Assembly (NCBI GenBank): GCA_903868795.1 | Contig: CAIPWR010000128.1 | Location: forward strand, 5,953 to 69,952 | DNA from: an uncultured Spartobacteria bacterium | GTDB lineage: Bacteria > Verrucomicrobiota > Verrucomicrobiia > Chthoniobacterales > UBA6821 | DNA: 64,000 nt | Direction: 5' to 3' | In this document: in pieces, positions 1 through 64,000 of the stretch | How positions within the stretch are numbered: the first letter of the stretch is position 1 | Layout of the letters: every line of letters begins with the position of its first letter | Notes under the pieces: generated by a model | Told to the model about the DNA's origin: nothing | Database searches by the model: none | Seen by the model: the letters and a program-made list of their open reading frames with translations, nothing else | Made by a program: the position numbers and the translations under genes

Positions 1-92
1 GCAAGCTGACGTGCGAACTCGGCTCCTAATCCAGCCGTAGCTCCCGTGATCAGTGCGGTGCAGTTCTTGGTGGTGAAGCGTGTTCTTTTCAT
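1..92 (-). CDS. Short-chain dehydrogenase/reductase (SDR) family protein, 5' end only; the gene continues past the window start
   Basis: The minus-strand ATG at 92..90 opens MKRTRFTTKNCTALITGATAGLGAEFARQL, which carries the TGxxxGxG Rossmann motif of SDRs. The ATG overlaps the TGA of the upstream gene (ATGA at 89-92). It is absent from the ORF track because the window edge truncates it. Confidence 0.55.
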   Translation of the reverse strand, partial: MKRTRFTTKNCTALITGATAGLGAEFARQL

Positions 93-1705
93 GGGTGCGC
101 AGTAATAGGAAGGTCTTTCCGGAAAATCTCACGGATGGGGTGTTCATCCAAGACATTGGGTTCGATCCCTCCCAGATGATTTCCGTCGTAGAGCTGGATC
201 CCGACATAGAAGAACAGAGGGGAGATCGGTGCCTCCTCTCTCACAAGAAACTCCTCGGCACGCCGCATGATCTCAAAGCGCTTCTTGGGATCCGTATCTG
301 CAGCAGCCTGCGCCGCCTCATGGATCATCTGATCATAGGTGGCATTCCTCCATCCCGTCCGGTTGTTGCCGCTTTCAGAAAGAAAGAGATCAAGGAACGT
401 GTTGGGATCCGGGTAATCTCCCACCCAACTGGAACGGGCGATTCCGAAATCCAACGATCCGAGGGAGTTCAGGTAGACCTTCCACTCTTGCCGCGCAAGC
501 TGGACCGTCACGCCGAGTTGCTCCTTCCACATCGACTGCAACTCGACAGCCACCCCCTCGTTCAGCTCCCCCTCGCTATAGAGATAGGTGGTCAGAGGAA
601 ACCCCTTACCTCCAGGATAGCCCGCCTCTGCAAGAAGCCTGCGTGCCGCTTGCGAATCCTCAGGCAGCCCCTTGGGAGCCTCATACCCAGGAATGCCCGG
701 AGGAACGAAACTCAAGGCATCCGACTCGCCGGCCCGAGTAATCTTGCTCGTAATCCTTTTACGATCCACCGCCATGGCGAATGCCTTGCGCACCCGGACA
801 TCGGTGAAGGGTCCCTTGGCGCAATTAAACCTCAGGAAAAAGGTTCCAAGGAAGGGTGCGGCATGGAAATCGGGACGCGTCTTGAGCGCATCCAATAGCG
901 AAGGGGGAGCCAATCCCTTGTCCATGATCAGGTCGGCCTGACGGGCGGCATAGAAGTTGTAGGCGACATTGGCCTGACTGATGGGAAGCACCTCGACCGT
1001 GCGAAGCGAGACGTTTTTTGCATCCCAGTAGAGAGGGTTTCGTTTGAGATGAATCGCATCATTGATCTTCCAATCCTCAAGGAGGAAGGAGCCATTCCCG
1101 ACAAGCTTTCCAGGCTTCACCCAGTCGTCCCCGTACTTTGCGATCAGATCGGTGCGTACCGGGTAGAGTGTCGGAAAGGCACAGAGATCAAGGAAGTAGG
1201 GGGTCGGTTGCCGGAGCGTCACCTGGAGGGTGCTCTCATCCAAAGCCTTCACCCCAACCGAAGAAAAGTCGGGAGTCTTCCCCACGGGACTGTTGGCAAA
1301 CTCCTCGGCACCCTTCACCGAGAAGAGCTGGTAGCTGTAGGCGGAAGCGGTGGCGGGATCGAGCGTCCGCCGCCATGAATCAACGAAGTCTACGGCCGTG
1401 ATCTGCTTTCCATCACTCCAGCGAGCCTCGGGACGGAGATGAAATGTGTAGCCGCAATGGTCGGGAGAGATTTCCCAAGACGAGGCAACTCCAGGTCCAG
1501 CGACACCAAAGCGATCAAAGCGGAGCAATCCCTCAAAGAGCGCATTGACGATGCGCCCCTCGGGTTGGCCGGTGATCAGCGCAGGATCGAGGGTCTCCGG
1601 TTCAGCTCCATTGATGAAGATAAGATCGGCACGGTCTCGATGGGGCGCGCATCCTGCTATCAGCAATAGGGCCAGCGCTAGGAGTGAGATCAGCGAGCGT
1701 TTCAT
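89..1705 (-). CDS. ABC transporter substrate-binding lipoprotein, family 5 (peptide/nickel, OppA/DppA-like)
   Basis: 538-aa ORF with a signal peptide and lipobox (LLLIAGC). Its length and conserved blocks (e.g. INGAEPETLDP, YPVRTD, PLYWDA) are typical of family-5 SBPs. Its start overlaps the stop of the upstream ldhA-like gene (ATGA at 1702-1705). Confidence 0.8.
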   Translation of the reverse strand: MKRSLISLLALALLLIAGCAPHRDRADLIFINGAEPETLDPALITGQPEGRIVNALFEGLLRFDRFGVAGPGVASSWEISPDHCGYTFHLRPEARWSDGKQITAVDFVDSWRRTLDPATASAYSYQLFSVKGAEEFANSPVGKTPDFSSVGVKALDESTLQVTLRQPTPYFLDLCAFPTLYPVRTDLIAKYGDDWVKPGKLVGNGSFLLEDWKINDAIHLKRNPLYWDAKNVSLRTVEVLPISQANVAYNFYAARQADLIMDKGLAPPSLLDALKTRPDFHAAPFLGTFFLRFNCAKGPFTDVRVRKAFAMAVDRKRITSKITRAGESDALSFVPPGIPGYEAPKGLPEDSQAARRLLAEAGYPGGKGFPLTTYLYSEGELNEGVAVELQSMWKEQLGVTVQLARQEWKVYLNSLGSLDFGIARSSWVGDYPDPNTFLDLFLSESGNNRTGWRNATYDQMIHEAAQAAADTDPKKRFEIMRRAEEFLVREEAPISPLFFYVGIQLYDGNHLGGIEPNVLDEHPIREIFRKDLPITAHP

Positions 1706-2697
1706 GGAGCCGGCACCGCATAGGTGCAGGGCATCCCACTGGCAAACTCTTGCAGGCTTTGAACTGTCGTCTCCGCGATATTGCGCAGGGCATGCTGGGT
1801 GAGAAAGGCCTGATGGCCTGTCACGATGACATTAGGAAAGGTGAGCAAGCGGGCAAAGGTGTCGTCGCTGATGATGTCCGAGGAGTGATCCTCAAAGAAA
1901 AGGGACGCCTCCTCTTCGTAGACATCGATTGCCAGGAAGCCAACCTTGCGACTCTTGAGAGCCTCCACCACGGCGGGCGTATCCAGCAGCGCGCCACGAC
2001 TCGTATTGATGAGAAAGACACCATCCTTCATCATGCCTAACGCGGTTTGATCAATGAGGTGGAAGGTCGAGGGTTGAAGAGGGACATGAAGCGTCAGGAT
2101 GTCGGAGTAACGGAAGAGCTCCTCACGCGTGTCGACATAGGAGGCCAATAAAGTCACGGTCTCATTCGGCTCATCGTCATAGGCGAGGATCTTGCACCCG
2201 AAGCCGCTGAGCAGCTTCACCACCTCGGTACCAATCCTCCCAGTTCCGCAGACACCGACGGTCATGTCGCGCAGTTCAAAACCGCAAAGACCCTCAAGAT
2301 TGAAATCCGCGCGCCTCACACGGTTATGCCCTTCATGGATGTGACGTCCGAGGGTCAGGATCAGGCCAATCGTGAATTCCGCCACGGCATTGGGTGAATA
2401 GGCAGGCACATAGGCTAGCGAGACCCCGAACTCGCGAGCCGCTTCGCGATCGATCTGGTTAAATCCCGCACTGCGTGTCGCCAGAAAGCGCGTTCCACCT
2501 GCAGAGAGTTTTTCCAGAACAGCACGATCCGCCAGATCATTCACAAAAATCAGCACCCCCTCGTGACCGGCAGCTAACGCTGCCGTCTGTGCGTCAAGAC
2601 GAGGCTCCAGAAAGTTGAAGACGATTAATGACCCCTCCGCCGCCTTCTCAAGCACAGGGCGCTCGTAGCGCTTGGTGTTGAAGACAGCGACCTTCAC
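1702..2697 (-). CDS. ldhA: D-isomer-specific 2-hydroxyacid dehydrogenase (D-lactate dehydrogenase-like)
   Basis: 331 aa. It has the N-terminus MKVAVFNTKRYE typical of LdhA, the NAD-binding motif GVCGTGRIGTEV, and catalytic-region blocks NTSRGALLD, DVYEEE and VIVTGHQAFLT. Confidence 0.75.
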   Translation of the reverse strand: MKVAVFNTKRYERPVLEKAAEGSLIVFNFLEPRLDAQTAALAAGHEGVLIFVNDLADRAVLEKLSAGGTRFLATRSAGFNQIDREAAREFGVSLAYVPAYSPNAVAEFTIGLILTLGRHIHEGHNRVRRADFNLEGLCGFELRDMTVGVCGTGRIGTEVVKLLSGFGCKILAYDDEPNETVTLLASYVDTREELFRYSDILTLHVPLQPSTFHLIDQTALGMMKDGVFLINTSRGALLDTPAVVEALKSRKVGFLAIDVYEEEASLFFEDHSSDIISDDTFARLLTFPNVIVTGHQAFLTQHALRNIAETTVQSLQEFASGMPCTYAVPAP

Positions 2698-2703
2698 AAG
2701 AAA

Positions 2704-4044
2704 TCAGTTCAGCGGGGTTACCTTTTGAGCGCGATTGGAGGCACGAATCACGTCGCGGTAGTAGTAGGCGGCGGGCTTGAGGACTCTGACCTTGTTGGCG
2801 GAATCCATGCTTGAGAGACCGAATTTCGGGACATAGCCGTAATGCCACTCGTAATTGTCTGCGAGAGACCAGACAAAATAACCTTTCACATCATAACCCT
2901 CGTCCATGGTCTTTCGGATTTGGGCAATGTGGTCATGGAGGTAGGAAAGACGCTTCTTCTCGTCCGTGGTGGCGACTCCGTTTTCCGTGATCATCATCGG
3001 CTTGTCATAGCGCTTGCCAACGTAGCGGATCTGCTTACCGAGGGCGGCGGGATCGATTCTCCATCCCATCATCGTGTAGTGATGACCATGACGCGCTCCC
3101 TCCGAGAGGAAACTGAGTGGGCCGGCCACCTGACTGTAGTAATAGTTGAATCCGATGATGTCGCAGACATCATGAATCCGGTCGAGATGGTCGAAGTTTG
3201 AGTGCATGACCGTATTGTAGAGAAGACCGCCGGGATCAAGGGGGCCATGCTCCCACCACGGAAGGGCCTCGACGCTGAGTACCTTGGCCGAGGGCTTCAA
3301 CTCCTTGATCCGGGCAGCGGCATCACGGAACATGTCGGCGCTGGCTATCGTAGCGGCTTCATACCCCTTGAAATCAAAGGTATGGCAGGGAGGCCAGAGC
3401 CCGATGATGTAAGCAGTAAGGACCTGTCCGTTGGGCTCATTCTCAGGGGCGTAGTAGGTCGCATAGGGAGCAGTAGCCCGAACCATCTTCTTGACGTAGA
3501 GATTCCAGCGTTCACGGGCGAGCGGATGGAGCCAGTTGGTCTTGCTGCTATCCTTGGTATCAGTAAGCCAGGCTGGGAAAGTGAAGTGCCAAAGAGTGAC
3601 GACAGGCTCGATGCCCGCTTCCTTGAGTTTGCGGCACATCCTTACATACCCCTGAATGGCTTTCTCATTGTAATGGCCGGGACGTGGTTCCACACGCGCC
3701 CACTCGATACTGAATCGGTAGTGGGTTGCGCCGATCTTCTTGAGAGCGGCAAGATCCTTGTCAAAGTCACTCCAGGAGTAGAGAGCATCACCCACAATCG
3801 GAGCCTTTTTCTGCTGAACCAGCAGATCCCAGTCGCGGACATAGTAGTTGGGATCACCCGGTAGTACCCCTTTGTTTTCGTACTGAAGGCTGCTCGTGGA
3901 GATCCCCCAGGCAAAGGGTGCGTATCCCGTAAGCTTTTCAGCCTGATGGCAGGGAGCCTTGTCCAGGGGTCCTAGGGGATGGATGGCACACCCCCCGAGA
4001 AGCAGGAGCGGAATAACCGCGGCGATCTTGGGCAGTCTCTTCAT
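2704..4044 (-). CDS. Glycoside hydrolase family 1 (beta-glucosidase-like), predicted lipoprotein
   Basis: 446 aa. It has the GH1 acid/base motif (APENEPNG) and nucleophile motif (MMITENGVAT), plus an N-terminal signal peptide with lipobox LLLLGGC. Confidence 0.8.
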   Translation of the reverse strand: MKRLPKIAAVIPLLLLGGCAIHPLGPLDKAPCHQAEKLTGYAPFAWGISTSSLQYENKGVLPGDPNYYVRDWDLLVQQKKAPIVGDALYSWSDFDKDLAALKKIGATHYRFSIEWARVEPRPGHYNEKAIQGYVRMCRKLKEAGIEPVVTLWHFTFPAWLTDTKDSSKTNWLHPLARERWNLYVKKMVRATAPYATYYAPENEPNGQVLTAYIIGLWPPCHTFDFKGYEAATIASADMFRDAAARIKELKPSAKVLSVEALPWWEHGPLDPGGLLYNTVMHSNFDHLDRIHDVCDIIGFNYYYSQVAGPLSFLSEGARHGHHYTMMGWRIDPAALGKQIRYVGKRYDKPMMITENGVATTDEKKRLSYLHDHIAQIRKTMDEGYDVKGYFVWSLADNYEWHYGYVPKFGLSSMDSANKVRVLKPAAYYYRDVIRASNRAQKVTPLN

Positions 4045-4973
4045 GGCTGGGGTGTGGCTGAGGTTTTTTTCTTCATAAATGATGGGACAAGAAGTTCCAG
4101 ATCTCCCACTCTGTTGCGGTAAAATCCACGCAGATCGGGAATAGTGTTATTCCAGTTCATGCGGGTCGCTGCCAAAAACTGATCATTTGTCATGATTCGG
4201 TCCAAACGGAGTCTCCCAGAGTGATTATTCACCTCATCGAAAGGGAGTGTGACTTTTCGGTATTCTGCCTCGGGAATACGTGCCTTCTGGAGTCGTGCCG
4301 GATCATAAATGGAAAGCCACCATCCGCCGTAGGCATCAGGTGCATCAGGCGGCGTCACCTGAAAAACAAAGTGACCGACCCGTATCCTGCCCCCCTTCTC
4401 ATCCAGTGAGTAAAGAGCACCCACTTCCTTGCGATTGGTAAGAATTCCAGCCAGGTAAGCGCGGACGATTTTCTTGAATTGGGTGATCTTGTCACCACGT
4501 TCATAAATGCCGAACTCAATGCAGACGGGGTGATTGGGATCGCCGTAAACATTCATTTCCATTCGTTCATTAATTTTAAACGAGAGATAGGGAATATCCT
4601 TGAGGTAACCGTTATCGATGGTTGTTGCCGGGATCTGCCGGAAGGACTTGATGCTATCATCGGTACGCAGGTCCTGGACAATCATCCGCCATGGCGGAAG
4701 GGTTCCCGGATCGACGATGTCGGCAAAATAGACTCCCGAGTCAACCTCGTCATCAATGCGACGGATGTTGCTCTTGGGGATCTCGACCTCACCCATCTTC
4801 TGTTGCAACGTCACTTTCTGTGCATCATTCTTGAGGATCAGGCCATGGAGAACCCTGCCGTCATTCATAAAAATGGTGTCCGGCATCAGGCGCCTGGCAT
4901 CCATGTCCATTTCCGCTCGCCCCGAAGAAAGCGGTAAGAGAAGAAAAATACAAAGAAAGAAAGAATGCTTCAT
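4041..4973 (-). CDS. Hypothetical secreted protein
   Basis: 310-aa ORF with a cleavable-looking signal peptide (MKHSFFLCIFLLLPLSSGRAE). Its stop overlaps the start of the downstream GH1 gene (4041-4044). I recognise no family. Confidence 0.45.
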   Translation of the reverse strand: MKHSFFLCIFLLLPLSSGRAEMDMDARRLMPDTIFMNDGRVLHGLILKNDAQKVTLQQKMGEVEIPKSNIRRIDDEVDSGVYFADIVDPGTLPPWRMIVQDLRTDDSIKSFRQIPATTIDNGYLKDIPYLSFKINERMEMNVYGDPNHPVCIEFGIYERGDKITQFKKIVRAYLAGILTNRKEVGALYSLDEKGGRIRVGHFVFQVTPPDAPDAYGGWWLSIYDPARLQKARIPEAEYRKVTLPFDEVNNHSGRLRLDRIMTNDQFLAATRMNWNNTIPDLRGFYRNRVGDLELLVPSFMKKKTSATPQP

Positions 4974-5012
4974 GAAGGATTGCCTTCCCTGTTAGTTACT
5001 AGGCCTTCATCC

Positions 5013-6350
5013 ATGCATCAAGCAACCATCCGCAACCTCTTCTGGGGAACGCTTCTCCCATTCATCATTCTCCTACCAGGATGCATCACGGCACCGCGCC
5101 ATTACGTCCCTCCTCCCGTGGCCGTAATGACAAAGCCGCTGCCTAAGGAGCCCTTCTGGTGGGGAACCTCCACAGCTCCCTTCCAGAACGAGGACAAAGG
5201 GTACGTTCCGGGATCGAAATGGTATTTCAAGACAGACTGGGATCGCTTTGCTGAAGAGGGAAGGGCTCCGGTCCGCGGCGACACCGCTGTCTTCTCCTGG
5301 ACCCAGTTCGACAAGGATCTGGCTGCCGTCAAGTTTCTGGGAGTAAATCACTTCCGGTTCGGGGTTGATTGGGCACGCATTGAACCGCGTAGGGGTGAGA
5401 TCAACGAGGAAGCCCTGGCACGCTACGCAGAGATGGCCCACAAATGCAGGGAGGCGGGCATCGAGCCGATTGTGACGCTTTGGCATTTCACCTTTCCCGA
5501 TTGGATCTACTCCAAGGATAAGTCGAAGGCCAACTTCCTCAATCCCGAGATCCGCTCAGACTGGCAGGCTCATGTTCGCCGCGTTGTGCGGGCGACCAAA
5601 GCAGATGTGCGCATCTATGTCCCGCAGAACGAGCCGAACGGCGCCCTGCAACTCGGATGGATCGGGGCCCACTGGCCACCGGGACTACTCGTCCACCCGG
5701 GCTCTTACAAGAAGGCGATGCGCGTTTCGGCGGACATGTTCCGTGATGCCGCAGCGATCGTCCGTGAGGAACGCAAAGACGCGTTGGTTATGGGAATCTA
5801 CTCGCTGCCCTACTGGAAGAAAGCCCCATACGCCGACCCGACCCGCTCCATTTATCACCTCATGCTGCATCAGAACTACGACCACCTCGACATGGTAGCC
5901 GATACCTGTGATCTGATTGGAGTGAACTACTACTACGCCCAGCAGTGTAGTCTCCTGCGTTTTCTCTTCCGTCCTGTTGGAGAACATAACTCCCAATATA
6001 CCCAGTTGGGTTGGGAGATCGCACCGACTGGGCTCTATCATGTGCTCAGGCAGATCTGGAGTCGCTATCATAAGCCGATCGTGATCTCGGAGAATGGGAT
6101 CGGTACTCAGAGCGGGCAAAAATCGATCCGCTATTTCCGCGAGCACATCGCCCAGATGCGACGTGCCATGAATGAGGGTGTGGATGTGCGCGGCTACTTC
6201 CCATGGACCCTTGTCGACAACTACGAGTGGACCGAGGGTTGGACGCCAAAATTCGGACTCTTCTCGTTTGATCCGACCACGCACGATCGTATCCCCTCCC
6301 CTTCCGCTTACTGGTTCCGAAACTTCATCAAGGCATATCCGGAGCCATGA
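5013..6350 (+). CDS. Glycoside hydrolase family 1 (beta-glucosidase-like) paralog, predicted lipoprotein
   Basis: It carries GH1 motifs VPQNEPNG and VISENGIGT and is collinear with the 2704-4044 product. I chose the ATG at 5013 (MHQATIRNLF...LLPGC lipobox) because the tracked start at 4965 overlaps the divergent gene. Confidence 0.8.
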   Translation: MHQATIRNLFWGTLLPFIILLPGCITAPRHYVPPPVAVMTKPLPKEPFWWGTSTAPFQNEDKGYVPGSKWYFKTDWDRFAEEGRAPVRGDTAVFSWTQFDKDLAAVKFLGVNHFRFGVDWARIEPRRGEINEEALARYAEMAHKCREAGIEPIVTLWHFTFPDWIYSKDKSKANFLNPEIRSDWQAHVRRVVRATKADVRIYVPQNEPNGALQLGWIGAHWPPGLLVHPGSYKKAMRVSADMFRDAAAIVREERKDALVMGIYSLPYWKKAPYADPTRSIYHLMLHQNYDHLDMVADTCDLIGVNYYYAQQCSLLRFLFRPVGEHNSQYTQLGWEIAPTGLYHVLRQIWSRYHKPIVISENGIGTQSGQKSIRYFREHIAQMRRAMNEGVDVRGYFPWTLVDNYEWTEGWTPKFGLFSFDPTTHDRIPSPSAYWFRNFIKAYPEP

Positions 6351-6404
6351 AAAAGAGGTTTCTAGGCTGAAGACTGAAGGCTTTTAGAGAGACAGAGAAA
6401 ACCG

Positions 6405-7112
6405 ATGAGCGATTTAGACCCTAAAGTTAAAATCTCATGCATCGTTGATGAAACCATCCGAGGAAGGCGTTCTGTGCGGGCCTTCTTACCGACGCCTGTT
6501 CCCAAGGAGACCATTCTGGAGATTCTCGATGTTGCCGCTCGAGCCCCCTCCGGAACGAATACCCAACCGTGGCAGACCATCGTCGTCACGGGTGAGAAAA
6601 AGGAAGCTCTCTCCAAGGAGCTCATCGAAACAGCACTCGATCCCGTCCGAGATGCGGAGCACACACAGGAATACTCCTACTACCCTGACAAATGGGTGCC
6701 TCCCTACATCGATCGGCGTCGCAAGGTTGGCTATGATCTCGATGGAATTCTCGGGATTGCCAAGGGAGAGAGGGAGCGGATGGAGCAGCAGTTTGCCCGC
6801 AACTACACCTTCTTCGATGCGCCGGTCGGCCTCTTCTTCACCATCGACCGGATTATGGGACAGGGAAGCTGGCTCGATTACGGAATGTTCCTTCAGAACG
6901 TCATGATCGCCGCGCGGGCCCGAGGTCTTGATACCTGCCCTCAGGCGGCTTTCTGCAAATACCACCGGATTATCGCTAGGCACCTGGAGATCCCAGGACA
7001 GCAGATGCTTGTCTGCGGAATGGCACTGGGATACGAGGATCCTGACAAAATCGAAAATACCCTCCGCACAGAGAGGGATCCTGCGTCCACATTTACGAAA
7101 TTTGTGGGGTAA
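6405..7112 (+). CDS. Nitroreductase family protein (FMN-dependent)
   Basis: 235 aa with the characteristic N-terminal blocks RRSVRAF and APSGTNTQPW, and a length typical of the family. Confidence 0.8.
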   Translation: MSDLDPKVKISCIVDETIRGRRSVRAFLPTPVPKETILEILDVAARAPSGTNTQPWQTIVVTGEKKEALSKELIETALDPVRDAEHTQEYSYYPDKWVPPYIDRRRKVGYDLDGILGIAKGERERMEQQFARNYTFFDAPVGLFFTIDRIMGQGSWLDYGMFLQNVMIAARARGLDTCPQAAFCKYHRIIARHLEIPGQQMLVCGMALGYEDPDKIENTLRTERDPASTFTKFVG

Positions 7113-7167
7113 AAACTTGCCTGACCATGTTTCAGCGGTTTCATGTCACCATTTCGGATAATCAGAC

Positions 7168-10100
7168 TCAGGGAGTGAACAATTTGTTCATCACAACCCT
7201 AAATCGGTAATAGCAGTCCATGATCAACTGGGGAGAGTTGGCGGTCAGGGTATTTCCAAAGGCATCCTTAAGGCCCGCAAAATCAGGAAGCGTGGGATCC
7301 GCAGGGTCAATGTAACGCTCGATCATCGTTGACCCCCTCTGATCTCCTATGACCTTGTCAGTGGATTCATTCCACTTCTGCCAATCGGCGTTTGTCACTC
7401 TCCTGCTTGTAACCTGCTGGAGAACCTGAACTCGATAATGCACCGTGTAGGTGTTCGATTTTGTGGTCAGTCTGGGATAAATGTAGGAATAGGGGCGTTC
7501 CCTCAGATTATCTCCCGTCATTCCCTTGCGAGTCGTTCCGGGATTGCCATACCACCAAGCTTTAATATTCGCATTCGCGGAGTCCCAGGAAACGATTGAG
7601 TTGGTGTTAACCAGGGAATTTGTTCCTGTTGGTTGTTGTGCCGGGTAGAGCCAGAGAGAACAGATTTCGGATGGGGAGTGAAAGATATCCCCATTCGCAA
7701 ACCGCTGCTGAAATTGAAGCAATGTCTGATCGGGATGAATGGGGTAATGGAAGTAAAAGTTTCCCGAGTTCGACCCGAAGGCATTGTAACTCTGGGAACT
7801 CACCCTGGGGACCGTATCGCTGTAGTATTCAGAAGTAAAAAGTGAGTACTGATTGGTGCTGCGTAGCTTGTAATCGTACCCCCACTGATCATCGACAGCG
7901 GTAAGCATCACTGACTTCAGAACTCCACGTAATGCTGCGTCCCGATTGATATAGGAGAAGGGGGCGATCTGGTAATTCAAGTTAACCTTACCAGCCGTGG
8001 AGAACGGATCACTGATCGGATAGGGATCGACCACCGGCATCTGGAAGAAGTCGAGCAGCAGATGGTCGGGGAGAATGGTATTCGTAATCAAACTCCCGGC
8101 TTCATTGTATCCCGCCAATGCCGAACGTTGATCTCTCAGAGCGGAACTTAGGGACGCAGGATTCGCAGAATGCTGAAGGGTGAGCCAACTATTGGTCAGG
8201 ATGGCAGGGGAAGGAGTCGTCGTGGAGGAGAGATTGGCAAATCCAACGGGTAGTGAACCCATGATGACCGCGGAGGGTACCATCCTGTTCGGAGAGAACA
8301 TGTTGGTTCCGATCGGTTGGAGAGAGAGGGAAAAATAAGGGTTATTGTAATAGTTCGCGCTGTTGGTGGCACCATAACCCTCATCTACTTTTCCAATAAA
8401 GGGTCCGTCGGAAAAAAATCCGATCCCGTTGTCAAAATCCCCCCCGCGACTCCAAAGCCCGAAGAATGTGGAGTTTCCAAAGTTACAATCGGCGCTCGCA
8501 TAGGGCTGGGAAAACTCACCGTCATAACTGTAATAGAAAGGGCCTCCCCTGCCAGGTGTGTGGCCGAATAAGTTCGTTCCTACTCCCGCGACATTACCAA
8601 TCAGTGAATTAAAAGGCCCATTAGGGGAATATCCGTTCATGGCCGGCGGATAGAAGTAGGAGTTTCCACCAGTGGCACCTGACCAATTGGTACACTGCAG
8701 CGTCCCTAAAAAAGCGCCGTTCATTGGCAGAGAGCCGCTCCGCAGCGAGTGAGCACTTCGAATCATCGTGGGCCATCCGTTCACGGATACCTGCGTGGAA
8801 TTCCCATAGAGCGGGTTCGTCGTGAAGAATGTGGAGGGAACATTCGACAAACAGGCTATCATGCGTGGATCGCCGTAGGTCAGATCGACGGACTGAACGG
8901 TGTCGGCAGTGAGTCTATTGAGCCCGGCTAACGTCCAGGGATAGGAGGGATCCGAACTGTTGGTCTCGCTGGTTCCCATCTCAGTTGCTATGAGGTAACT
9001 CTGGATCGAATCGGAAATGGCTTCGGTCATCCGCGAGTGATTTTTGATCGAGAAAGGGGTGACCTGGGACGATGCCGGATTGGAGAGCATGGGGTCAGCC
9101 TTATTGAAGGTCAGCATCCAGGTGGAAACGATGTCCCCCGTATTGGTGTCGCCGACTAGCGCATTAGAACTTGCACCACTGCTACCTGTGTAGATTTTGG
9201 AGCTGATTGGAGGATAATTCTGAAAGAGAGTATTTACAGATCCGTATCCTGAGAGCATGTAGGCTACCGGCAGCTTCGGGGTCGGGAAGGTAGCATTCGG
9301 GAAGGCAATCGCAAGGGACTGTATGGCAGTTCCCCCCGGCCCATTGAGAATGTTTTGGATCGTTCCTCCCGTGAAAGAAAAGGTATTCGTAGATGCAATT
9401 AGGACATTCGTTGCAAACAGGGAATTGGTTTCCGCATTGAGTGAAAGCTGCATTCCCAAATCGTAAAGCCAGTAATTCATCAGGGATGAGGCGTTGCTTT
9501 GGAAAAGTAGCCCCGGAGCGGTTAACCCCGAAGGATTGGCAGGAAACTGCAGGGATGTGCCGTTGACCGCAAAGCTTGATAGACCCGTTGCCTGGAAACT
9601 CATCTTGGGCTTGAGTCCCACCTGTCCGGGCGCGACATCAACAAAATCGGGAACATAGAGCATTTCAACGCGGGTTTGATAGGGCTGTAGAAGCGCGGAG
9701 TCCTTGTAAAAAGGATTCGGGATGTCGAAAGCTCCAGCAGTAGCACCCGTGGGTCTCTGCACACTCAGAAAGCGAAGCCCTGAATGCGTGGCAATTCCGT
9801 TGGAAGCCCCCGGAGTCGTCGAAGTTGTGAAGCCACTTGCCGAGGTCAACGTGGCATTGGTGGCAAGAACAACTGGATTGGGAAACGATATGAGAGAGTT
9901 TGAAAAATAGTAAATATTCGGCTGTGCCGTTGTGAGGAATTGTCCCGAAGTCGAATCAATCGTTGGATAGGTTCTTGTAGGGGATGAACCGGGACTATTC
10001 GCCGCCGAAAGATCAAACAGCGGATAGAGTTGTGCAAAATCGGGAAGCGGATTTGTAAGAGATGTGGAGTAGGAATTGACACCTGCAAAAACCGGAACGG

Positions 10101-12294
10101 GAAAAGAGATAGGAAAACCAAGGATTGAAATGGTAACGGTAGTCGTGAGCTGGGGTACCAGATTACTTGCAGGAGGGCAGGTCCAGGGATGCATGGGATT
10201 TACCTTGGCAGTCGCAAGCCCCAGAAACTCAGTAATCACATCCGTCCAGGAAGTCATCGAACCATCCGAGGCACTCAGCAGTGTCGTCCCCGTGGAATCG
10301 TAAACCATAGGACGACCGTTGGTGTGCACCATAAGCGGTGGTTGATTCGCCGCACGGGCTATAAACCAGAGGGAGGCGCCTCTCATCGTGGGAAACCTTC
10401 CTATACCGCGTGTCACCTTTCCATCAGGATTGGTCACCACAATAGGAACCACCTGACCCGATCCGTTCGTCAGATTCGTACTGCTGCCGGTAATCGCCGG
10501 GGGTGTCGTGTAGGAATTTGAAAACGAAGCCGAGGTCATTGTCGCGACATTCGTGATCGTCGAGCTATCAACAAGATTGATGCAGGACCTGATGTAATCG
10601 AAGAGCAGGGTGCAAATCTGATCTCCTTGGAGGGAATTAGAGCCGCCAGACCATTTGCCAGACGAGGTAAAGGATCCGATAAAGCCGGGAATCTGCGTAT
10701 CGAAACTACGTCTCAGGTAGGAATAGAGAATCTGATTACGGCCCAACATATCATTAGTAGGGCTCGTCGCATCATACCTGGTGAAGTAATAGGCATTGGT
10801 CCCGAGCGTAGAGCAGAAAGCCAAGATCTGATCCGTCACTGTCCTGTTGGAAGCCGCAGGAGCAGCATAAGGATTGGCGACCATCTTCTGTCCAGCCGTA
10901 GGCACGGGCCATAGCGAGATCTTCGGTTTGTTAAGGGGATTGACCTCGGGAGCCCGGCTATCTGTCGTGAGGAAAAACCTCATGCGAGAGACATCACGGG
11001 CTTGAAAGTTCCCCAAGGGATTCACCAGGCGTGAGGGGGACGATTGATTTGTCGCGGCAAAGAAAAACTCATCCACCGAGGCGTAGAGGCGATTTGTCCC
11101 GAGTGAAGTGATCGGCCCATTGGTCGGCACACCGGAAACGGAGGTCAGAACACTTGCTGAACCGGCCTTTGAGCCACCCCAGGCGTATTTTGGGGAGATA
11201 TTGGAGAGCACCGTCTGGTAGTAGTTCGTTGCCAGGGATGAAATCACCGGTGTCATCGTTCCGCTGACCTCATTATAGGAGGAGACTTGCGTCGGCAGGG
11301 CCGAAAGTATCTGGCGTGGTGAGGAGAGCCCCAGATAGCTCCAGAGAACGGGACTGAGACTTGTGGAGGCAGGATGACCCGGGTAGCGGTTGAACTCATG
11401 GGCGGCCGGAGGAAAGAGTCCCATCGCAACATCCTGCGATGTTGAAAAACTTGGAGGCGCCCAGAAGGCCCCTTCACTCGCGGTATTCAGGTTCAACTTG
11501 CAGGTTTCGTCATCCGTCCAGTAGGCGATCCTGGCAACAATGGGGTTCGCCTTGGAGGGCTGCTTGGTCGCATTGTTAAAAGTAGCTGACGTCTTGCTAC
11601 TGGCATCGGGGGCAATAGCCGTTCCGTCTTTAAGAATATACAACCAAAGAACAGGCATAGCGGCTTGATTAGAAACCCCCGTGAGCAGGGGGGCATTGCT
11701 GATTGAAAAACCATCCACGAGCGCCGCTCCATTGGATATGTTGGTCATGTAGGGATCCAAGATCGGGTAATTGGTGTTTCCCCGCGAAATCACGGGTGCA
11801 TTGAGATCGGTGTACGCAGAGGGTGATGATGTCCACCCGCTCGCAGGCAGATCGGAACTCACGGACACAGTGCTTGTGAAGAGATCGTTGCTCGCACTGT
11901 AGAGCTTGTAGGCCAGATAGGGAGCGGCATTAGTGTCGAATGTCCGGATAAGACCTGGTTGGGACGCCCAGCAGAGGGGAATATTGGAATTCAACGAGCC
12001 ATCGGCATTGTGTGCCAAGCCAACTGTGGCATCCCGCAGTTGTGAAATAATGAGGTTGGCGACCGAATCGGCAAGATTGTGGGTCGTCATGGCGGTTGCC
12101 TCCGCCTTGGTACCGATCTGCTCGTTGGTGATGCTGGAGAAGAAGGCAACGATCAATCCGGTCACAATGACCAGAAACGCGAGAACGATCACAAGAGCAG
12201 AGCCCTGAAGCTCTCCCCTCGCACTCACTTCGCACGAGCACGTAATATTTTCTCTACCCTCGTGAGGATTAGAGAAATGTCGACACGCTTGCAT
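7168..12294 (-). CDS. Giant secreted/anchored protein with a GspK-like N-terminus; candidate 'Verru_Chthon cassette protein A'
   Basis: 1708-aa ORF with a single N-terminal hydrophobic helix (GSALVIVLAFLVIVTGLIVAFF) followed by an S/T/N/P/G-rich extracellular-type sequence. Two K(L/V)NLN motifs (KLNLNTASE and GKVNLNYQ) resemble the T2SS minor pseudopilin GspK. It lies directly downstream of two prepilin-type genes. The start is either ATG 12294 or an in-frame GTG at 12228. Confidence 0.6.
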   Translation of the reverse strand: MQACRHFSNPHEGRENITCSCEVSARGELQGSALVIVLAFLVIVTGLIVAFFSSITNEQIGTKAEATAMTTHNLADSVANLIISQLRDATVGLAHNADGSLNSNIPLCWASQPGLIRTFDTNAAPYLAYKLYSASNDLFTSTVSVSSDLPASGWTSSPSAYTDLNAPVISRGNTNYPILDPYMTNISNGAALVDGFSISNAPLLTGVSNQAAMPVLWLYILKDGTAIAPDASSKTSATFNNATKQPSKANPIVARIAYWTDDETCKLNLNTASEGAFWAPPSFSTSQDVAMGLFPPAAHEFNRYPGHPASTSLSPVLWSYLGLSSPRQILSALPTQVSSYNEVSGTMTPVISSLATNYYQTVLSNISPKYAWGGSKAGSASVLTSVSGVPTNGPITSLGTNRLYASVDEFFFAATNQSSPSRLVNPLGNFQARDVSRMRFFLTTDSRAPEVNPLNKPKISLWPVPTAGQKMVANPYAAPAASNRTVTDQILAFCSTLGTNAYYFTRYDATSPTNDMLGRNQILYSYLRRSFDTQIPGFIGSFTSSGKWSGGSNSLQGDQICTLLFDYIRSCINLVDSSTITNVATMTSASFSNSYTTPPAITGSSTNLTNGSGQVVPIVVTNPDGKVTRGIGRFPTMRGASLWFIARAANQPPLMVHTNGRPMVYDSTGTTLLSASDGSMTSWTDVITEFLGLATAKVNPMHPWTCPPASNLVPQLTTTVTISILGFPISFPVPVFAGVNSYSTSLTNPLPDFAQLYPLFDLSAANSPGSSPTRTYPTIDSTSGQFLTTAQPNIYYFSNSLISFPNPVVLATNATLTSASGFTTSTTPGASNGIATHSGLRFLSVQRPTGATAGAFDIPNPFYKDSALLQPYQTRVEMLYVPDFVDVAPGQVGLKPKMSFQATGLSSFAVNGTSLQFPANPSGLTAPGLLFQSNASSLMNYWLYDLGMQLSLNAETNSLFATNVLIASTNTFSFTGGTIQNILNGPGGTAIQSLAIAFPNATFPTPKLPVAYMLSGYGSVNTLFQNYPPISSKIYTGSSGASSNALVGDTNTGDIVSTWMLTFNKADPMLSNPASSQVTPFSIKNHSRMTEAISDSIQSYLIATEMGTSETNSSDPSYPWTLAGLNRLTADTVQSVDLTYGDPRMIACLSNVPSTFFTTNPLYGNSTQVSVNGWPTMIRSAHSLRSGSLPMNGAFLGTLQCTNWSGATGGNSYFYPPAMNGYSPNGPFNSLIGNVAGVGTNLFGHTPGRGGPFYYSYDGEFSQPYASADCNFGNSTFFGLWSRGGDFDNGIGFFSDGPFIGKVDEGYGATNSANYYNNPYFSLSLQPIGTNMFSPNRMVPSAVIMGSLPVGFANLSSTTTPSPAILTNSWLTLQHSANPASLSSALRDQRSALAGYNEAGSLITNTILPDHLLLDFFQMPVVDPYPISDPFSTAGKVNLNYQIAPFSYINRDAALRGVLKSVMLTAVDDQWGYDYKLRSTNQYSLFTSEYYSDTVPRVSSQSYNAFGSNSGNFYFHYPIHPDQTLLQFQQRFANGDIFHSPSEICSLWLYPAQQPTGTNSLVNTNSIVSWDSANANIKAWWYGNPGTTRKGMTGDNLRERPYSYIYPRLTTKSNTYTVHYRVQVLQQVTSRRVTNADWQKWNESTDKVIGDQRGSTMIERYIDPADPTLPDFAGLKDAFGNTLTANSPQLIMDCYYRFRVVMNKLFTP

Positions 12295-12410
12295 GGTGCA
12301 AGCTACTCGCGAGTTATGCTCAACTCAAGGCTTCCAAGAGATCTTGAAGCCTCAAATAAGATTCTCAGAACCTTCGATAATCCCGGCGCAAGAGACCATT
12401 CCGACCTGGT

Positions 12411-13508
12411 CTAGTTCGTCTGCGAGCCGCTCCATTTTGCCCCCTTGATCATCACATCCGTCGTGAAGATCCGGTAATTGATTTGCTTGGCTGCGAGAAT
12501 ACTTCCCAAGTTGGTGAGATCAGTGGGAAGATTTGAGGCATATTGAAAAAGATTTGAACTTGAATACATGTTCATCAAATTTGAATACGTGTTCGCAAAA
12601 CGCACTGCAGAGGTCTCATCCACAGCAACCATCGTTACCTGAATAACAGGAGGGAGCTGATTGTGGGTATTCAGATTGGCATCAATTGGACTATTCGAAT
12701 TCAGATTTGTGGAAGAGTCATAAGTGAAATTGGGAGCAAGGCTATAGTTTGTGTAGCCATTTGGAGCCAAAGAATTCGTTACATTGTAATCAGCAGGCGA
12801 GAGCTTCGGCAGGATAATTAAAGCGATCACGTTCTCAGCGAGCACATGGGCAGGACGGTTTGTGGTAAGGATCATCGAATTGGAAATCCAGTCTATGTTG
12901 GTGTAGGAGCGATTTCCCGAGGTATAATTGTACACGGAAAGGTTCTCCGTCGGTTCCATCAACTCCATGAGGCGATAGCGGTATCTTGGATTATAGCCCT
13001 TTGCCAAAACAGCTGCCGGAACACCGTTTGTATCACTCGCGTATTCCAAAAAATAACCCCAGGTATTGAGCGCATTCTGGAGAATCGAGTTACTTGAATT
13101 AGTCGTGAACCCATTGGGTGCCTGAAAAAAGACCGACATGGTCGGTACCTTAGAAAGTGAGGCAAGGCTAGATAAAATCGTTTTTGTTGGACCGCTAAGA
13201 AAACGCAGTTCAGATTGCCTTTGATAGGCCGTGGGAACACCATTGGAATTAGTGACATAGTCGAGATAGGTATTGAGCGTTGCCTGACTGAGTCTGCGGG
13301 TAATGGTGTCAAATGCATCGCGTGCACCTCGAAACTCTTCAATTTTTCCACTGGTCGACTTCCAGGTCTTGGAAGTCTGATTCACCATGGTGAGAAGAAG
13401 GACGACAAGTAGGGCTAAGATCGCAGAAGCCACCAGCAACTCAGCCACAGTGAAAGCATCCTGATCCTTTCGGATATTTCCTTTGTTTCTCAAAGATTCG
13501 AAAATCAT
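12411..13508 (-). CDS. Prepilin-type N-terminal cleavage/methylation domain protein; candidate 'Verru_Chthon cassette protein C'
   Basis: 365 aa. An 18-aa basic leader is followed by DA|FTVAELLVASAILALLVVLL, which has Phe+1, Glu+5 and a hydrophobic helix. Position -1 is Ala rather than the usual Gly. Its ATG overlaps the upstream stop (ATGA at 13505-13508). Confidence 0.65.
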   Translation of the reverse strand: MIFESLRNKGNIRKDQDAFTVAELLVASAILALLVVLLLTMVNQTSKTWKSTSGKIEEFRGARDAFDTITRRLSQATLNTYLDYVTNSNGVPTAYQRQSELRFLSGPTKTILSSLASLSKVPTMSVFFQAPNGFTTNSSNSILQNALNTWGYFLEYASDTNGVPAAVLAKGYNPRYRYRLMELMEPTENLSVYNYTSGNRSYTNIDWISNSMILTTNRPAHVLAENVIALIILPKLSPADYNVTNSLAPNGYTNYSLAPNFTYDSSTNLNSNSPIDANLNTHNQLPPVIQVTMVAVDETSAVRFANTYSNLMNMYSSSNLFQYASNLPTDLTNLGSILAAKQINYRIFTTDVMIKGAKWSGSQTN

Positions 13509-14116
13509 TTATTTCGCCCGATCAGGGTGGTAAAAGTCTGCACGTTAGGATTAGCGCCATTGGTGGCATTGGTACCTAATCCATTTCCAGGATTATTGGC
13601 CACCATAACGGTGACAGTTGCCAGATTTGTCGATGTGTTCCCGAGAAAGCTGGTTGAATTACCTCCTCCACTATTGGTGCCTATTTGAACGCTGACCCAA
13701 TAAATACAGTTCACAGCGTTGGAATTCGTCAACTCCGTTCCCTGCTCATCGAAAAATCTGGTGCTATTCGTCAGATCTTTCCAATCAGCAATCTGCATAT
13801 CATTGAAGACTCTCTGTGCGATCTGAGAACCAACAGCGGTGTTCATAGTGCTTTTGAATGTCTTCAGTCCACTGGGAAGAAGCCCGAGAAGTGCAACCAA
13901 CGCAAAGGCCGCCACACCGACTGCCATCACAACTTCAACCAGACTAAATCCGGCTAGACGCGAACGTGTTCTTATACGGCATAGAGTCCGCGTAAAAGAT
14001 TCCGAGGAATCAATGGAGGGTAGTGTCTGCACGTCGGGTAGATTCGTAATAATCTGAGATAAACTAACCTGTGGAGCCCCATTATCAAGAGAAGAGCGGG
14101 GTGAGAAGCCGTACAA
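13505..14116 (-). CDS. Prepilin-type N-terminal cleavage/methylation domain protein; candidate 'Verru_Chthon cassette protein B'
   Basis: It has the canonical class-III signal LAG|FSLVEVVMAVGVAAFALVALLGLLP with Glu+5. The tracked start is a TTG at 14116, giving an unusually long 55-aa leader. An in-frame GTG at 14032 would give a 27-aa leader. Confidence 0.65.
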   Translation of the reverse strand: MYGFSPRSSLDNGAPQVSLSQIITNLPDVQTLPSIDSSESFTRTLCRIRTRSRLAGFSLVEVVMAVGVAAFALVALLGLLPSGLKTFKSTMNTAVGSQIAQRVFNDMQIADWKDLTNSTRFFDEQGTELTNSNAVNCIYWVSVQIGTNSGGGNSTSFLGNTSTNLATVTVMVANNPGNGLGTNATNGANPNVQTFTTLIGRNK

Positions 14117-14119
14117 AGT

Positions 14120-15994
14120 TTAAAGCGCTTTGGATTTCTGTTTTTTACCCGATGAAGATTGGGGAGCGGGAGGCGTTACCGAATCCAAGAGCTTCCGTTC
14201 TTCGGGCCTGAGATTGGCCATGTTTAACGAAGCGAGCTGTGCCTCGGAACTTTCTCCCTCCCCATTCGCCCTGAGAACAGCACCCCTGATGACCCTCCAT
14301 TGGTCTGGCGCTAAGGTCCAGTCAATGATCTTCCCCTCATAAAGAGCAAGCGCTGCTTTGGAATCTCCTCCCCTGAGTTTTGCCAAGGCAGCAACGCTGA
14401 TCCGGGACAGGTTATCCGGTTGATCCTCTAGAAGAATTGCGGCCATGGCAGATGCTTCTAAGACATCATCGTTTGCAAGCAACCTCAGGTAGGCCAGATC
14501 TCCCTTCGCATCAGCCATGCTTGGAGCGGCAGCCACGAGTTCAACGTACATCGGGATAAGTTCAACAGCAGGAGCATTTCGTGGCTGACAACGGATGAGG
14601 CCTATTAATCCTGGAATTCTGGTCGCACCGTCACGATCAGCCATTTCACGGTAAGCTCTCGCTGCGCGATCAGAAGCTCCGATTTGTTCCTCATAGCCCG
14701 CCACATAAGCTAGGGTTTCAGGTTTTTCAAGATGCAGTGCTCCGCCAACATTTCTCCATTCATCCTCGGCTCGGTTCTGATCACCGGACATCAAAGCGAC
14801 ACGGGCCAGAAAGAGATGCCTCACAGCATCAGGAATTCCGGCTCCTGCCGGTGAATCAAGCGTCTTGGATACCTCCTTCCAGTTCCCAAAAGCGGTCTCG
14901 GCATCCAGAGTAATGAGAAGCCAATCGGTATCCTTCAAGGGCCGCTCCGGACCCGCAACCTCAAGGACCTCCTCATGGAATCCCCGAGCATTAAGCCACC
15001 TAGCAAATTCAAGCGCCTCTATCCGTGAGGCAAGACGAAATTTTGATTTTAATCGCTTAACAATTTCCCCTTTTCCCGAAGGGTTCTGAAGGAATTCCAT
15101 GTCGGCTGCGGTCAAGGAATCCATCGCCGTGTGACCTGGCAAGGTTTCAAGAGATTTTATCAGAGCGGTGATTTCTTCGGGAGAGAGAAGGCCCGTTGAT
15201 CCCTGAGGAGGAGACAACACGATCCTTGCAAGCAGGCGCCATGCAGCCAACGAGATCTTCCCATGTTTTTTTAGAACCTGCTGAAGTAGTGACACCGCAT
15301 TTTTCGACGCGTCGGCATTCTTGCTGGCAAGAAGATACACGGCTGCCTGAATTCGAAGCCTGGAAGTGTTGTCCTGAGAAAAAGAGACCTCATCGGAAAG
15401 ACATGTCTCGGCAGCTTTGGGAAAATCGCCGTGCTGGGCCAGCAAGGATGCCACGGCAAGGGTGCGTAGGAGGAGTTGCTGCTCACTCAGTTTTGCAGGC
15501 AGGGCCTTGATCGCTTCTCTGACAATATCAGGGTGAGCAGCAGCAATCTCCAACTCTGCAATCCCGAGGAGTTCGTCGGGACTTGATGATCCGGATCGCA
15601 TCCGCTCAAGAAGTTTTTTCATGGAGGGCTGATCGCCGGAGCGAGCATTGTAGAGTTCCACGGAGTGCTGGACCCTTGGACTTCCGGGAGAAAGAGCCAG
15701 TGCCTGCTTGAGGAGAGAAAGAGCCTTTGTCGGATCTCCCGTTGAAAACGAAAGTTCGGCATTTCCCACCAGAATACCCGAACGCCACTCCTTGGCTGCG
15801 CGGTAAAAGGGCGGCAACAGGATCAGCAGAAGGATCACACCGCCCCCAATGAGCAACCTGCGGAGGGTTTGCGGATAAGTGATTCCCGTGATTGACGGAT
15901 GTGCTGGGGAGCGGCTCTCGTCAGAATAATCGGGAAGTTCCGAATGATTGTTAGGGGCTCCTTGAGCCTGTTGCGGATCGGTCGTTTCACTCAT
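14120..15994 (-). CDS. Membrane-anchored helical-repeat (TPR-like) protein
   Basis: 624 aa with one N-terminal TM segment (LLIGGGVILLLILLPPF), followed by an Ala/Leu-rich sequence with TPR-like periodicity. It sits 1 nt after the exosortase stop and 3 nt before the next gene. Confidence 0.45.
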   Translation of the reverse strand: MSETTDPQQAQGAPNNHSELPDYSDESRSPAHPSITGITYPQTLRRLLIGGGVILLLILLPPFYRAAKEWRSGILVGNAELSFSTGDPTKALSLLKQALALSPGSPRVQHSVELYNARSGDQPSMKKLLERMRSGSSSPDELLGIAELEIAAAHPDIVREAIKALPAKLSEQQLLLRTLAVASLLAQHGDFPKAAETCLSDEVSFSQDNTSRLRIQAAVYLLASKNADASKNAVSLLQQVLKKHGKISLAAWRLLARIVLSPPQGSTGLLSPEEITALIKSLETLPGHTAMDSLTAADMEFLQNPSGKGEIVKRLKSKFRLASRIEALEFARWLNARGFHEEVLEVAGPERPLKDTDWLLITLDAETAFGNWKEVSKTLDSPAGAGIPDAVRHLFLARVALMSGDQNRAEDEWRNVGGALHLEKPETLAYVAGYEEQIGASDRAARAYREMADRDGATRIPGLIGLIRCQPRNAPAVELIPMYVELVAAAPSMADAKGDLAYLRLLANDDVLEASAMAAILLEDQPDNLSRISVAALAKLRGGDSKAALALYEGKIIDWTLAPDQWRVIRGAVLRANGEGESSEAQLASLNMANLRPEERKLLDSVTPPAPQSSSGKKQKSKAL

Positions 15995-15995
15995 A

Positions 15996-17609
15996 TTACC
16001 GGGAGGGTGTTTGCAAAAATGGGGCCGGGTTATCTTTTAAGGAATCTGCAAGATAACGTGCCAGCGCAGCACGCGCCTCAGATTCATCGTGAAGATTCCA
16101 GAGCGCGATCTCGACCATCCTCTGTCCCCTATTCCGTTTTCCGAACCTCACGTTTGAAATTCTAGCCATGGGCGACTGATCGGTAACGGGATGGTTTTCC
16201 AGTGCATCCGTCCCCTGCTCCATGATTGAGTGAAAGACATATACTGGCTGGCCATTCTGGGTGAAGAGCCACGCATGAAGGCGCGGCCCTCCGGAAGATC
16301 CGCTCTCAAAATCTGCAAGCGGTCGCTCCATATGCATTCCCATGCTCGCAAGGCAAACCTCCGGACTATGCATCTGGACGGACTGTACGGCTGTCCTGCC
16401 CGCCGGCCACTGAAAGAAGAACACCTGCCCCATCTCGCCACGGGCATTGATCCATTTTTCTGAAAATCCCTCCGGATGGAAAAGCATGCGAAGCGTTCCC
16501 TCTGCTACGGGAACGCTCGCGACTCCAGCGACACCATTTCTCGGAGCGATCTTCCAGGCCCAGTAATCTTCTCTGGGTAGATCATGCATACCGAACCAGA
16601 TCTCAGTCAGCACCAGAGAGCCTGTGAGAATCAGCAGGGCAACAATCCACAATACCATATCACCAAGCGAAGAGCTGGCGGGCACTCTACCACCAGAGAG
16701 GTGCGTCCCTGCTTTGGCCTCACGAAGGTCAACCTGAGATCTCAAGGAACGCCAGTGGAACGCACAGGCAATAACGAGCAGAAAAGTCATCAGGAGAATA
16801 CAAAGTCCGGCGGAATCGTGCCATTCCGGAACTGCTGCCATGCCTTGCCGGGAAGCGACAATTCCGAGGAAGGAGCTTCTTAAAATATTTCCTGCGAGCG
16901 CTGCCAGAAGCGCCACGACAAGCAGCATGAAACGCCTTGGAATCGTTAACCGAAAGATCTCACCGAAAAACAGTGCCACCATCAGACCGCTCTGCAGGGA
17001 ACGGATGCCACTACATGCCTCCTCGATTCCCAGAATGCCCGACGAGGTGAGGATCAGATTTCCTTGCCGCAGCGCCTCATAACCGCACCAGTGCAGGATT
17101 TCGACGGTCGTGGCAGCATTCCACGACATCAGGAGGGACATCAGGGATTGCTCAAAATTACGGGGCCACGGAACAGCAATCAAAAAAAACACCACGGGAA
17201 AGGCGAAGTGCCTTAACCACGGGATCCCACCCTCCTGGGCAATCAGGCCAAGGCTGATGATAATCGTTGCTATCGCTGCCACTCCTCCAAGTGGACGCCA
17301 ATCGGGATTGGCCTCGGCTACCGGAATAACAGCCGCCAAGAGTGCGGACGCAATAACGATGCCCACCCCAGCTAGGATCTTCACCCATTGTGCGGGGACT
17401 TCTGGCGCGGGCCTGTCTTCCCAGCGCTTCAACATCAGCCCGATCATAAGCAGCGGCACCAGGAGGCCATAGCTGTACTGAGGATCAATCCTCCAGTCGT
17501 TCCACACTATTCGGATCACCGCAAACCACGCCACTACTGCCAGAAAAGGGGCCAACAAAAGACGCACACGGAAAGCGTCGTTGTTCAAGATCCTTGTAGC
17601 ATCACCCAT
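15996..17609 (-). CDS. Exosortase (EpsH family) fused to a C-terminal EpsI-like domain
   Basis: 537 aa and polytopic. It has the conserved exosortase catalytic-Cys block EEACSGIRSLQSG, followed by more TM helices and a ~200-aa soluble C-terminal extension of the size and position of EpsI. Confidence 0.75.
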   Translation of the reverse strand: MGDATRILNNDAFRVRLLLAPFLAVVAWFAVIRIVWNDWRIDPQYSYGLLVPLLMIGLMLKRWEDRPAPEVPAQWVKILAGVGIVIASALLAAVIPVAEANPDWRPLGGVAAIATIIISLGLIAQEGGIPWLRHFAFPVVFFLIAVPWPRNFEQSLMSLLMSWNAATTVEILHWCGYEALRQGNLILTSSGILGIEEACSGIRSLQSGLMVALFFGEIFRLTIPRRFMLLVVALLAALAGNILRSSFLGIVASRQGMAAVPEWHDSAGLCILLMTFLLVIACAFHWRSLRSQVDLREAKAGTHLSGGRVPASSSLGDMVLWIVALLILTGSLVLTEIWFGMHDLPREDYWAWKIAPRNGVAGVASVPVAEGTLRMLFHPEGFSEKWINARGEMGQVFFFQWPAGRTAVQSVQMHSPEVCLASMGMHMERPLADFESGSSGGPRLHAWLFTQNGQPVYVFHSIMEQGTDALENHPVTDQSPMARISNVRFGKRNRGQRMVEIALWNLHDESEARAALARYLADSLKDNPAPFLQTPSR

Positions 17610-17672
17610 GACTCATCATCACCCGAAGTAGTTATTCAATCAAGGGAAGCGAGGGACTCGCCAGCACTTGTG

Positions 17673-19238
17673 CTAACGCCCTTTGCCAAAGAGTACCACA
17701 TGGAGCGTCTTTAAGAGAACCTCGGCATCCAGCCTCATCGAAAAGTTCCGTATATAGTAGAGGTCATAGGAGAACTTTTGGAGCGTATCATCAAGCGACG
17801 CCCCATAGGGGTAATGTACTTGAGCCCATCCAGTGATGCCAGGGCGGACCAGATGTCGGAAGTGATAATGTGGGATCTGCTTTTCGTAATCACTCACAAG
17901 ACGCATCCACTCGGCCCTGGGACCGATCATGCTCATATCCCCGCGCAGCACATTCCATAGCTGGGGAAGTTCATCCAGACGTGTCTTCCGGAGAAAATTT
18001 CCAACCTTGGAAACCCGGCTATCACCTTCCCTCGTATAGCCGTCGCCCCGGTCGCTGCCGACACGCATGGTACGGAATTTATAGAGAGTGAAGGGTTTCC
18101 CGTGAACTCCCGCCCTCGGCTGGGAATAGATGATGGGAAATCCATCAAGGATCATGATGGCAGCCGCCGTTACCAGCATAATCGGAGCCACTAGGACGAG
18201 AAGGAACAGAACGAATACGAAATCAAGAAGCCTCTTCAATGCAGAATAGACCGAATGCTGAACCAGGACGAATTCCGTCTCGAGCGGCCAAGCAGGTCCC
18301 AGAAGCTGAAGTGGTATCCTGACCCAATAGTTTTCGTAAAAAGATTCCATCGTATAAACTGGCAGTTCCTCGAAATGGATGACTGAAAGGCGTCTCACGA
18401 CCTCCGGATCCAACTGATCCAGATCGGCAGCAACCACGATGGCCTCATATCCCAATGCGTTCTCCTGACCGAGATGAGGGAGCAGATGAGCCGCCTCCAG
18501 GATGGGGGCCGAGGTTCCCTTTCCGGCAAACGATTTGAAGCAAAGTTTCTTATCGGCCGCCACATAGCGAACCCCCTGATGCTGGCCGCTGGCTTCATAA
18601 TCGCTGTGGAAAACAGGCCCGAGGCAATCATCGACGATCACAAGAAATTTCCCCTCGGCGCGGAAGGTTGCGGCCCAGAACCAAAAAGACCGTCTGTACA
18701 AAAGCGAGAACGCCGCAAAAAGCACAAACGTCGTTGTGAAGATCGCCCTGCTCGAAGTCGGGTGAGGCCCAAAGGAAGCAACGACATAGAGAAGCAGGGC
18801 CGCCGCCGCCAACGCACAAGCACAGGCTATCAGATGCTCGCTTGCATACCGCAGGGAGGCAAAATCCATCCGCACCCTGTACCCCCCGACCAAGGCCAAC
18901 GACACCATGAGGATCACCATCGGCAGAAGGATGGCAGAGAGAGTGATATTATTGTATCCGCCGGTTACTTGGGAGAGAGCTAAATAAATGATCCCCCATA
19001 GCAAAATATCGAAGAGTGCGCAGAGTGGTGCGAAGAGCATCTGCCTCTTGGATCTCTTGGATCTCTTGGACTCACCGGACTGACCATTTGATTCCCTAGC
19101 GGAGGGATCGATAGTCATTGGATCGGCAGATTCAGGAGTCAACTCAGGGGATACTGGGATCATGAGTGTGATGGTGCCAATGACATCTGCATCAGTAGAA
19201 TCAGAATTTCTTCCGATAGCAAGAACGGGGCGGGTCAA
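17673..19238 (-). CDS. Exopolysaccharide-priming polyprenyl glycosylphosphotransferase (bacterial sugar transferase, WbaP/EpsB-like)
   Basis: The C-terminal sugar-transferase domain is present (PIIYSQPRAGVHGKPFTLYKFRTMR ... RLDELPQLWNVLRGDMSMIGPRAEW), preceded by several TM helices. The tracked start is a TTG at 19238. An ATG at 19040 (MLFAPL...), just before the first TM helix, is an alternative. Confidence 0.85.
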   Translation of the reverse strand: MTRPVLAIGRNSDSTDADVIGTITLMIPVSPELTPESADPMTIDPSARESNGQSGESKRSKRSKRQMLFAPLCALFDILLWGIIYLALSQVTGGYNNITLSAILLPMVILMVSLALVGGYRVRMDFASLRYASEHLIACACALAAAALLLYVVASFGPHPTSSRAIFTTTFVLFAAFSLLYRRSFWFWAATFRAEGKFLVIVDDCLGPVFHSDYEASGQHQGVRYVAADKKLCFKSFAGKGTSAPILEAAHLLPHLGQENALGYEAIVVAADLDQLDPEVVRRLSVIHFEELPVYTMESFYENYWVRIPLQLLGPAWPLETEFVLVQHSVYSALKRLLDFVFVLFLLVLVAPIMLVTAAAIMILDGFPIIYSQPRAGVHGKPFTLYKFRTMRVGSDRGDGYTREGDSRVSKVGNFLRKTRLDELPQLWNVLRGDMSMIGPRAEWMRLVSDYEKQIPHYHFRHLVRPGITGWAQVHYPYGASLDDTLQKFSYDLYYIRNFSMRLDAEVLLKTLHVVLFGKGR

Positions 19239-20455
19239 TCCAGAGCCTTCATGACAGGGAGGATTTGCATCACCTCCATCAGAATCATTGGCGAAAGATC
19301 CAGAGCCTTGAGAGCGACGCGAGCCTTATTCCCCTCACTCTTTACGAGATCAGGATCAGCTCGATAGCGGAGTATCACCTCCGCGAGGATGGCGTCATCG
19401 CCTGGAGCAATCACCTGCCCGATACCGTGCTCGAGGATCATTCGGGCCACCTCGGAATCCTTGGAGCCAACAAAGAGCGTTGGACGCGCCGCGGCCATCA
19501 CTCCATAAAATTTACTAGGGACGACCAGTCCTTCCATCCCCTCCTTCATTGTCACGAGATGAAGATCACCCGTTCCTAGACTTTCGGAAAGTGTTGCTGC
19601 GGGTTGCGGTGAGAGGAATCTGATATTTTCAAGTTTCCGAGCGAAAACCTCCCGGCGGATCAATGACTCCTCTGGCCCCTCGCCCACAAAGAGGAAAAGG
19701 ATATTTTTCTCCCCTTGCTCCTGAAGCCGTCGTGCAGCTCCGATAACCGTCGTAAAGTCGTGAGCCCTCCCCATGTTCCCGGAATACATGATGACGAATG
19801 CGTCACCTATACCGTGGGTCTCACGGAGAGCATTTCGCTCGCGCGGAAGGGCACAGGGAGTTGGTACGATCTCACCTTCCAGACCCGCGTTGGGCACCAC
19901 TCGAATCGCTTCTGAAGAAATCCCTCGTCCCACAAGCCGTTCAGCCATGCAGCGCCCGACCGCGAGCGTCAGATCATGGCGTTGAATACCCCAGGTTGAA
20001 AGCCGTCTCAGTATGCCGGCCAAGAAGCCTCCTTTTGGTAGCACCCCGCACTCCTCGGCCACTTCAGGATAGAGATCCTGTGCCCAATGGATCGGACGAG
20101 ATCCTTTCGTCGCTTTGATAATTGGGCCAATGACAACTAGCATCGGGGGATCGGTCTTCGTCACCACCACATCGTGGCGCGGTAGTCTGAGAGCCTTCAA
20201 AAGAAGACCAGGAATCATCAAGGCATAGCCAAGTGCTCGGGCAACCAGGGTCTTTTTGGAAAAAAGAATCCCGACACGAAAGATCCGAACTCCATCTTGC
20301 ACAGTCTCCCCGGCAGATTCTCGGGAAGCCGCCGTGGCAAGCACGGTGACATCCCATCCAGCTTTTACAAAGGAACGAGCCGCATGCTCCAGCACCCGAC
20401 CGGTCGCTCCTGAATCCGGGGGATACACTCGATTGATAAAGAGAATGGAGGGCAT
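19235..20455 (-). CDS. GT4 glycosyltransferase (WcaI-like)
   Basis: 406 aa. The N-terminus ILFINRVYPPDSGATG and the C-terminal nucleotide-sugar binding region (VVPSKFYGVMAAARPTLFVG) are typical of the WcaI-type GT4 group. Confidence 0.75.
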   Translation of the reverse strand: MPSILFINRVYPPDSGATGRVLEHAARSFVKAGWDVTVLATAASRESAGETVQDGVRIFRVGILFSKKTLVARALGYALMIPGLLLKALRLPRHDVVVTKTDPPMLVVIGPIIKATKGSRPIHWAQDLYPEVAEECGVLPKGGFLAGILRRLSTWGIQRHDLTLAVGRCMAERLVGRGISSEAIRVVPNAGLEGEIVPTPCALPRERNALRETHGIGDAFVIMYSGNMGRAHDFTTVIGAARRLQEQGEKNILFLFVGEGPEESLIRREVFARKLENIRFLSPQPAATLSESLGTGDLHLVTMKEGMEGLVVPSKFYGVMAAARPTLFVGSKDSEVARMILEHGIGQVIAPGDDAILAEVILRYRADPDLVKSEGNKARVALKALDLSPMILMEVMQILPVMKALD

Positions 20456-20523
20456 CTAAAAAGTCTGAAGGATAAATGTTAAAGGCTAAAACGAAAGCCA
20501 AAGGATCTCCGCACAACTTGCTA

Positions 20524-21141
20524 TTAAGGCTTTTCTCCCTTGGTCCCCGTCTCTCGGCGCTCGTCCAGTCGCGGGGATACGCCGTACAGTATCCAGTATT
20601 CGGCAGTTTTCAGAAATTCAAGCGCCGCGAATCTGTTGACATCACTGCGTCCTTCGGGAACGCCCCACCACCCTATGGAGGCATCCGTCACCCCGAAGGC
20701 GATCCCAGGCATCACCTTCCGGAAGGTTGCCAAGGCACGCCTAGTATGGAAGGGAGAGGTGACGATCAATGCCGACCGAACCTTTGCAGCTTCCAACATC
20801 GGCTTTAAAAGCACTGCATTGGCGTGAGTGGTTCTCGCCTTGGACTCCACAGTGATTGCCACGGCAGGAACCCCCCTCTCCAAAAGAACCTTACGAATCG
20901 TACTGGCGTCACCAATACCAGTCACAAAGACCTTGGACGCCACACCCAACTTGTAGAGACGGGCCGCCTCCTGCGGACGCGCAAGCGGCTCCCCTCCCAG
21001 GACAATAAGTGCATCGGCATGCCTCATAGGAACGGAGACAACCAAATACTCTTTCCAAAAGTGAGTAAATCCGGCCCCTCCGATAATAAAAAAGGCGCAG
21101 GCAACAAGTGCCAGCGCCACGAGGAAGAAGAACTTTTTCAT
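20524..21141 (-). CDS. YdcF/ElyC family (DUF218) protein
   Basis: 205 aa with an N-terminal TM/signal segment. The blocks ADALIVLGGE and LIVTSPFHTRRA are characteristic of DUF218. Confidence 0.7.
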   Translation of the reverse strand: MKKFFFLVALALVACAFFIIGGAGFTHFWKEYLVVSVPMRHADALIVLGGEPLARPQEAARLYKLGVASKVFVTGIGDASTIRKVLLERGVPAVAITVESKARTTHANAVLLKPMLEAAKVRSALIVTSPFHTRRALATFRKVMPGIAFGVTDASIGWWGVPEGRSDVNRFAALEFLKTAEYWILYGVSPRLDERRETGTKGEKP

Positions 21142-21671
21142 CAGCTGCTTCGAGGAACAGCAGGATTACCCACCAGCACTTGATCCGCACCATGGCTTTT
21201 CAGAACGACTGATCCAGCCGAGCAGAGCGTTCCTTTACCAAGAGTAACTCCGGCTCCGATAAAGACATTCGCAGCGATCCAGCATCCCTCCCTGATCGAT
21301 ATCGGTTTCGTCACGAGATCGAAATTCTCACTCTTGAATTGATGTGATCCCGTGCAGAGAAAAGCTCTCTGTGAAATACAGACATGAGAGGCGATCGTCA
21401 CTTGATCGAGACTCAGGATCAGCACCTCGTCACCGATCCAGACATGATCCCCTAGGGTTACCTTCCAAGGGAAGGTAATGTTTACCCGAGAACGAATCAC
21501 CACACCCCGCCCCACCTTGGCACCGAAGAGACGGAGCGCAGCGACCTTGATAGATGATGGAATCGGAAACCATGGAGCGAAAAGAACCGATCTCACCACC
21601 CACCACAGGGCCTCCTTGATCTTGGAAGCCCCTCGGCTGAAATAAGAGTTATCGTAGTGATCAAGTCTCAT
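21141..21671 (-). CDS. Hexapeptide-repeat O-acetyltransferase (WcaF-like)
   Basis: 176 aa. The N-terminus (YFSRGASKIKEALWWVV...LFGAKVG) and the left-handed beta-helix repeats match WcaF-type colanic-acid acetyltransferases. Confidence 0.8.
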   Translation of the reverse strand: MRLDHYDNSYFSRGASKIKEALWWVVRSVLFAPWFPIPSSIKVAALRLFGAKVGRGVVIRSRVNITFPWKVTLGDHVWIGDEVLILSLDQVTIASHVCISQRAFLCTGSHQFKSENFDLVTKPISIREGCWIAANVFIGAGVTLGKGTLCSAGSVVLKSHGADQVLVGNPAVPRSS

Positions 21672-21686
21672 TCAATTGGTATGCCC

Positions 21687-22490
21687 TCAGATGATCATCG
21701 TGGGCCAGCAACCACGCAGTGACGGATAGTGGATTTTTAGGGAGGGATCGGAGCGGATCCAGCCGGGATGACCGCGATCATCCACAAAGGCCACCCCGAT
21801 CGGCATATTCGGATTCTCGTCGGCCAGTTGTGTCATCTCCTCACGTGCACTATCGGAGACAGTAATCCACTCCTCCTTCAAAGCTACAGGATCGAGCTTG
21901 CGTGCTTGAATTTCCTCAAGCTTTGCCGGATCGATCCGAGCAAAACGGATCATCATCTTAAAAAGGGAAAGCGGATTGAATCCAGGGTCCTTGCCACAGG
22001 CGGCCCAGACGATGGCCTCCAGCGGAAAATGGCGCGTCAATTCCACCATATCCACATAATCCCTAGTCTCCATGCGCGCCGAGAGGGCCAACGCCTTATT
22101 GGTTGCCATGTCGAACAGATGCAACCTCCAACCCAGCAGATCATCTTGGACAATGGGGAAAAACCGGAACGCTGAATCCTGAGCCCAGTCGAGCTCGACT
22201 TTCTCAGAACCCCTTATCACAGAAGCCTTGCGGAATGAAACCGGCTTTGACCACTCCCCGTCACGTTCCACCTTAGTGACTTCAAATCCAGCGGATTGGA
22301 GAGCCATTAGATCCTTCAGACTTGAAGCGACCAGATCCTCCACGGCCTCGTGGAAGAAATCGAAATCCCGTGAGTAACGTGCCGAATCCTCAGGGGCATT
22401 CAGCACAAGCCCCCCGGCTACATGACTACTCTCGGATCGATTCCCCGCAAGAACCGCCATCACCTCTTTCTGAAAAGCCGTGAGGGGCAT
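21687..22490 (-). CDS. Nucleotidyltransferase, AbiEii/AbiGii toxin family-like (DUF1814)
   Basis: The N-terminal block HVAGGLVLNAPEDSARYSRDFDFF fits the GG..L...R.S.D.DFF signature, and the downstream block is ETRDYVDMVEL. I chose the ATG at 22490 (MPLTAF...) because it avoids overlap with the upstream small ORF; the tracked start is 22538. Confidence 0.55.
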   Translation of the reverse strand: MPLTAFQKEVMAVLAGNRSESSHVAGGLVLNAPEDSARYSRDFDFFHEAVEDLVASSLKDLMALQSAGFEVTKVERDGEWSKPVSFRKASVIRGSEKVELDWAQDSAFRFFPIVQDDLLGWRLHLFDMATNKALALSARMETRDYVDMVELTRHFPLEAIVWAACGKDPGFNPLSLFKMMIRFARIDPAKLEEIQARKLDPVALKEEWITVSDSAREEMTQLADENPNMPIGVAFVDDRGHPGWIRSDPSLKIHYPSLRGCWPTMII

Positions 22491-22501
22491 GGAATTATTA
22501 T

Positions 22502-22729
22502 CTAAAGACTGCGCTGCAGATCCGCGGCGGCAGCCCATGCCTTTTTATCCCCATAATCACGGAGGTGTTCGATGACCAGCCTCACATCATCGGTAAATCG
22601 TACAGTGGCGTCGGGATGGCGAAACCAGAAGCACTCGGAAAATTGCTGAACTAGCGCAGTCGCACGGGCAATCAACTCGGGAGAAGCCTCAACTCGTACT
22701 GGGAGATCTATGGCCGATCCAGTAATCAT
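22502..22729 (-). CDS. Small hypothetical protein, candidate partner/antitoxin of the AbiEii-like gene
   Basis: 75-aa ORF lying 11 nt upstream of the AbiEii-like gene on the same strand. I recognise no family. The antitoxin call rests on position alone. Confidence 0.35.
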   Translation of the reverse strand: MITGSAIDLPVRVEASPELIARATALVQQFSECFWFRHPDATVRFTDDVRLVIEHLRDYGDKKAWAAAADLQRSL

Positions 22730-22785
22730 GCCTTTACATTAGGCGATACCATGGGAATTGACAACTGCTGGCAAGACAGAACCCT

Positions 22786-24015
22786 TCACCGACTCGCTAT
22801 CACCGATCCAGGTCGTGTTCCACCTCCCAGCATCCAATCGTAAACTTGCTTCATCTCTTCAGCAACCGTCTGCCAGGTGAATTTTTGCCGAACCAGCTCT
22901 TTGCCCCTAGCGCCCATCTCTTTCAAATCGGCATCACTCATGGAGAAGAGGGAATCAAGTCCCTCCGCGATGCTCTCGACCCCCGTCTCGACACGGATTG
23001 CGGCATCGGCGTCAAACCCCTCCGGCAGATTGCATTCAGGAGTCATCACCACAGGCAATTGGTACGACCACGCCTCCAGCACCGACATTGGAAGCCCCTC
23101 GCTAAAGGAAGGGAGGACAAATGCATCAGCACTGCGGAGCAATGACTTCTTCTCCTCACCAAAAGCCGGTCCGTGGAAAATGACATCGGCATCTGACTGC
23201 TCTCTGTTGATCGCAGAAGCTCGTCTTTCGAATTTTATCCTCAGTTCTTTGCAAAGCTCAATGAGCTCAGCCTCATGACCGCCCTGATCCCAGCCTGCGA
23301 TCACAAGTTGCCAAGGGCACTCTTGTTTTAACCTTCCGCTTTTAGCCTTTATCCTCTCTGCAAACGCCCTCAGGGCATTTGGCAGCCCTTTTTTCGGATG
23401 AACCCTCCCCAGAAAAAGCAGTGTCTTTTTCCCCCCTTTATCTACCTTCAACCTTTCAACTTCCACATGTTCTTCCTCCGGCAAATCAATCCCGTTCGGA
23501 ATGATGACGATGGGATTTTTTAATCCAAATGTCCTGAACGACGTTGCCTCCGATTCACACAGGGCACGCATGACGGAAGCCCCTTGCAGATGAGCACGTT
23601 CATAGAGCCAGTAAGCCGGGATTTTTTTCCACCGGGAATTTCTTACCGCCCACGGATCCAACATCCCATGCGGCGAAATCATGTAAGGAATCCTGAGTCT
23701 TTTTGCATAAGCATGGGTTGCCATGCTCGAATAGATCCAAATTCCGTGGGTATGAATGAGATGGGGACGGTAGAGCTTCAGGAACTCAGCATACTCGCTA
23801 GAATAGCCGAACTGCTTAGGGCCTAGCGTTCTGAACGCTCGTACAGTCACAGGATCCCATGCTGCGATATCCACCTGTGTAAACTCGTCAAAGCTCCCAA
23901 GAATAGTCACCTCAAGTCCCGTTACCTGTAGCTCCTGGACAAGTCGACGTACACTCTCATACAATCCCCCTGCTGAACGGGAAACTGGTCCTGTAAGATT
24001 AGCAGTGCGAATCAT
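22786..24015 (-). CDS. GT4 glycosyltransferase
   Basis: 409 aa with the GT4 C-terminal domain (LLFLGRVHPKKG ... PSFSEGLPMSVLEAWSYQLPVV). Confidence 0.8.
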   Translation of the reverse strand: MIRTANLTGPVSRSAGGLYESVRRLVQELQVTGLEVTILGSFDEFTQVDIAAWDPVTVRAFRTLGPKQFGYSSEYAEFLKLYRPHLIHTHGIWIYSSMATHAYAKRLRIPYMISPHGMLDPWAVRNSRWKKIPAYWLYERAHLQGASVMRALCESEATSFRTFGLKNPIVIIPNGIDLPEEEHVEVERLKVDKGGKKTLLFLGRVHPKKGLPNALRAFAERIKAKSGRLKQECPWQLVIAGWDQGGHEAELIELCKELRIKFERRASAINREQSDADVIFHGPAFGEEKKSLLRSADAFVLPSFSEGLPMSVLEAWSYQLPVVMTPECNLPEGFDADAAIRVETGVESIAEGLDSLFSMSDADLKEMGARGKELVRQKFTWQTVAEEMKQVYDWMLGGGTRPGSVIASR

Positions 24016-24128
24016 AAAAAAGGTTGGATGCCAAGCTGCTAGCGGGGTCCGCGAAGCAACCCGTCACTTCTTGCAATCATCCATAGAGTCTAGTTTTCTT
24101 AAACAAGAAAAGCCACATTTTCCGAAGA

Positions 24129-24827
24129 ATGAATACCCTCCCCCGTGCCCTTAAAAATACCGTCAGCTTGCTTATTCCAGCAATGTACTTGGGGATTGTA
24201 CTGCTCTATGACTGGCAAGCCGAATATGAGACGATTTCCCCTCCTTTGCTTTCCATAGGGCTTCTGCTGTTTTCACTGCTGCTCGGACCGATATGGATTT
24301 GCTGCTGGGGAACGATTTATTCCCTCGTGGTGATGCAAATCCTCCTCAATCCTCAGTTATACGCATTGTTAAGCGCAGGAAATTTACCCGCCGAGTTGCA
24401 TTCACATAAATTTAGATTAGTTGGCTTTATCTGCACCGCATCTTTTGCCTGTCTTTTTTCATATCTCCTAACAGCAACACGAAAAAGCCGAGATACACTG
24501 AATCAAGTCATCCTCAGCATGCCTCTTCCCGTAATCATTTCAGACATTGAAGGTAATATCCTGCATCTTAATGAAAAAACTAGGAGCCTTCTTGAGCTGG
24601 GTGAAACTAAGGAATATCCTAACTATTTCGATGCTTTGGCCCCCAAAAGGAAACAAGGAAAATGCATTTCTGCTTATCTCTCCCTTTTCCAAGAGAGAAC
24701 TCAAAACGGATCCCCGAAGGAAACTCAACTTCAACTAGAAATCGAGGGACAGCCAATCATTGCTCAAGTGAGTATTCTCAACACAAAGCCTCGCCAACTC
24801 GTCACCATACTCTCCAAGCAGGGCTAA
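24129..24827 (+). CDS. Membrane protein with a C-terminal PAS-like sensor fold
   Basis: 232 aa with about four hydrophobic helices, followed by a ~100-aa segment that starts like a PAS domain (LNQVILSMPLPVIISDIEGNILHLNEKTRSLLEL). It is visibly AT-rich and is the only plus-strand gene between 7.2 and 55.2 kb. Confidence 0.4.
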   Translation: MNTLPRALKNTVSLLIPAMYLGIVLLYDWQAEYETISPPLLSIGLLLFSLLLGPIWICCWGTIYSLVVMQILLNPQLYALLSAGNLPAELHSHKFRLVGFICTASFACLFSYLLTATRKSRDTLNQVILSMPLPVIISDIEGNILHLNEKTRSLLELGETKEYPNYFDALAPKRKQGKCISAYLSLFQERTQNGSPKETQLQLEIEGQPIIAQVSILNTKPRQLVTILSKQG

Positions 24828-24877
24828 TTCTCAGGGCTCAAAAGCACCTGTCGGACGAATGTGTCTTTTGCCTTTGT

Positions 24878-26152
24878 CTACCTGCGTATCATTACCCAAA
24901 GAATTAGTCGATCGAGCAACCCAATTTTCTTTATTGGTATTGAAAACGCAGCCTGAAGGGCCCCAGTCAGACCCGAAGCAAAACGATCAGGCCCCCACTC
25001 TGCGATGACCTCACGGCTTCTCGCCCCCATCCGCTCCCGGGCATCCTCATCGGAGGCAATCCTCAGCATCAGATCGGCTATCTGCTCCTCGTTTGTGGGA
25101 TCGAAGGTCCAGCCATTCTCACTCTCCCTCAACAGATCAGAGGCACAGCCACACCTATTACTTACTAGGACAGGAAGTCCCGAGGCCATTGCCTCGTTAA
25201 CGACCAACCCCCACTGCTCTGTCGTGCTGGCATGGATGAAGGCCCCCGCCAGGGCATAATAAGCGGGCAGTTCTTCATATTGTTTGAAGCCCGGCATCTG
25301 AACACAATCCTCAAGCCCCAGATGGGAACGCAACTTCTCCAGTTCAGGCCTCAGATGACCATCACCAAGAAGGATAAGATCCCATGGGGCTATGCTCCCC
25401 GAAGCCGTTTCATTTATAGCCTTTAGCCTTTCGAATTTCGCCTTTTCTTGAGCCTTTCCCCGATACATCGCATAGGCCCGGAGTAGCCTAGGCAGATTCT
25501 TCTTCTCGATGAACCGGGCCGACGCCAGTAAATAGGGACTTTTCCGATTTAGTAAGTCTCCACTTCCGCCTTTAGACTTTAACCTTGGCTGGCCCAGCCG
25601 TTGCTTTGCATCCGTTACGGCGCCTTCAGTCTCGAAAAATCCGTTATCCACTGCATCGTATCCCAAAAAGATCCGATCCAAAGGCATTCCCAGTTCCTGC
25701 ATGTAGGCCCGATGAGGAGTTCCTCCGACCAACGCCGCGGAGAAGAGTCCAATGATCCTGCGCTTGATCCACTCTTTGATCGGATTTCGTGCCTCATCCC
25801 ACTGCGTCGACTCCGACATACAGATAACCGGTGCACGATGGAGAAGTCCCCATCGGAGGGCCATCAGAGCACCGCGATACCCCCAACCGGGTACTACGAG
25901 CACCTCGGGTTTGTAATCATCAAAAACATGGAACAGGCGCTTCTGGAATTCTTCGGTCGACAGGTCTCGACTTGCCCCTTGGTTATTCAAGGCGACGCTT
26001 TTCACCCCCTCTACATCGGAAGCCTTCCAGTCATACTCGGCGCTCGAACTGCCGAACTCCACGGCCAGCACATCGCACACGCCTGAGGCCGCCTTCAGTC
26101 GAGCCAGATGATACGGGCCGAAATTATCAAAAAGGATGGCAACGCGGCTCAT
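24878..26152 (-). CDS. GT4 glycosyltransferase
   Basis: 424 aa with the GT4 C-terminal block HASTTEQWGLVVNEAMASGLPVLVSNRCG. It carries two K/A/E/G-rich low-complexity inserts. Confidence 0.8.
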   Translation of the reverse strand: MSRVAILFDNFGPYHLARLKAASGVCDVLAVEFGSSSAEYDWKASDVEGVKSVALNNQGASRDLSTEEFQKRLFHVFDDYKPEVLVVPGWGYRGALMALRWGLLHRAPVICMSESTQWDEARNPIKEWIKRRIIGLFSAALVGGTPHRAYMQELGMPLDRIFLGYDAVDNGFFETEGAVTDAKQRLGQPRLKSKGGSGDLLNRKSPYLLASARFIEKKNLPRLLRAYAMYRGKAQEKAKFERLKAINETASGSIAPWDLILLGDGHLRPELEKLRSHLGLEDCVQMPGFKQYEELPAYYALAGAFIHASTTEQWGLVVNEAMASGLPVLVSNRCGCASDLLRESENGWTFDPTNEEQIADLMLRIASDEDARERMGARSREVIAEWGPDRFASGLTGALQAAFSIPIKKIGLLDRLILWVMIRR

Positions 26153-26173
26153 AAAAAAGGCGGCATCACCTTA

Positions 26174-27574
26174 TCACGATACCAGAGCAAATTCGCCAGG
26201 CTGCACTATCCCCTTTTTCTTATAATACCAGTTCAGCAGGATCCAGCCAAAGACCAGAGGGTAAAGAATAAGAAGCGTGATATCGCGGCCCATGTTGTAG
26301 GTAAGAACCAATCCCAATCCATAAAGCATCAGATATCCGATCCGATAACCCATCAGATCGAGTCTAGAGAGGAGGGCCACCCAGACGGCCATCAGAAATG
26401 CCGAAGCGATCGGCCCAAGGAAACCGCCGAAGTTCACCACTCCCTGACCGATCATTCCTGTGGAGATCGATGCCGCAATACCGCCCGACTTTGAATCCAG
26501 GTTTCCATACGCCATGCCTCGGGCGATGGCATAATCAATCCCGATCATTGGTTTACCTGGCCAGAGAATCCGGGGAATCGGATTCACGATTTCGGCAAAA
26601 TATCGCGTTCCCCAGTTCACCTTATAGGTTCCATTATCGACGAAGTAATTAATGTAACAGAGCTCCTGATACATATTAAAACCCCCATGTTTCTTTGACT
26701 TTACCGCCAGGTCCTGCGTCCCTCCCGACTTGAAGGCTGTAGCAATCGATCCTTTGTCCCGGTTATCGATCACAAACTTCATCCAGCTCTCCAGAGCCAT
26801 GAACGAGACCGCGATCACAATCAACCTAACGATGATCCCGCTTTTCATTCGTAGGGTGACCAAGGCCATAAACCCAGGCAGAAGAATGGCCAACATAAAA
26901 CTTCTGGTGCGGTCAAAGACATAGAAAGGCGCCGAGAGAAAGTAGATGATCCCAGCCATGGCGAAGGTCTGGGGACGCTTGCTCAGGGCAAAGACCACTC
27001 CCCAAATCGCAGTCAGCATGAGCTGAATGTAAATCGCCAAGGCATAGAGGGCATCGATGCCCCCACCAATGCGATCCCTGGCCCAAGGATCTGCCTTCTC
27101 TCCCAGATAGGGAAAAAACAACCCTATCACATCGAATTTGCTTCTAATCAAAGCAAGGGTCATCAGCAGAATCCAAGGAGTTAGGAGGGCTTTTCCAAGG
27201 GCATCCACCTGCTCCTGGAACCAATCTTGATCGACACTCTGCTCCCGCATCATCCGGAAAACATTACTCTCCTGAACGGGAAGATCCTTGTTGATTTTGG
27301 CGTTCATTACGGGAACGAGCCATGATAACGAGAGAAAAAAGAGAAGAACCTCCCACCATGCGGCAACAAGGGGGCCCTCCCCGAACATCCGCAGGTATCC
27401 GTTGTAATCGTTATAGATCGGATCCCCGATGTACCAGACTCCAGCTGTTCCGATAACGGCGAGAAGTGGAATACCCCATGCCTTCGTCCGTGACGTCCAG
27501 GCCTGCCAGCCAAGACCCAAAACCGTCACCACGCACAGATAGAATGGCAAGGGAAAGTGGGCTGACTCGTCCAT
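26174..27574 (-). CDS. Polytopic membrane protein, candidate Wzy-type polysaccharide polymerase
   Basis: 466 aa with more than 10 predicted TM helices. It has no transporter motifs I recognise and sits among glycosyltransferases. The assignment is by topology and context only. Confidence 0.4.
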   Translation of the reverse strand: MDESAHFPLPFYLCVVTVLGLGWQAWTSRTKAWGIPLLAVIGTAGVWYIGDPIYNDYNGYLRMFGEGPLVAAWWEVLLFFLSLSWLVPVMNAKINKDLPVQESNVFRMMREQSVDQDWFQEQVDALGKALLTPWILLMTLALIRSKFDVIGLFFPYLGEKADPWARDRIGGGIDALYALAIYIQLMLTAIWGVVFALSKRPQTFAMAGIIYFLSAPFYVFDRTRSFMLAILLPGFMALVTLRMKSGIIVRLIVIAVSFMALESWMKFVIDNRDKGSIATAFKSGGTQDLAVKSKKHGGFNMYQELCYINYFVDNGTYKVNWGTRYFAEIVNPIPRILWPGKPMIGIDYAIARGMAYGNLDSKSGGIAASISTGMIGQGVVNFGGFLGPIASAFLMAVWVALLSRLDLMGYRIGYLMLYGLGLVLTYNMGRDITLLILYPLVFGWILLNWYYKKKGIVQPGEFALVS

Positions 27575-27624
27575 GGAGGGGAAACGTTAGTTTACAACTC
27601 TAATGATCGCCGTAGAGCAGAAAC

Positions 27625-29184
27625 TCATGAAACAATCTGATCCACCAATCGTGTGACGAACGTGAGGGCAGTAAAGGTGGTGTTGGCATTCCCTGATGTC
27701 CGGAACGTGGAGGCTCCGACCACATAGAGATTATCGGTTCCAAAGACCTTCAGGTCTCGATCAACCACCCCGTCCTCCTCCGAGAAGCCCATTCTGGCTC
27801 CTCCCACCTGATGATAATTATCTCTCAGGGTATCGAGGAATGCCTCGTCTCCGTTTTCCAATCCCTCCTCGATGCGAAGCTCTGCCATCCCTGACTCCCT
27901 GAATGCCCCATCCACCCGTCTGGCGAAATCAAGGATCGAAGGGAGTTCCTCAGACCCCGTGCGCCAGTCCAGAATCACCTTGGGCATCCCCAAATGATCC
28001 ATCACCTGCAGATCAATAGAAATACGGCTCTCGGGCATCGCCGGCTGTTCCGACTGGATATGCAGGGAGACCTTGGAGGTGCTTGGGACAAAGACCCTAT
28101 TGGCCACCACGTACTTCCACATGAGGGGCAGGAGGTGCTTCCAGCAGGCAAGCAGATTACGGAAGAGATCACCGACCCCATCAATCCTCCGGCTGAAGAT
28201 GGCGGCTTTCAGAAACTGCTTCAGATAGACGAGGTTCTCACTGACGGAGCTCTCAAACGCCATCATCCCGTAGAGGTTCAGGATCCGTTCGCTCCTCAAG
28301 GCTGCGTCCTGCAGCCTAAGCTTCGGTTGGAACTTCTGCCCCGCCCTCACAATCGTGCTGAAAGTATTGAAAAACCGTTTCCTATCATGGATCTCCACGG
28401 AAGCGACCCGCCCGATTAGATGATCCTGAAAATAGCGGCCAATATTCCTATTGTTACCCCATGGACACATGCCGCAATCACTGGAGGCCACGTGGAGAAG
28501 GAGTCTTGTGATTTCAAAGGTCCCGCAGGCCAGAATAAAAGTGCGTCCTCGGAGAATCTGCTGACCACCCTTGGGGCCCACAATCCGGACGCCCGAGATC
28601 GTGCCCCCTTCGAATTCAAAACCGGTCACGGAATGCTCGAGCAGAACCTTGAGACGCTCGCTTGATCGGATTTCCTCCGCGTAGGCCACCGCCATGCTTG
28701 GAATCTTCAACCACCGTGTGAGAAAGAGCTCCAAGCCGTTATTGAATTTCGGGTCGGAGACTCCGGCTTGCTTGAGAACCGCTGAGTCATCCTGGAATTC
28801 GGGCCCGATTCCGAGGTTCTCATAGGTCTGCCGGTGATAAGCAGCGACCTCCTCGTAGGTGACAGGCCATTTGGAGTCAGACAACCACTCCCTGCCGATA
28901 AAATCGATCGGTTGGAATTCCACAAGCTGCCCCCCCCAGAGATTGGAAGTTCCTCCCAGACTTCTGGACCTTCCGATTCTGATTCCCTCGTGGGTTTTAC
29001 CCACGGAGTCATAAGTCTCCGGGGCAAAGTTTCCCAGAGCCTCCGAGCCGGACTCGATGACGAGCACCTCCTTGCCCTTGCGGACAAGCTCGCGCGCCGC
29101 ATAGAGCCCAGCAGTTCCCCCGCCGATCACGACGATGCAATCAGGGTTGGCGGTCTCGGAGTGATTGATCTCCTTGAGTATCAT
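27625..29184 (-). CDS. GMC family FAD-dependent oxidoreductase
   Basis: 519 aa with the N-terminal FAD motif VVIGGGTAGLYAAREL and a GMC C-terminal domain (HQVGGARMG ... LYVVGASTFRTSGNANTTFTALTF). Confidence 0.8.
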   Translation of the reverse strand: MILKEINHSETANPDCIVVIGGGTAGLYAARELVRKGKEVLVIESGSEALGNFAPETYDSVGKTHEGIRIGRSRSLGGTSNLWGGQLVEFQPIDFIGREWLSDSKWPVTYEEVAAYHRQTYENLGIGPEFQDDSAVLKQAGVSDPKFNNGLELFLTRWLKIPSMAVAYAEEIRSSERLKVLLEHSVTGFEFEGGTISGVRIVGPKGGQQILRGRTFILACGTFEITRLLLHVASSDCGMCPWGNNRNIGRYFQDHLIGRVASVEIHDRKRFFNTFSTIVRAGQKFQPKLRLQDAALRSERILNLYGMMAFESSVSENLVYLKQFLKAAIFSRRIDGVGDLFRNLLACWKHLLPLMWKYVVANRVFVPSTSKVSLHIQSEQPAMPESRISIDLQVMDHLGMPKVILDWRTGSEELPSILDFARRVDGAFRESGMAELRIEEGLENGDEAFLDTLRDNYHQVGGARMGFSEEDGVVDRDLKVFGTDNLYVVGASTFRTSGNANTTFTALTFVTRLVDQIVS

Positions 29185-29224
29185 GGGATGAACGTGTTGT
29201 CGGCAGGCATGGATGATAATCTTT

Positions 29225-30202
29225 CTAAGGAGATAAATCCTTGATCATCGGGGCAATCAGATTCGCAAACCTCTGCACCTGCTCCCTTGAAACAGCTTCC
29301 TCATCAGCCACACGAGCGGCATGGCGAATCCGATCACAGCGGGAACTCGAGAACAGGACGATCCCTCCATTATTAGCCTGCATTGATAACCCCAGTAATA
29401 ATGCTGCAAGCACCCCATCCTGCGAGAGGTTGAGACCGAGGGCAACCTCCCACTCCGAACGGATCTTGGGATTGGCATCGAGCCATTGGGACACGACGGG
29501 CAATGCCTTGAGAAACGTCCTGTAAGTGATGCAGTTGGCTCCCAGCGCCCTCATTTCGCTGACATGGGGAGCCAGCACATGGTCCTCAAATTGCAGCCAC
29601 CGTGATGTCGGGAGTCCCGCCTGGGCAATCTCCCGGATCATCGAATACTCACCACCGCATCCATAGGCCAGAATCGTTCCCCTCGTTACCTCCCTCTCGA
29701 GGAATTCGAGAATCTCCGAAGATCCCGCATCATGGAGGTTCGGCTCATGCAGCAGAAAAAGATCAATACGATCCGTTCCCAGTGACTTGAGGCTCTGTTC
29801 CAGACTAGTGCGTGCCGCTTCGGCAGAGAATGAGCCTCTCTTGGAGAGACTTTGTGCTTTTTTTGAGAGCACAGCTCTGAGCGAAGGGGCGATTCCCAGA
29901 ATCTTCCGGGCCAGTTGATTCACGAGACGGTTTCGGACCATGGCCGGAGGCTGGATTCCAAACTTCGTCGTGACAGTCACCTGATCCCTTTTCTTACGAA
30001 GGAACTCTCCCAGAACCATCTCTGCTTCGCCATACCCATAGTAGGGAGCCGTGTCGTAATGACGGATTCCTGCATCATAGGCACATTCCAAGAGCTGAAC
30101 TCGCTCTTGGCCGCTTTGTACAGCCATCAGGCTGGTTGTCCCATAGCCTAATCGTGAAGTGGGGGTGCTGGTTGGAAAGATCTTTAAAAGATTCATCTGC
30201 AT
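29225..30202 (-). CDS. Aldo/keto reductase
   Basis: 325 aa with AKR blocks AYDAGIRHYDTAPYYGYGEAE, TTKFG and LFLLHEP. An alternative ATG at 30196 forms an ATGA overlap with the upstream stop. Confidence 0.8.
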   Translation of the reverse strand: MQMNLLKIFPTSTPTSRLGYGTTSLMAVQSGQERVQLLECAYDAGIRHYDTAPYYGYGEAEMVLGEFLRKKRDQVTVTTKFGIQPPAMVRNRLVNQLARKILGIAPSLRAVLSKKAQSLSKRGSFSAEAARTSLEQSLKSLGTDRIDLFLLHEPNLHDAGSSEILEFLEREVTRGTILAYGCGGEYSMIREIAQAGLPTSRWLQFEDHVLAPHVSEMRALGANCITYRTFLKALPVVSQWLDANPKIRSEWEVALGLNLSQDGVLAALLLGLSMQANNGGIVLFSSSRCDRIRHAARVADEEAVSREQVQRFANLIAPMIKDLSP

Positions 30203-31542
30203 ACCCGGTGTTTCTGGATAATCCCCATCAAGCGCTCTCCATAGTTCTCGATGGAGAATCCTTTGACGGTCTCACGACACTCCGCGCTCATTCGCGAGGC
30301 AAGCCCCCGGTCTTGATCAAATCTCGTAACAGCTTCAGCAAGCGCCTTGGCATCGGCTACTGGAACCACAAAGCCGTTGATTCCATCCCTTACGACCTTG
30401 CCGCAGTTGGGCGTGGTAATGACCGGCAATCCGTAGGCCATCGCTTCGAGCTGGGTGATGGCAAACCCATCGGAGAGCGTGGGGAGAACAAAGACGTCTG
30501 CGTTGCGGTAATAGTCGGCTATGAGATCCCGGCTCACCGATCCGTGAAAGGTCATGTTGGAGGGAGCTGATTCCACCATCTCCCGGCTGATTCCGATCGG
30601 CCCCACGATATCAAAGTGGATCTCATGTCCCTCCAGCATCCTGGCAGCCTCGATGAGGTAATGAATCCCCTTTCGGACATTGACTTGGCCAAGCCACAGG
30701 ACATGTAGAGGACGGCGTGCTTTATCCTCTGTTTGGGAAGGAGTATCTGCTGTCAGCCCTCTGCTATCGACTCGGATCTCTGCCATTTCACCTTCAGCCT
30801 TCAGCCTTAAGTCTTCAGCCTTTTCACCCTCATAGGCCAATGGCAACACTTCGATTTTTTCGGCGTTCACTCCTTCGGAGATCAGCGCATCACGACTCCA
30901 TTCGGAATTCACCACGATCACATCAGCGAGATCCCACTCCTGCCTGAGCCGTTCATAATAGGGCGCGGGATATGAGGGCGCTGGCCCCGCAAGCTCCGGG
31001 TGCTTGTTCATTTCCTCGGCTACCAGACGGAACTCCACGGGCCCGGGGTCGATCTGGTCGAGGATGGTCAGCACTCCCTTTCTCTTCTCGATCTCCAGCA
31101 TCTCGAGACTCATGTAGGAGTAACCGAAGAAAACATCATGACCCGGCAGGCTTGAACGAGCGACCGTCCTGGTAAAGGCGATGTCGGCAATCAAGTTTGT
31201 CTCCTGCGAGGATGTGCTAAAACGACCGTTCCGCTGCCTCCATTTACCCATCAACCCGTTGAGCCAGTTGACCTTGACGAGATCATCTGGAATTTCCTCG
31301 GCCTTGGCGGCCATGGCGGCCCGGCCTCGACTTCCAAGACGGCGGGCAGCAAATCCAAAGACCCCTTGGAGAAGCAGTCCCTTCGGTGCATACCAGTCCA
31401 CCACAAGACAGGCCAGTGCCCCCAGTCGATAAAGTGCTCTGGCAGCCAGAAAATGTTCCCTGGCTCCTTTTTGGGCAACGACGACCTTCACCTCTCCATG
31501 GGATATGGAGAAGTCTCTGCGATGCTGATCAGAGAGAGACAT
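30193..31542 (-). CDS. GT4 glycosyltransferase
   Basis: 449 aa with the C-terminal block LSDGFAITQLEAMAYGLPVITTPNCG. It carries a ~40-aa low-complexity insert (GEKAEDLRLKAEGEMAEI...) at the interdomain linker. Confidence 0.8.
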   Translation of the reverse strand: MSLSDQHRRDFSISHGEVKVVVAQKGAREHFLAARALYRLGALACLVVDWYAPKGLLLQGVFGFAARRLGSRGRAAMAAKAEEIPDDLVKVNWLNGLMGKWRQRNGRFSTSSQETNLIADIAFTRTVARSSLPGHDVFFGYSYMSLEMLEIEKRKGVLTILDQIDPGPVEFRLVAEEMNKHPELAGPAPSYPAPYYERLRQEWDLADVIVVNSEWSRDALISEGVNAEKIEVLPLAYEGEKAEDLRLKAEGEMAEIRVDSRGLTADTPSQTEDKARRPLHVLWLGQVNVRKGIHYLIEAARMLEGHEIHFDIVGPIGISREMVESAPSNMTFHGSVSRDLIADYYRNADVFVLPTLSDGFAITQLEAMAYGLPVITTPNCGKVVRDGINGFVVPVADAKALAEAVTRFDQDRGLASRMSAECRETVKGFSIENYGERLMGIIQKHRVCR

Positions 31543-33376
31543 TTTTGAGAAGAGAGAGATCCGGCTTCACCCTATTGGTCGACCATTTCGATGAGTTCCA
31601 ATAAAAGCTCAGCACCTCGCCGTTTTTGACTGAAACAGGCTTTCCATGCTTTCTGCTGGATGGGTAAAGGGTATAGCCGAGACCCAAATGATTGGCGGAA
31701 TTATCAATCACAAGCTGCGCTCCATAAGGAATCGACGAAGGAGAGGAGTCATCCAGTACATAGACGGAATTAGGGCGGGTGTAGACCGTCTGATGCAATG
31801 GGCCAGAGGCTACCGAAATTACGTTGGTCTTCCCGACTCCATCATCATCCTGGAAGGGATGATACTCATTATTCGTGAGGATCAGGGCATACTGAGGGGA
31901 ATACCCACCGAGAAACATTGTGTTTGAAGCGAGGCATTTGTTCCCTGATACCACCACCCTTGAAGCAGAGGAATTCGTGTAGCCTCCAATAAAAACCTGA
32001 AGCGCCGGACCAGAGCTTGTGTTGCTGACTACACAGACGGCCTCCGATCTGTTTTGCCCACTTCCTTCGAGTTGGATGACATTGCGCGGGCCCGCGAAGG
32101 TATTCCCTGCAATGACGATGTTGCTGTTCCAGAAACTTCCCTGATAGCCCGCACAGCCGATGGCGATCGCGTTATTGAACTGTGCGCAGTGAAACTGATT
32201 GTTACGGATGATGAGATTATCTGCAGGGCAGGTCATGATCCCATTGCCACCCTGCGCCATGAAGGTGAAGTCGTTGTTCTGGATATAATAGGGAGGATTC
32301 GTTCCCGTCCCCCCATTGATGGCCATGCCCCCGCTTGTTAGGGCTGTAGCCGTGTTGGATTCAAACAAACAAGGATGCTTGTGATAGGCCTGATAAAACT
32401 CACTGATGAGGAAGAGATTCGAGAACAAGCATCCCGTAATCTCGTGCGAAAAGCTAAAGTTGAATCCCGAGGCATTGCCATCGGTAAACTGACAATGCTG
32501 CATATTGATGAATCCATCCCAGTTCGCGCAGACGCTTTTGACCTCCTCCCCTCTCCAGTGAGTGAATCGGACGTTGGAGAAAGTCTTGCTTGAGTTCAGC
32601 GGTGGTGGTCCCATGTCGACCACAGCGGAGTGGATGAGATCCCACCCCTCCCCATCCACAGCACTGGCTGGGAAACCATGATTGGTCGTATTCCCCTGAG
32701 TGACTCCCCCATCGAGTGTTAGGTCATTGAAGACAACTGGGTAATCGTTGGAAACCGGCCCCCTGAAAACAAAGAGAAATCCCCGATAAGCGCGATTGCC
32801 TTGACCGAGCTGCCAGGCCCCGCATCCCGTCAGGATCGTTCGGTCCATGCCTTCTCCCACGAGTTGAAAACCACCCCGATGAATCACCACCGCACCCTCG
32901 GCAGGCTCCAGATTCGATTGGAAATGGGCGGGAGCCACCAGGAGGTAATTGCCGGCCGGTACCTTGATGAGGTTATTACTCCCCCGGCAGTCATTCAGCA
33001 GTCTGGTGAAGATCGGCGCATTATCGGTGCCGTACTCCCCGCTGGCAGAGGGCAGCGAAGCCCCAGCCGCAGGTCTGATCCTGATGGAATGGTCATCAAC
33101 GACCCCGATGATCGTCGCCACGAGATCCTGGTGATGGCCGCCGGAGGTAGGAGTCCCTGCGTCATGAAGTTCAATGACTTTACCGAGATCGGATTTCGAG
33201 AATGAGGCTGACTCCGATGAGATGACCTCGGATCCTTCAACGGTCTTTGCCTTCAGCGGAGCGAGATCTCCCTTGGCCCCGCGATCCAGCACGTTGATGG
33301 AATTCCCATGGGCCACTCCTTGGGCCAGAAACTGAGCCAGAGCGATCCCGAAAATCAAGGGAAAGGAGGTTTTCAT
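31529..33376 (-). CDS. Secreted right-handed parallel beta-helix protein (pectate-lyase superfamily / GH28- or GH55-related)
   Basis: It has a signal peptide from the ATG at 33376 (MKTSFPLIFGIALAQFLAQGVAHG) and an N-terminal INVLDRGAKGD block like the Pectate_lyase_3 domain. A long series of N/G/I-rich beta-helix-like repeats follows. Confidence 0.55.
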   Translation of the reverse strand: MKTSFPLIFGIALAQFLAQGVAHGNSINVLDRGAKGDLAPLKAKTVEGSEVISSESASFSKSDLGKVIELHDAGTPTSGGHHQDLVATIIGVVDDHSIRIRPAAGASLPSASGEYGTDNAPIFTRLLNDCRGSNNLIKVPAGNYLLVAPAHFQSNLEPAEGAVVIHRGGFQLVGEGMDRTILTGCGAWQLGQGNRAYRGFLFVFRGPVSNDYPVVFNDLTLDGGVTQGNTTNHGFPASAVDGEGWDLIHSAVVDMGPPPLNSSKTFSNVRFTHWRGEEVKSVCANWDGFINMQHCQFTDGNASGFNFSFSHEITGCLFSNLFLISEFYQAYHKHPCLFESNTATALTSGGMAINGGTGTNPPYYIQNNDFTFMAQGGNGIMTCPADNLIIRNNQFHCAQFNNAIAIGCAGYQGSFWNSNIVIAGNTFAGPRNVIQLEGSGQNRSEAVCVVSNTSSGPALQVFIGGYTNSSASRVVVSGNKCLASNTMFLGGYSPQYALILTNNEYHPFQDDDGVGKTNVISVASGPLHQTVYTRPNSVYVLDDSSPSSIPYGAQLVIDNSANHLGLGYTLYPSSRKHGKPVSVKNGEVLSFYWNSSKWSTNRVKPDLSLLKNVSL

Positions 33377-33396
33377 CCGAGCTTCAGGGAATCCTC

Positions 33397-34257
33397 TCAC
33401 TTGAGACTCAGCCACTTGCGGTATCCGGTCCAAGAAACAGGGTTTCTACCCTTGATGACTTGAGGAAGACCCTTGATCGCTGCCCACCACCATTGAGGCT
33501 CATGGATCACCCAGTCCATCCCACGGGAACAGGCGTATCCGAACTGCCGATAGATCCTGTAGGCGGCGACGGGAATCAAATACGGCATCGGACAGCGCAT
33601 CACCGTGCTCCAGAACTCATTGCGTCCGTGACGCTGATGATTGCGCATTTCACTGCGACCCGATCCCGTCCAGTGATGGCGGATGGACGGAGCCTGGGGC
33701 ATGAAGATGACCTCATATCCAGCGGCGATGCACTGCAGGGTGTAATCTGGCTCCTCATACATGTGGAAAAACTCATGGGCGAAGCCAGGAAGCGTCAGGT
33801 AAATGGACTTCCGAAGAACCGCGCCTGAACTGGTAAAAGATCGGATCCGTCGAGGCGCCCCGAAGTCGGTCTGGGTCAGCGACTCAGGATACTCATCCGT
33901 ACGCTGGGGGAGGCCCATCACGGCTAGTTTCGGATTCTCCTCGAAGAATCGGCTGACATCTGCGAGGGCATCCTTTTGCTCGGGATAGCTATCATCATCG
34001 ATGGCCAGAATCAGATCCCCCCTTGCTTCACGGATCATCCGGTCACGGGAAGCAACAGATCCCCTTCCCTGCTCATTGATGACCAGTCGAGCGTCAGGCA
34101 ACTCACGCTTCACCATGTCCACCGTATCATCAGAGCAGCCATCCGCCGTGATCAGCACCTCCAGTGGCTGTGGATCCAAGCCCTTAAGCACCCCGAGCGT
34201 CTTGTTAAGATCCGGCGACCGATTCTTGGTCGTGATCATGATGGAAACCTTCATCAT
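33397..34257 (-). CDS. GT2 glycosyltransferase
   Basis: It has the GT-A N-terminus VSIMITTKNRSPDL, ADGCSDDT and a DxD-type AIDDDS. The start at 34257 forms an ATGA overlap with the upstream GT8 stop; the tracked start is 34281. Confidence 0.8.
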   Translation of the reverse strand: MMKVSIMITTKNRSPDLNKTLGVLKGLDPQPLEVLITADGCSDDTVDMVKRELPDARLVINEQGRGSVASRDRMIREARGDLILAIDDDSYPEQKDALADVSRFFEENPKLAVMGLPQRTDEYPESLTQTDFGAPRRIRSFTSSGAVLRKSIYLTLPGFAHEFFHMYEEPDYTLQCIAAGYEVIFMPQAPSIRHHWTGSGRSEMRNHQRHGRNEFWSTVMRCPMPYLIPVAAYRIYRQFGYACSRGMDWVIHEPQWWWAAIKGLPQVIKGRNPVSWTGYRKWLSLK

Positions 34258-35189
34258 AGTCCTTTGACCCGCTTGAGCCATCCTTTGGTGTATCCGGTGA
34301 AAAGGAGCCTGTCCTTGATCGCCTTCTGATAGCCTGTCTTTGCTTTGGCAGTCCTCGGCAACCTCCTAGCCGGGGTATCTTGCCAAGATCGGAAATCTTT
34401 CATCGCGGTCTTTTCGAGAACCGATTTCCAGATTCGGTACTGGGGATGAAGAAACTCGGCCCCGAGATCCCATGGCTTGGGATACTCGACGAAATGCAGA
34501 AGCCGATTGATTGATCCCACGGGCGTTTTGAGCGCGGGCCAGTGCTTGCGCATGTTCACGATCGTGTTGAACCGCTCATCGAGCTGATACGCCCTGCGAT
34601 GAAGCACAAAATTCAGGGCCGATTGATCATGGTAGGGCGGACGATGCTTTTTTATAAATTCCAGAGCCTGTTCCGTAATCTGCTGTCGGCGCCATTCGCG
34701 GGCATTCGCGAGCATCACCCCGGCATTGAAATAAGGCTCCCCAACACTCGCCCCCAGAAGCTTGGCCACCTCGCGGTCCGCGCATCCTGCGAGCGGAGCC
34801 TCGGAGACAAATCCCGCAGGAGCATCCCCCAGATCCAGTTGAGCCAAAGGCGACACATCGAGATCACAGAGGATATCGGCATCGAGATAGAGGAATCGCT
34901 CTGCATCGATCATCGAGGGAATAAGAAGGCGATAATAGGTGGCCCAGCTTCCGTTGAGTGGAGGGAATCCGGAAAAAAGGGCTGGATCGACCCGCCGAAT
35001 CTCCAGCGAGCAGGTCTTTCCCAAAGCGTTGAGGGTCTTTTCGAGCAACAGTCGATCTCCTGCATCAAGATCATCGCTAAAGATCGTGAAGTCGGGACGG
35101 GAATTGCCACGATAACGATCCAGAACAGAATAGAGAGCCACATGGAGCCCAGGGAGCACCCTCCGATCCGCGCAGAAAACAATCTTCAT
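34254..35189 (-). CDS. GT8 glycosyltransferase (RfaJ/LgtC-like)
   Basis: 311 aa. It has the N-terminus KIVFCADRRVLPGLHVALYSV, the YYRLLIP block and the DxD motif YLDADILCD typical of GT8. Confidence 0.75.
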   Translation of the reverse strand: MKIVFCADRRVLPGLHVALYSVLDRYRGNSRPDFTIFSDDLDAGDRLLLEKTLNALGKTCSLEIRRVDPALFSGFPPLNGSWATYYRLLIPSMIDAERFLYLDADILCDLDVSPLAQLDLGDAPAGFVSEAPLAGCADREVAKLLGASVGEPYFNAGVMLANAREWRRQQITEQALEFIKKHRPPYHDQSALNFVLHRRAYQLDERFNTIVNMRKHWPALKTPVGSINRLLHFVEYPKPWDLGAEFLHPQYRIWKSVLEKTAMKDFRSWQDTPARRLPRTAKAKTGYQKAIKDRLLFTGYTKGWLKRVKGL

Positions 35190-36442
35190 ACCGCAAGGGT
35201 ACCGGTTTTCTCTTCGTCCAACAGACTCCTGTAGAGTTCCATATAACGAAATGCCATATTTGAAATGTCAAATTGACTACGAACCCAGGAAGCTCCCATC
35301 ATTCCCATAGCTAGCAACTCACCACTGGATTTACCTTCGATGATACATTCAGAAATAACTTCGACTTCGTAATAAGGAACCATAACTCCTGTCCTGCCCT
35401 GGAGAATGGTTTCGGGAAGGCCGCCTACTGAGAAACCGTAGACTGGGGTGCCGCACGCCTGAGCCTCCACTGATACTTGACCGAATGACTCCATCTGTGA
35501 GCAAATCACCAAGGCATCCATAGCAGAGTAGGAAAGATTCATCATTTCCGAATCATTGATCGTTCCTAGATAGCTGCATGGTACTGCCTGCTCTGTCATT
35601 ACATCAACAATACCCTCACCCACGACTAAGGCTTGGGTTTGAGGAATTCTTTTTTTGACCTTCGCAGCCACATCAAAGAAACGATTTATTCCTTTATTTC
35701 TGTCTGTAAGTGATGCTGCGACAAATCCAAGAGTGAATGCATCATCACTAATACCGAGGCGCATTTTCGCCTCGGATTTTGAAATTACTTGGAATTCAGA
35801 AAAATCAAATCCAGGGAGAATAGTAACATGTTTTGCATCCTTGGTGAGTTGCGACCTCTCCACTAAAGAAGCCGTAGAGATGCTGTTTGAAACAAAGGCG
35901 ATTTTCCTCCCACTCAACGAGGCACGACGTCTTTTTAATTCCTGCCTTGCGAACAGGTGATTTGCAGGAAATTTAAGAAGGGGACATAAATTGCAGTTTT
36001 TTCCAAACTGATCACATCCAAAATCAGTATAACATCCCCCGGCTAAGGCACTCATATCGTGAACTGTCCAAACAATTGGCGTTTTATTAGGCAAGGATGA
36101 AACAAAGCTTGGTAAATCCAGCCAATGAGAGATCCAGTGCAGATGAATAATATCTGCATTATTTTTAGGGACTGGAGTCTTATAGGGAAGATGCATCCTA
36201 GAATAAGAGGAGGCCGCTGAAAGACGGTTCATCCTGTTCTCCACGGAAAAAGCAGCCCGCTCAACAAGGCGGCGGTATCTGTTTTGCGAATATTCGAGGC
36301 AACGAATACCATCCCCACCCTTAGCCAAATTGCGTGTAAAAACCTCGCTTTCAATTCCATCTTTAAGCAACGCTCTATGAAGACGAATCATGAGCATCGC
36401 GGATCCACCTTGGGTGAAGGTATTAAAGTGGGTAACTTTCAC
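35186..36442 (-). CDS. GT4 glycosyltransferase
   Basis: 418 aa with the C-terminal block SQMESFGQVSVEAQACGTPVYGFSVGGLPE. It is visibly more AT-rich than the flanking genes. Confidence 0.7.
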   Translation of the reverse strand: MKVTHFNTFTQGGSAMLMIRLHRALLKDGIESEVFTRNLAKGGDGIRCLEYSQNRYRRLVERAAFSVENRMNRLSAASSYSRMHLPYKTPVPKNNADIIHLHWISHWLDLPSFVSSLPNKTPIVWTVHDMSALAGGCYTDFGCDQFGKNCNLCPLLKFPANHLFARQELKRRRASLSGRKIAFVSNSISTASLVERSQLTKDAKHVTILPGFDFSEFQVISKSEAKMRLGISDDAFTLGFVAASLTDRNKGINRFFDVAAKVKKRIPQTQALVVGEGIVDVMTEQAVPCSYLGTINDSEMMNLSYSAMDALVICSQMESFGQVSVEAQACGTPVYGFSVGGLPETILQGRTGVMVPYYEVEVISECIIEGKSSGELLAMGMMGASWVRSQFDISNMAFRYMELYRSLLDEEKTGTLAV

Positions 36443-36462
36443 TTTACTAAATATTTTTTAGG

Positions 36463-37575
36463 CTAAGAACTTGTGATTGTTTGTAAAATTATCTCGCCCA
36501 AATTAGAAGGAACCCATCCAGCAGCACGAACATATGCTGACTTTCCCATATTTTCCCATTTATCACGGGAATTCCAGGCGCGCTCAATCGTTTCATGTAT
36601 GATTTCTGGACTTTCTCCAAGGCTTACATATCCATCCAAACCATCTCTTAAGAGCTCGTGGTTTCCCCCTGTTCTAGTGATAATTCCAGGACGACCGCAA
36701 AACATTGATTCAATCAAAGCCAATGCAAGCCCTTCTTGCCGAGAGTTGAGAATGTGTATGTGGTGGTTAGTCCAGATTTTTGTAAAATCCCTCTCGAACC
36801 CAGCAAGATAAACATGTTTTTGCAATCCATAATAGCGAATCAAATCCTGCAAGTACGAAACATCTGGTCCACTCCCAAAAAGATTTAACTGCCAATTACG
36901 CTTTTTCCATTCAGTTGTTGACATCGCTTCTAAAGTTCGATCTTGGCACTTACTATTTATTTCATACCTGCCAACTGTTGCGAAAAAGATTTTCCCATCT
37001 ACTGATTCAGGCCAATCAAGAGGATTATCAAGTCTTTTTCTTATAGGATTCGGAATGATTACTTTATTAGGTAGAGCGGCGGCTAACTGACGCTCTAGTA
37101 ATGTTGCATTGGATTGTGAGACGCAAATCATCCGTAGAGCATTTGTATAGAGATTTTTTACTCTCGCACGCATAATGCTACCACTTATATATCCTTCTTC
37201 ATTCCCTTGAATAATATAAACCTTGCGACTTGAAGATCCCTCAAGAAACGACATTAGATCCGCATTTCTAAACATATCTGGCGCTCCACCCGAAACGCAT
37301 AGAATATCAGCATTCCAATTTTTTATTTTATCAAACCGTGAGTATATACCACTTCCCGCAAACCTCCTCTTCAGCCAATTAAGTTGTTGATAGGGAAATA
37401 TTATACCGCCCAATTTTTTGAATTCATCGATCTCTGCTGATTCTGTTATCCCTTTTTGTGCGCAAACAGCAACAGAATGACCATTTTTTAAGGCTTCTTC
37501 AGCAAACACCCTCCACATTTCTTCGCTTCCCGCCCAAGAATAACCGCTAACAACTGAAATAATTCCTACTTTCAT
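36463..37575 (-). CDS. GT4-like glycosyltransferase
   Basis: It has the C-terminal block NSRQEGLALALIESMFCGRPGIITRTGG. I chose the ATG at 37575 (MKVGIISVV) to avoid overlap with the upstream gene. Hand counts on two 60-nt lines give about 38-43% GC. Confidence 0.65.
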   Translation of the reverse strand: MKVGIISVVSGYSWAGSEEMWRVFAEEALKNGHSVAVCAQKGITESAEIDEFKKLGGIIFPYQQLNWLKRRFAGSGIYSRFDKIKNWNADILCVSGGAPDMFRNADLMSFLEGSSSRKVYIIQGNEEGYISGSIMRARVKNLYTNALRMICVSQSNATLLERQLAAALPNKVIIPNPIRKRLDNPLDWPESVDGKIFFATVGRYEINSKCQDRTLEAMSTTEWKKRNWQLNLFGSGPDVSYLQDLIRYYGLQKHVYLAGFERDFTKIWTNHHIHILNSRQEGLALALIESMFCGRPGIITRTGGNHELLRDGLDGYVSLGESPEIIHETIERAWNSRDKWENMGKSAYVRAAGWVPSNLGEIILQTITSS

Positions 37576-37582
37576 ATTAAGG

Positions 37583-38629
37583 TTATTGGTTGAGGGATAG
37601 GGAGGCATAGTTCGCCAAGCGCTTCAATCTTGTCTTGGCTGATGAAGGAAGTGCCCTAATCACCGAATCGACGCTCCCCTTGAGAACTTTTTTGATCCCT
37701 CGGAAGGGGTCTCTTCTTGCAGAAGGAGCAAAGTGCCAACGGATTTTTTTGACTTCCGGATATCCTCGCTCAAGGAGGCGCCTCCGATATTCGTCGTAGA
37801 TGGGCCGCAGGTCGGGTCGATCCTCAAAGGATTCAATCGGCTCCTCAGGACGAGTCACAGTGACTTCAGGACGCTCAGGTTTGTAGCCGCTGTAATGCAC
37901 GAAGACGAGATCGTGGACGCCATTGACCACGTACTTCCCCTCGCGATGTTCGAGCTTCCTCTCAAAGTGGTTCCAGTAGCAGAAATTGTAACCCGGATCC
38001 TTCTCCACATGGACCCCGTCGAAGTAGACCGGAGCCAGCCCTGTCCATAGTTGATCAAAGAACGAACCCGCCACACCTGGCCGATAAAAGCAGTGGTCCT
38101 TGAGGCGAATCTTCCACCACTTTAGGAAGGCCATGGTAACGGCAGATCGACGCGTGGCTATGAATCCTAGGTTGTAGAGACCAGCATAAAGCATCACCTG
38201 TTCATAATGCACATTCTCGGGAGAATCATTGTAGGTACAGCTATGGGGTGTCAGGACGATGTTTTTCTTCTCGAGCGTCTTTAACAGACCTTCAAAACTC
38301 GAAAAGACCATCATGTCGGGATCCAAGTAGGTCACGGATCTCACCGAGGTATCACGCTCATAGAGGTGCGCCATGTAGAAGGGCTTCACCGCAGTGTTCA
38401 ACTCCACGATGTTGTACTTTGAGACCATATCAGGGAACTCAGGCAACTTGAGATCCTCCACTGGGATCACCTCGAAACGACTGCAATACTCCGGATCCAG
38501 ATCTGACGGAAATCGGTCGACAAGACCGATCACGAACTTAAAGTCGGGATTCTGATCGAGAACGGAATCCCCCAGTGTCTTGGCATGAGCCAAGTAGTTT
38601 GAGGAACAGATGGTGAGAACAACGTTCAT
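37583..38629 (-). CDS. Putative GT-A fold glycosyltransferase (GT8-like, DxD = DPD)
   Basis: 348 aa. It has the N-terminus VVLTICSSNYLAHAKTL and YLDPDMMVF, reminiscent of nucleotide-diphospho-sugar transferases. The family assignment is uncertain. Confidence 0.45.
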   Translation of the reverse strand: MNVVLTICSSNYLAHAKTLGDSVLDQNPDFKFVIGLVDRFPSDLDPEYCSRFEVIPVEDLKLPEFPDMVSKYNIVELNTAVKPFYMAHLYERDTSVRSVTYLDPDMMVFSSFEGLLKTLEKKNIVLTPHSCTYNDSPENVHYEQVMLYAGLYNLGFIATRRSAVTMAFLKWWKIRLKDHCFYRPGVAGSFFDQLWTGLAPVYFDGVHVEKDPGYNFCYWNHFERKLEHREGKYVVNGVHDLVFVHYSGYKPERPEVTVTRPEEPIESFEDRPDLRPIYDEYRRRLLERGYPEVKKIRWHFAPSARRDPFRGIKKVLKGSVDSVIRALPSSAKTRLKRLANYASLSLNQ

Positions 38630-38645
38630 GAGAGGTTTTAATCGG

Positions 38646-40385
38646 TCATTGATTTGGCCCCATCCTCAGCACCCTGCTACAATGTTCCAGCGTGCTCAGC
38701 CTATGGGCGATAATAATGATGGTCAGCTTCCCTTTGAGGAGTGTGATGGTCTCCATCACAGCCTTCTCCGTGTCGTGATCAAGTGCGCTCGTCGCCTCAT
38801 CCAAGACCAGAACATCCGGGCCATGATAGAGGGCCCTAGCCACTCCGATGCGCTGGCGTTGCCCGCCTGATAGGCGAACTCCACGCTCACCCACCACGGT
38901 ATCGAATCCCTCCGGCAGGGATCTAATGAAATCAAGGATGTGTGCTCCTCTGGCGGCTTCCTCCAGAGCATTGGAATCGATTGTTTTGGAATCGATGCCA
39001 AAAGCGATATTTGCAGCAATGGTGTCATCAAGGAGATAGATATCCTGGGGCACATAGCCGATCATGCTTCTCCAGGACGAAATATTCTCTCGGGTGATCG
39101 GCTTATCATCCACCTTGATCACACCTGAGCTAGGCGAATGAAGTCCGAGGATCAAATCAACCATCGTTGATTTTCCCGAGCCAGATGGGCCGGCAATCCC
39201 AATCGATTCATTTTTCTCAATCGAGAGTGAAAGCCCCTTAATGACAACTTGGTCAGATCCTGGATAACGATAAGTCACACCCTCAAGGGATAGGCTCTTC
39301 AGGAAGGGGAGTTTTTCAGCGACCAGATTATCTTTGAATGCTACATGGGCACTCTCATGCTCAATCTCCAGAATCTCCTCCTCGAGTTGAACAAGGGTAT
39401 AATTATTAGCCGCGACAGCGACAAGCTGCCCGAACAGAAGCTGTAAAGACGGCAGTAGTCGGTAGCCCGCCATCGCCATCACCATGAGATTGGGAAGGAT
39501 GTCGGAGAATGGTTTTCCCTGGAGGGCTAGGACGACGACGATCGACACAAGACCTCCATACGCAATCGGTTCGATCAGATAGCGCGGACCATTCCCATAG
39601 ATGGGTATGAGGCTCTGATACTTCGTTGTCTCAGCCGAATGTTGGATGGCTTTCTCAATGAAGAAGCGGCTCTTTCCATGAACAAACACAGTCTTGATGG
39701 CATGGAGGAACTGATTGGTATTTTTCCAGAACCCGACATTGTGCCGCTGGATCATCTCCCCGATCTTACGCGTTCTTGGCCTGATCCAGAGGAATGCCAT
39801 CAAATAAAACCCTCCGAGCAGAACCACTGCACCCGCTGCTACGAACGGCTGCACATAGAAGACCGTTGCAGCCAACAGCGAGATAAGCACAAGTCGCGTG
39901 ATGATCTCACCCAACGGAAGAAGGACATTAATAGTAAAACTATGAATATCCTGAATACGTTGGCTCAGTAGCGCTGAATTCCGGTGCAGGAAGTACCCAT
40001 ACGGGCGCATCGAATACGATCTCATCAACTGCCCCCTGATCCATTGCGAGAAACTGTAAGCGTAACGAATCCTAACATATTCGCTCGTCATGCTTCCCAC
40101 ACTGGCAATCAAAAGCATCAGGATAGAGAATGTCCCCGCCACGGCCAGAAGATGGTTTGTCGACATGGGTGGCAGAAAATGGAGAAACCATCTTCCTGCG
40201 GACGAGTTTCTGATTCGCTCTGGATCAGCAGCTAATGCAAAAAATGGGAAAATTGAGGTAACCCCAATCAATTGGAGCAACCCGTTGAGAAAAACCATTC
40301 CCAAGACACTAAATAGTTTCAATCGACCATAAGGAATAGCCAACGCATAACAGCGACTCAGAAGCTTGATGAACGATTTGATCAT
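38646..40385 (-). CDS. ABC exporter, fused permease/ATPase (MsbA/PglK-like)
   Basis: 579 aa with six N-terminal TM helices. It has Walker A GPSGSGKST, signature LSGGQRQR and Walker B VLVLDEATSALD. Confidence 0.85.
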   Translation of the reverse strand: MIKSFIKLLSRCYALAIPYGRLKLFSVLGMVFLNGLLQLIGVTSIFPFFALAADPERIRNSSAGRWFLHFLPPMSTNHLLAVAGTFSILMLLIASVGSMTSEYVRIRYAYSFSQWIRGQLMRSYSMRPYGYFLHRNSALLSQRIQDIHSFTINVLLPLGEIITRLVLISLLAATVFYVQPFVAAGAVVLLGGFYLMAFLWIRPRTRKIGEMIQRHNVGFWKNTNQFLHAIKTVFVHGKSRFFIEKAIQHSAETTKYQSLIPIYGNGPRYLIEPIAYGGLVSIVVVLALQGKPFSDILPNLMVMAMAGYRLLPSLQLLFGQLVAVAANNYTLVQLEEEILEIEHESAHVAFKDNLVAEKLPFLKSLSLEGVTYRYPGSDQVVIKGLSLSIEKNESIGIAGPSGSGKSTMVDLILGLHSPSSGVIKVDDKPITRENISSWRSMIGYVPQDIYLLDDTIAANIAFGIDSKTIDSNALEEAARGAHILDFIRSLPEGFDTVVGERGVRLSGGQRQRIGVARALYHGPDVLVLDEATSALDHDTEKAVMETITLLKGKLTIIIIAHRLSTLEHCSRVLRMGPNQ

Positions 40386-40397
40386 GGGATAAAGACG

Positions 40398-41513
40398 CTA
40401 ATTAAAGATTCGGGCATGTATCCATTTTCTCACTCGGTCGGTGTTCCGCTCAAAGAGCCACCAGACAAATATGGAATAAAATATCGTCAGGCCGAGGATT
40501 CCAGCGAACCAAAGTGTGGTCAGCGGGTTTGGCATGATCTGCCTGCCATGAAACACAACAAAAAAGAGGCATGCCAGCAGGGGGAAATGCACGAGATAGA
40601 GTGTGTAGGAAATCTCGGACATTCCAGCAGAGAGTCGCCCATAGAGGGGGTCGTGTGAACTTCTCGAGGCAAGTCCCGCGACCAGCACAGCGCATCCGAT
40701 TCCAATCACCAGATCCACCCCCTCCCCTAGTCGCCCCGTCCGGCTGGCTAGGAGGCTGCCGAGGGTGAGAGCAAGACCGAGCATCAGGCAAAGGGGATGA
40801 TTGGCAACCTTCCCAAGGCCATCCCTCCGGATCAGGAAATAAACGGCGGCACCCAAGAGCCAAATCACTCCTCCGAGTAGGATCTGCTTCGGCAGGAAAA
40901 GGACCATCAAGGCCACGAGGATGATGGCGAGGATCCGGGCGCTCCACCTCCTCGTCACAACGATCGTGACCCCAAGGGGAAAGAGCAGGTAGTACCAGAA
41001 TTCATTGGCAAGGCTCCAGAGGGGGCTATTGGTCCCAAAGCACGGAACCAGGATCGTCTGCAGGAAGAAGGCATTCCCAACAAATCCCGCGATAGTCCAT
41101 TCCGCCGGGCCTGTGGGTGTGGGGCCTGAGTTGTAGAGCTCGCGATAGGCGCCTTCGTATCCGGTAGGGGCATAGGCATATCCCAGCTTGTCCCAAAAGA
41201 GCGTGAGCAGAAGTGCCGGAATCAGGACGACCCAGAGTCGGCTCATACGGCGGAGAAGGTATTCCCTCCAGGACCATTTGCCTGATTGCAGGGCCCCAAT
41301 CACGCTTCCACCGACGAGATAGCCGCTCAGCACAAAAAAGATCATCACCGCCTGATGCCCTAATCCCGTCACCAGATAAAATCCCTTAGCGAGGATGCCG
41401 GGAGCCTTCAACTGGGCAAACGGCACAAAAAGAAACGCCCTCAGATGCTCAACGACAACAAGCAACGCCGCCAACCCACGCAGGCAATCAAGATGAACAA
41501 GGCGATGTTTCAC
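40398..41513 (-). CDS. Acyltransferase family 3 (membrane O-acyltransferase)
   Basis: 371 aa. It has the N-terminus HLDCLRGLAALLVVVEH typical of Acyl_transf_3 and is polytopic. It uses a GTG start at 41513. Confidence 0.75.
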   Translation of the reverse strand: MKHRLVHLDCLRGLAALLVVVEHLRAFLFVPFAQLKAPGILAKGFYLVTGLGHQAVMIFFVLSGYLVGGSVIGALQSGKWSWREYLLRRMSRLWVVLIPALLLTLFWDKLGYAYAPTGYEGAYRELYNSGPTPTGPAEWTIAGFVGNAFFLQTILVPCFGTNSPLWSLANEFWYYLLFPLGVTIVVTRRWSARILAIILVALMVLFLPKQILLGGVIWLLGAAVYFLIRRDGLGKVANHPLCLMLGLALTLGSLLASRTGRLGEGVDLVIGIGCAVLVAGLASRSSHDPLYGRLSAGMSEISYTLYLVHFPLLACLFFVVFHGRQIMPNPLTTLWFAGILGLTIFYSIFVWWLFERNTDRVRKWIHARIFN

Positions 41514-41538
41514 TCGGACAAAAGGTTAATCGGCTGGC

Positions 41539-41586
41539 GACTGTTAGACTGTTAGACTGTTAGACTGTTAGACTGTTAGACTGTTA
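41539..41586. repeat. Perfect tandem octanucleotide array, (GACTGTTA) x 6
   Basis: Read directly from the sequence: 41539-41586 is six perfect head-to-tail copies. The array lies 26-73 nt upstream of the GTG start (41513) of the acyltransferase gene. Confidence 0.95.
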
Positions 41587-41672
41587 GGGCAGGAAGCCGG
41601 AAGTTAGAAGATAGGAGCTTGAAGATGCGTTGATTTACATTTCACATTTTAAACTTCTAACTTTGTTAACTT

Positions 41673-41870
41673 TCAAATCTTCCCCGCCAAGGCTTTGAAA
41701 ACAGGAAGAACTCTGGCAAAGAAGCGGTGCCAGGATAAAAGCTGGTTGATGCGCTTTTGCTGGAAGTCGTTCCGCCCAGTATCGGTGGCGCTGACCTTAA
41801 GGAGCGATTCGATCCGTGACTCCCCTCCCCTGAGGTCGGGCTCGATACGGTTGTGAAGGTATCCGCCTGT
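41673..41870 (-). pseudogene. 3' fragment (last ~59 codons) of a GbsR/MarR-like regulator gene, duplicated from 43100-43297
   Basis: The translated tail GGYLHNRIEPDLRGGESRIESLLKVSATDTGRNDFQQKRINQLLSWHRFFARVLPVFKALAGKI is nearly identical to the C-terminus of the 43100-43684 product. The DNA is about 85% identical by eye over ~195 nt. The HTH-encoding 5' part is missing. Confidence 0.75.
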
Positions 41871-41877
41871 ATTTGCC

Positions 41878-43011
41878 TCATGAGGTATGCGAAGGCTTGT
41901 GACCAAAACTCCTGATATAATCACGGCAAGGAATCTCTAAGTAGCGGTAAGAAAGTTCGGAAATCAGAAGAACGATCCCGAAAAGCAGTAAGCAATTCAG
42001 AACTGACAACGCTGGGAGATGAGTTGTAAAACGACTGTAACATGCCTTCCAAATGGAAGGGAAACAAGTAAGAACTGGCATGTGCCACAGGTAAAAGGAA
42101 TAGGAACGCTCTCCCAACCATTGCAGGGGACTCCACTTCATGGCATTTGAGAAAATACCCACATCATGCGCTGTGAAGTATACTATAAATGGAAAGATAT
42201 AGAGCAGAAAATGAGTTGGTATATAATCAAGTCGAGTGAGTAAGAAAAAAATGGTGCTAATAAGCAGAATCAGGTTAACTAGCCACCTACTAGGCAGCCA
42301 TGATGAGGTTACTGATTTACGGTATAATGCACAGAGAAAAAAGCCGCATGTAAAACCGTTTATGCCGCGAGAAAGTCCAGAGAAGTCATAATCCCATCCA
42401 TGAAATTTGAAGGAATGTATGCTGTAGCTCAACATTAGTCCAATAGTAGAAGTGAATACCGCAATAATAAAAAATATTATCGAATATCTTCTTTCCGTTA
42501 GGATGCTCAATGCAAAAACGAGTAAAGGAAAGAGAATCAGGTAACAGAAGAATTCCACGCTAATCGACCATGCTGGCTTGTTTAGCGTAGGGATTCCACT
42601 AATTCCAGAAACCATCAGGAGATTGGCAACTCCAACATGGGTATAATTATGGTTTCCAATATATTGATAGCCATGTTTTAAATAACTATAATAGGTTATT
42701 GGGATGCAGATTAATGTGGTTAAATAGTAAAGCGGCAAGATTCTTCCTACGCGTGCTTTAAGATATAAAGGCCATTTTATCCGAAATCCCTGATTCAGAT
42801 AGACCCAATTCAAAATAAATCCACTAAGAATGAAAAAAAGATCTACAGCATAATGATGCCATAGAAAGAAACGAAATATCTTCTCGCTCAAATTCCAATT
42901 GACACCTTCCCCAATGTAGAGATGAGCAAGAAATACACTCATCGCCGCGATTCCACGTAGCCCTGTATGAGAATAAATTTCACGGCTTTTAGGATAGTGA
43001 GGAATTGTCAT
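41878..43011 (-). CDS. Acyltransferase family 3 (membrane O-acyltransferase), AT-rich
   Basis: 377 aa. It has the N-terminus GLRGIAAMSVFLAHL and a polytopic topology. A hand count on one 60-nt line (42421-42480) gives 30% GC, against about 60% in a typical neighbouring line. Confidence 0.75.
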   Translation of the reverse strand: MTIPHYPKSREIYSHTGLRGIAAMSVFLAHLYIGEGVNWNLSEKIFRFFLWHHYAVDLFFILSGFILNWVYLNQGFRIKWPLYLKARVGRILPLYYLTTLICIPITYYSYLKHGYQYIGNHNYTHVGVANLLMVSGISGIPTLNKPAWSISVEFFCYLILFPLLVFALSILTERRYSIIFFIIAVFTSTIGLMLSYSIHSFKFHGWDYDFSGLSRGINGFTCGFFLCALYRKSVTSSWLPSRWLVNLILLISTIFFLLTRLDYIPTHFLLYIFPFIVYFTAHDVGIFSNAMKWSPLQWLGERSYSFYLWHMPVLTCFPSIWKACYSRFTTHLPALSVLNCLLLFGIVLLISELSYRYLEIPCRDYIRSFGHKPSHTS

Positions 43012-43099
43012 GGATCAGGTGTTTAGGCTGAGGGCTACTAGACTATTAGGTCTGAGGAGTTGGGAGAATTTGGTAAAAGGTGGGATGTTGGAAAGTCGG

Positions 43100-43684
43100 C
43101 TAGATTTTTCCAGCCAATGCTTTGAAGACAGGGAGAACTCTTGCAAAGAAGCGATGCCAGGAGAGGAGTTGGTTGATGCGTTTCTGCTGGAAATCGTTTC
43201 GCTCAGAGTCGGTGGCGCTGACCTTACGGAGCAATTCGATCCGTGACTCCCCTCCCCTGAGATAGGGCTCGATACGGTCTCGGAGGTAGCCTCCGGCAAG
43301 TCGGCGAAGGCTAGTCTCAGCAGTGAAATGGTCCTTGCGAGATCCCTCGATGGGAACGAGGTTCACGGCACCGAGGGAACGAAGTAGCCGGAGCCCCTCG
43401 CTGACGGAGCCCTTGCTGAGGTCGAGTCGGGTGACCAGATCGTCGAAGGCCAGCGGTTCCTCACTGCTGTAGAGGAGGCCGTATATCTCACCAAGTGATC
43501 GCGGCAGGGAGAGAACGGAAAAGGCCCCGACAAACAGGTCGATGGATTCACGTTGGAAGGGCGTGAGGGGCTGAGCAGGGGCCTTGGACCTGACTCGGAA
43601 AGGGGCCGGAGCAACGCTACCGCCCTTGGCAACCGGGAGGGGTTTTACCAGCGGGGGATCTGAATGGAGGGGCTTTTTGCTCAA
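43100..43684 (-). CDS. GbsR/MarR-family winged-helix transcriptional regulator
   Basis: 194 aa. The central block LPRSLGEIYGLLYSSEEPLAFDDLVTRLDLSKGSVSEGLRLLRSLGAV is typical of the GbsR-type wHTH. Confidence 0.65.
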   Translation of the reverse strand: MSKKPLHSDPPLVKPLPVAKGGSVAPAPFRVRSKAPAQPLTPFQRESIDLFVGAFSVLSLPRSLGEIYGLLYSSEEPLAFDDLVTRLDLSKGSVSEGLRLLRSLGAVNLVPIEGSRKDHFTAETSLRRLAGGYLRDRIEPYLRGGESRIELLRKVSATDSERNDFQQKRINQLLSWHRFFARVLPVFKALAGKI

Positions 43685-43691
43685 GGCAAGC

Positions 43692-43738
43692 AGTCGGCCG
43701 ACTTGTTCAAAAATAATCGAACAAGATTTTTGTTCAAC
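43692..43738. promoter_or_regulatory. Candidate operator upstream of the GbsR-like regulator
   Basis: There is a perfect 12-bp palindrome AGTCGGCCGACT (43692-43703). It is followed by CTTGTTC (43702-43708), the inverted copy GAACAAG (43719-43725) and a third copy, TTGTTCAAC (43730-43738). All lie 8-54 nt upstream of the start codon at 43684. Confidence 0.35.
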
Positions 43739-43934
43739 TGGAAATGAACAGAGAGAGCGAAACGCTGGTGAGAGGTTTAAAAGTTGGAAGGTGAAAAGGT
43801 GTAAACCAAACCGTACGCAAAAAGCTAGGGAGAGGCCGCGAAGCGGGGCGCGTCAGGCACCACTTCATCGGGGAGGATTTTGGCGTCAAAAACTTAAACC
43901 GGCGTCGCTAGAATCTCAGCCAACTTTTTGTGGC

Positions 43935-44270
43935 CTAAAACAAGATGGCATCCAGAATGGCAAGCACATCATCTACAAGCTCTCGCGGGGCGCATTCAAT
44001 AAACTTCATACGTCGAGCCCGAAAATCCAACGACTTTACCTGATCGCACATCACGAAACCAGTCAACGAGCAACGATCCGTTACTTGGATATGGAGCGAA
44101 ATCTTTCGGTCCGTATTGGTTATTGGACAACAGATCGCCATGCCCGTTCTTTCATTAAAGGCCTCCTTACTGAGAACCAAGGCCGGACGTCTGCCTCTCT
44201 GTTCATGGCCGGATTGAGGGTCAAAATCCAGGGACACCAATTCACCCTGCTTTGGAATGTACGAAGCCAT
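43935..44270 (-). CDS. mazF: Type II toxin, MazF/PemK family endoribonuclease
   Basis: 111 aa. YIPKQGELVSLDFDPQSGHEQRGRRPALVLS ... MAICCPITN is the classic MazF/ChpB pattern. Confidence 0.85.
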   Translation of the reverse strand: MASYIPKQGELVSLDFDPQSGHEQRGRRPALVLSKEAFNERTGMAICCPITNTDRKISLHIQVTDRCSLTGFVMCDQVKSLDFRARRMKFIECAPRELVDDVLAILDAILF

Positions 44271-44531
44271 TTACCAGATCTCGTTGCCCTTTGCGTCCAA
44301 AAAGAATTCCTTTGCCCTGTAGTTTCTGGGCATCTTGGAAAGCAAATCCTCAATCCTGTGCCTTCCTCGAACAGTGACTGCTTCCTGGACTGGTTTCACG
44401 ATAATCGAATCCTTTTTAGGAGAGAGTTCAACTTGAAGTCGCATCCCTGTTTTGAGCTGTAGCGCCGCCAGCAATGATTTCGGAAGACGAACGCCCTGAC
44501 TGTTACCCCAAGCTTGTAGTGTCGTTGTCAT
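44271..44531 (-). CDS. mazE: Type II antitoxin, MazE/AbrB (SpoVT) family
   Basis: From the ATG at 44531, MTTTLQAWGNSQGVRLPKSLL is the AbrB-type swapped-hairpin motif. Its stop abuts the mazF start with no gap. Confidence 0.8.
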   Translation of the reverse strand: MTTTLQAWGNSQGVRLPKSLLAALQLKTGMRLQVELSPKKDSIIVKPVQEAVTVRGRHRIEDLLSKMPRNYRAKEFFLDAKGNEIW

Positions 44532-44704
44532 GCCAGAAATGTATAGCCACAGGATAAACACAACAAGCGGTTTTAACCCCCGCTACCACTTCAACTCTCA
44601 ACTTTAACTTGTCACTCCCTCCACCTCTCGTGAACAAGGGGGACTCGGTCGTAAATTCACTTTTACCACCCACTTTCGCTTTTAGCTTTTAACCTTCAGC
44701 TTTT

Positions 44705-46084
44705 TTAAGCTGGCTTACCGATTGCAAAGACTCGGAAGCCGATTTCCTTAAGCTTGGCGTGAGGGAGGATGTTGCGCCCATCAAAGAGGAATGCAGGCTT
44801 GAGCATGCCATGGTGAATCTTCTGGAAGTCGAGATCTTTGAACTCGTCCCACTCGGTGAGTACCGCAACGGCATGCGCGCCATCGCAGGCCTCAAGAGCG
44901 GTCTTGACCACGATGAGGTTGGGGTTGGGGTTGGTGCCGGTACCGAGAACATCAGCTCGGATCTGCTCTTCGCTGACCTGGGGATCATAGACGACTACCT
45001 TCGCTCCCTCAGCAAGAAGATCGCGGCAGACGGAAATGGCAGCTGTTTCGCGGGTGTCGTTGGTATCTTTCTTGAAGGCAAAACCGAGAATACCAATATG
45101 CTTGCCGTTAACGGTATTGAAGAGGTCGCTAACGATGCGACCACTGAAGCGGGACTTCTGCCAGTCGTTCATTTTGACAACGCTCTCCCAGTAGGCAGCG
45201 ACTTCAGGCAAACCAAAGTGCTGGCAGAGATAGGTGAGGTTCAGAATGTCCTTTTGGAAACAGGAACCTCCGTAGCCAACCGAGGCTTTGAGAAATTTGG
45301 GTCCAATGCGCGAGTCCTTACCAATGGCACGAGCGACCTCATCCACATCGGCACCAGTTGCCTCACAGAGAGCGGAAATCGAATTAATCGAGGAGATGCG
45401 CTGAGCCAGGAAGGCATTCGCGACGAGTTTGGAGAGTTCTGAGGACCAGAGATTCGTGGCGAGGATCTTCTCACGGGGAATCCAACGAGCGTAGATGGCA
45501 GCGACCTTCTCGATGGCCGCGAGCCCCTCGGGAGTCTGCTCGCCTCCGATCAGAACTCGATCGGGATTTTCGAGATCCTCGATAGCCGTTCCCTCAGCCA
45601 GAAACTCAGGATTGGAGAGGACCTGGAACGTACCGCTCTTAGAGTTGGACCTAAGAATCGTGAGCATCGCCTCGGCGGTCTTCACAGGGATCGTACTCTT
45701 TTCAACAATGATCTTTGGCCCCACGGATTCCTCAGCGATCATTCTTGCGGCGGACTCGATGTACTTGAGATCGGCGGCGCGGCCTGCACCGACCCCGTAG
45801 GTCTTCGTCGGGGTACCGACGCTGACAAAGATGATGTCGGCCTCGCGGATGGCCTTGCGAACATCGGTCGAGAAAAAGAGATTCCTATTCCGGGCCGATT
45901 CGACGACCTGCTGGAGACCAGGCTCATAGACGGGAAGGGCGTCACTATTCCAAGCAGCAATCCTCTTTTCATTCGGATCAGTCACGGTGACGCGAATATC
46001 AGGGCACTTTGCCGCGATCATGGCCATGGTGGGGCCGCCGACATAACCAGCACCGAGACAGCAGATAGAGAGGGATGTGGACAT
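44705..46084 (-). CDS. ugd: UDP-glucose 6-dehydrogenase
   Basis: 459 aa with the Rossmann motif [12 protein letters not shown] and the catalytic-Cys block [10 protein letters not shown]. Its length is typical of the long (eukaryote-like) UGDH class. Confidence 0.85.
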
Positions 46085-46249
46085 AGGGAAAGTTTAAAGG
46101 CTAGAGGCTGAAGAATGGAAGACGAGGGTCGAGAGCCTTGGAGGGTGAAGGTTATTTGAGGACGGAGGAAGGGAAGGAATCTAATGAATCAAGGAAAGAA
46201 AGAAAAGTTAAACAGGAAGAATATCAGACAACTTGGTAAGGAGGCGCAA

Positions 46250-46495
46250 TTAAGCCTTCAGAAACTGACCGAAGTCACCCTCAAGTATGCCTTGCAGTGA
46301 AAGATCCTCATCGAGATCAGGCCAATGAAGTCCAAAGGGCGAGATTTCAATATGATTGAGCTGATCAGGAGTACCTGTAGCCAACCGAATATTATCCTTC
46401 ACGGGGAACTTCAGCTCCACGCCACCATGCATCTGCACGATGATAAAACCTTCATTATAGAATGCTTTCTTAGCGGTATCAGCCAAGGTACTCAT
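46250..46495 (-). CDS. DUF2442 domain protein
   Basis: From the ATG at 46495 the ORF is about 81 aa. It ends with the block ISPFGLHWPDLDEDLSL typical of DUF2442. It overlaps the upstream DUF4160 gene by 17 nt. Confidence 0.6.
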   Translation of the reverse strand: MSTLADTAKKAFYNEGFIIVQMHGGVELKFPVKDNIRLATGTPDQLNHIEISPFGLHWPDLDEDLSLQGILEGDFGQFLKA

Positions 46496-46712
46496 GCCAC
46501 TTTTGGATGATAATCTCTCTGTTCTCTTCCGCAAGCTCTTGTACTCTGGATAGATCAGCGATTTTGAACCCATGAGACTCTCGAAGCTCCACACCATCCT
46601 CTACATTGAAAATCGCTTCTGCTCCGGACTTTCTTACATGATCGTGAATGGGCAGGTGGTCGTTGCTGTAGAAAGCAAACTTGAATCCATCTGTCTCGAA
46701 AATTAACGGCAC
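46479..46712 (-). CDS. DUF4160 domain protein
   Basis: 77 aa with a GTG start. FYSNDHLPIHDHV resembles the DUF4160 signature (F..NDH.PPH.H). It forms the frequently seen DUF4160-DUF2442 gene pair. Confidence 0.6.
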   Translation of the reverse strand: MPLIFETDGFKFAFYSNDHLPIHDHVRKSGAEAIFNVEDGVELRESHGFKIADLSRVQELAEENREIIIQKWHEYLG

Positions 46713-46772
46713 TGAATAGAGCAGAGTGTCAGTGAAATAACGCTGGGCTTTGATTAAAAAACCTCCCCTCGC

Positions 46773-47705
46773 CTATTTGTCGAGTGCGGATTTGAAGTAT
46801 GCGATGGTCTTCTCAATACCCTGCTCGAGGGGGACTTTAGGCTCCCAACCGAGTGTTTCCTTGGCAAGAGAGATGTCGGGACGACGCTGTTTCGGATCAT
46901 CGGAGGGAAGCGGGAGATGGGTAATCTTCGATTTGCCACCGACCTTCTTAAGAACGAGTTCGGCCAGCTGGAGCATGGTGAACTCACCTGGGTTGCCAAG
47001 GTTCATGGGGCCGACAATCTTCTCCTGCTCCATGAAGCGCATGAATCCGTCGACGAGATCGTCGACATAGCAGAAGGATCGGGTCTGAGATCCCTCGCCG
47101 TAAACCGTAAGGTCCCTACCCTGAAGGGCCTGGACGATGAAGTTGGAGACAACCCGTCCATCATCGGGCAGCATGCGCGGACCGTAAGTGTTGAAAATGC
47201 GGATCACTCGGATATCGACGCCATTCTCGCGGTGATAATCGAAAAAGAGCGTCTCAGCAGCTCGCTTCCCCTCGTCGTAGCAAGAACGCAAACCGATCGG
47301 GTTTACATGGCCCCAATAGGCCTCTGGCTGAGGATGAACGTTGGGATCACCGTAGACCTCCGAGGTGGAAGCCTGAAAGACACGAGCCTTAACCCGCTTG
47401 GCGAGACCAAGGCAGTTAATGGCTCCGACCACGGAGGTCTTCATCGTCTTGATCGGATTATACTGGTAGTGCGGAGGAGAAGCAGGGCAGGCAAGGTTAT
47501 AGATACGGTCTACCTCGAACTTGAATGGATCTATCACATCATGGCGTACGAGTTCAAAGCGGGGATTCCCGACAAGATGCTGGATATTGGCCTTGCGCCC
47601 GGTAAAGAAATTGTCGAGGCAGATGACTTCATGCCCCTGCTCGATGAGACGATCGCAAAGATGGGAACCGAGAAATCCGGCTCCGCCGGTGATGAGGATA
47701 CGCAT
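46773..47705 (-). CDS. uxs: UDP-glucuronate decarboxylase (UDP-xylose synthase)
   Basis: 310 aa with [19 protein letters not shown], the catalytic block [10 protein letters not shown] and overall UXS collinearity. Confidence 0.85.
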
Positions 47706-47881
47706 ATGTGAAAGTGTTAAAGGGTAGAGGTTAAAGGCTAAAGTAAAAAAGATTTAGAACGCTGCCGAACTTGGTCGGAACGCCGCACTTGGCGGAATAA
47801 TGACCTGGGGGGAGAGTCGCAGAATCTGGTCAAAGAGTGACCGGTGACGGGTAATCGGGACTCCAAAAAGGAAATAAGGGC

Positions 47882-50212
47882 TCAACTTCCATAGACACCC
47901 TTGCCTCCATAGGAGCCATAATACTTTCCAGAATAGTAATAGGCATAGGCACCGCCACCCGTAGGGATGCAGTTGAAGATGAGTCCCGCGGGCTTGATCT
48001 TCACATCAGCCAGTGTCTTCAGCGCACGCGCAACCATCTTGCGGGGAGTCAGGAAGGAGCGAACAACCAAGCACACCACATCTGCAGAGGGGGCAATCAA
48101 CAGTGTGTCGCTAACAGCAAGGATAGGAGCGGAGTCAATGACAACTCTGTCATATTTCGTCAAAGCATCGGTGAGGAAGTCGCGGAACTTCTTGCCGGCA
48201 AGAAGTTCGGAAGGGTTGGAAGAGAGTCCGCCTGCCGTCATCACGGTAAGCCCCTCAACGCCGCCTGCATTGACAGCATCGGCCGCTGTCACAGTCCCCA
48301 AAAGCACTTCTGAGAGACCAGGCTTGCGATTGATACCGAAAAACATCCGAGAGATGGATGGCTTACGCAGGTCAGCATCCACAAGCAGAGTCTTGAATCC
48401 CTGCTGGGCAAGCGTGGTGGCGAAGTTGGAGGAACAGAAGGATTTACCCTCCGAAGGAAGAGCACTCGTGATGAGGAAGGAGCGTTGGTTCTCAACCAGT
48501 GCATTCGTGGCAATCGTGGCACGCAGGGAACGGAAGGCCTCGGCTACCAGACCACTGCGATCCTCCTTAACGACCAACTCTCCACCCTGCGGCAGGGTGG
48601 TGGCCATGTGGGGGTGACCGATCATGGCAAAAGAGGGACTCAGGATATTTTGTAAATCGAACAGTCGAGAAGAAAGCGGACGAGCCTTGTCGCGCAGAGT
48701 GAGCACGGCATTTTTCCAAGCGGCCCGAATCTCTTGGTACTGTTCCTTGGATAGGAATCCGAACCTTGAAGTAGAACCCTCACCTACCTGAGGAATAGCA
48801 GCCGCAACGGCGATACCTGTCAGACGCTCAATCTGATCGACGGTCTTCAGGCTCGTGTCGAGCTTGTGAAGTCCAAGAACAATAGCAATCCCAATGCCTA
48901 ACCCGTTCAGAATTGCACCCAGCAGGATCATGAGGGGAGGCTTTCCGACAGGGCCTGCAACCATCGCCATTTCCTGAATCTGCACGGGGGACTCGGAAAG
49001 CTCCTTGGTCATGTCGATTTCCTTGATACGCCCCAGAACTGCAGCATAGAGCGCCGTATCGGTTTCCAACTCACGCTTTAGGTCATTGTACTCGATCGAC
49101 TTGCCGGTCACCTCTAGGAGGCGTTTCTCCGCATTCTCACGATCGATTTGGGTTGCCGTTGCCTGTGCTTCCAGACTCGACTTGATGGACTGGAGAAGCC
49201 CCACGACATCGGAGAGAACTTTATCGAGCCCATTGGAAGTAATACCGATCTGGGTCGTGGTAGAGATGTAGAGTGGATGCTTGGGACGGTAGCGCTGCTG
49301 TACCATGACGAGCTGACCTTTGAGTGAATCCAATTGAGTTACCAGGGATGCCACTTTGGGCTCATTGGCAACGCTCGGAAGTCGCAGGAGTTCCTGGGTG
49401 TTCCCTTGGTTCTGCTTGGCAATGTTAAGATCGCTGTTGATCTGGGTCAGCCTGGACTGGATGGCGCTTTGCCGGTTGTTCAGTTCCGTGATCTGTGTCT
49501 GTGCCTCCAGAAGCATCGACTCGATCGATGCCGCGCGCTCCCTCTCGCGGAAGCTCTGCATCCCCTCCTCGGAGGCACGCATCTTCTTCCGAAGTCGGGA
49601 GGATTCATCCATCAGGAAGGAGCTCGCGGAACGGGCCGCATCGACCTGCAGGTCTCGAACATAACGCAGGTACTCGTCCGCGTAGGCATTCGCAAGTTTG
49701 ATGGAGACAACGGGATCCCGAGTCGTGACAACGAGATCGATGAGGCGGGTATTCAGACGGAAGCTGGGGGTGATTGTCTTGCAGAGGGCCGCGGCTGCTC
49801 GCTCTGGCGATGTTTCGTTGCCACGGATGCCGACAGAGGCAAGGAATTCATGATCCTGGGCCAGTTTGAGATGGTTCACCACACGAAGGGCAAAGGGATA
49901 GCTTTTGAGGAGTTCCAGGAGCGTGTTGACCATGTCCGCACTCTTGATCTGGACATCGCTGACCTCCTCGATCTTGTTGCTGAGGACCCGCGATTTGTCT
50001 GCACTGATCACCATGATGCATCGGGCGGCGAAGCGTCCTTGTTGGGTAGCTGCTGAAAACACGCCCCAGAGTGTCGCCAGAACAACGCAGAGAATGATGA
50101 TCCAAGCATGCGACTTGAGGGCGTGATAATACTCTCTCCAGTCGAATCCCTCCGGAGAGGCATGATTAAGCGAAATCTGGTGGTTGGTAACCTGTGGGGC
50201 TGCGGTCTGCAT
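47882..50212 (-). CDS. wzc: Polysaccharide co-polymerase / tyrosine autokinase (Wzc/GumC-like)
   Basis: 776 aa with a Wzz-like N-terminal TM, a long coiled periplasmic region and a second TM. The cytoplasmic P-loop kinase has SALPSEGKS (Walker A), LLVDADLRKP (A') and VVIDSAP (B). It ends in the Tyr-rich tail AYAYYYSGKYYGSYGGKGVYGS. Confidence 0.85.
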   Translation of the reverse strand: MQTAAPQVTNHQISLNHASPEGFDWREYYHALKSHAWIIILCVVLATLWGVFSAATQQGRFAARCIMVISADKSRVLSNKIEEVSDVQIKSADMVNTLLELLKSYPFALRVVNHLKLAQDHEFLASVGIRGNETSPERAAAALCKTITPSFRLNTRLIDLVVTTRDPVVSIKLANAYADEYLRYVRDLQVDAARSASSFLMDESSRLRKKMRASEEGMQSFRERERAASIESMLLEAQTQITELNNRQSAIQSRLTQINSDLNIAKQNQGNTQELLRLPSVANEPKVASLVTQLDSLKGQLVMVQQRYRPKHPLYISTTTQIGITSNGLDKVLSDVVGLLQSIKSSLEAQATATQIDRENAEKRLLEVTGKSIEYNDLKRELETDTALYAAVLGRIKEIDMTKELSESPVQIQEMAMVAGPVGKPPLMILLGAILNGLGIGIAIVLGLHKLDTSLKTVDQIERLTGIAVAAAIPQVGEGSTSRFGFLSKEQYQEIRAAWKNAVLTLRDKARPLSSRLFDLQNILSPSFAMIGHPHMATTLPQGGELVVKEDRSGLVAEAFRSLRATIATNALVENQRSFLITSALPSEGKSFCSSNFATTLAQQGFKTLLVDADLRKPSISRMFFGINRKPGLSEVLLGTVTAADAVNAGGVEGLTVMTAGGLSSNPSELLAGKKFRDFLTDALTKYDRVVIDSAPILAVSDTLLIAPSADVVCLVVRSFLTPRKMVARALKTLADVKIKPAGLIFNCIPTGGGAYAYYYSGKYYGSYGGKGVYGS

Positions 50213-50239
50213 GAAAAATGAATGTTGGAGCGACTCTCC

Positions 50240-51034
50240 TCAGTACCAACTCTCCCCGACATTGATGACATCACCAGGCTCAATGGGGAACTTATCCTTG
50301 CCGTCACCGGCAATTTTCTTGGCATTCACCTTGAGCGTGCGGAAGGAATCTCCCTCCTTTCGCTTCACGATGATGTGACCCCTGTCGGCGATCCTAGTGA
50401 ATCCCCCAGCCATGGCGATCGCTTCGAGCAAGCCGAGATCCTCCCCCCCCGAGAACTCATAGGTCCCGGGACGCTGAACTTGTCCAATGATGTTGAATTT
50501 GCGGGAATTGAAGGCGGCAATATTGAGGTAGATCTGAGGGTCGACGATGTAGTCCGCATTATATTTGTTACGCAGCAGGGCTGTGGCCGCCCTGATGGTG
50601 AGACCCTGCAGTTTGATCTCCCCTAGCAGCGGCAACTGCACCATCCCATCCTTGCCAAGTCGGGAGCGAATACTCAGATCGGGTTCATGAAAAATCACCA
50701 TCTCAACGGTGTCGCCCGCCTTGAGCACATAATCACCGCTGGCAGCGCCAAGACCACTACCACCCGGTGAACCTGGAGCTCCCCCACCTGAATCTGAACT
50801 CGGAGCGGCTGAGACCGGGGCAGCCACCTGAGCAGCAACCGGGGCTGCTGCGGCTGCTCCAACGGGATGCGAATCAGCAGCAGGGGCTGCCTGTACGGGC
50901 TGGCTAGTCAGCGGAGCGATGGCCGTGGCCTGCCCGAAAATCGAAGATCCCCCCGCTCCGGCAATCATCACGAGGCAACAGAGGGCACGGAACCTGACGA
51001 AGCCATGGGGGGTGGGAAACATTCGTGAAAACAT
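50240..51034 (-). CDS. wza: Polysaccharide export protein (Wza-like: Poly_export + SLBB)
   Basis: 264 aa with a signal peptide, an Ala/Pro/Gly-rich linker, then YVLKAGDTVEMVIFHEPDLS and the SLBB-like block GQVQRPGTYEF. Confidence 0.8.
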   Translation of the reverse strand: MFSRMFPTPHGFVRFRALCCLVMIAGAGGSSIFGQATAIAPLTSQPVQAAPAADSHPVGAAAAAPVAAQVAAPVSAAPSSDSGGGAPGSPGGSGLGAASGDYVLKAGDTVEMVIFHEPDLSIRSRLGKDGMVQLPLLGEIKLQGLTIRAATALLRNKYNADYIVDPQIYLNIAAFNSRKFNIIGQVQRPGTYEFSGGEDLGLLEAIAMAGGFTRIADRGHIIVKRKEGDSFRTLKVNAKKIAGDGKDKFPIEPGDVINVGESWY

Positions 51035-51052
51035 AAGTCAAAAGTGAAAAAA

Positions 51053-52660
51053 CTACAGAGCGAAATTGAGGGTGATCGAATACCAGGCCTGGGCGGCTGG
51101 ACTACCGGAACTTCCGGAACCCGACTGCGACTGACCTGTATTGTAGTAGAGGGTATTGGAGAGATTGATCGAATCGCGGATCTTCCAGATAAGGGAGGCT
51201 TGGGCAATGTAGAAATTGCTGGGCAGATGACTGGTATTCTGGCTGGAAGTATTAGCTGAGAGGTTCACATAGGATTGGGAGGTGTACCCCGCGGAGAGGT
51301 TCAGATTCAGCACATCCTTCCTAAGGATCTGCGTCATGGTTCCAATGATGTTACGACTCACCAGATATTGGGAGGAGACGGAATTTGCAAAATTCTGGGT
51401 CTGAGAGACCCCGAGGGAAAACTGGGTCTTTTCACGGGGGTTCCAGTTCAGCATAAAGTTCAGGCCCGGGGTCACGTCCGCCCCTTGAATGCCGGCACTT
51501 AGGGTAGCAGAGGTCTTCTCTGTAGGGGTGTATCCGACCCCGACCGACCATGCGGGAAAAAGACCGTTATCGGTAGAATTGGTGATTCCCGTGGAGGTCA
51601 CATACCGGGCGCCGAGGGAGGCGTTGAGGGTAAGTTTTCCCGTGAAGTCGTATTTCACATTTGGGAGAATCTGGGCGGAGTTACGAGCTGAGATCTGCGA
51701 GCTAGTCAGCGGGGCGTTGGTTCCACCCGCAGTCGTCCCTGCTCCTAGGGACTGGGAGGTACGACCAGCACCAAAGTTCAAACTGACATGGGTTTTGTCC
51801 GAAAAGTCATACTCGGGCGCAAAGTTTCCAAAAAGGCTCGTCGTGTTATTATTGGGGGTGTTTTTCGATTGGGAGGAGTTCTGCAGCGAGTAACCCGCCG
51901 TTGTATTGAGTGCGGAGTACTGCCCGAGCGTGTATTTGAAGTCCGTGGTTCCCCCCACCGTCGTCTGTTTGTTGTTGGATCCGGAGGCTATATCATACCC
52001 AGTGCCTTCCGATGCATTGAGCATGGCCGTGATAACATAACGGCTCATTGCCAACATCGTCTTGATGAATGCTGTCTGAGAAAGGGGATTCCGTTGGCTG
52101 CCACTACCATCTCCACCGCCCGTGAAGTTTTGATTGAGAAAATATTTGTAGCCGGCGGAGTAGCCGAAAGAAAGATTCCAAGGCCCCTGATCACGATCGA
52201 AAAGAAAAGCTCCGGCCGGGGCCAAAAAGATACTGTTCGCCGTTCCATAGCTGGAGGCTGAGTTGGTGGACTTGGTTCCCGAAGTCGAAGTCTGAACAGT
52301 GGTGTTGGTGGTCAGGGATCCCTGATTGTCAATTTCCCAACCCACTCCCAATGAGGGCTTGAAGGAGAAGGGAGAGGGAGACTTGACGGCGGCCAGAGAG
52401 GCATCGACCTCGCGCTGGACTTCATCGGGAGTCTGAAGAGAACCGACAAGAGACTGAAGTCCCCCGAAGGGAGAGACAGATGATCCCAAGGCAAGCTGAT
52501 CCACCTGTTCCCCCACCCACTGCGAACGGAACTGGTTCTGCTGCACCGTGGGAACCCACTGGGCATGGGCCGATACCGCAATCCCCAGAAGAACGCCAAA
52601 AAACAATCCCCCAAGCAAAAACTTGGTAAAATCGGAACGTTTTCCATTTCCAGAGGGCAT
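51053..52660 (-). CDS. Predicted outer-membrane beta-barrel protein (EPS-locus associated)
   Basis: 535 aa with a signal peptide ending AHA|QW. The S/T/N/G/Y-rich sequence has alternating hydrophobic residues throughout and a beta-strand-like C-terminus (YSITLNFAL). The call rests on composition and context. Confidence 0.45.
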   Translation of the reverse strand: MPSGNGKRSDFTKFLLGGLFFGVLLGIAVSAHAQWVPTVQQNQFRSQWVGEQVDQLALGSSVSPFGGLQSLVGSLQTPDEVQREVDASLAAVKSPSPFSFKPSLGVGWEIDNQGSLTTNTTVQTSTSGTKSTNSASSYGTANSIFLAPAGAFLFDRDQGPWNLSFGYSAGYKYFLNQNFTGGGDGSGSQRNPLSQTAFIKTMLAMSRYVITAMLNASEGTGYDIASGSNNKQTTVGGTTDFKYTLGQYSALNTTAGYSLQNSSQSKNTPNNNTTSLFGNFAPEYDFSDKTHVSLNFGAGRTSQSLGAGTTAGGTNAPLTSSQISARNSAQILPNVKYDFTGKLTLNASLGARYVTSTGITNSTDNGLFPAWSVGVGYTPTEKTSATLSAGIQGADVTPGLNFMLNWNPREKTQFSLGVSQTQNFANSVSSQYLVSRNIIGTMTQILRKDVLNLNLSAGYTSQSYVNLSANTSSQNTSHLPSNFYIAQASLIWKIRDSINLSNTLYYNTGQSQSGSGSSGSPAAQAWYSITLNFAL

Positions 52661-52748
52661 CTCAAAAGGGAAAAGTTAAAAAGGGAAAGTTGAAAGCGGA
52701 AAAAGCCTCCCGTGATCCCATGGGCCCCTCATCCACGCCCATCGTTTT

Positions 52749-55238
52749 TCACAATTGACCGGCAGCATGCAGGTATTGGAGCAGGTGATTGAGCAACCCC
52801 TTCCAGTCCTTCACGCGCCACTCCATCCGGGCCTTCAGAAGCAGGATCTCCTTGGTGTTCGCAGGATCGGAAGAGGCCTCCGAGAGCAGTCGTAACGCCG
52901 CCACTTCATTCCCATGCTCCAGATAATACTTGGCAGCGGCAACAGGCTCCGCCGGTACATCACTTTCAGCGGCTTGAATCCCTACCGATGGATCCGGCAA
53001 TGGGGGGAGCGTGATCTTGAACACATCCATCAGAGATCTGCACGCCTCCTCCTCCCGTCCCGAGGAAGCCGCAATGGCCGCTTGGGTGGCGATCGCGGCG
53101 TGAGAATACTCGGGATGCACCCCAAGGAATCCCTCCACGTTCTTTTTATCCCCACGCTGCCACCAGACCTCGAAGAGACGCCCCTGATCACGCTCTCCCA
53201 GTCCCTTAAGAAACGTTTGGTCCTTCATGGCCTCCTCAATCTCGGCGGCAGTGGAGGTCGGGCGGCTCAACCAAAAAGCATGTATCTCGGGAGAAACCCG
53301 CGAGAGTTCCCCCATTTCTGCCAATAGCGCAGGATTCGATGCGGAATCCCTGAGCATGGTTGAGAAAAGTTCTGTGCTTCTCCTGACAGGGGAATTCGGC
53401 AGATCGTCGAGGATCAGCTGCCTCTTCAAGGCATCCTTCCAGATCTTCGCCGCCCCCTTGGCATCGGCAGGGGCAAGAATGATTCCCTGCGTGTAGGCCA
53501 GATCCGCATTGTGGGGCTGAAGAGCCCTGGCCTGGGAAAACAGTGTCTCTGCCTCGTGCAGATCCCATTTTTCCTCAATCAGAAAGATGCCGTACTGTTG
53601 CCTGATATCCCCACGAAGTGGATATCTGCGGATGAGTTGCCGGCTAGTGCTGAAAATCGGGTCTAGCTGATACCAAGAGTTGTCGGCATAGGCATAACGC
53701 ATCAGAATCCTGTCGCGTCCATTGACCGACTCGAATGGAGGAACATCCCCTCCTCCCATCCATTGGGCCCTGACCATCATCGCCCCAGCCACAAGCATTA
53801 CTAAACCTGCAATCAGTAGCATGATGTACTGGGCAATGGCAGACGCGGACTTCGTCTCGGAGGTCTCATTGGGAACGGCAAATCCAATCGCTCCGAGAAT
53901 CATCACCCACCATCCGAGTTCGATACGATGGATCGGCACATCAACGAAACCATGCAACACTTCCGCCAGAAACGCCGAAAGGAACGCCCACTTGAGGGGC
54001 CAGGAATCACCGGCGATCACCGCAAGCGATGGAACCCCGCGAAGCAGGATCACAAGAATCACAAATGCCACAATCAAAGCAGGAAGACCGCTTTCGGAGG
54101 CCAGCATCAGCCAGTCGCTTTCGGGGTGAAGCGCCGTTGTCTTGTCCATTAAGCTGGACCTCGCATAAAATGGGTACAAAGAGGCATACGTGCCTGCACC
54201 GGTTCCCGTGAGGGGATAATCCCGGATCATCCGTAGCGTGTCCCGGGCTATGCCCATGCGGGCATCGACCTTGGTGCTTTCCTGATTGTTCCGCTCCCCT
54301 ACCCCGTGACCTCCGACTCTCTTTTGTATTTTGGGAGTGGGTTGCAGAAAACGCTGGAGCAGAGGGGTATCGGAAGTGGCGAAGCGCACTGCCATCGTGA
54401 GCGCTGCGAATCCAAGAAGGAAAAGAAGCCACCAAGGCCTGAAGCGATTCCCAAGACCGGCAACCCAAATCAAGATGCCGAAGAACAGGAAAAGCAACCC
54501 GCCTCGGGAGGATGAGAAGAAGAGAAGGCACGAAACCAAGAGCAGAAACGCGGCGGTGGCGATCAGGAAGAGCAGAAACTTTTTCCCCAAGATGGCCTGA
54601 CGAAGCAGTCCGAGGGCAACGATGGCTCCGGTAATCAGAAAACCGGCTGTATGATTACGATTCGGAAAAAAACCGAAAACGGCGGGATAGTCGGGATCCT
54701 GATCGAAAAACGGATAGTGCCACCCGGTTTTCCAGGAAATCACCGCCAGCACCGCATACAGAGAACATCCAATGACAGCAATCACCCCCGCGTACTCCAA
54801 CTGGTTTCGGGTGCAGGGAGAACCCAGTGCATGAAGAGCCACCGCAGCACTAAAGAGGGCAAAAAAGGTCCAGGCGATCGTGTCAGCAGGGCTGACAGTG
54901 AAGCTTTGCGGGAGATGGATTCCAATCCCTGTCTGGATCACCTCACGCCATCCCTGGATAGGGACATGCAGTGGCAACAGGGACGTCGTCATCAGCATTA
55001 TCAAAAGGGCACCAAGGATCCAGAGCATCCAAGGAGTGGATTGCGATGGTGCTCTGAAAACTAAAACCAGACCTGCCAACAAGAGAAAAAGTCCGCAAGC
55101 CCCCTGATGAGCATTTCCAGCAAGGAAAACTGCTATCAATGCTCCCAACAGGAGCAGGGAAGCTCCGCAAAGAGTTCTACACAGCTGAACAATCAAGCTG
55201 ATGAAACCATAAACGGAGCTGAAAAAATTTGATCTCAC
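52749..55238 (-). CDS. O-antigen ligase-like (Wzy_C) polytopic protein fused to a C-terminal TPR-like domain
   Basis: 829 aa. The N-terminal ~480 aa contain more than 10 TM helices with a large loop, as in O-antigen ligase/polymerase families. The C-terminal ~330 aa are soluble and helical-repeat-like. Confidence 0.6.
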   Translation of the reverse strand: MRSNFFSSVYGFISLIVQLCRTLCGASLLLLGALIAVFLAGNAHQGACGLFLLLAGLVLVFRAPSQSTPWMLWILGALLIMLMTTSLLPLHVPIQGWREVIQTGIGIHLPQSFTVSPADTIAWTFFALFSAAVALHALGSPCTRNQLEYAGVIAVIGCSLYAVLAVISWKTGWHYPFFDQDPDYPAVFGFFPNRNHTAGFLITGAIVALGLLRQAILGKKFLLFLIATAAFLLLVSCLLFFSSSRGGLLFLFFGILIWVAGLGNRFRPWWLLFLLGFAALTMAVRFATSDTPLLQRFLQPTPKIQKRVGGHGVGERNNQESTKVDARMGIARDTLRMIRDYPLTGTGAGTYASLYPFYARSSLMDKTTALHPESDWLMLASESGLPALIVAFVILVILLRGVPSLAVIAGDSWPLKWAFLSAFLAEVLHGFVDVPIHRIELGWWVMILGAIGFAVPNETSETKSASAIAQYIMLLIAGLVMLVAGAMMVRAQWMGGGDVPPFESVNGRDRILMRYAYADNSWYQLDPIFSTSRQLIRRYPLRGDIRQQYGIFLIEEKWDLHEAETLFSQARALQPHNADLAYTQGIILAPADAKGAAKIWKDALKRQLILDDLPNSPVRRSTELFSTMLRDSASNPALLAEMGELSRVSPEIHAFWLSRPTSTAAEIEEAMKDQTFLKGLGERDQGRLFEVWWQRGDKKNVEGFLGVHPEYSHAAIATQAAIAASSGREEEACRSLMDVFKITLPPLPDPSVGIQAAESDVPAEPVAAAKYYLEHGNEVAALRLLSEASSDPANTKEILLLKARMEWRVKDWKGLLNHLLQYLHAAGQL

Positions 55239-55476
55239 TTCAACGTTTTAGCTAGGGCCACTGAGGTGAAGGTACAGGAAACGCCTTGGAAAGAATTGCT
55301 AACCCAAAAAACCATGGAAGGCACATTACAGAAACCCTCCTTAAATTCCAGAAGACGATTAAAAAAGATTGCCTGTACTGATTTTTCTCGTTGCAAATCG
55401 TCAAAACATGCTCACCCTATAGGAGAAAGGTATAAATCTCTGTATTAGTTCCTCCAATCGATATCAACCCCCCATC

Positions 55477-57138
55477 ATGAAACACCATATCCTTGTTACC
55501 TCGATCCTTTCAGTTGTAGCTCTGGCTGCAAATGCCGGAGCCGCAATAACGAAGCCTAATACCATCAGCTTCACCTCATTCCCGTCGGACACAGCTTACA
55601 CCACCAATAAACTTTCGGTGAGTGCCACGGCAACTGCAGGAACCCCGACGATCACAGTGACAGGGCCTGCCTCTTTTGCTACGGGTAAAATTACCCTGAC
55701 CGGAACCGGAACCGTACAAGTAGTTGCCAAGGAGGCATCCGCTCCAACCGGTTACGCCCTTCCCACGCCGGTCACCAACAGCTTTGTCGTAAGCTTGGCA
55801 AGCCAGACCATCACTGCGTTTGCCGGGATCAGTGACCAACCCTACAGCACCAACGCGATTTCCATCACTCCTCCGACTGCTTCTTCGGGACAGGCAGTGA
55901 CGGTCACGGTAAAATCCGGCCCAGCGAATTACAGCGCCACAACCAAGAAGGTCACGATCACGGGAGTAGGAACAGTCGTTCTGGCCGCAAATCAGGCTGG
56001 CGTTGCCAATAAGTTCAGCGCAGCCGATGAGGTGACCACCAGTTTCAGCGTCAGCCAATCCAGTCAGACCATCGCTGATTTTGCGTCCATCTCGGCAGTA
56101 ACTTGGAACACTAATGCTCCCGTTATTACAGTGACACTCCCCAAGGCATCCTCGGGGCTCCCTGTTGTTCTCTCTGTCGTTTCAGGCCCCGGACAAGTGA
56201 CCGGAACCAACAAGGTCACCGCCACTGGAGCGGGAACGATCGTCATTGCAGGCAATCAGAGCGGCAACGCTAACTACACTCCAGCAGTCGCGGTGCAGGC
56301 AAACATCGTCGTCAACAAGGGTGTAAACACCATTGCGGCCTTGGGAGCAACGACTCCGGCAGCACCCAAGTATGGGGCCTCCTTCACAATACCAGTCCCC
56401 AAAGGCAAATCGACAGCCTCTGTCATCATCACGGCTACCGGTGCTATTGTGAATAATCAGTCTGATTCTACTGCCACCATCACCCCTACGACTCATGGAA
56501 CTGTGACCGTTTATGCTAACCAAGCTGGTGATGCGAACTGGAATGCCGCTACCCAAGTGAACAAGAATGTCACCGTGGCGGCCGCGGTAGCCGTCATCAC
56601 CCCTGACTCTAACAAGAACTCCACCTTCTCACCGACTGTTGGAAAAGTTACAGTTGTACCAACTTCGACCTCCTCTGGCGCATTTACTTTCTCCACAACA
56701 GGTACCGGGGGAACGGTTAACCCCTCTACGGGAGTTGTCACCATCACTGGAGCAGGTACCTTGGTTGTAAAAGCCACCCAAGCAGCATCAACCGATGGAA
56801 GTTATGCCGCTGTCACTACCGCTGTGACCGTCTGCACCATTACCATTGCCAAGGGAATCCAGACCCTCAACACACCTCCTAGCATCCCCACACCTGCGGA
56901 CGGAACTTCTTTCTATCTGCCAGCCGCAACGTCGGATCAAGGAGTTGCCTTATCCTACGGGGTGACGGGTGCCACCTATGTCTCAGCAACCCGAAAGGTG
57001 ACTGTGACTGCAGCTGGCACCATTAGTATAAGCGCCTCCGCAGTGGCTAATGCAAATTACAATGCGCTTGCCTCTACCTCGCTTAAGTCCTTCTCTGCGA
57101 CAAAGAAGGGATCGGTTTACAGCTTCTCTTCAAACTAA
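55477..57138 (+). CDS. Secreted repeat protein (six ~90-aa Ig-like repeats)
   Basis: It has the signal peptide MKHHILVTSILSVVALAANAGA. A recurring unit K(V/I)T(I/V/L)TG.GT(V/I)...A.QAG.AN(Y/W/F).AA ... appears six times. There is no PEP-CTERM or other C-terminal anchor. Confidence 0.5.
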   Translation: MKHHILVTSILSVVALAANAGAAITKPNTISFTSFPSDTAYTTNKLSVSATATAGTPTITVTGPASFATGKITLTGTGTVQVVAKEASAPTGYALPTPVTNSFVVSLASQTITAFAGISDQPYSTNAISITPPTASSGQAVTVTVKSGPANYSATTKKVTITGVGTVVLAANQAGVANKFSAADEVTTSFSVSQSSQTIADFASISAVTWNTNAPVITVTLPKASSGLPVVLSVVSGPGQVTGTNKVTATGAGTIVIAGNQSGNANYTPAVAVQANIVVNKGVNTIAALGATTPAAPKYGASFTIPVPKGKSTASVIITATGAIVNNQSDSTATITPTTHGTVTVYANQAGDANWNAATQVNKNVTVAAAVAVITPDSNKNSTFSPTVGKVTVVPTSTSSGAFTFSTTGTGGTVNPSTGVVTITGAGTLVVKATQAASTDGSYAAVTTAVTVCTITIAKGIQTLNTPPSIPTPADGTSFYLPAATSDQGVALSYGVTGATYVSATRKVTVTAAGTISISASAVANANYNALASTSLKSFSATKKGSVYSFSSN

Positions 57139-57151
57139 GAGAGCACAACTT

Positions 57152-57187
57152 AAAAAAAGGCCGCATCTTCGGATGCGGCCTTTTTTA
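57152..57187. terminator. Bidirectional rho-independent terminator
   Basis: A 9-bp GC-rich stem GGCCGCATC / GATGCGGCC (57159-57167 and 57172-57180) encloses the loop TTCG. It is preceded by A7 and followed by T6. It lies 14 nt after the stop of the 553-aa ORF. Confidence 0.85.
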
Positions 57188-57254
57188 TGATTTGATCACA
57201 TGGAATACTTGATCCAATCATCAAGAATCACACTTTTTCGGAGCACTAAAAAAG

Positions 57255-57342
57255 TGGTACCAGCGGTCGGGTTCGAACCGACACATCTTTAGAGGATACC
57301 GGATTTTGAGTCCGGCGCGTCTGCCAATTCCGCCACGCTGGC
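57255..57342 (-). tRNA. tRNA-Leu (anticodon CAA), type II with long variable arm and encoded CCA
   Basis: I folded it by hand on the minus strand. The acceptor is GCCAGCG/CGCTGGT (G1-U72) and the D-arm contains GG. The anticodon stem CCGGA/TCCGG carries the loop CTCAAAA, giving anticodon CAA. A 17-nt variable arm follows, then the T-arm GTCGG-TTCGAAC-CCGAC and the terminal ACCA. Confidence 0.9.
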
Positions 57343-57355
57343 TGATCAAGAAACT

Positions 57356-57384
57356 AAATTACACGAGCATATCAGAGAAGCCAA
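57356..57384 (-). promoter_or_regulatory. Possible sigma-70-type promoter for tRNA-Leu
   Basis: The minus strand reads TTGGCT (57384-57379), a 17-nt spacer, then TAATTT (57361-57356), which lies 13 nt upstream of the tRNA 5' end. This is pattern match only. Confidence 0.3.
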
Positions 57385-57477
57385 GTGGTTCTTCAATCCG
57401 CTTCCTTGAATTCAAAACAATTGGATTGGAGTAGGGAGCGCCTTGCAGATTCGAGGTCTCGTGCTACATTTACAATC

Positions 57478-57858
57478 ATGAAGAAACAACTCCTCCTAGC
57501 CGCTTCACTTCTCTTCACCCTGAATGCTTTTGCCGGTTCGTTCCCCGACATCAGCCTTTCAGATCTCAAGGCCGATATCGCGGCTAAGAAGGTCACCCTC
57601 TTGGATGTCAATGGCCCTGTCTCCTATGCCAACGGGCATATCCCCGGGGCCATCGACTACACGGCTCACACCGCTGATCTGCTCAAGGTTCTTCCTGCGG
57701 ACAAGAGCGCTCTGGTTGTCGCCTATTGTGGCAATGAACACTGTGGGGCCTATGCACGGGCCGCGGAGGCTGCCTCCAAGCTTGGTTACACCAATGTCCA
57801 GCACTTCAAGCCTGGCATCGCGGGCTGGAAGGCTGCCGGCGAAACGACGGAAAAATAG
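57478..57858 (+). CDS. Exported rhodanese-domain protein
   Basis: From the ATG at 57478 there is a signal peptide MKKQLLLAASLLFTLNAFAG. The rhodanese fold has the active-site loop YCGNEHCGAY. Confidence 0.75.
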   Translation: MKKQLLLAASLLFTLNAFAGSFPDISLSDLKADIAAKKVTLLDVNGPVSYANGHIPGAIDYTAHTADLLKVLPADKSALVVAYCGNEHCGAYARAAEAASKLGYTNVQHFKPGIAGWKAAGETTEK

Positions 57859-57863
57859 CGTCC

Positions 57864-58526
57864 TTATTCGGGAAGGCTGGAGACCGCGTTGGCATAGGAG
57901 CTCTTTGCACTCTCGTGGGAGTGAGCGCTAGTGTGCAGATCGCGAAGCAGTCCGTCTCGCATTCCGTAAATCCAACCGTGAACTGAGAGTTCCTGACCTC
58001 GCTCCCAGGCGTCACGAACGACCGTGGTCTTGCAGACATTGGCAACCTGCTCGATCACATTGAGTTCGCAGAGGTGATTGAAACGTGTTGATTCATCAGT
58101 CCAAGAGTCCAGAAAAGTGGAATGCTTCTGCAATACGTCATCCACATGGCGAAGCCAGTTATCGGCCAGTCCGACACGATCCCCCCGAAGCGTTGCGTGC
58201 ACGCCACCACAGCCATAATGCCCGCAAACGATGATATGCTTGACCTTCAGGACATCAACGGCGAACTGCATCACTGAGAGGGAGTTAAAATCGGTGTGGA
58301 CGACTACATTGGCCACATTGCGATGCACAAAGACTTCTCCCGGCGCAAGACCGACCAACTCCTCGGCTGGCACACGACTGTCGGCACATCCGATCCAGAG
58401 ATACTCCGGGCGTTGCTGAACGGCGAGCTGCTCGAAGAACTTAGGATCCCGTGCACTGAGATCCTGAGCCCACGCCTGATTATTGAAAAAAAGTTCAGCT
58501 ATTGATGACATAAAGGAGGATTTCAA
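57864..58526 (-). CDS. can: Beta-class carbonic anhydrase
   Basis: 220 aa with the zinc-ligand motifs CADSRVP and HYGCGGV. Confidence 0.85.
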   Translation of the reverse strand: MKSSFMSSIAELFFNNQAWAQDLSARDPKFFEQLAVQQRPEYLWIGCADSRVPAEELVGLAPGEVFVHRNVANVVVHTDFNSLSVMQFAVDVLKVKHIIVCGHYGCGGVHATLRGDRVGLADNWLRHVDDVLQKHSTFLDSWTDESTRFNHLCELNVIEQVANVCKTTVVRDAWERGQELSVHGWIYGMRDGLLRDLHTSAHSHESAKSSYANAVSSLPE

Positions 58527-58594
58527 ACTTCATACTCACAGATCGCGAGCAAAAAATACTCGGTGAATCATCTCAGGGACGTTCAATACTTCAG

Positions 58595-59455
58595 CTATTT
58601 GATCGCGGCCAAGGCTTCCACCACCAACGGGCGGTCTTCGGGATAAGTGAGTCCGAACCATGGATCTTGGGAATGAAGAAGCCTCACGGTGGCCTCACCC
58701 GAGGCAATCATGGAACTGATGGCGGCAGGCAAATAAAACTCGGCCTTCAGATCATCTCCACGCTCCTCCAGGAATTCCGCAAAATGGAACTCCAGGTTAG
58801 CGAAAAGATCAGGGGTAAATCCCCAGAAATTCATGGAGGTCGGTTCGGCTCCGGTCAGCTTCACCGGAGAACTCGCCTCGGCAACAATCCCCTCACCCGT
58901 TCTTGCGATTGCGGGACGCTCGATGATTTCCCTCAGGAACCCTTGTTCATCCGCAGTACAAATGCCTCGGGAGACGGTTCCATACTCGGAGAGAGTGTTT
59001 TCGAGTCGGTAACCGACCATGGCGAATTCCCCCGGCTTCGCCTGACGAAGAAAGGAGGCGAGTTTCTCAAATCCTGAGGGCCCGTAATAGTCATCGGCAT
59101 TTATGACGGCGAAGGATTCCTTAACCAACGGGGCGGCGGCAAGTACTGCATGACCAGTCCCCCACGGCTTACTCCGACCCACGGGGGCAACTCTCCCTTC
59201 CGGCAGAGGCTCGAGTTCCTGAAAGGTATACTTGACCTGAACGCGCCCCTCGTAGCGGCAACCCACCGTCTCGCGGAAAAGTTCCAGCATCTCGCGACGG
59301 ATGACAAAGACGACGGTGTTGAAACCTGCCTTGAGAGCATCGTTCACCGAATAGTCGAGAATGATCTCCCCTGCGGGGCCGACGGGATCAAGTTGCTTGA
59401 GTCCTCCGTAACGGCTCCCCATCCCCGCCGCGAGCACTACGAGCGTTAGTTCCAT
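58595..59455 (-). CDS. Sugar-phosphate nucleotidyltransferase family protein
   Basis: 286 aa with the N-terminal signature LAAGMGSRYGGLKQLD and the block KPWGTGHAV. The substrate cannot be determined from the sequence. Confidence 0.65.
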   Translation of the reverse strand: MELTLVVLAAGMGSRYGGLKQLDPVGPAGEIILDYSVNDALKAGFNTVVFVIRREMLELFRETVGCRYEGRVQVKYTFQELEPLPEGRVAPVGRSKPWGTGHAVLAAAPLVKESFAVINADDYYGPSGFEKLASFLRQAKPGEFAMVGYRLENTLSEYGTVSRGICTADEQGFLREIIERPAIARTGEGIVAEASSPVKLTGAEPTSMNFWGFTPDLFANLEFHFAEFLEERGDDLKAEFYLPAAISSMIASGEATVRLLHSQDPWFGLTYPEDRPLVVEALAAIK

Positions 59456-59490
59456 AAAAGGTATCGTTGCCTGAATTAAGACTACTTCGA

Positions 59491-60279
59491 TTAAGGCTGC
59501 TTTTTCAGCGGGCCCACCGTGGCAGCACTGTCCTTGTAGAAGATGATCCCATGCTGACGGAGATTCGCCACAAAGGCCTTCAGGTCACTAGTAGCACCCT
59601 GCACGGAATCCATCGCACTGTTTCCCTTCTTAAGAAAGACATTCGCTTGTTCCATGACTCCCTTAAGCTCACCCGAGGAAGCTGCCATGGCATCACTGGT
59701 GGTTCTGAAGTTCGCTAGCGTAAGCTGCAAATTCTGCACTCCCTGCTTATTGAAGACATCATCATGGAGCGACTTGCTCACAGCATCGATGTTGTCGAGT
59801 GCCGAGCTGAGTTTGGGAAGGATTTCATCGTGCAACTGGCGCTGGAGCTCCGAGATACTCGACTCACTCTGCCCGTTCTTGACCACGGTTCCGGGCGTAA
59901 TCGGCCTGGGATTGAGATTGTGGTCATCCATCGTCACCGTCACAAATCGATCACCAAGAAGCCCCGAACTCCCGATTGAGAAAATACTGCCCTCGGGAAT
60001 CTGAACCGTCTCCTCGATCTTCAATGGTACGGCGACGCCACGCATATTCGGAAGGACAGTGGGGGCTGTCGCCACCTCACCGATCTTTGCCCCGGCCAGC
60101 ATCACGTCGGCACCTTTTACGAGCCCGCTTGCATTCCGATATTCTACAGTCAGCGTATAATATTTCTTAATGCTCTCACCGAATCGGCCGAAGTAAATGA
60201 CAAGCGATCCAATGCAGAGAAAGCCCAGGATCATGAAAAAACCGGCTCGGAGCTGGTTGGAGATTTTGGTGGTGTCCAT
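59491..60279 (-). CDS. mlaD: MlaD/MCE-domain protein
   Basis: 262 aa with an N-terminal TM followed by the MCE block YTLTVEYRNASGLVKGADVMLAGAKIGEV. It lies downstream of mlaE-mlaF. Confidence 0.75.
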   Translation of the reverse strand: MDTTKISNQLRAGFFMILGFLCIGSLVIYFGRFGESIKKYYTLTVEYRNASGLVKGADVMLAGAKIGEVATAPTVLPNMRGVAVPLKIEETVQIPEGSIFSIGSSGLLGDRFVTVTMDDHNLNPRPITPGTVVKNGQSESSISELQRQLHDEILPKLSSALDNIDAVSKSLHDDVFNKQGVQNLQLTLANFRTTSDAMAASSGELKGVMEQANVFLKKGNSAMDSVQGATSDLKAFVANLRQHGIIFYKDSAATVGPLKKQP

Positions 60280-60300
60280 TGGTGAAGTATCGGAAAGGGT

Positions 60301-61062
60301 TTAGTCGATCTCGTGGGAACGTCCCTCGATGAAATCCGTAATCACGGGGTCAGTCGAGGCGTGAAGATCGGCAAGTGAGCCGTCGAAATGAATGCGTCCC
60401 TCGCGCAGAAGCGCGACCCTGTCGGCAATATGGTCTGTGCTGATCATGTCGTGCGTCACGACGATTGAGGTTACCTTGAGCTGGGACTGGAGGCGACGGA
60501 TGAGTTTGTTGATCGTATCGGAAACAATCGGATCCAGCCCCGCCGTCGGCTCGTCATAGAGGATGCAGGCTGGTTCGGTGATGATCGCACGCGCAAGCGC
60601 GGCACGTTTTCTCATGCCTCCACTGAGATTGGAGGGCATCTTGTGATCCTGGCCCTTGAGGGAGACGAGTTCGAGAGATCGGTCGACTTTCTCCCGGATG
60701 ACCTTCTCATTCCTCTCTCCGCGCTCACGAAGGGGGAAGGCGACATTATCAAAAACTGTCATCGAATCAAAGAGTGCCCCATCCTGAAAGAGCATGCCGA
60801 CCTTGCGGCGGACCGGCTCAAGTTGGCGTTCATCCAGGTGAGCAATCTCCTCCCCGTCGACCTTGATCGATCCGGAAAGAGGGCGAATTAATCCGATGAG
60901 ATGTCTGAGAAAGACACTCTTTCCCCCGCCGCTCTGTCCCAAGAGCACCGTGGTCTCACCCCGGGGAATATCAAGATTCACACCTCGCAGAATCTCCTGA
61001 CCGCCGAAGCTCTGGCGGAGATCACGCACCTCGATGAGGTTTTTTCCGACAACGGCAGTCAT
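60301..61062 (-). CDS. mlaF: ABC transporter ATP-binding protein (MlaF-like)
   Basis: 253 aa with Walker A GQSGGGKS, signature LSGGMRKR and Walker B ILYDEPTAGLD. Confidence 0.85.
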   Translation of the reverse strand: MTAVVGKNLIEVRDLRQSFGGQEILRGVNLDIPRGETTVLLGQSGGGKSVFLRHLIGLIRPLSGSIKVDGEEIAHLDERQLEPVRRKVGMLFQDGALFDSMTVFDNVAFPLRERGERNEKVIREKVDRSLELVSLKGQDHKMPSNLSGGMRKRAALARAIITEPACILYDEPTAGLDPIVSDTINKLIRRLQSQLKVTSIVVTHDMISTDHIADRVALLREGRIHFDGSLADLHASTDPVITDFIEGRSHEID

Positions 61063-61862
61063 CAGAATTTTCCTCCGGCAGGAAAGATGATGTTCAGCGC
61101 CATCGTGAGGAAGAAATTGATCATCAGGATGGACAGGGAGCTGATCACCACCGCCTCAGTCGTGGAGCGACCCACTCCGACTGCTCCATTGCTCGTCGTG
61201 AGTCCCTGCTGACATCCGACAAAGACAACGATGAGGGCAAAGACAAATCCTTTGGTCAGCGCCATCACCATGTCCTTGGTGTGGGTATAGAACCACATGT
61301 GCTGAAGGAAGAAGACACTGTTGACATTCAGGATCCGGGTGGCGACGTAGTAACTGGCAGTAAGGGCAAAGAAGATGCATTCCCCCACAAGCAGAGGCAT
61401 CGAGATCATCATCGCCACAGCACGCGGAACCACGAGGTAGTCGATCGGATTCACCGCGAGGGCCCGGAGGGCATCTATCTGCTCGGTGACCTTCATGGTG
61501 CCGATCTCAGCGCAGATGGCGGCACCGACACGACCTGCGACCATAAGGCCGGTAAGGACGGGTCCGAGTTCCCGGCACAGTGCGATGGAGACAACAGGAC
61601 CGACTGCGGAGCTCATGTTGAGGGCATTGAACTGAAAGAAGATCTGCGCAGTGAATACCGCTCCCGTGAAGATACCCGTGATAATGACAACTGCCTGGGA
61701 ACCAAAACCGATCTCAACGATCTGGTTCAGAACCAAGCGCCAACGGATTCTCCCCAAAAAGATCGATGAGAAGGACTCTCCTGCAAGGAAAGACAATTGG
61801 CCGAGGTAGAGACAAAATGCCCGTGTCAGCGGAAAGGAATACGGGAATCTCATCTTCGCCAA
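61062..61862 (-). CDS. mlaE: ABC transporter permease (MlaE family)
   Basis: 266 aa with a polytopic topology, conserved MlaE-like blocks (EIGTMKVTEQIDALR) and a 1-nt overlap with mlaF. Confidence 0.8.
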   Translation of the reverse strand: MAKMRFPYSFPLTRAFCLYLGQLSFLAGESFSSIFLGRIRWRLVLNQIVEIGFGSQAVVIITGIFTGAVFTAQIFFQFNALNMSSAVGPVVSIALCRELGPVLTGLMVAGRVGAAICAEIGTMKVTEQIDALRALAVNPIDYLVVPRAVAMMISMPLLVGECIFFALTASYYVATRILNVNSVFFLQHMWFYTHTKDMVMALTKGFVFALIVVFVGCQQGLTTSNGAVGVGRSTTEAVVISSLSILMINFFLTMALNIIFPAGGKF

Positions 61863-61877
61863 GTAATCACTCTAAGA

Positions 61878-63269
61878 TCAGCCCAGAAGCTCCGCCTCCA
61901 GGTCATAGCCCCGGGTGCCTGTAATCCTGACTTTGTGAAACTCCCCTGCCTTCACAGGGCTCGTAAAGTGAACACGGCAATCAACATCGGGAGCATCTCC
62001 CTCAGTACGCCCAAACTGAGCAGTGTCAGCGAGGACAGTTAACTCCCTGCCTACCTGCGCAAGTGCAAGTTCGGCGGCAATCTCCTGCTGGACGAGCATT
62101 GCTTCGCGATGGCGACGCTTCTTGGTGCCGCCATGGATCTGCCCTGGAAGCTTCGCCGCACGAGACTCCTCTTCCTTGGAATAATTAAAGACCCCAAGTC
62201 GCTCGAAACGCCGATCCCTCATAAACTCCAGAAGGCTCTCAAAATGCTCCTCCGTCTCTCCGGGGAAGCCGACGATAAAAGTCGTTCTGATCGTTAATCC
62301 GGGAATCCCAGCACGCATCCGGTCAATGAGTCGTTCGATATGGCCGCGGTCGGTTTCGCGGCGCATCGAATCCAGCATGACGTCATGGATGTGCTGGAGG
62401 GGCATGTCGACATAGCCCGCCACCTTCGGGTTGCGCACGATAGCGGCGATCATGTCATCGCTCCAGTGGGCCGGGTGAGTATAGAGGAGTCGAATCCAGA
62501 ACTCGCCGGGGATCTGTGCCAGAGCATCGAGTAGAGCAGGGAGACCAGGTCCCCTCGCCTCGTCAACAGGCTGACGCGGGCCAGCCTTCTCCTCCCAGAG
62601 ATCCATTCCGTAGTAGGTGGTGTCTTGACTGATCAGATTGATCTCTTTCACGCCCGAGGCAACGAGTCCCTCGACCTCCTTGACCACAGACTCGATGGTT
62701 CGACTGCGATGCCGCCCACGCATACGGGGAATGACGCAGAAAGAGCAGGGATGATTACATCCCTCAGCGATCTTGACATAAGCCGTGTGCGCAGCGGTAA
62801 GACGAACACGCGGGGTGTCGTAATCCGGAATGTAGGCGGCACGACGGGAAACCTCGACGATGGCACCCGGCTCTTCCCGCTCTTCGTCGAGGAGACGATC
62901 GAAGAACGAGCCTGCACTCTGGATCTCGTCGAGCCCGAGAAAGGCATCCACTTCGGGAAGCTGTGTGGCGAGATCGGTCGAATAGCGTTGGGAAAGACAT
63001 CCCCCAACAACGAGTTTCTGTCCCGGTTTGGCACCATGGAGACGACGACGATGAGCCTCGAGGATCGCATTGATGCTTTCCTCCTTGGCCGGATCGATGA
63101 AACCACACGTATTGACAAGGACAACATCGGCATCATCGGTTTCATTGGTGAGTTCGTAGCCGTGCCGCTTGGCATCCCCGAGCAGGATTTCGGCATCGAC
63201 CAGATTCTTGGCACAGCCAAGGCTGATCAGGCCGATCTTACGGGTTTCAGGTAGCTTGGTTGTGCTCAT
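61878..63269 (-). CDS. rimO: Ribosomal protein S12 methylthiotransferase RimO
   Basis: From the ATG at 63269 it has the UPF0004 Cys triad (LGCAKN, NTCGF, GGCLSQ), the radical-SAM motif CNHPCSFC and a C-terminal TRAM domain. Confidence 0.8.
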   Translation of the reverse strand: MSTTKLPETRKIGLISLGCAKNLVDAEILLGDAKRHGYELTNETDDADVVLVNTCGFIDPAKEESINAILEAHRRRLHGAKPGQKLVVGGCLSQRYSTDLATQLPEVDAFLGLDEIQSAGSFFDRLLDEEREEPGAIVEVSRRAAYIPDYDTPRVRLTAAHTAYVKIAEGCNHPCSFCVIPRMRGRHRSRTIESVVKEVEGLVASGVKEINLISQDTTYYGMDLWEEKAGPRQPVDEARGPGLPALLDALAQIPGEFWIRLLYTHPAHWSDDMIAAIVRNPKVAGYVDMPLQHIHDVMLDSMRRETDRGHIERLIDRMRAGIPGLTIRTTFIVGFPGETEEHFESLLEFMRDRRFERLGVFNYSKEEESRAAKLPGQIHGGTKKRRHREAMLVQQEIAAELALAQVGRELTVLADTAQFGRTEGDAPDVDCRVHFTSPVKAGEFHKVRITGTRGYDLEAELLG

Positions 63270-63279
63270 CGGTTGGAAA

Positions 63280-63756
63280 TTATCTATTGGAAAAGGAAGA
63301 GAGGCTGGCGTTACTGGTGATCCAGGGAATGGATCGAACACGCGAAAGCTGACGCATCATGCCCCAAGTGCTCAAGAACGTCGTCAGGAGAAGAACATAA
63401 ACGACTGCTCGCCCGAGGGGAGCAAGAGGTGCAAGCAATTCAAGACTCAAGCGAAACGGAGGCTTCAGCGGGCGCGAGTAGTTCGAAAGATACTGGCAGT
63501 TTTTCGGAACAAGATCCGGCATCAAGGGCAGTGAATCCTTGATATCGACAGGATCTAAACCTAGGGCACGCGCATAGGTCACGGCATGGATTCGGGAGAC
63601 TGCTGGATTCAAGGACTCCTCCTCCAAGAGACCGACCTCTTTTTCAGAAAGCCTTGCGACCCGTGCAGCCTCGAAACGACTGAGTCCCATAACCTCCCTC
63701 GCCTCGCGAAGGATGGGACCAATCGGCCTGGATAATGATGTCGGGTGAAAAAACAT
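63280..63756 (-). CDS. XRE-type HTH protein with a C-terminal TM (RodZ-like)
   Basis: It has the HTH block REAREVMGLSRFEAARVARLSEKEVGLLEE followed by one TM helix (VVYVLLLTTFLSTWG). I chose the ATG at 63756. The tracked TTG start at 63786 overlaps the ftsK stop. Confidence 0.5.
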   Translation of the reverse strand: MFFHPTSLSRPIGPILREAREVMGLSRFEAARVARLSEKEVGLLEEESLNPAVSRIHAVTYARALGLDPVDIKDSLPLMPDLVPKNCQYLSNYSRPLKPPFRLSLELLAPLAPLGRAVVYVLLLTTFLSTWGMMRQLSRVRSIPWITSNASLSSFSNR

Positions 63757-63782
63757 GGTTATTGAAGTTCGATGCGAAAGAC

Positions 63783-64000
63783 TCAATCGTCCAGTCCATC
63801 CAGATCGACCAGGATCTCACGGTCTTTCGCTCCATCCTTGGGCCCCAGAATGCCACGTTGTTCGAGAATGTCGACGATACGCGCGGCCCGAGTGTAACCA
63901 AGACGCAAACGACGCTGAAGCATGGAGGTGGAAGCTTTTTTCTCCTGCCGGATAATCTCGAGACATCTGTCCACCAGATCCTCCTCCTCATCGGTGACCT
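63783..64000 (-). CDS. ftsK: DNA translocase FtsK, 3' end only (gamma winged-helix domain)
   Basis: The C-terminal sequence KKASTSMLQRRLRLGYTRAARIVDILEQRGILGPKDGAKDREIL is the conserved FtsK-gamma (KOPS-binding) domain. The ORF runs off the window end. Confidence 0.8.
   Translation of the reverse strand, partial: VTDEEEDLVDRCLEIIRQEKKASTSMLQRRLRLGYTRAARIVDILEQRGILGPKDGAKDREILVDLDGLDD

Follow-up and report, generated by a model that had tools for sequence, protein, structure and literature searches.

A Verru_Chthon pilin-like cassette next to an exosortase and EPS locus in freshwater Chthoniobacterales: probably two neighboring modules

The stretch of DNA that we have analyzed, referred to here as the window, has a length of 64 kb. 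Its minus strand carries five ORFs which follow one another in the order exosortase (15996–17609, 537 aa), TPR-like protein (14120–15994, 624 aa), and the Verru_Chthon cassette proteins B (13505–14116 as the longest ORF, 203 aa), C (12411–13508, 365 aa) and A (7168–12294, 1708 aa). The coordinates in the window ORF list confirm the co-directional arrangement described in the first-pass annotation. Most of the junctions given there are also correct: a 1 nt gap at 15995, an ATGA overlap at 13505–13508 and a 116 nt gap at 12295–12410. The exception is the 3 nt junction at 14117–14119, an artefact of taking the longest ORF, which relies on a TTG start. The N-terminal extension of B from this TTG is broken by two stop codons in the closest relative (L001). 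The start common to the relatives is a GTG found 26–28 codons before Gly-1, at 14032 in the window. With this revised start B covers 13505–14032 (minus strand, 175 aa), and the gap between the TPR-like gene and B is therefore about 87 nt.

Downstream of the cassette there are unrelated genes, a convergent nitroreductase and a GH1. A terminator-like hairpin with a U-tract (7060–7077, minus strand, consensus scan) lies about 90 nt past the A stop codon, within the 3' end of the nitroreductase gene. This hairpin appears in the MFE fold, with a z-score for the region which is not significant. The same scan and folding have not detected any terminator-like site in the gaps between the five genes. 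Taken with their location on a single strand, this speaks against separate modules.

Upstream, a long EPS locus extends from about 17.7 to 55.2 kb on the minus strand, including Wza-like, Wzc-like and GT4 genes. Its last biosynthetic gene codes for a priming sugar transferase (Bac_transf, 17673–19238, minus strand; PF02397, 6.8e-63), which immediately precedes the exosortase in most orthologous loci that reach far enough. The exosortase itself had been recognized from its EEACSGIRS Cys block, rightly so: it matches PF09721 at 4.9e-42 (144.5 bits, threshold 25.7) and the TIGR04178 signature with 55.8 bits (cut-off 23), and C199 is invariant in 12 homologues. None of the named exosortase types is reached (XrtA 101.5 vs 208, XrtD 103 vs 400, all others lower). 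We have detected 513 homologues, mostly 500–545 aa long. The subfamily of this exosortase has no name, consists of proteins of about 535 aa and is common among Chthoniobacterales. The protein ends in an extracytoplasmic domain of about 200 aa which is weakly EpsI-like. The EpsI-sized C-terminal domain of the first-pass annotation is thus present, but its assignment to EpsI is weak: PF11984 (EpsI/DUF3485) gives 13.4–14.9 bits (E 0.022–0.062), below its cut-off of 26.1. This profile is also matched by three of the 12 homologues, with a best E of 0.0041 and always under 26.1 bits. Judging from these scores, a distant relationship to EpsI is possible.

The next protein had been described as a helical-repeat protein. 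It is membrane-anchored, TPR-like and a conserved partner of the exosortase, directly downstream of it in nearly all orthologous loci which reach far enough, but all its TPR matches are sub-threshold. A distant homologue comes after a divergent exosortase in another locus (L109). In Chthoniobacterales we can identify a conserved exosortase–TPR pair closing an EPS locus. No PEP-CTERM-like tail is found in any window ORF, and the three cassette proteins likewise lack a PEP-CTERM signal.

The Verru_Chthon names given in the first-pass annotation are right, and the three proteins score above the curated cut-offs of their families: A on TIGR02600 (786.9 bits vs 332.3, residues 31–1708), B on TIGR02598 (81 vs 51.4) and C on TIGR02599 (317.7 vs 256.5). 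These families and TIGR02596, which corresponds to protein D, have names and no assigned function, and our literature search for the cassette families found no paper.

B and C carry class III signals with Phe+1 and Glu+5, as noted before: RLAG|FSLVEV in B, after an unusually long leader of about 27 aa, and QDA|FTVAEL in C, where N_methyl gives 17.6 bits (cut-off 21.2). B, which is small and type IV pilin-like, occupies the GspI/PilV position, and its N-terminal helix has weak XpsI and PilV matches. C is a GspJ/PilW-like minor pseudopilin. By sequence it only reaches 18.3 bits on the GspJ model TIGR01711 (cut-off 64.85), and hhalign against E. coli GspJ gives 94% over the N-terminal 50 columns. 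Its AlphaFold model (AF2, pLDDT 79.6) shows a predicted GspJ-type pilin fold: XcpW/EpsJ (GspJ) structures are its sole meaningful PDB matches, the top six with Foldseek probabilities of 0.97–1.0. The best is chain S of the XcpGHIJK model (9a1f_S, E 3.6e-4, probability 1.00), and the best five EpsJ chains (2ret/3cfi) have probabilities of 0.97–0.99, with a target-normalized TM of about 0.5.

Among the window ORFs a credible N-terminal prepilin signal is limited to B and C, in agreement with the two small pseudopilins counted originally. We have discounted one further ORF (32723–33202, plus strand), matched when scanning with a loose motif. Protein D, part of the standard cassette, is missing from the window and its clade, as judged from the motif scan and the relatives. 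It is present in L081, L084, L086, L087, L095, L100, L107 and L109. In relatives D matches GspH, so full cassettes have a complete H/I/J/K-like set. The earlier reading of the cassette as minor pseudopilins is reasonable, given this match, the C model and the alignment of the A helix described below. The machinery is a different matter. We have compared 56 ORFs, including every large non-overlapping ORF in the window, with Pfam and NCBIfam. No GspD, GspE, GspF or GspO (prepilin peptidase) match was obtained, as the first-pass annotation had stated, and no T2SS or T4P core genes are found in the 64 kb.

Protein A belongs to a family with at least 1540 clusters at 50% identity, and within it to a long subfamily of 1650–1870 aa, while the typical cassette A has 1200–1450 aa. 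It is pilin-anchored, in the GspK/PilX position, with the N-terminal sequence RGELQG|SALVIVL, which lacks Glu5. The conservation profile shows conserved modules at about 30–650 and 1280–1708, separated by a variable middle. The AF2 model of residues 1–660 (pLDDT 72.5) consists of a 59-residue helix (32–90) followed by beta strands forming a sheet. A had been considered GspK-like because of its N-terminal helix and its NLN motifs. Both are there: the motifs are CKLNLNTA and GKVNLN, and the helix aligns with residues 3–26 of E. coli GspK, an hhalign match limited to residues 27–50 of A (24 helix columns, probability 27–38%). No likeness is found beyond the helix and these motifs. The Pfam T2SSK domain (PF03934) gives no match to residues 1–465 up to E 10, no other Pfam domain is found in A, the family profile, which also covers the C-terminal module, matches no PDB sequence (GspK and PilY1 included), and Foldseek finds no PDB fold for the 1–660 model (best E 1.8). 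The globular part of A has no detectable GspK homology, a point against the interpretation that we prefer.

The first-pass annotation considered the five genes as one apparent operon. This is not supported by the real gap between the TPR-like gene and B, which holds a promoter-like block (14061–14094, minus strand, alignment of 10 loci) about 57 nt upstream of the B GTG. It is formed by CTTGATAA (14089–14082), a 16 nt spacer and TAGTTT (14066–14061), and the pattern TTGATA-N16-TAGTTT is kept across the clade in the 10 aligned loci. The block lies 138 nt before the Gly-1 codon in eight loci and 105–137 nt in seven others. It scores below the threshold of a consensus promoter scan. It is restricted to the clade of cassettes whose C is at least about 70% identical, and every one of these with a judgeable flank has an Xrt next to it. 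A second promoter-like block (12300–12328, minus strand), TTGAGT-N17-TAGCTT, ends 5 nt ahead of the A ATG. Both its sequence and the position of this ATG are conserved in the 10-locus alignment. The conserved first block suggests that the cassette probably has its own predicted promoter in the 87 nt gap, although transcripts of the EPS operon may also read through into it.

The distribution of these genes in other genomes bears on the proposed tie between the cassette and the exosortase/EPS machinery. Other genomes besides that of the window share the adjacency; had it been unique, it might have been accidental. Xrt or TPR lies upstream in all 12 judgeable cassettes whose C has an identity of 70% or more, and inside the clade the adjacency persists down to exosortase identities of 51–60%. 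However, it is confined to essentially one clade of freshwater Verrucomicrobia (Chthoniobacterales), which argues against a meaningful tie. The cassette is absent at 35 of the 48 orthologous exosortase–TPR loci which can be judged, including one nested in the clade (L003). In L004, L010 and L013 the TPR-like gene is directly followed by nitroreductase and GH1, and in L047 by SSF and a GDSL-esterase. In the other direction, an exosortase is absent at 21 of 22 distant cassettes (C below 55% identity, upstream flank of 4.5 kb or longer; search by tblastn, iterated HMM and Cys-motif regex). Typical cassettes, which have the same B-C-A order, adjoin giant PATR-repeat proteins or sugar-uptake genes. 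Even in the cassette subclade of the window, L095 and L110 have no exosortase: in L095 the cassette, with B-C-D and no A, is found between ribF and nitroreductase. The adjacency is also no better conserved than that to the convergent nitroreductase. In fact, nitroreductase and GH1, which are unrelated, are as widely syntenic as the cassette–exosortase pair, or more. A special case in the same subclade is L109, whose cassette is about 3.6 kb from another, divergent exosortase–TPR pair with three PEP-CTERM substrate genes beside it, separated from the cassette by holA on the opposite strand. Such an arrangement might point to an association that recurs. An adjacency found in one narrow clade looks like inherited gene order, not like a new combined machine.

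The interpretation that we prefer, and which we consider reasonably probable, is that two modules with separate functions adjoin here, one closing an EPS operon and the other a cassette with its own promoter. The first module would be the conserved 3'-terminal part of a large EPS operon, with the sugar transferase, the exosortase and its membrane TPR-like partner. The second would be a D-less Verru_Chthon cassette coding for type IV pilin-like proteins, working independently of the exosortase. B, C and A would be processed by a prepilin peptidase and would join through their N-terminal helices in a tip or priming complex of a T2SS or type IV pilus-like filament, whose ATPase, platform, major pilin and peptidase would be encoded elsewhere, outside the window. 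A would be the distal cap, showing about 1600 residues at the filament tip, variable middle included, and would probably serve in adhesion or in binding a ligand. Adaptor D, which is GspH-like, would presumably come from another cassette copy. The location of the cassette beside the exosortase would simply be local gene order inherited within one freshwater Chthoniobacterales clade.

A clade-specific coupling, in which B-C-A are co-transcribed with the EPS/exosortase genes and a pseudopilus exports, extrudes or anchors polysaccharide or exosortase-processed proteins, appears rather unlikely to us. Its parallel would be the cyanobacterial hps locus, which also encodes pseudopilins. The common strand, the short gaps without terminator-like sites, the persistence of the adjacency in the clade and the arrangement in L109 agree with it. 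So does a pilin-like gene in L081 which weakly matches NF038304 (HpsC, a hormogonium polysaccharide secretion pseudopilin), a family which is a named precedent for pseudopilin genes in EPS loci. Nevertheless, the two modules occur apart in most of the loci described, including L003, L095, L110 and the distant cassettes, the unrelated downstream genes are equally syntenic, holA splits the modules in L109, a conserved promoter-like block precedes B, and the cassette proteins have no PEP-CTERM tail. We also find it unlikely, a little more so, that the EPS pathway associated with the exosortase in this clade includes a B-C-A-primed pseudopilus as a functioning component, which might extrude polymer or present exosortase-processed surface proteins. 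The stable adjacency and L109 hint at such a role.

Other alternatives concern the cassette itself. A might not be a cap, but a stand-alone giant protein of the surface or spanning the periplasm, with its pilin-like helix in the inner membrane and B and C as accessory membrane partners, in which case no extended filament and no T2SS/T4P machine would be involved. The failure of A to match any Pfam domain or solved structure, the lack of adaptor D in the clade and of machinery genes in the window are in line with this. We nevertheless regard it as improbable: B and C have canonical class III signals with Glu5, the C model is GspJ-like, full cassettes elsewhere are H/I/J/K-like in composition, and the helix of A lacks Glu5, exactly like tip subunits. 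L095, which retains B-C-D without A, also indicates a role for the small pilins apart from A. This loss of A, and that of D in the window and its close relatives while more distant cassettes keep it, might suggest a decaying remnant with no current function. Such decay is very improbable, as the three ORFs are intact and all cassette genes are under purifying selection, strongest on A: dN/dS against four relatives is 0.06 for A, 0.12–0.18 for B, and 0.08–0.18 across B and C. A is 83–95% identical where the exosortase is only 61–86% identical.

An exosortase–pseudopilin operon, if true, would be a new kind of envelope machine, and a B-C-A/EPS coupling would join parts of type IV filaments to exosortase sorting in a way not described before. 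The comparative data point mostly to inherited gene order, so the operon claim should not be propagated. The analysis does offer evidence that the uncharacterized Verru_Chthon cassette is a GspH/I/J/K-like minor-pseudopilin set, with a giant and strongly constrained protein in the K position. The cassette and the exosortase–TPR pair are concrete targets for the study of surface filament building and surface protein sorting in Verrucomicrobia.

Compared with the Verru_Chthon A/B/C/D cassette, the window has A, B and C above cut-offs in the same B-C-A order, but D is missing and A is longer. It shares with the PEP-CTERM/exosortase system (XrtA/EpsH and EpsI) a Cys-block exosortase at the end of an EPS locus. 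On the other hand, the window exosortase is under every named Xrt cut-off, its EpsI-like domain is fused and barely detectable, no PEP-CTERM substrate gene is present in the window, and the partner is a 624 aa TPR-like membrane protein. The cyanobacterial hps (hormogonium polysaccharide) locus encodes pseudopilins HpsB-D, and is similar in having pseudopilin genes in or beside a polysaccharide synthesis locus. In our case the linkage is clade-restricted, and B, C and A reach no Hps model at E 0.01.

The T2SS tip GspH-GspI-GspJ-GspK (ETEC GspIJK, Vibrio EpsI-EpsJ, Pseudomonas XcpUVWX) has four parts with the same roles. The likeness includes the GspJ fold of the C model, the GspH match of D, the G/A|F...E5 signals of B and C, and the GspK-type helix of A, RGxAL(V/L)IVL without Glu5. 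However, A is about five times as large as GspK and shows no detectable T2SSK domain or fold, and C is about twice as large as GspJ. The cassettes stand apart from any gspC-O operon, and on the gspI and gspJ models the window proteins score far under the cut-off. Type IVa minor pilins (FimU-PilV-PilW-PilX) and PilY1 form stand-alone clusters, with four minor pilins and a tip protein of very large size. PilY1 is exported by Sec as a protein of its own, while cassette A itself bears the pilin-type helix and has no PilY1 match. B weakly matches PilV. Myxococcus xanthus has multiple alternative minor pilin/PilY1 sets and, as in the type IVa systems, several alternative cassettes per genome could serve a single machine.

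The five genes between 7168 and 17609 lie in the same direction on the minus strand. The first one (15996–17609, 537 aa) codes for an exosortase: it matches PF09721 (4.9e-42), reaches 55.8 bits with the exosortase/archaeosortase signature TIGR04178 (cut-off 23), and the Cys of its EEACSGIRS block is invariant. It is below the cut-off of all named Xrt types (XrtA 101.5 vs 208, XrtD 103 vs 400). The first-pass annotation had described it as an exosortase-EpsI fusion. The exosortase part stands, the EpsI part is weak: the EpsI/DUF3485 signal in the C-terminal 200–250 residues is faint (E 0.022–0.062), and only 3 of 12 homologues give matches, with a best E of 0.0041. The second gene (14120–15994, minus strand) codes for a TPR-like protein, with sub-threshold TPR matches and no match to any curated family. 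A membrane-anchored protein of this type, about 620 aa long, is a near-invariable downstream partner of this exosortase subfamily, in the window and in about 50 loci from related genomes (L001–L053). Possibly it is a so far undescribed accessory protein of the exosortase.

The other three genes code for the Verru_Chthon cassette proteins B (TIGR02598, 81 bits, cut-off 51.4), C (TIGR02599, 317.7 bits, cut-off 256.5) and A (TIGR02600, 786.9 bits, cut-off 332.3; 7168–12294, minus strand). The families had been named correctly beforehand, as all three proteins exceed the curated cut-offs. The parts found in the window belong to known families and bear the right names; the cassette families themselves are functionally uncharacterised. 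We have found no paper on Verru_Chthon cassettes, or on a link between exosortases and pseudopilins, in the literature searched.

Three of the four junctions first described are confirmed, namely the 1-nt gap, the ATGA overlap and the 116-nt gap. The fourth, of 3 nt and ahead of B, does not hold: it rests on a TTG at 14116, and two stop codons interrupt the corresponding extension in the closest relative, L001. A GTG is found 26–28 codons ahead of the Gly-1 of B in 10 of 13 loci, at 14032 in the window. With this start, B has 175 aa and the gap between TPR and B is 87 nt. The resulting B leader (13951–14032) has about 27 residues, much more than is usual for type IV pilins; that of A, about 30 residues, is long too.

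The gap before B contains a non-coding block conserved in the window clade, the freshwater Chthoniobacterales relatives (14061–14094, minus strand, 57 nt ahead of the B GTG). It consists of CTTGATAA, 16 nt and TAGTTT (14089–14061), at a constant distance from the B signal. Another block, TTGAGT-N17-TAGCTT (12300–12328, minus strand), is conserved as well and stops 5 nt short of the A start codon, a conserved ATG. Both fit the pattern (C)TTGA..-N16/17-TAG.TT. By their sequence they are promoter-like, although both are under the threshold of the consensus scan; if the A-proximal block is a promoter, its position would give a nearly leaderless mRNA. The scan gave no promoter-like or terminator-like site in the gaps between the genes; promoter-like sites were fewer than in shuffles, and terminator-like sites were at chance level. 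When three gap or tail regions were folded as RNA, no z-score was significant.

Upstream of the exosortase, on the same strand, an EPS locus extends to about 55.2 kb. A Bac_transf priming transferase directly precedes the exosortase. The locus also codes for several GT4/GT2 glycosyltransferases, a hexapeptide transferase, acyltransferases, a DUF218 protein, a PglK-like ABC exporter, UDP-glucose dehydrogenase, a Wzc-like tyrosine kinase, a Wza-like export protein and a Wzy_C protein. Downstream of A there are a convergent nitroreductase gene and GH1 genes. The window had been said to lack T2SS core genes and to hold two small pseudopilins, and both statements agree with our results. No GspD/E/F/O-type protein is found among the 56 ORFs run on Pfam/NCBIfam, which include all large non-overlapping ORFs of the window, and apart from B and C no ORF shows a credible class III signal near its N-terminus. 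One further ORF (32723–33202, plus strand) matched by a loose prepilin motif scan was discounted. No ORF in the window has a PEP-CTERM tail.

The GC content, about 0.53 elsewhere, dips to 0.47 at 12001–14000, a region spanning B and C, and to 0.43 at 36001–38000 and 0.47 at 42001–44000, which span glycosyltransferase and acyltransferase genes of the EPS locus. Dips like the latter two are common in variable polysaccharide loci. A horizontally acquired island, considered for the low GC of B and C, has been dropped as the main explanation, since the cassette keeps the same chromosomal position, with flanking synteny, across the clade.

An exosortase-alignment scan with one genome per GTDB species gives 79 loci. 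The sugar transferase-exosortase-TPR module is kept in roughly 50 of them, and B-C-A follows it solely in the two closest relatives, L001 and L002. From the cassette side, exosortases were sought with tblastn, an iterated exosortase HMM and a Cys-motif regex; the last two added one locus, L109, whose exosortase is divergent. An exosortase or TPR gene is found upstream in 12/12 judgeable loci with a C identity of at least 70%, in 2/4 at 55–70% and in 1/22 below 55%. The distant cassettes have giant PATR-repeat proteins, CBM proteins or sugar-uptake genes as neighbours. In a neighbour-joining tree of exosortase and TPR, the cassette-bearing loci form approximately one clade, in which the cassette-less L003 is nested; L084, with a cassette, is sister to the cassette-less L013. 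The adjacency thus extends beyond this genome, to L001, L002 and the window clade, but it is mostly absent elsewhere: 35 of 48 judged exosortase-TPR loci have no cassette, and 21 of the 22 distant cassettes have no exosortase.

The flanking genes present a similar picture. In L004, L010 and L013 the nitroreductase and GH1 genes come directly after TPR, and in L047 an SSF-GDSL-esterase set does; in the window clade the cassette sits between TPR and these downstream genes. The SSF-GDSL-esterase genes are lost from the window itself. An SSF gene (sodium:solute symporter) recurs downstream of A orthologues (L080–L085, L088, L090, L092), with faint NANM/Kelch matches for some items. Its orientation is convergent in the window clade; in L082 and L085 it runs in the same direction as GHMP kinase and amidohydrolase genes. 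Two loci (L081:989–9926 and L112:1–6817) have an expanded cassette, with an insert between the TPR gene and B-C-D-A which contains a 1285-aa protein without family match as well as several additional small genes, of which one weakly resembles C, B and HpsC. In L095 (9402–12676) the B-C-D genes are wedged between the ribF gene of a nusA-infB-truB-ribF housekeeping cluster and the nitroreductase gene, with neither exosortase nor A, so the small pilins can persist without the giant protein.

The proposal of one operon tied to the exosortase is not supported, although a shared transcript may exist. The adjacency is restricted to a clade, and unrelated convergent neighbours are conserved as widely as the cassette, or more widely, so that no functional explanation is needed for its being kept. 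Most likely the arrangement is a gene order peculiar to the clade, at the edge of a variable EPS locus, and the exosortase pair and the cassette are probably independent modules. A real coupling of both within the clade seems unlikely. It is favoured by L109 (1939–9220), where a cassette of the window's subclade, B-C-A-D, lies about 3.6 kb from a 591-aa exosortase (21% identity) followed by a 636-aa TPR protein and three small secreted proteins that end in typical PEP-CTERM tails (VPEPS, a hydrophobic stretch, RRR). Nevertheless, an opposite-strand holA parts the two modules there, and the nitroreductase-GH1 synteny is as wide as that of the cassette or wider.

The remaining probability is shared by two other readings: that A is a surface protein not involved in a filament, and that the cassette is a remnant in decay. 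The latter conflicts with the purifying selection found on all genes, strongest on A (dN/dS about 0.06), which argues that even a cassette lacking D is not a remnant. Identity of A is 83–95% where that of the exosortase is 61–86%. Compared with L001, L002 and L090, A has 90–95% amino acid identity and its neighbours 71–90%. Its dS (0.42–0.55 vs L001 and L002) is below that of adjacent genes (0.56 to 2.4), while B has 0.36 vs L002 and 0.82 vs L001; this uneven dS suggests recombination or codon constraint. The dN/dS of the sugar transferase vs L090 is an alignment artefact and has been left out.

A belongs to a large family of 1540 clusters at 50% identity (E up to 1e-3), with conserved N-terminal (~30–650) and C-terminal (~1280–1708) modules and a variable middle. 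A had been called GspK-like, which holds for its N-terminal helix: RGELQG|SALVIVL, without Glu5, aligns to residues 3–26 of E. coli GspK. A model of residues 1–660 (pLDDT 72.5) has a helix of 59 residues, with beta strands after it. The rest finds no support: T2SSK does not match A even at E 10, the family profile has no match among PDB sequences at E up to 10, and the best Foldseek hit of the model has E 1.8. B gives weak XpsI/PilV matches across its helix. With hhalign, the B, C and A profiles align to single E. coli GspG-K sequences through the N-terminal helices alone, which weakly backs C as J and A as K and does not discriminate for B. The composition, the signals and the C fold speak for a minor-pseudopilin set and an H/I/J/K-like reading; A past its helix does not. 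From sequences and predicted models, a pseudopilus tip appears a reasonable interpretation, incomplete for A.

Compared with known systems, A resembles GspK in position and N-terminal helix only. D (TIGR02596), whose gene in relatives may precede B, lie between C and A or follow A, matches GspH models; it is missing in the window cassette. The AlphaFold model of C (pLDDT 79.6, 44-sequence alignment), a long N-terminal helix with two beta sheets, shares its predicted fold with the GspJ-class subunit of the XcpGHIJK model and with Vibrio EpsJ, its only meaningful PDB matches (prob 0.97–1.00 in the top six, target-normalised TM about 0.5).
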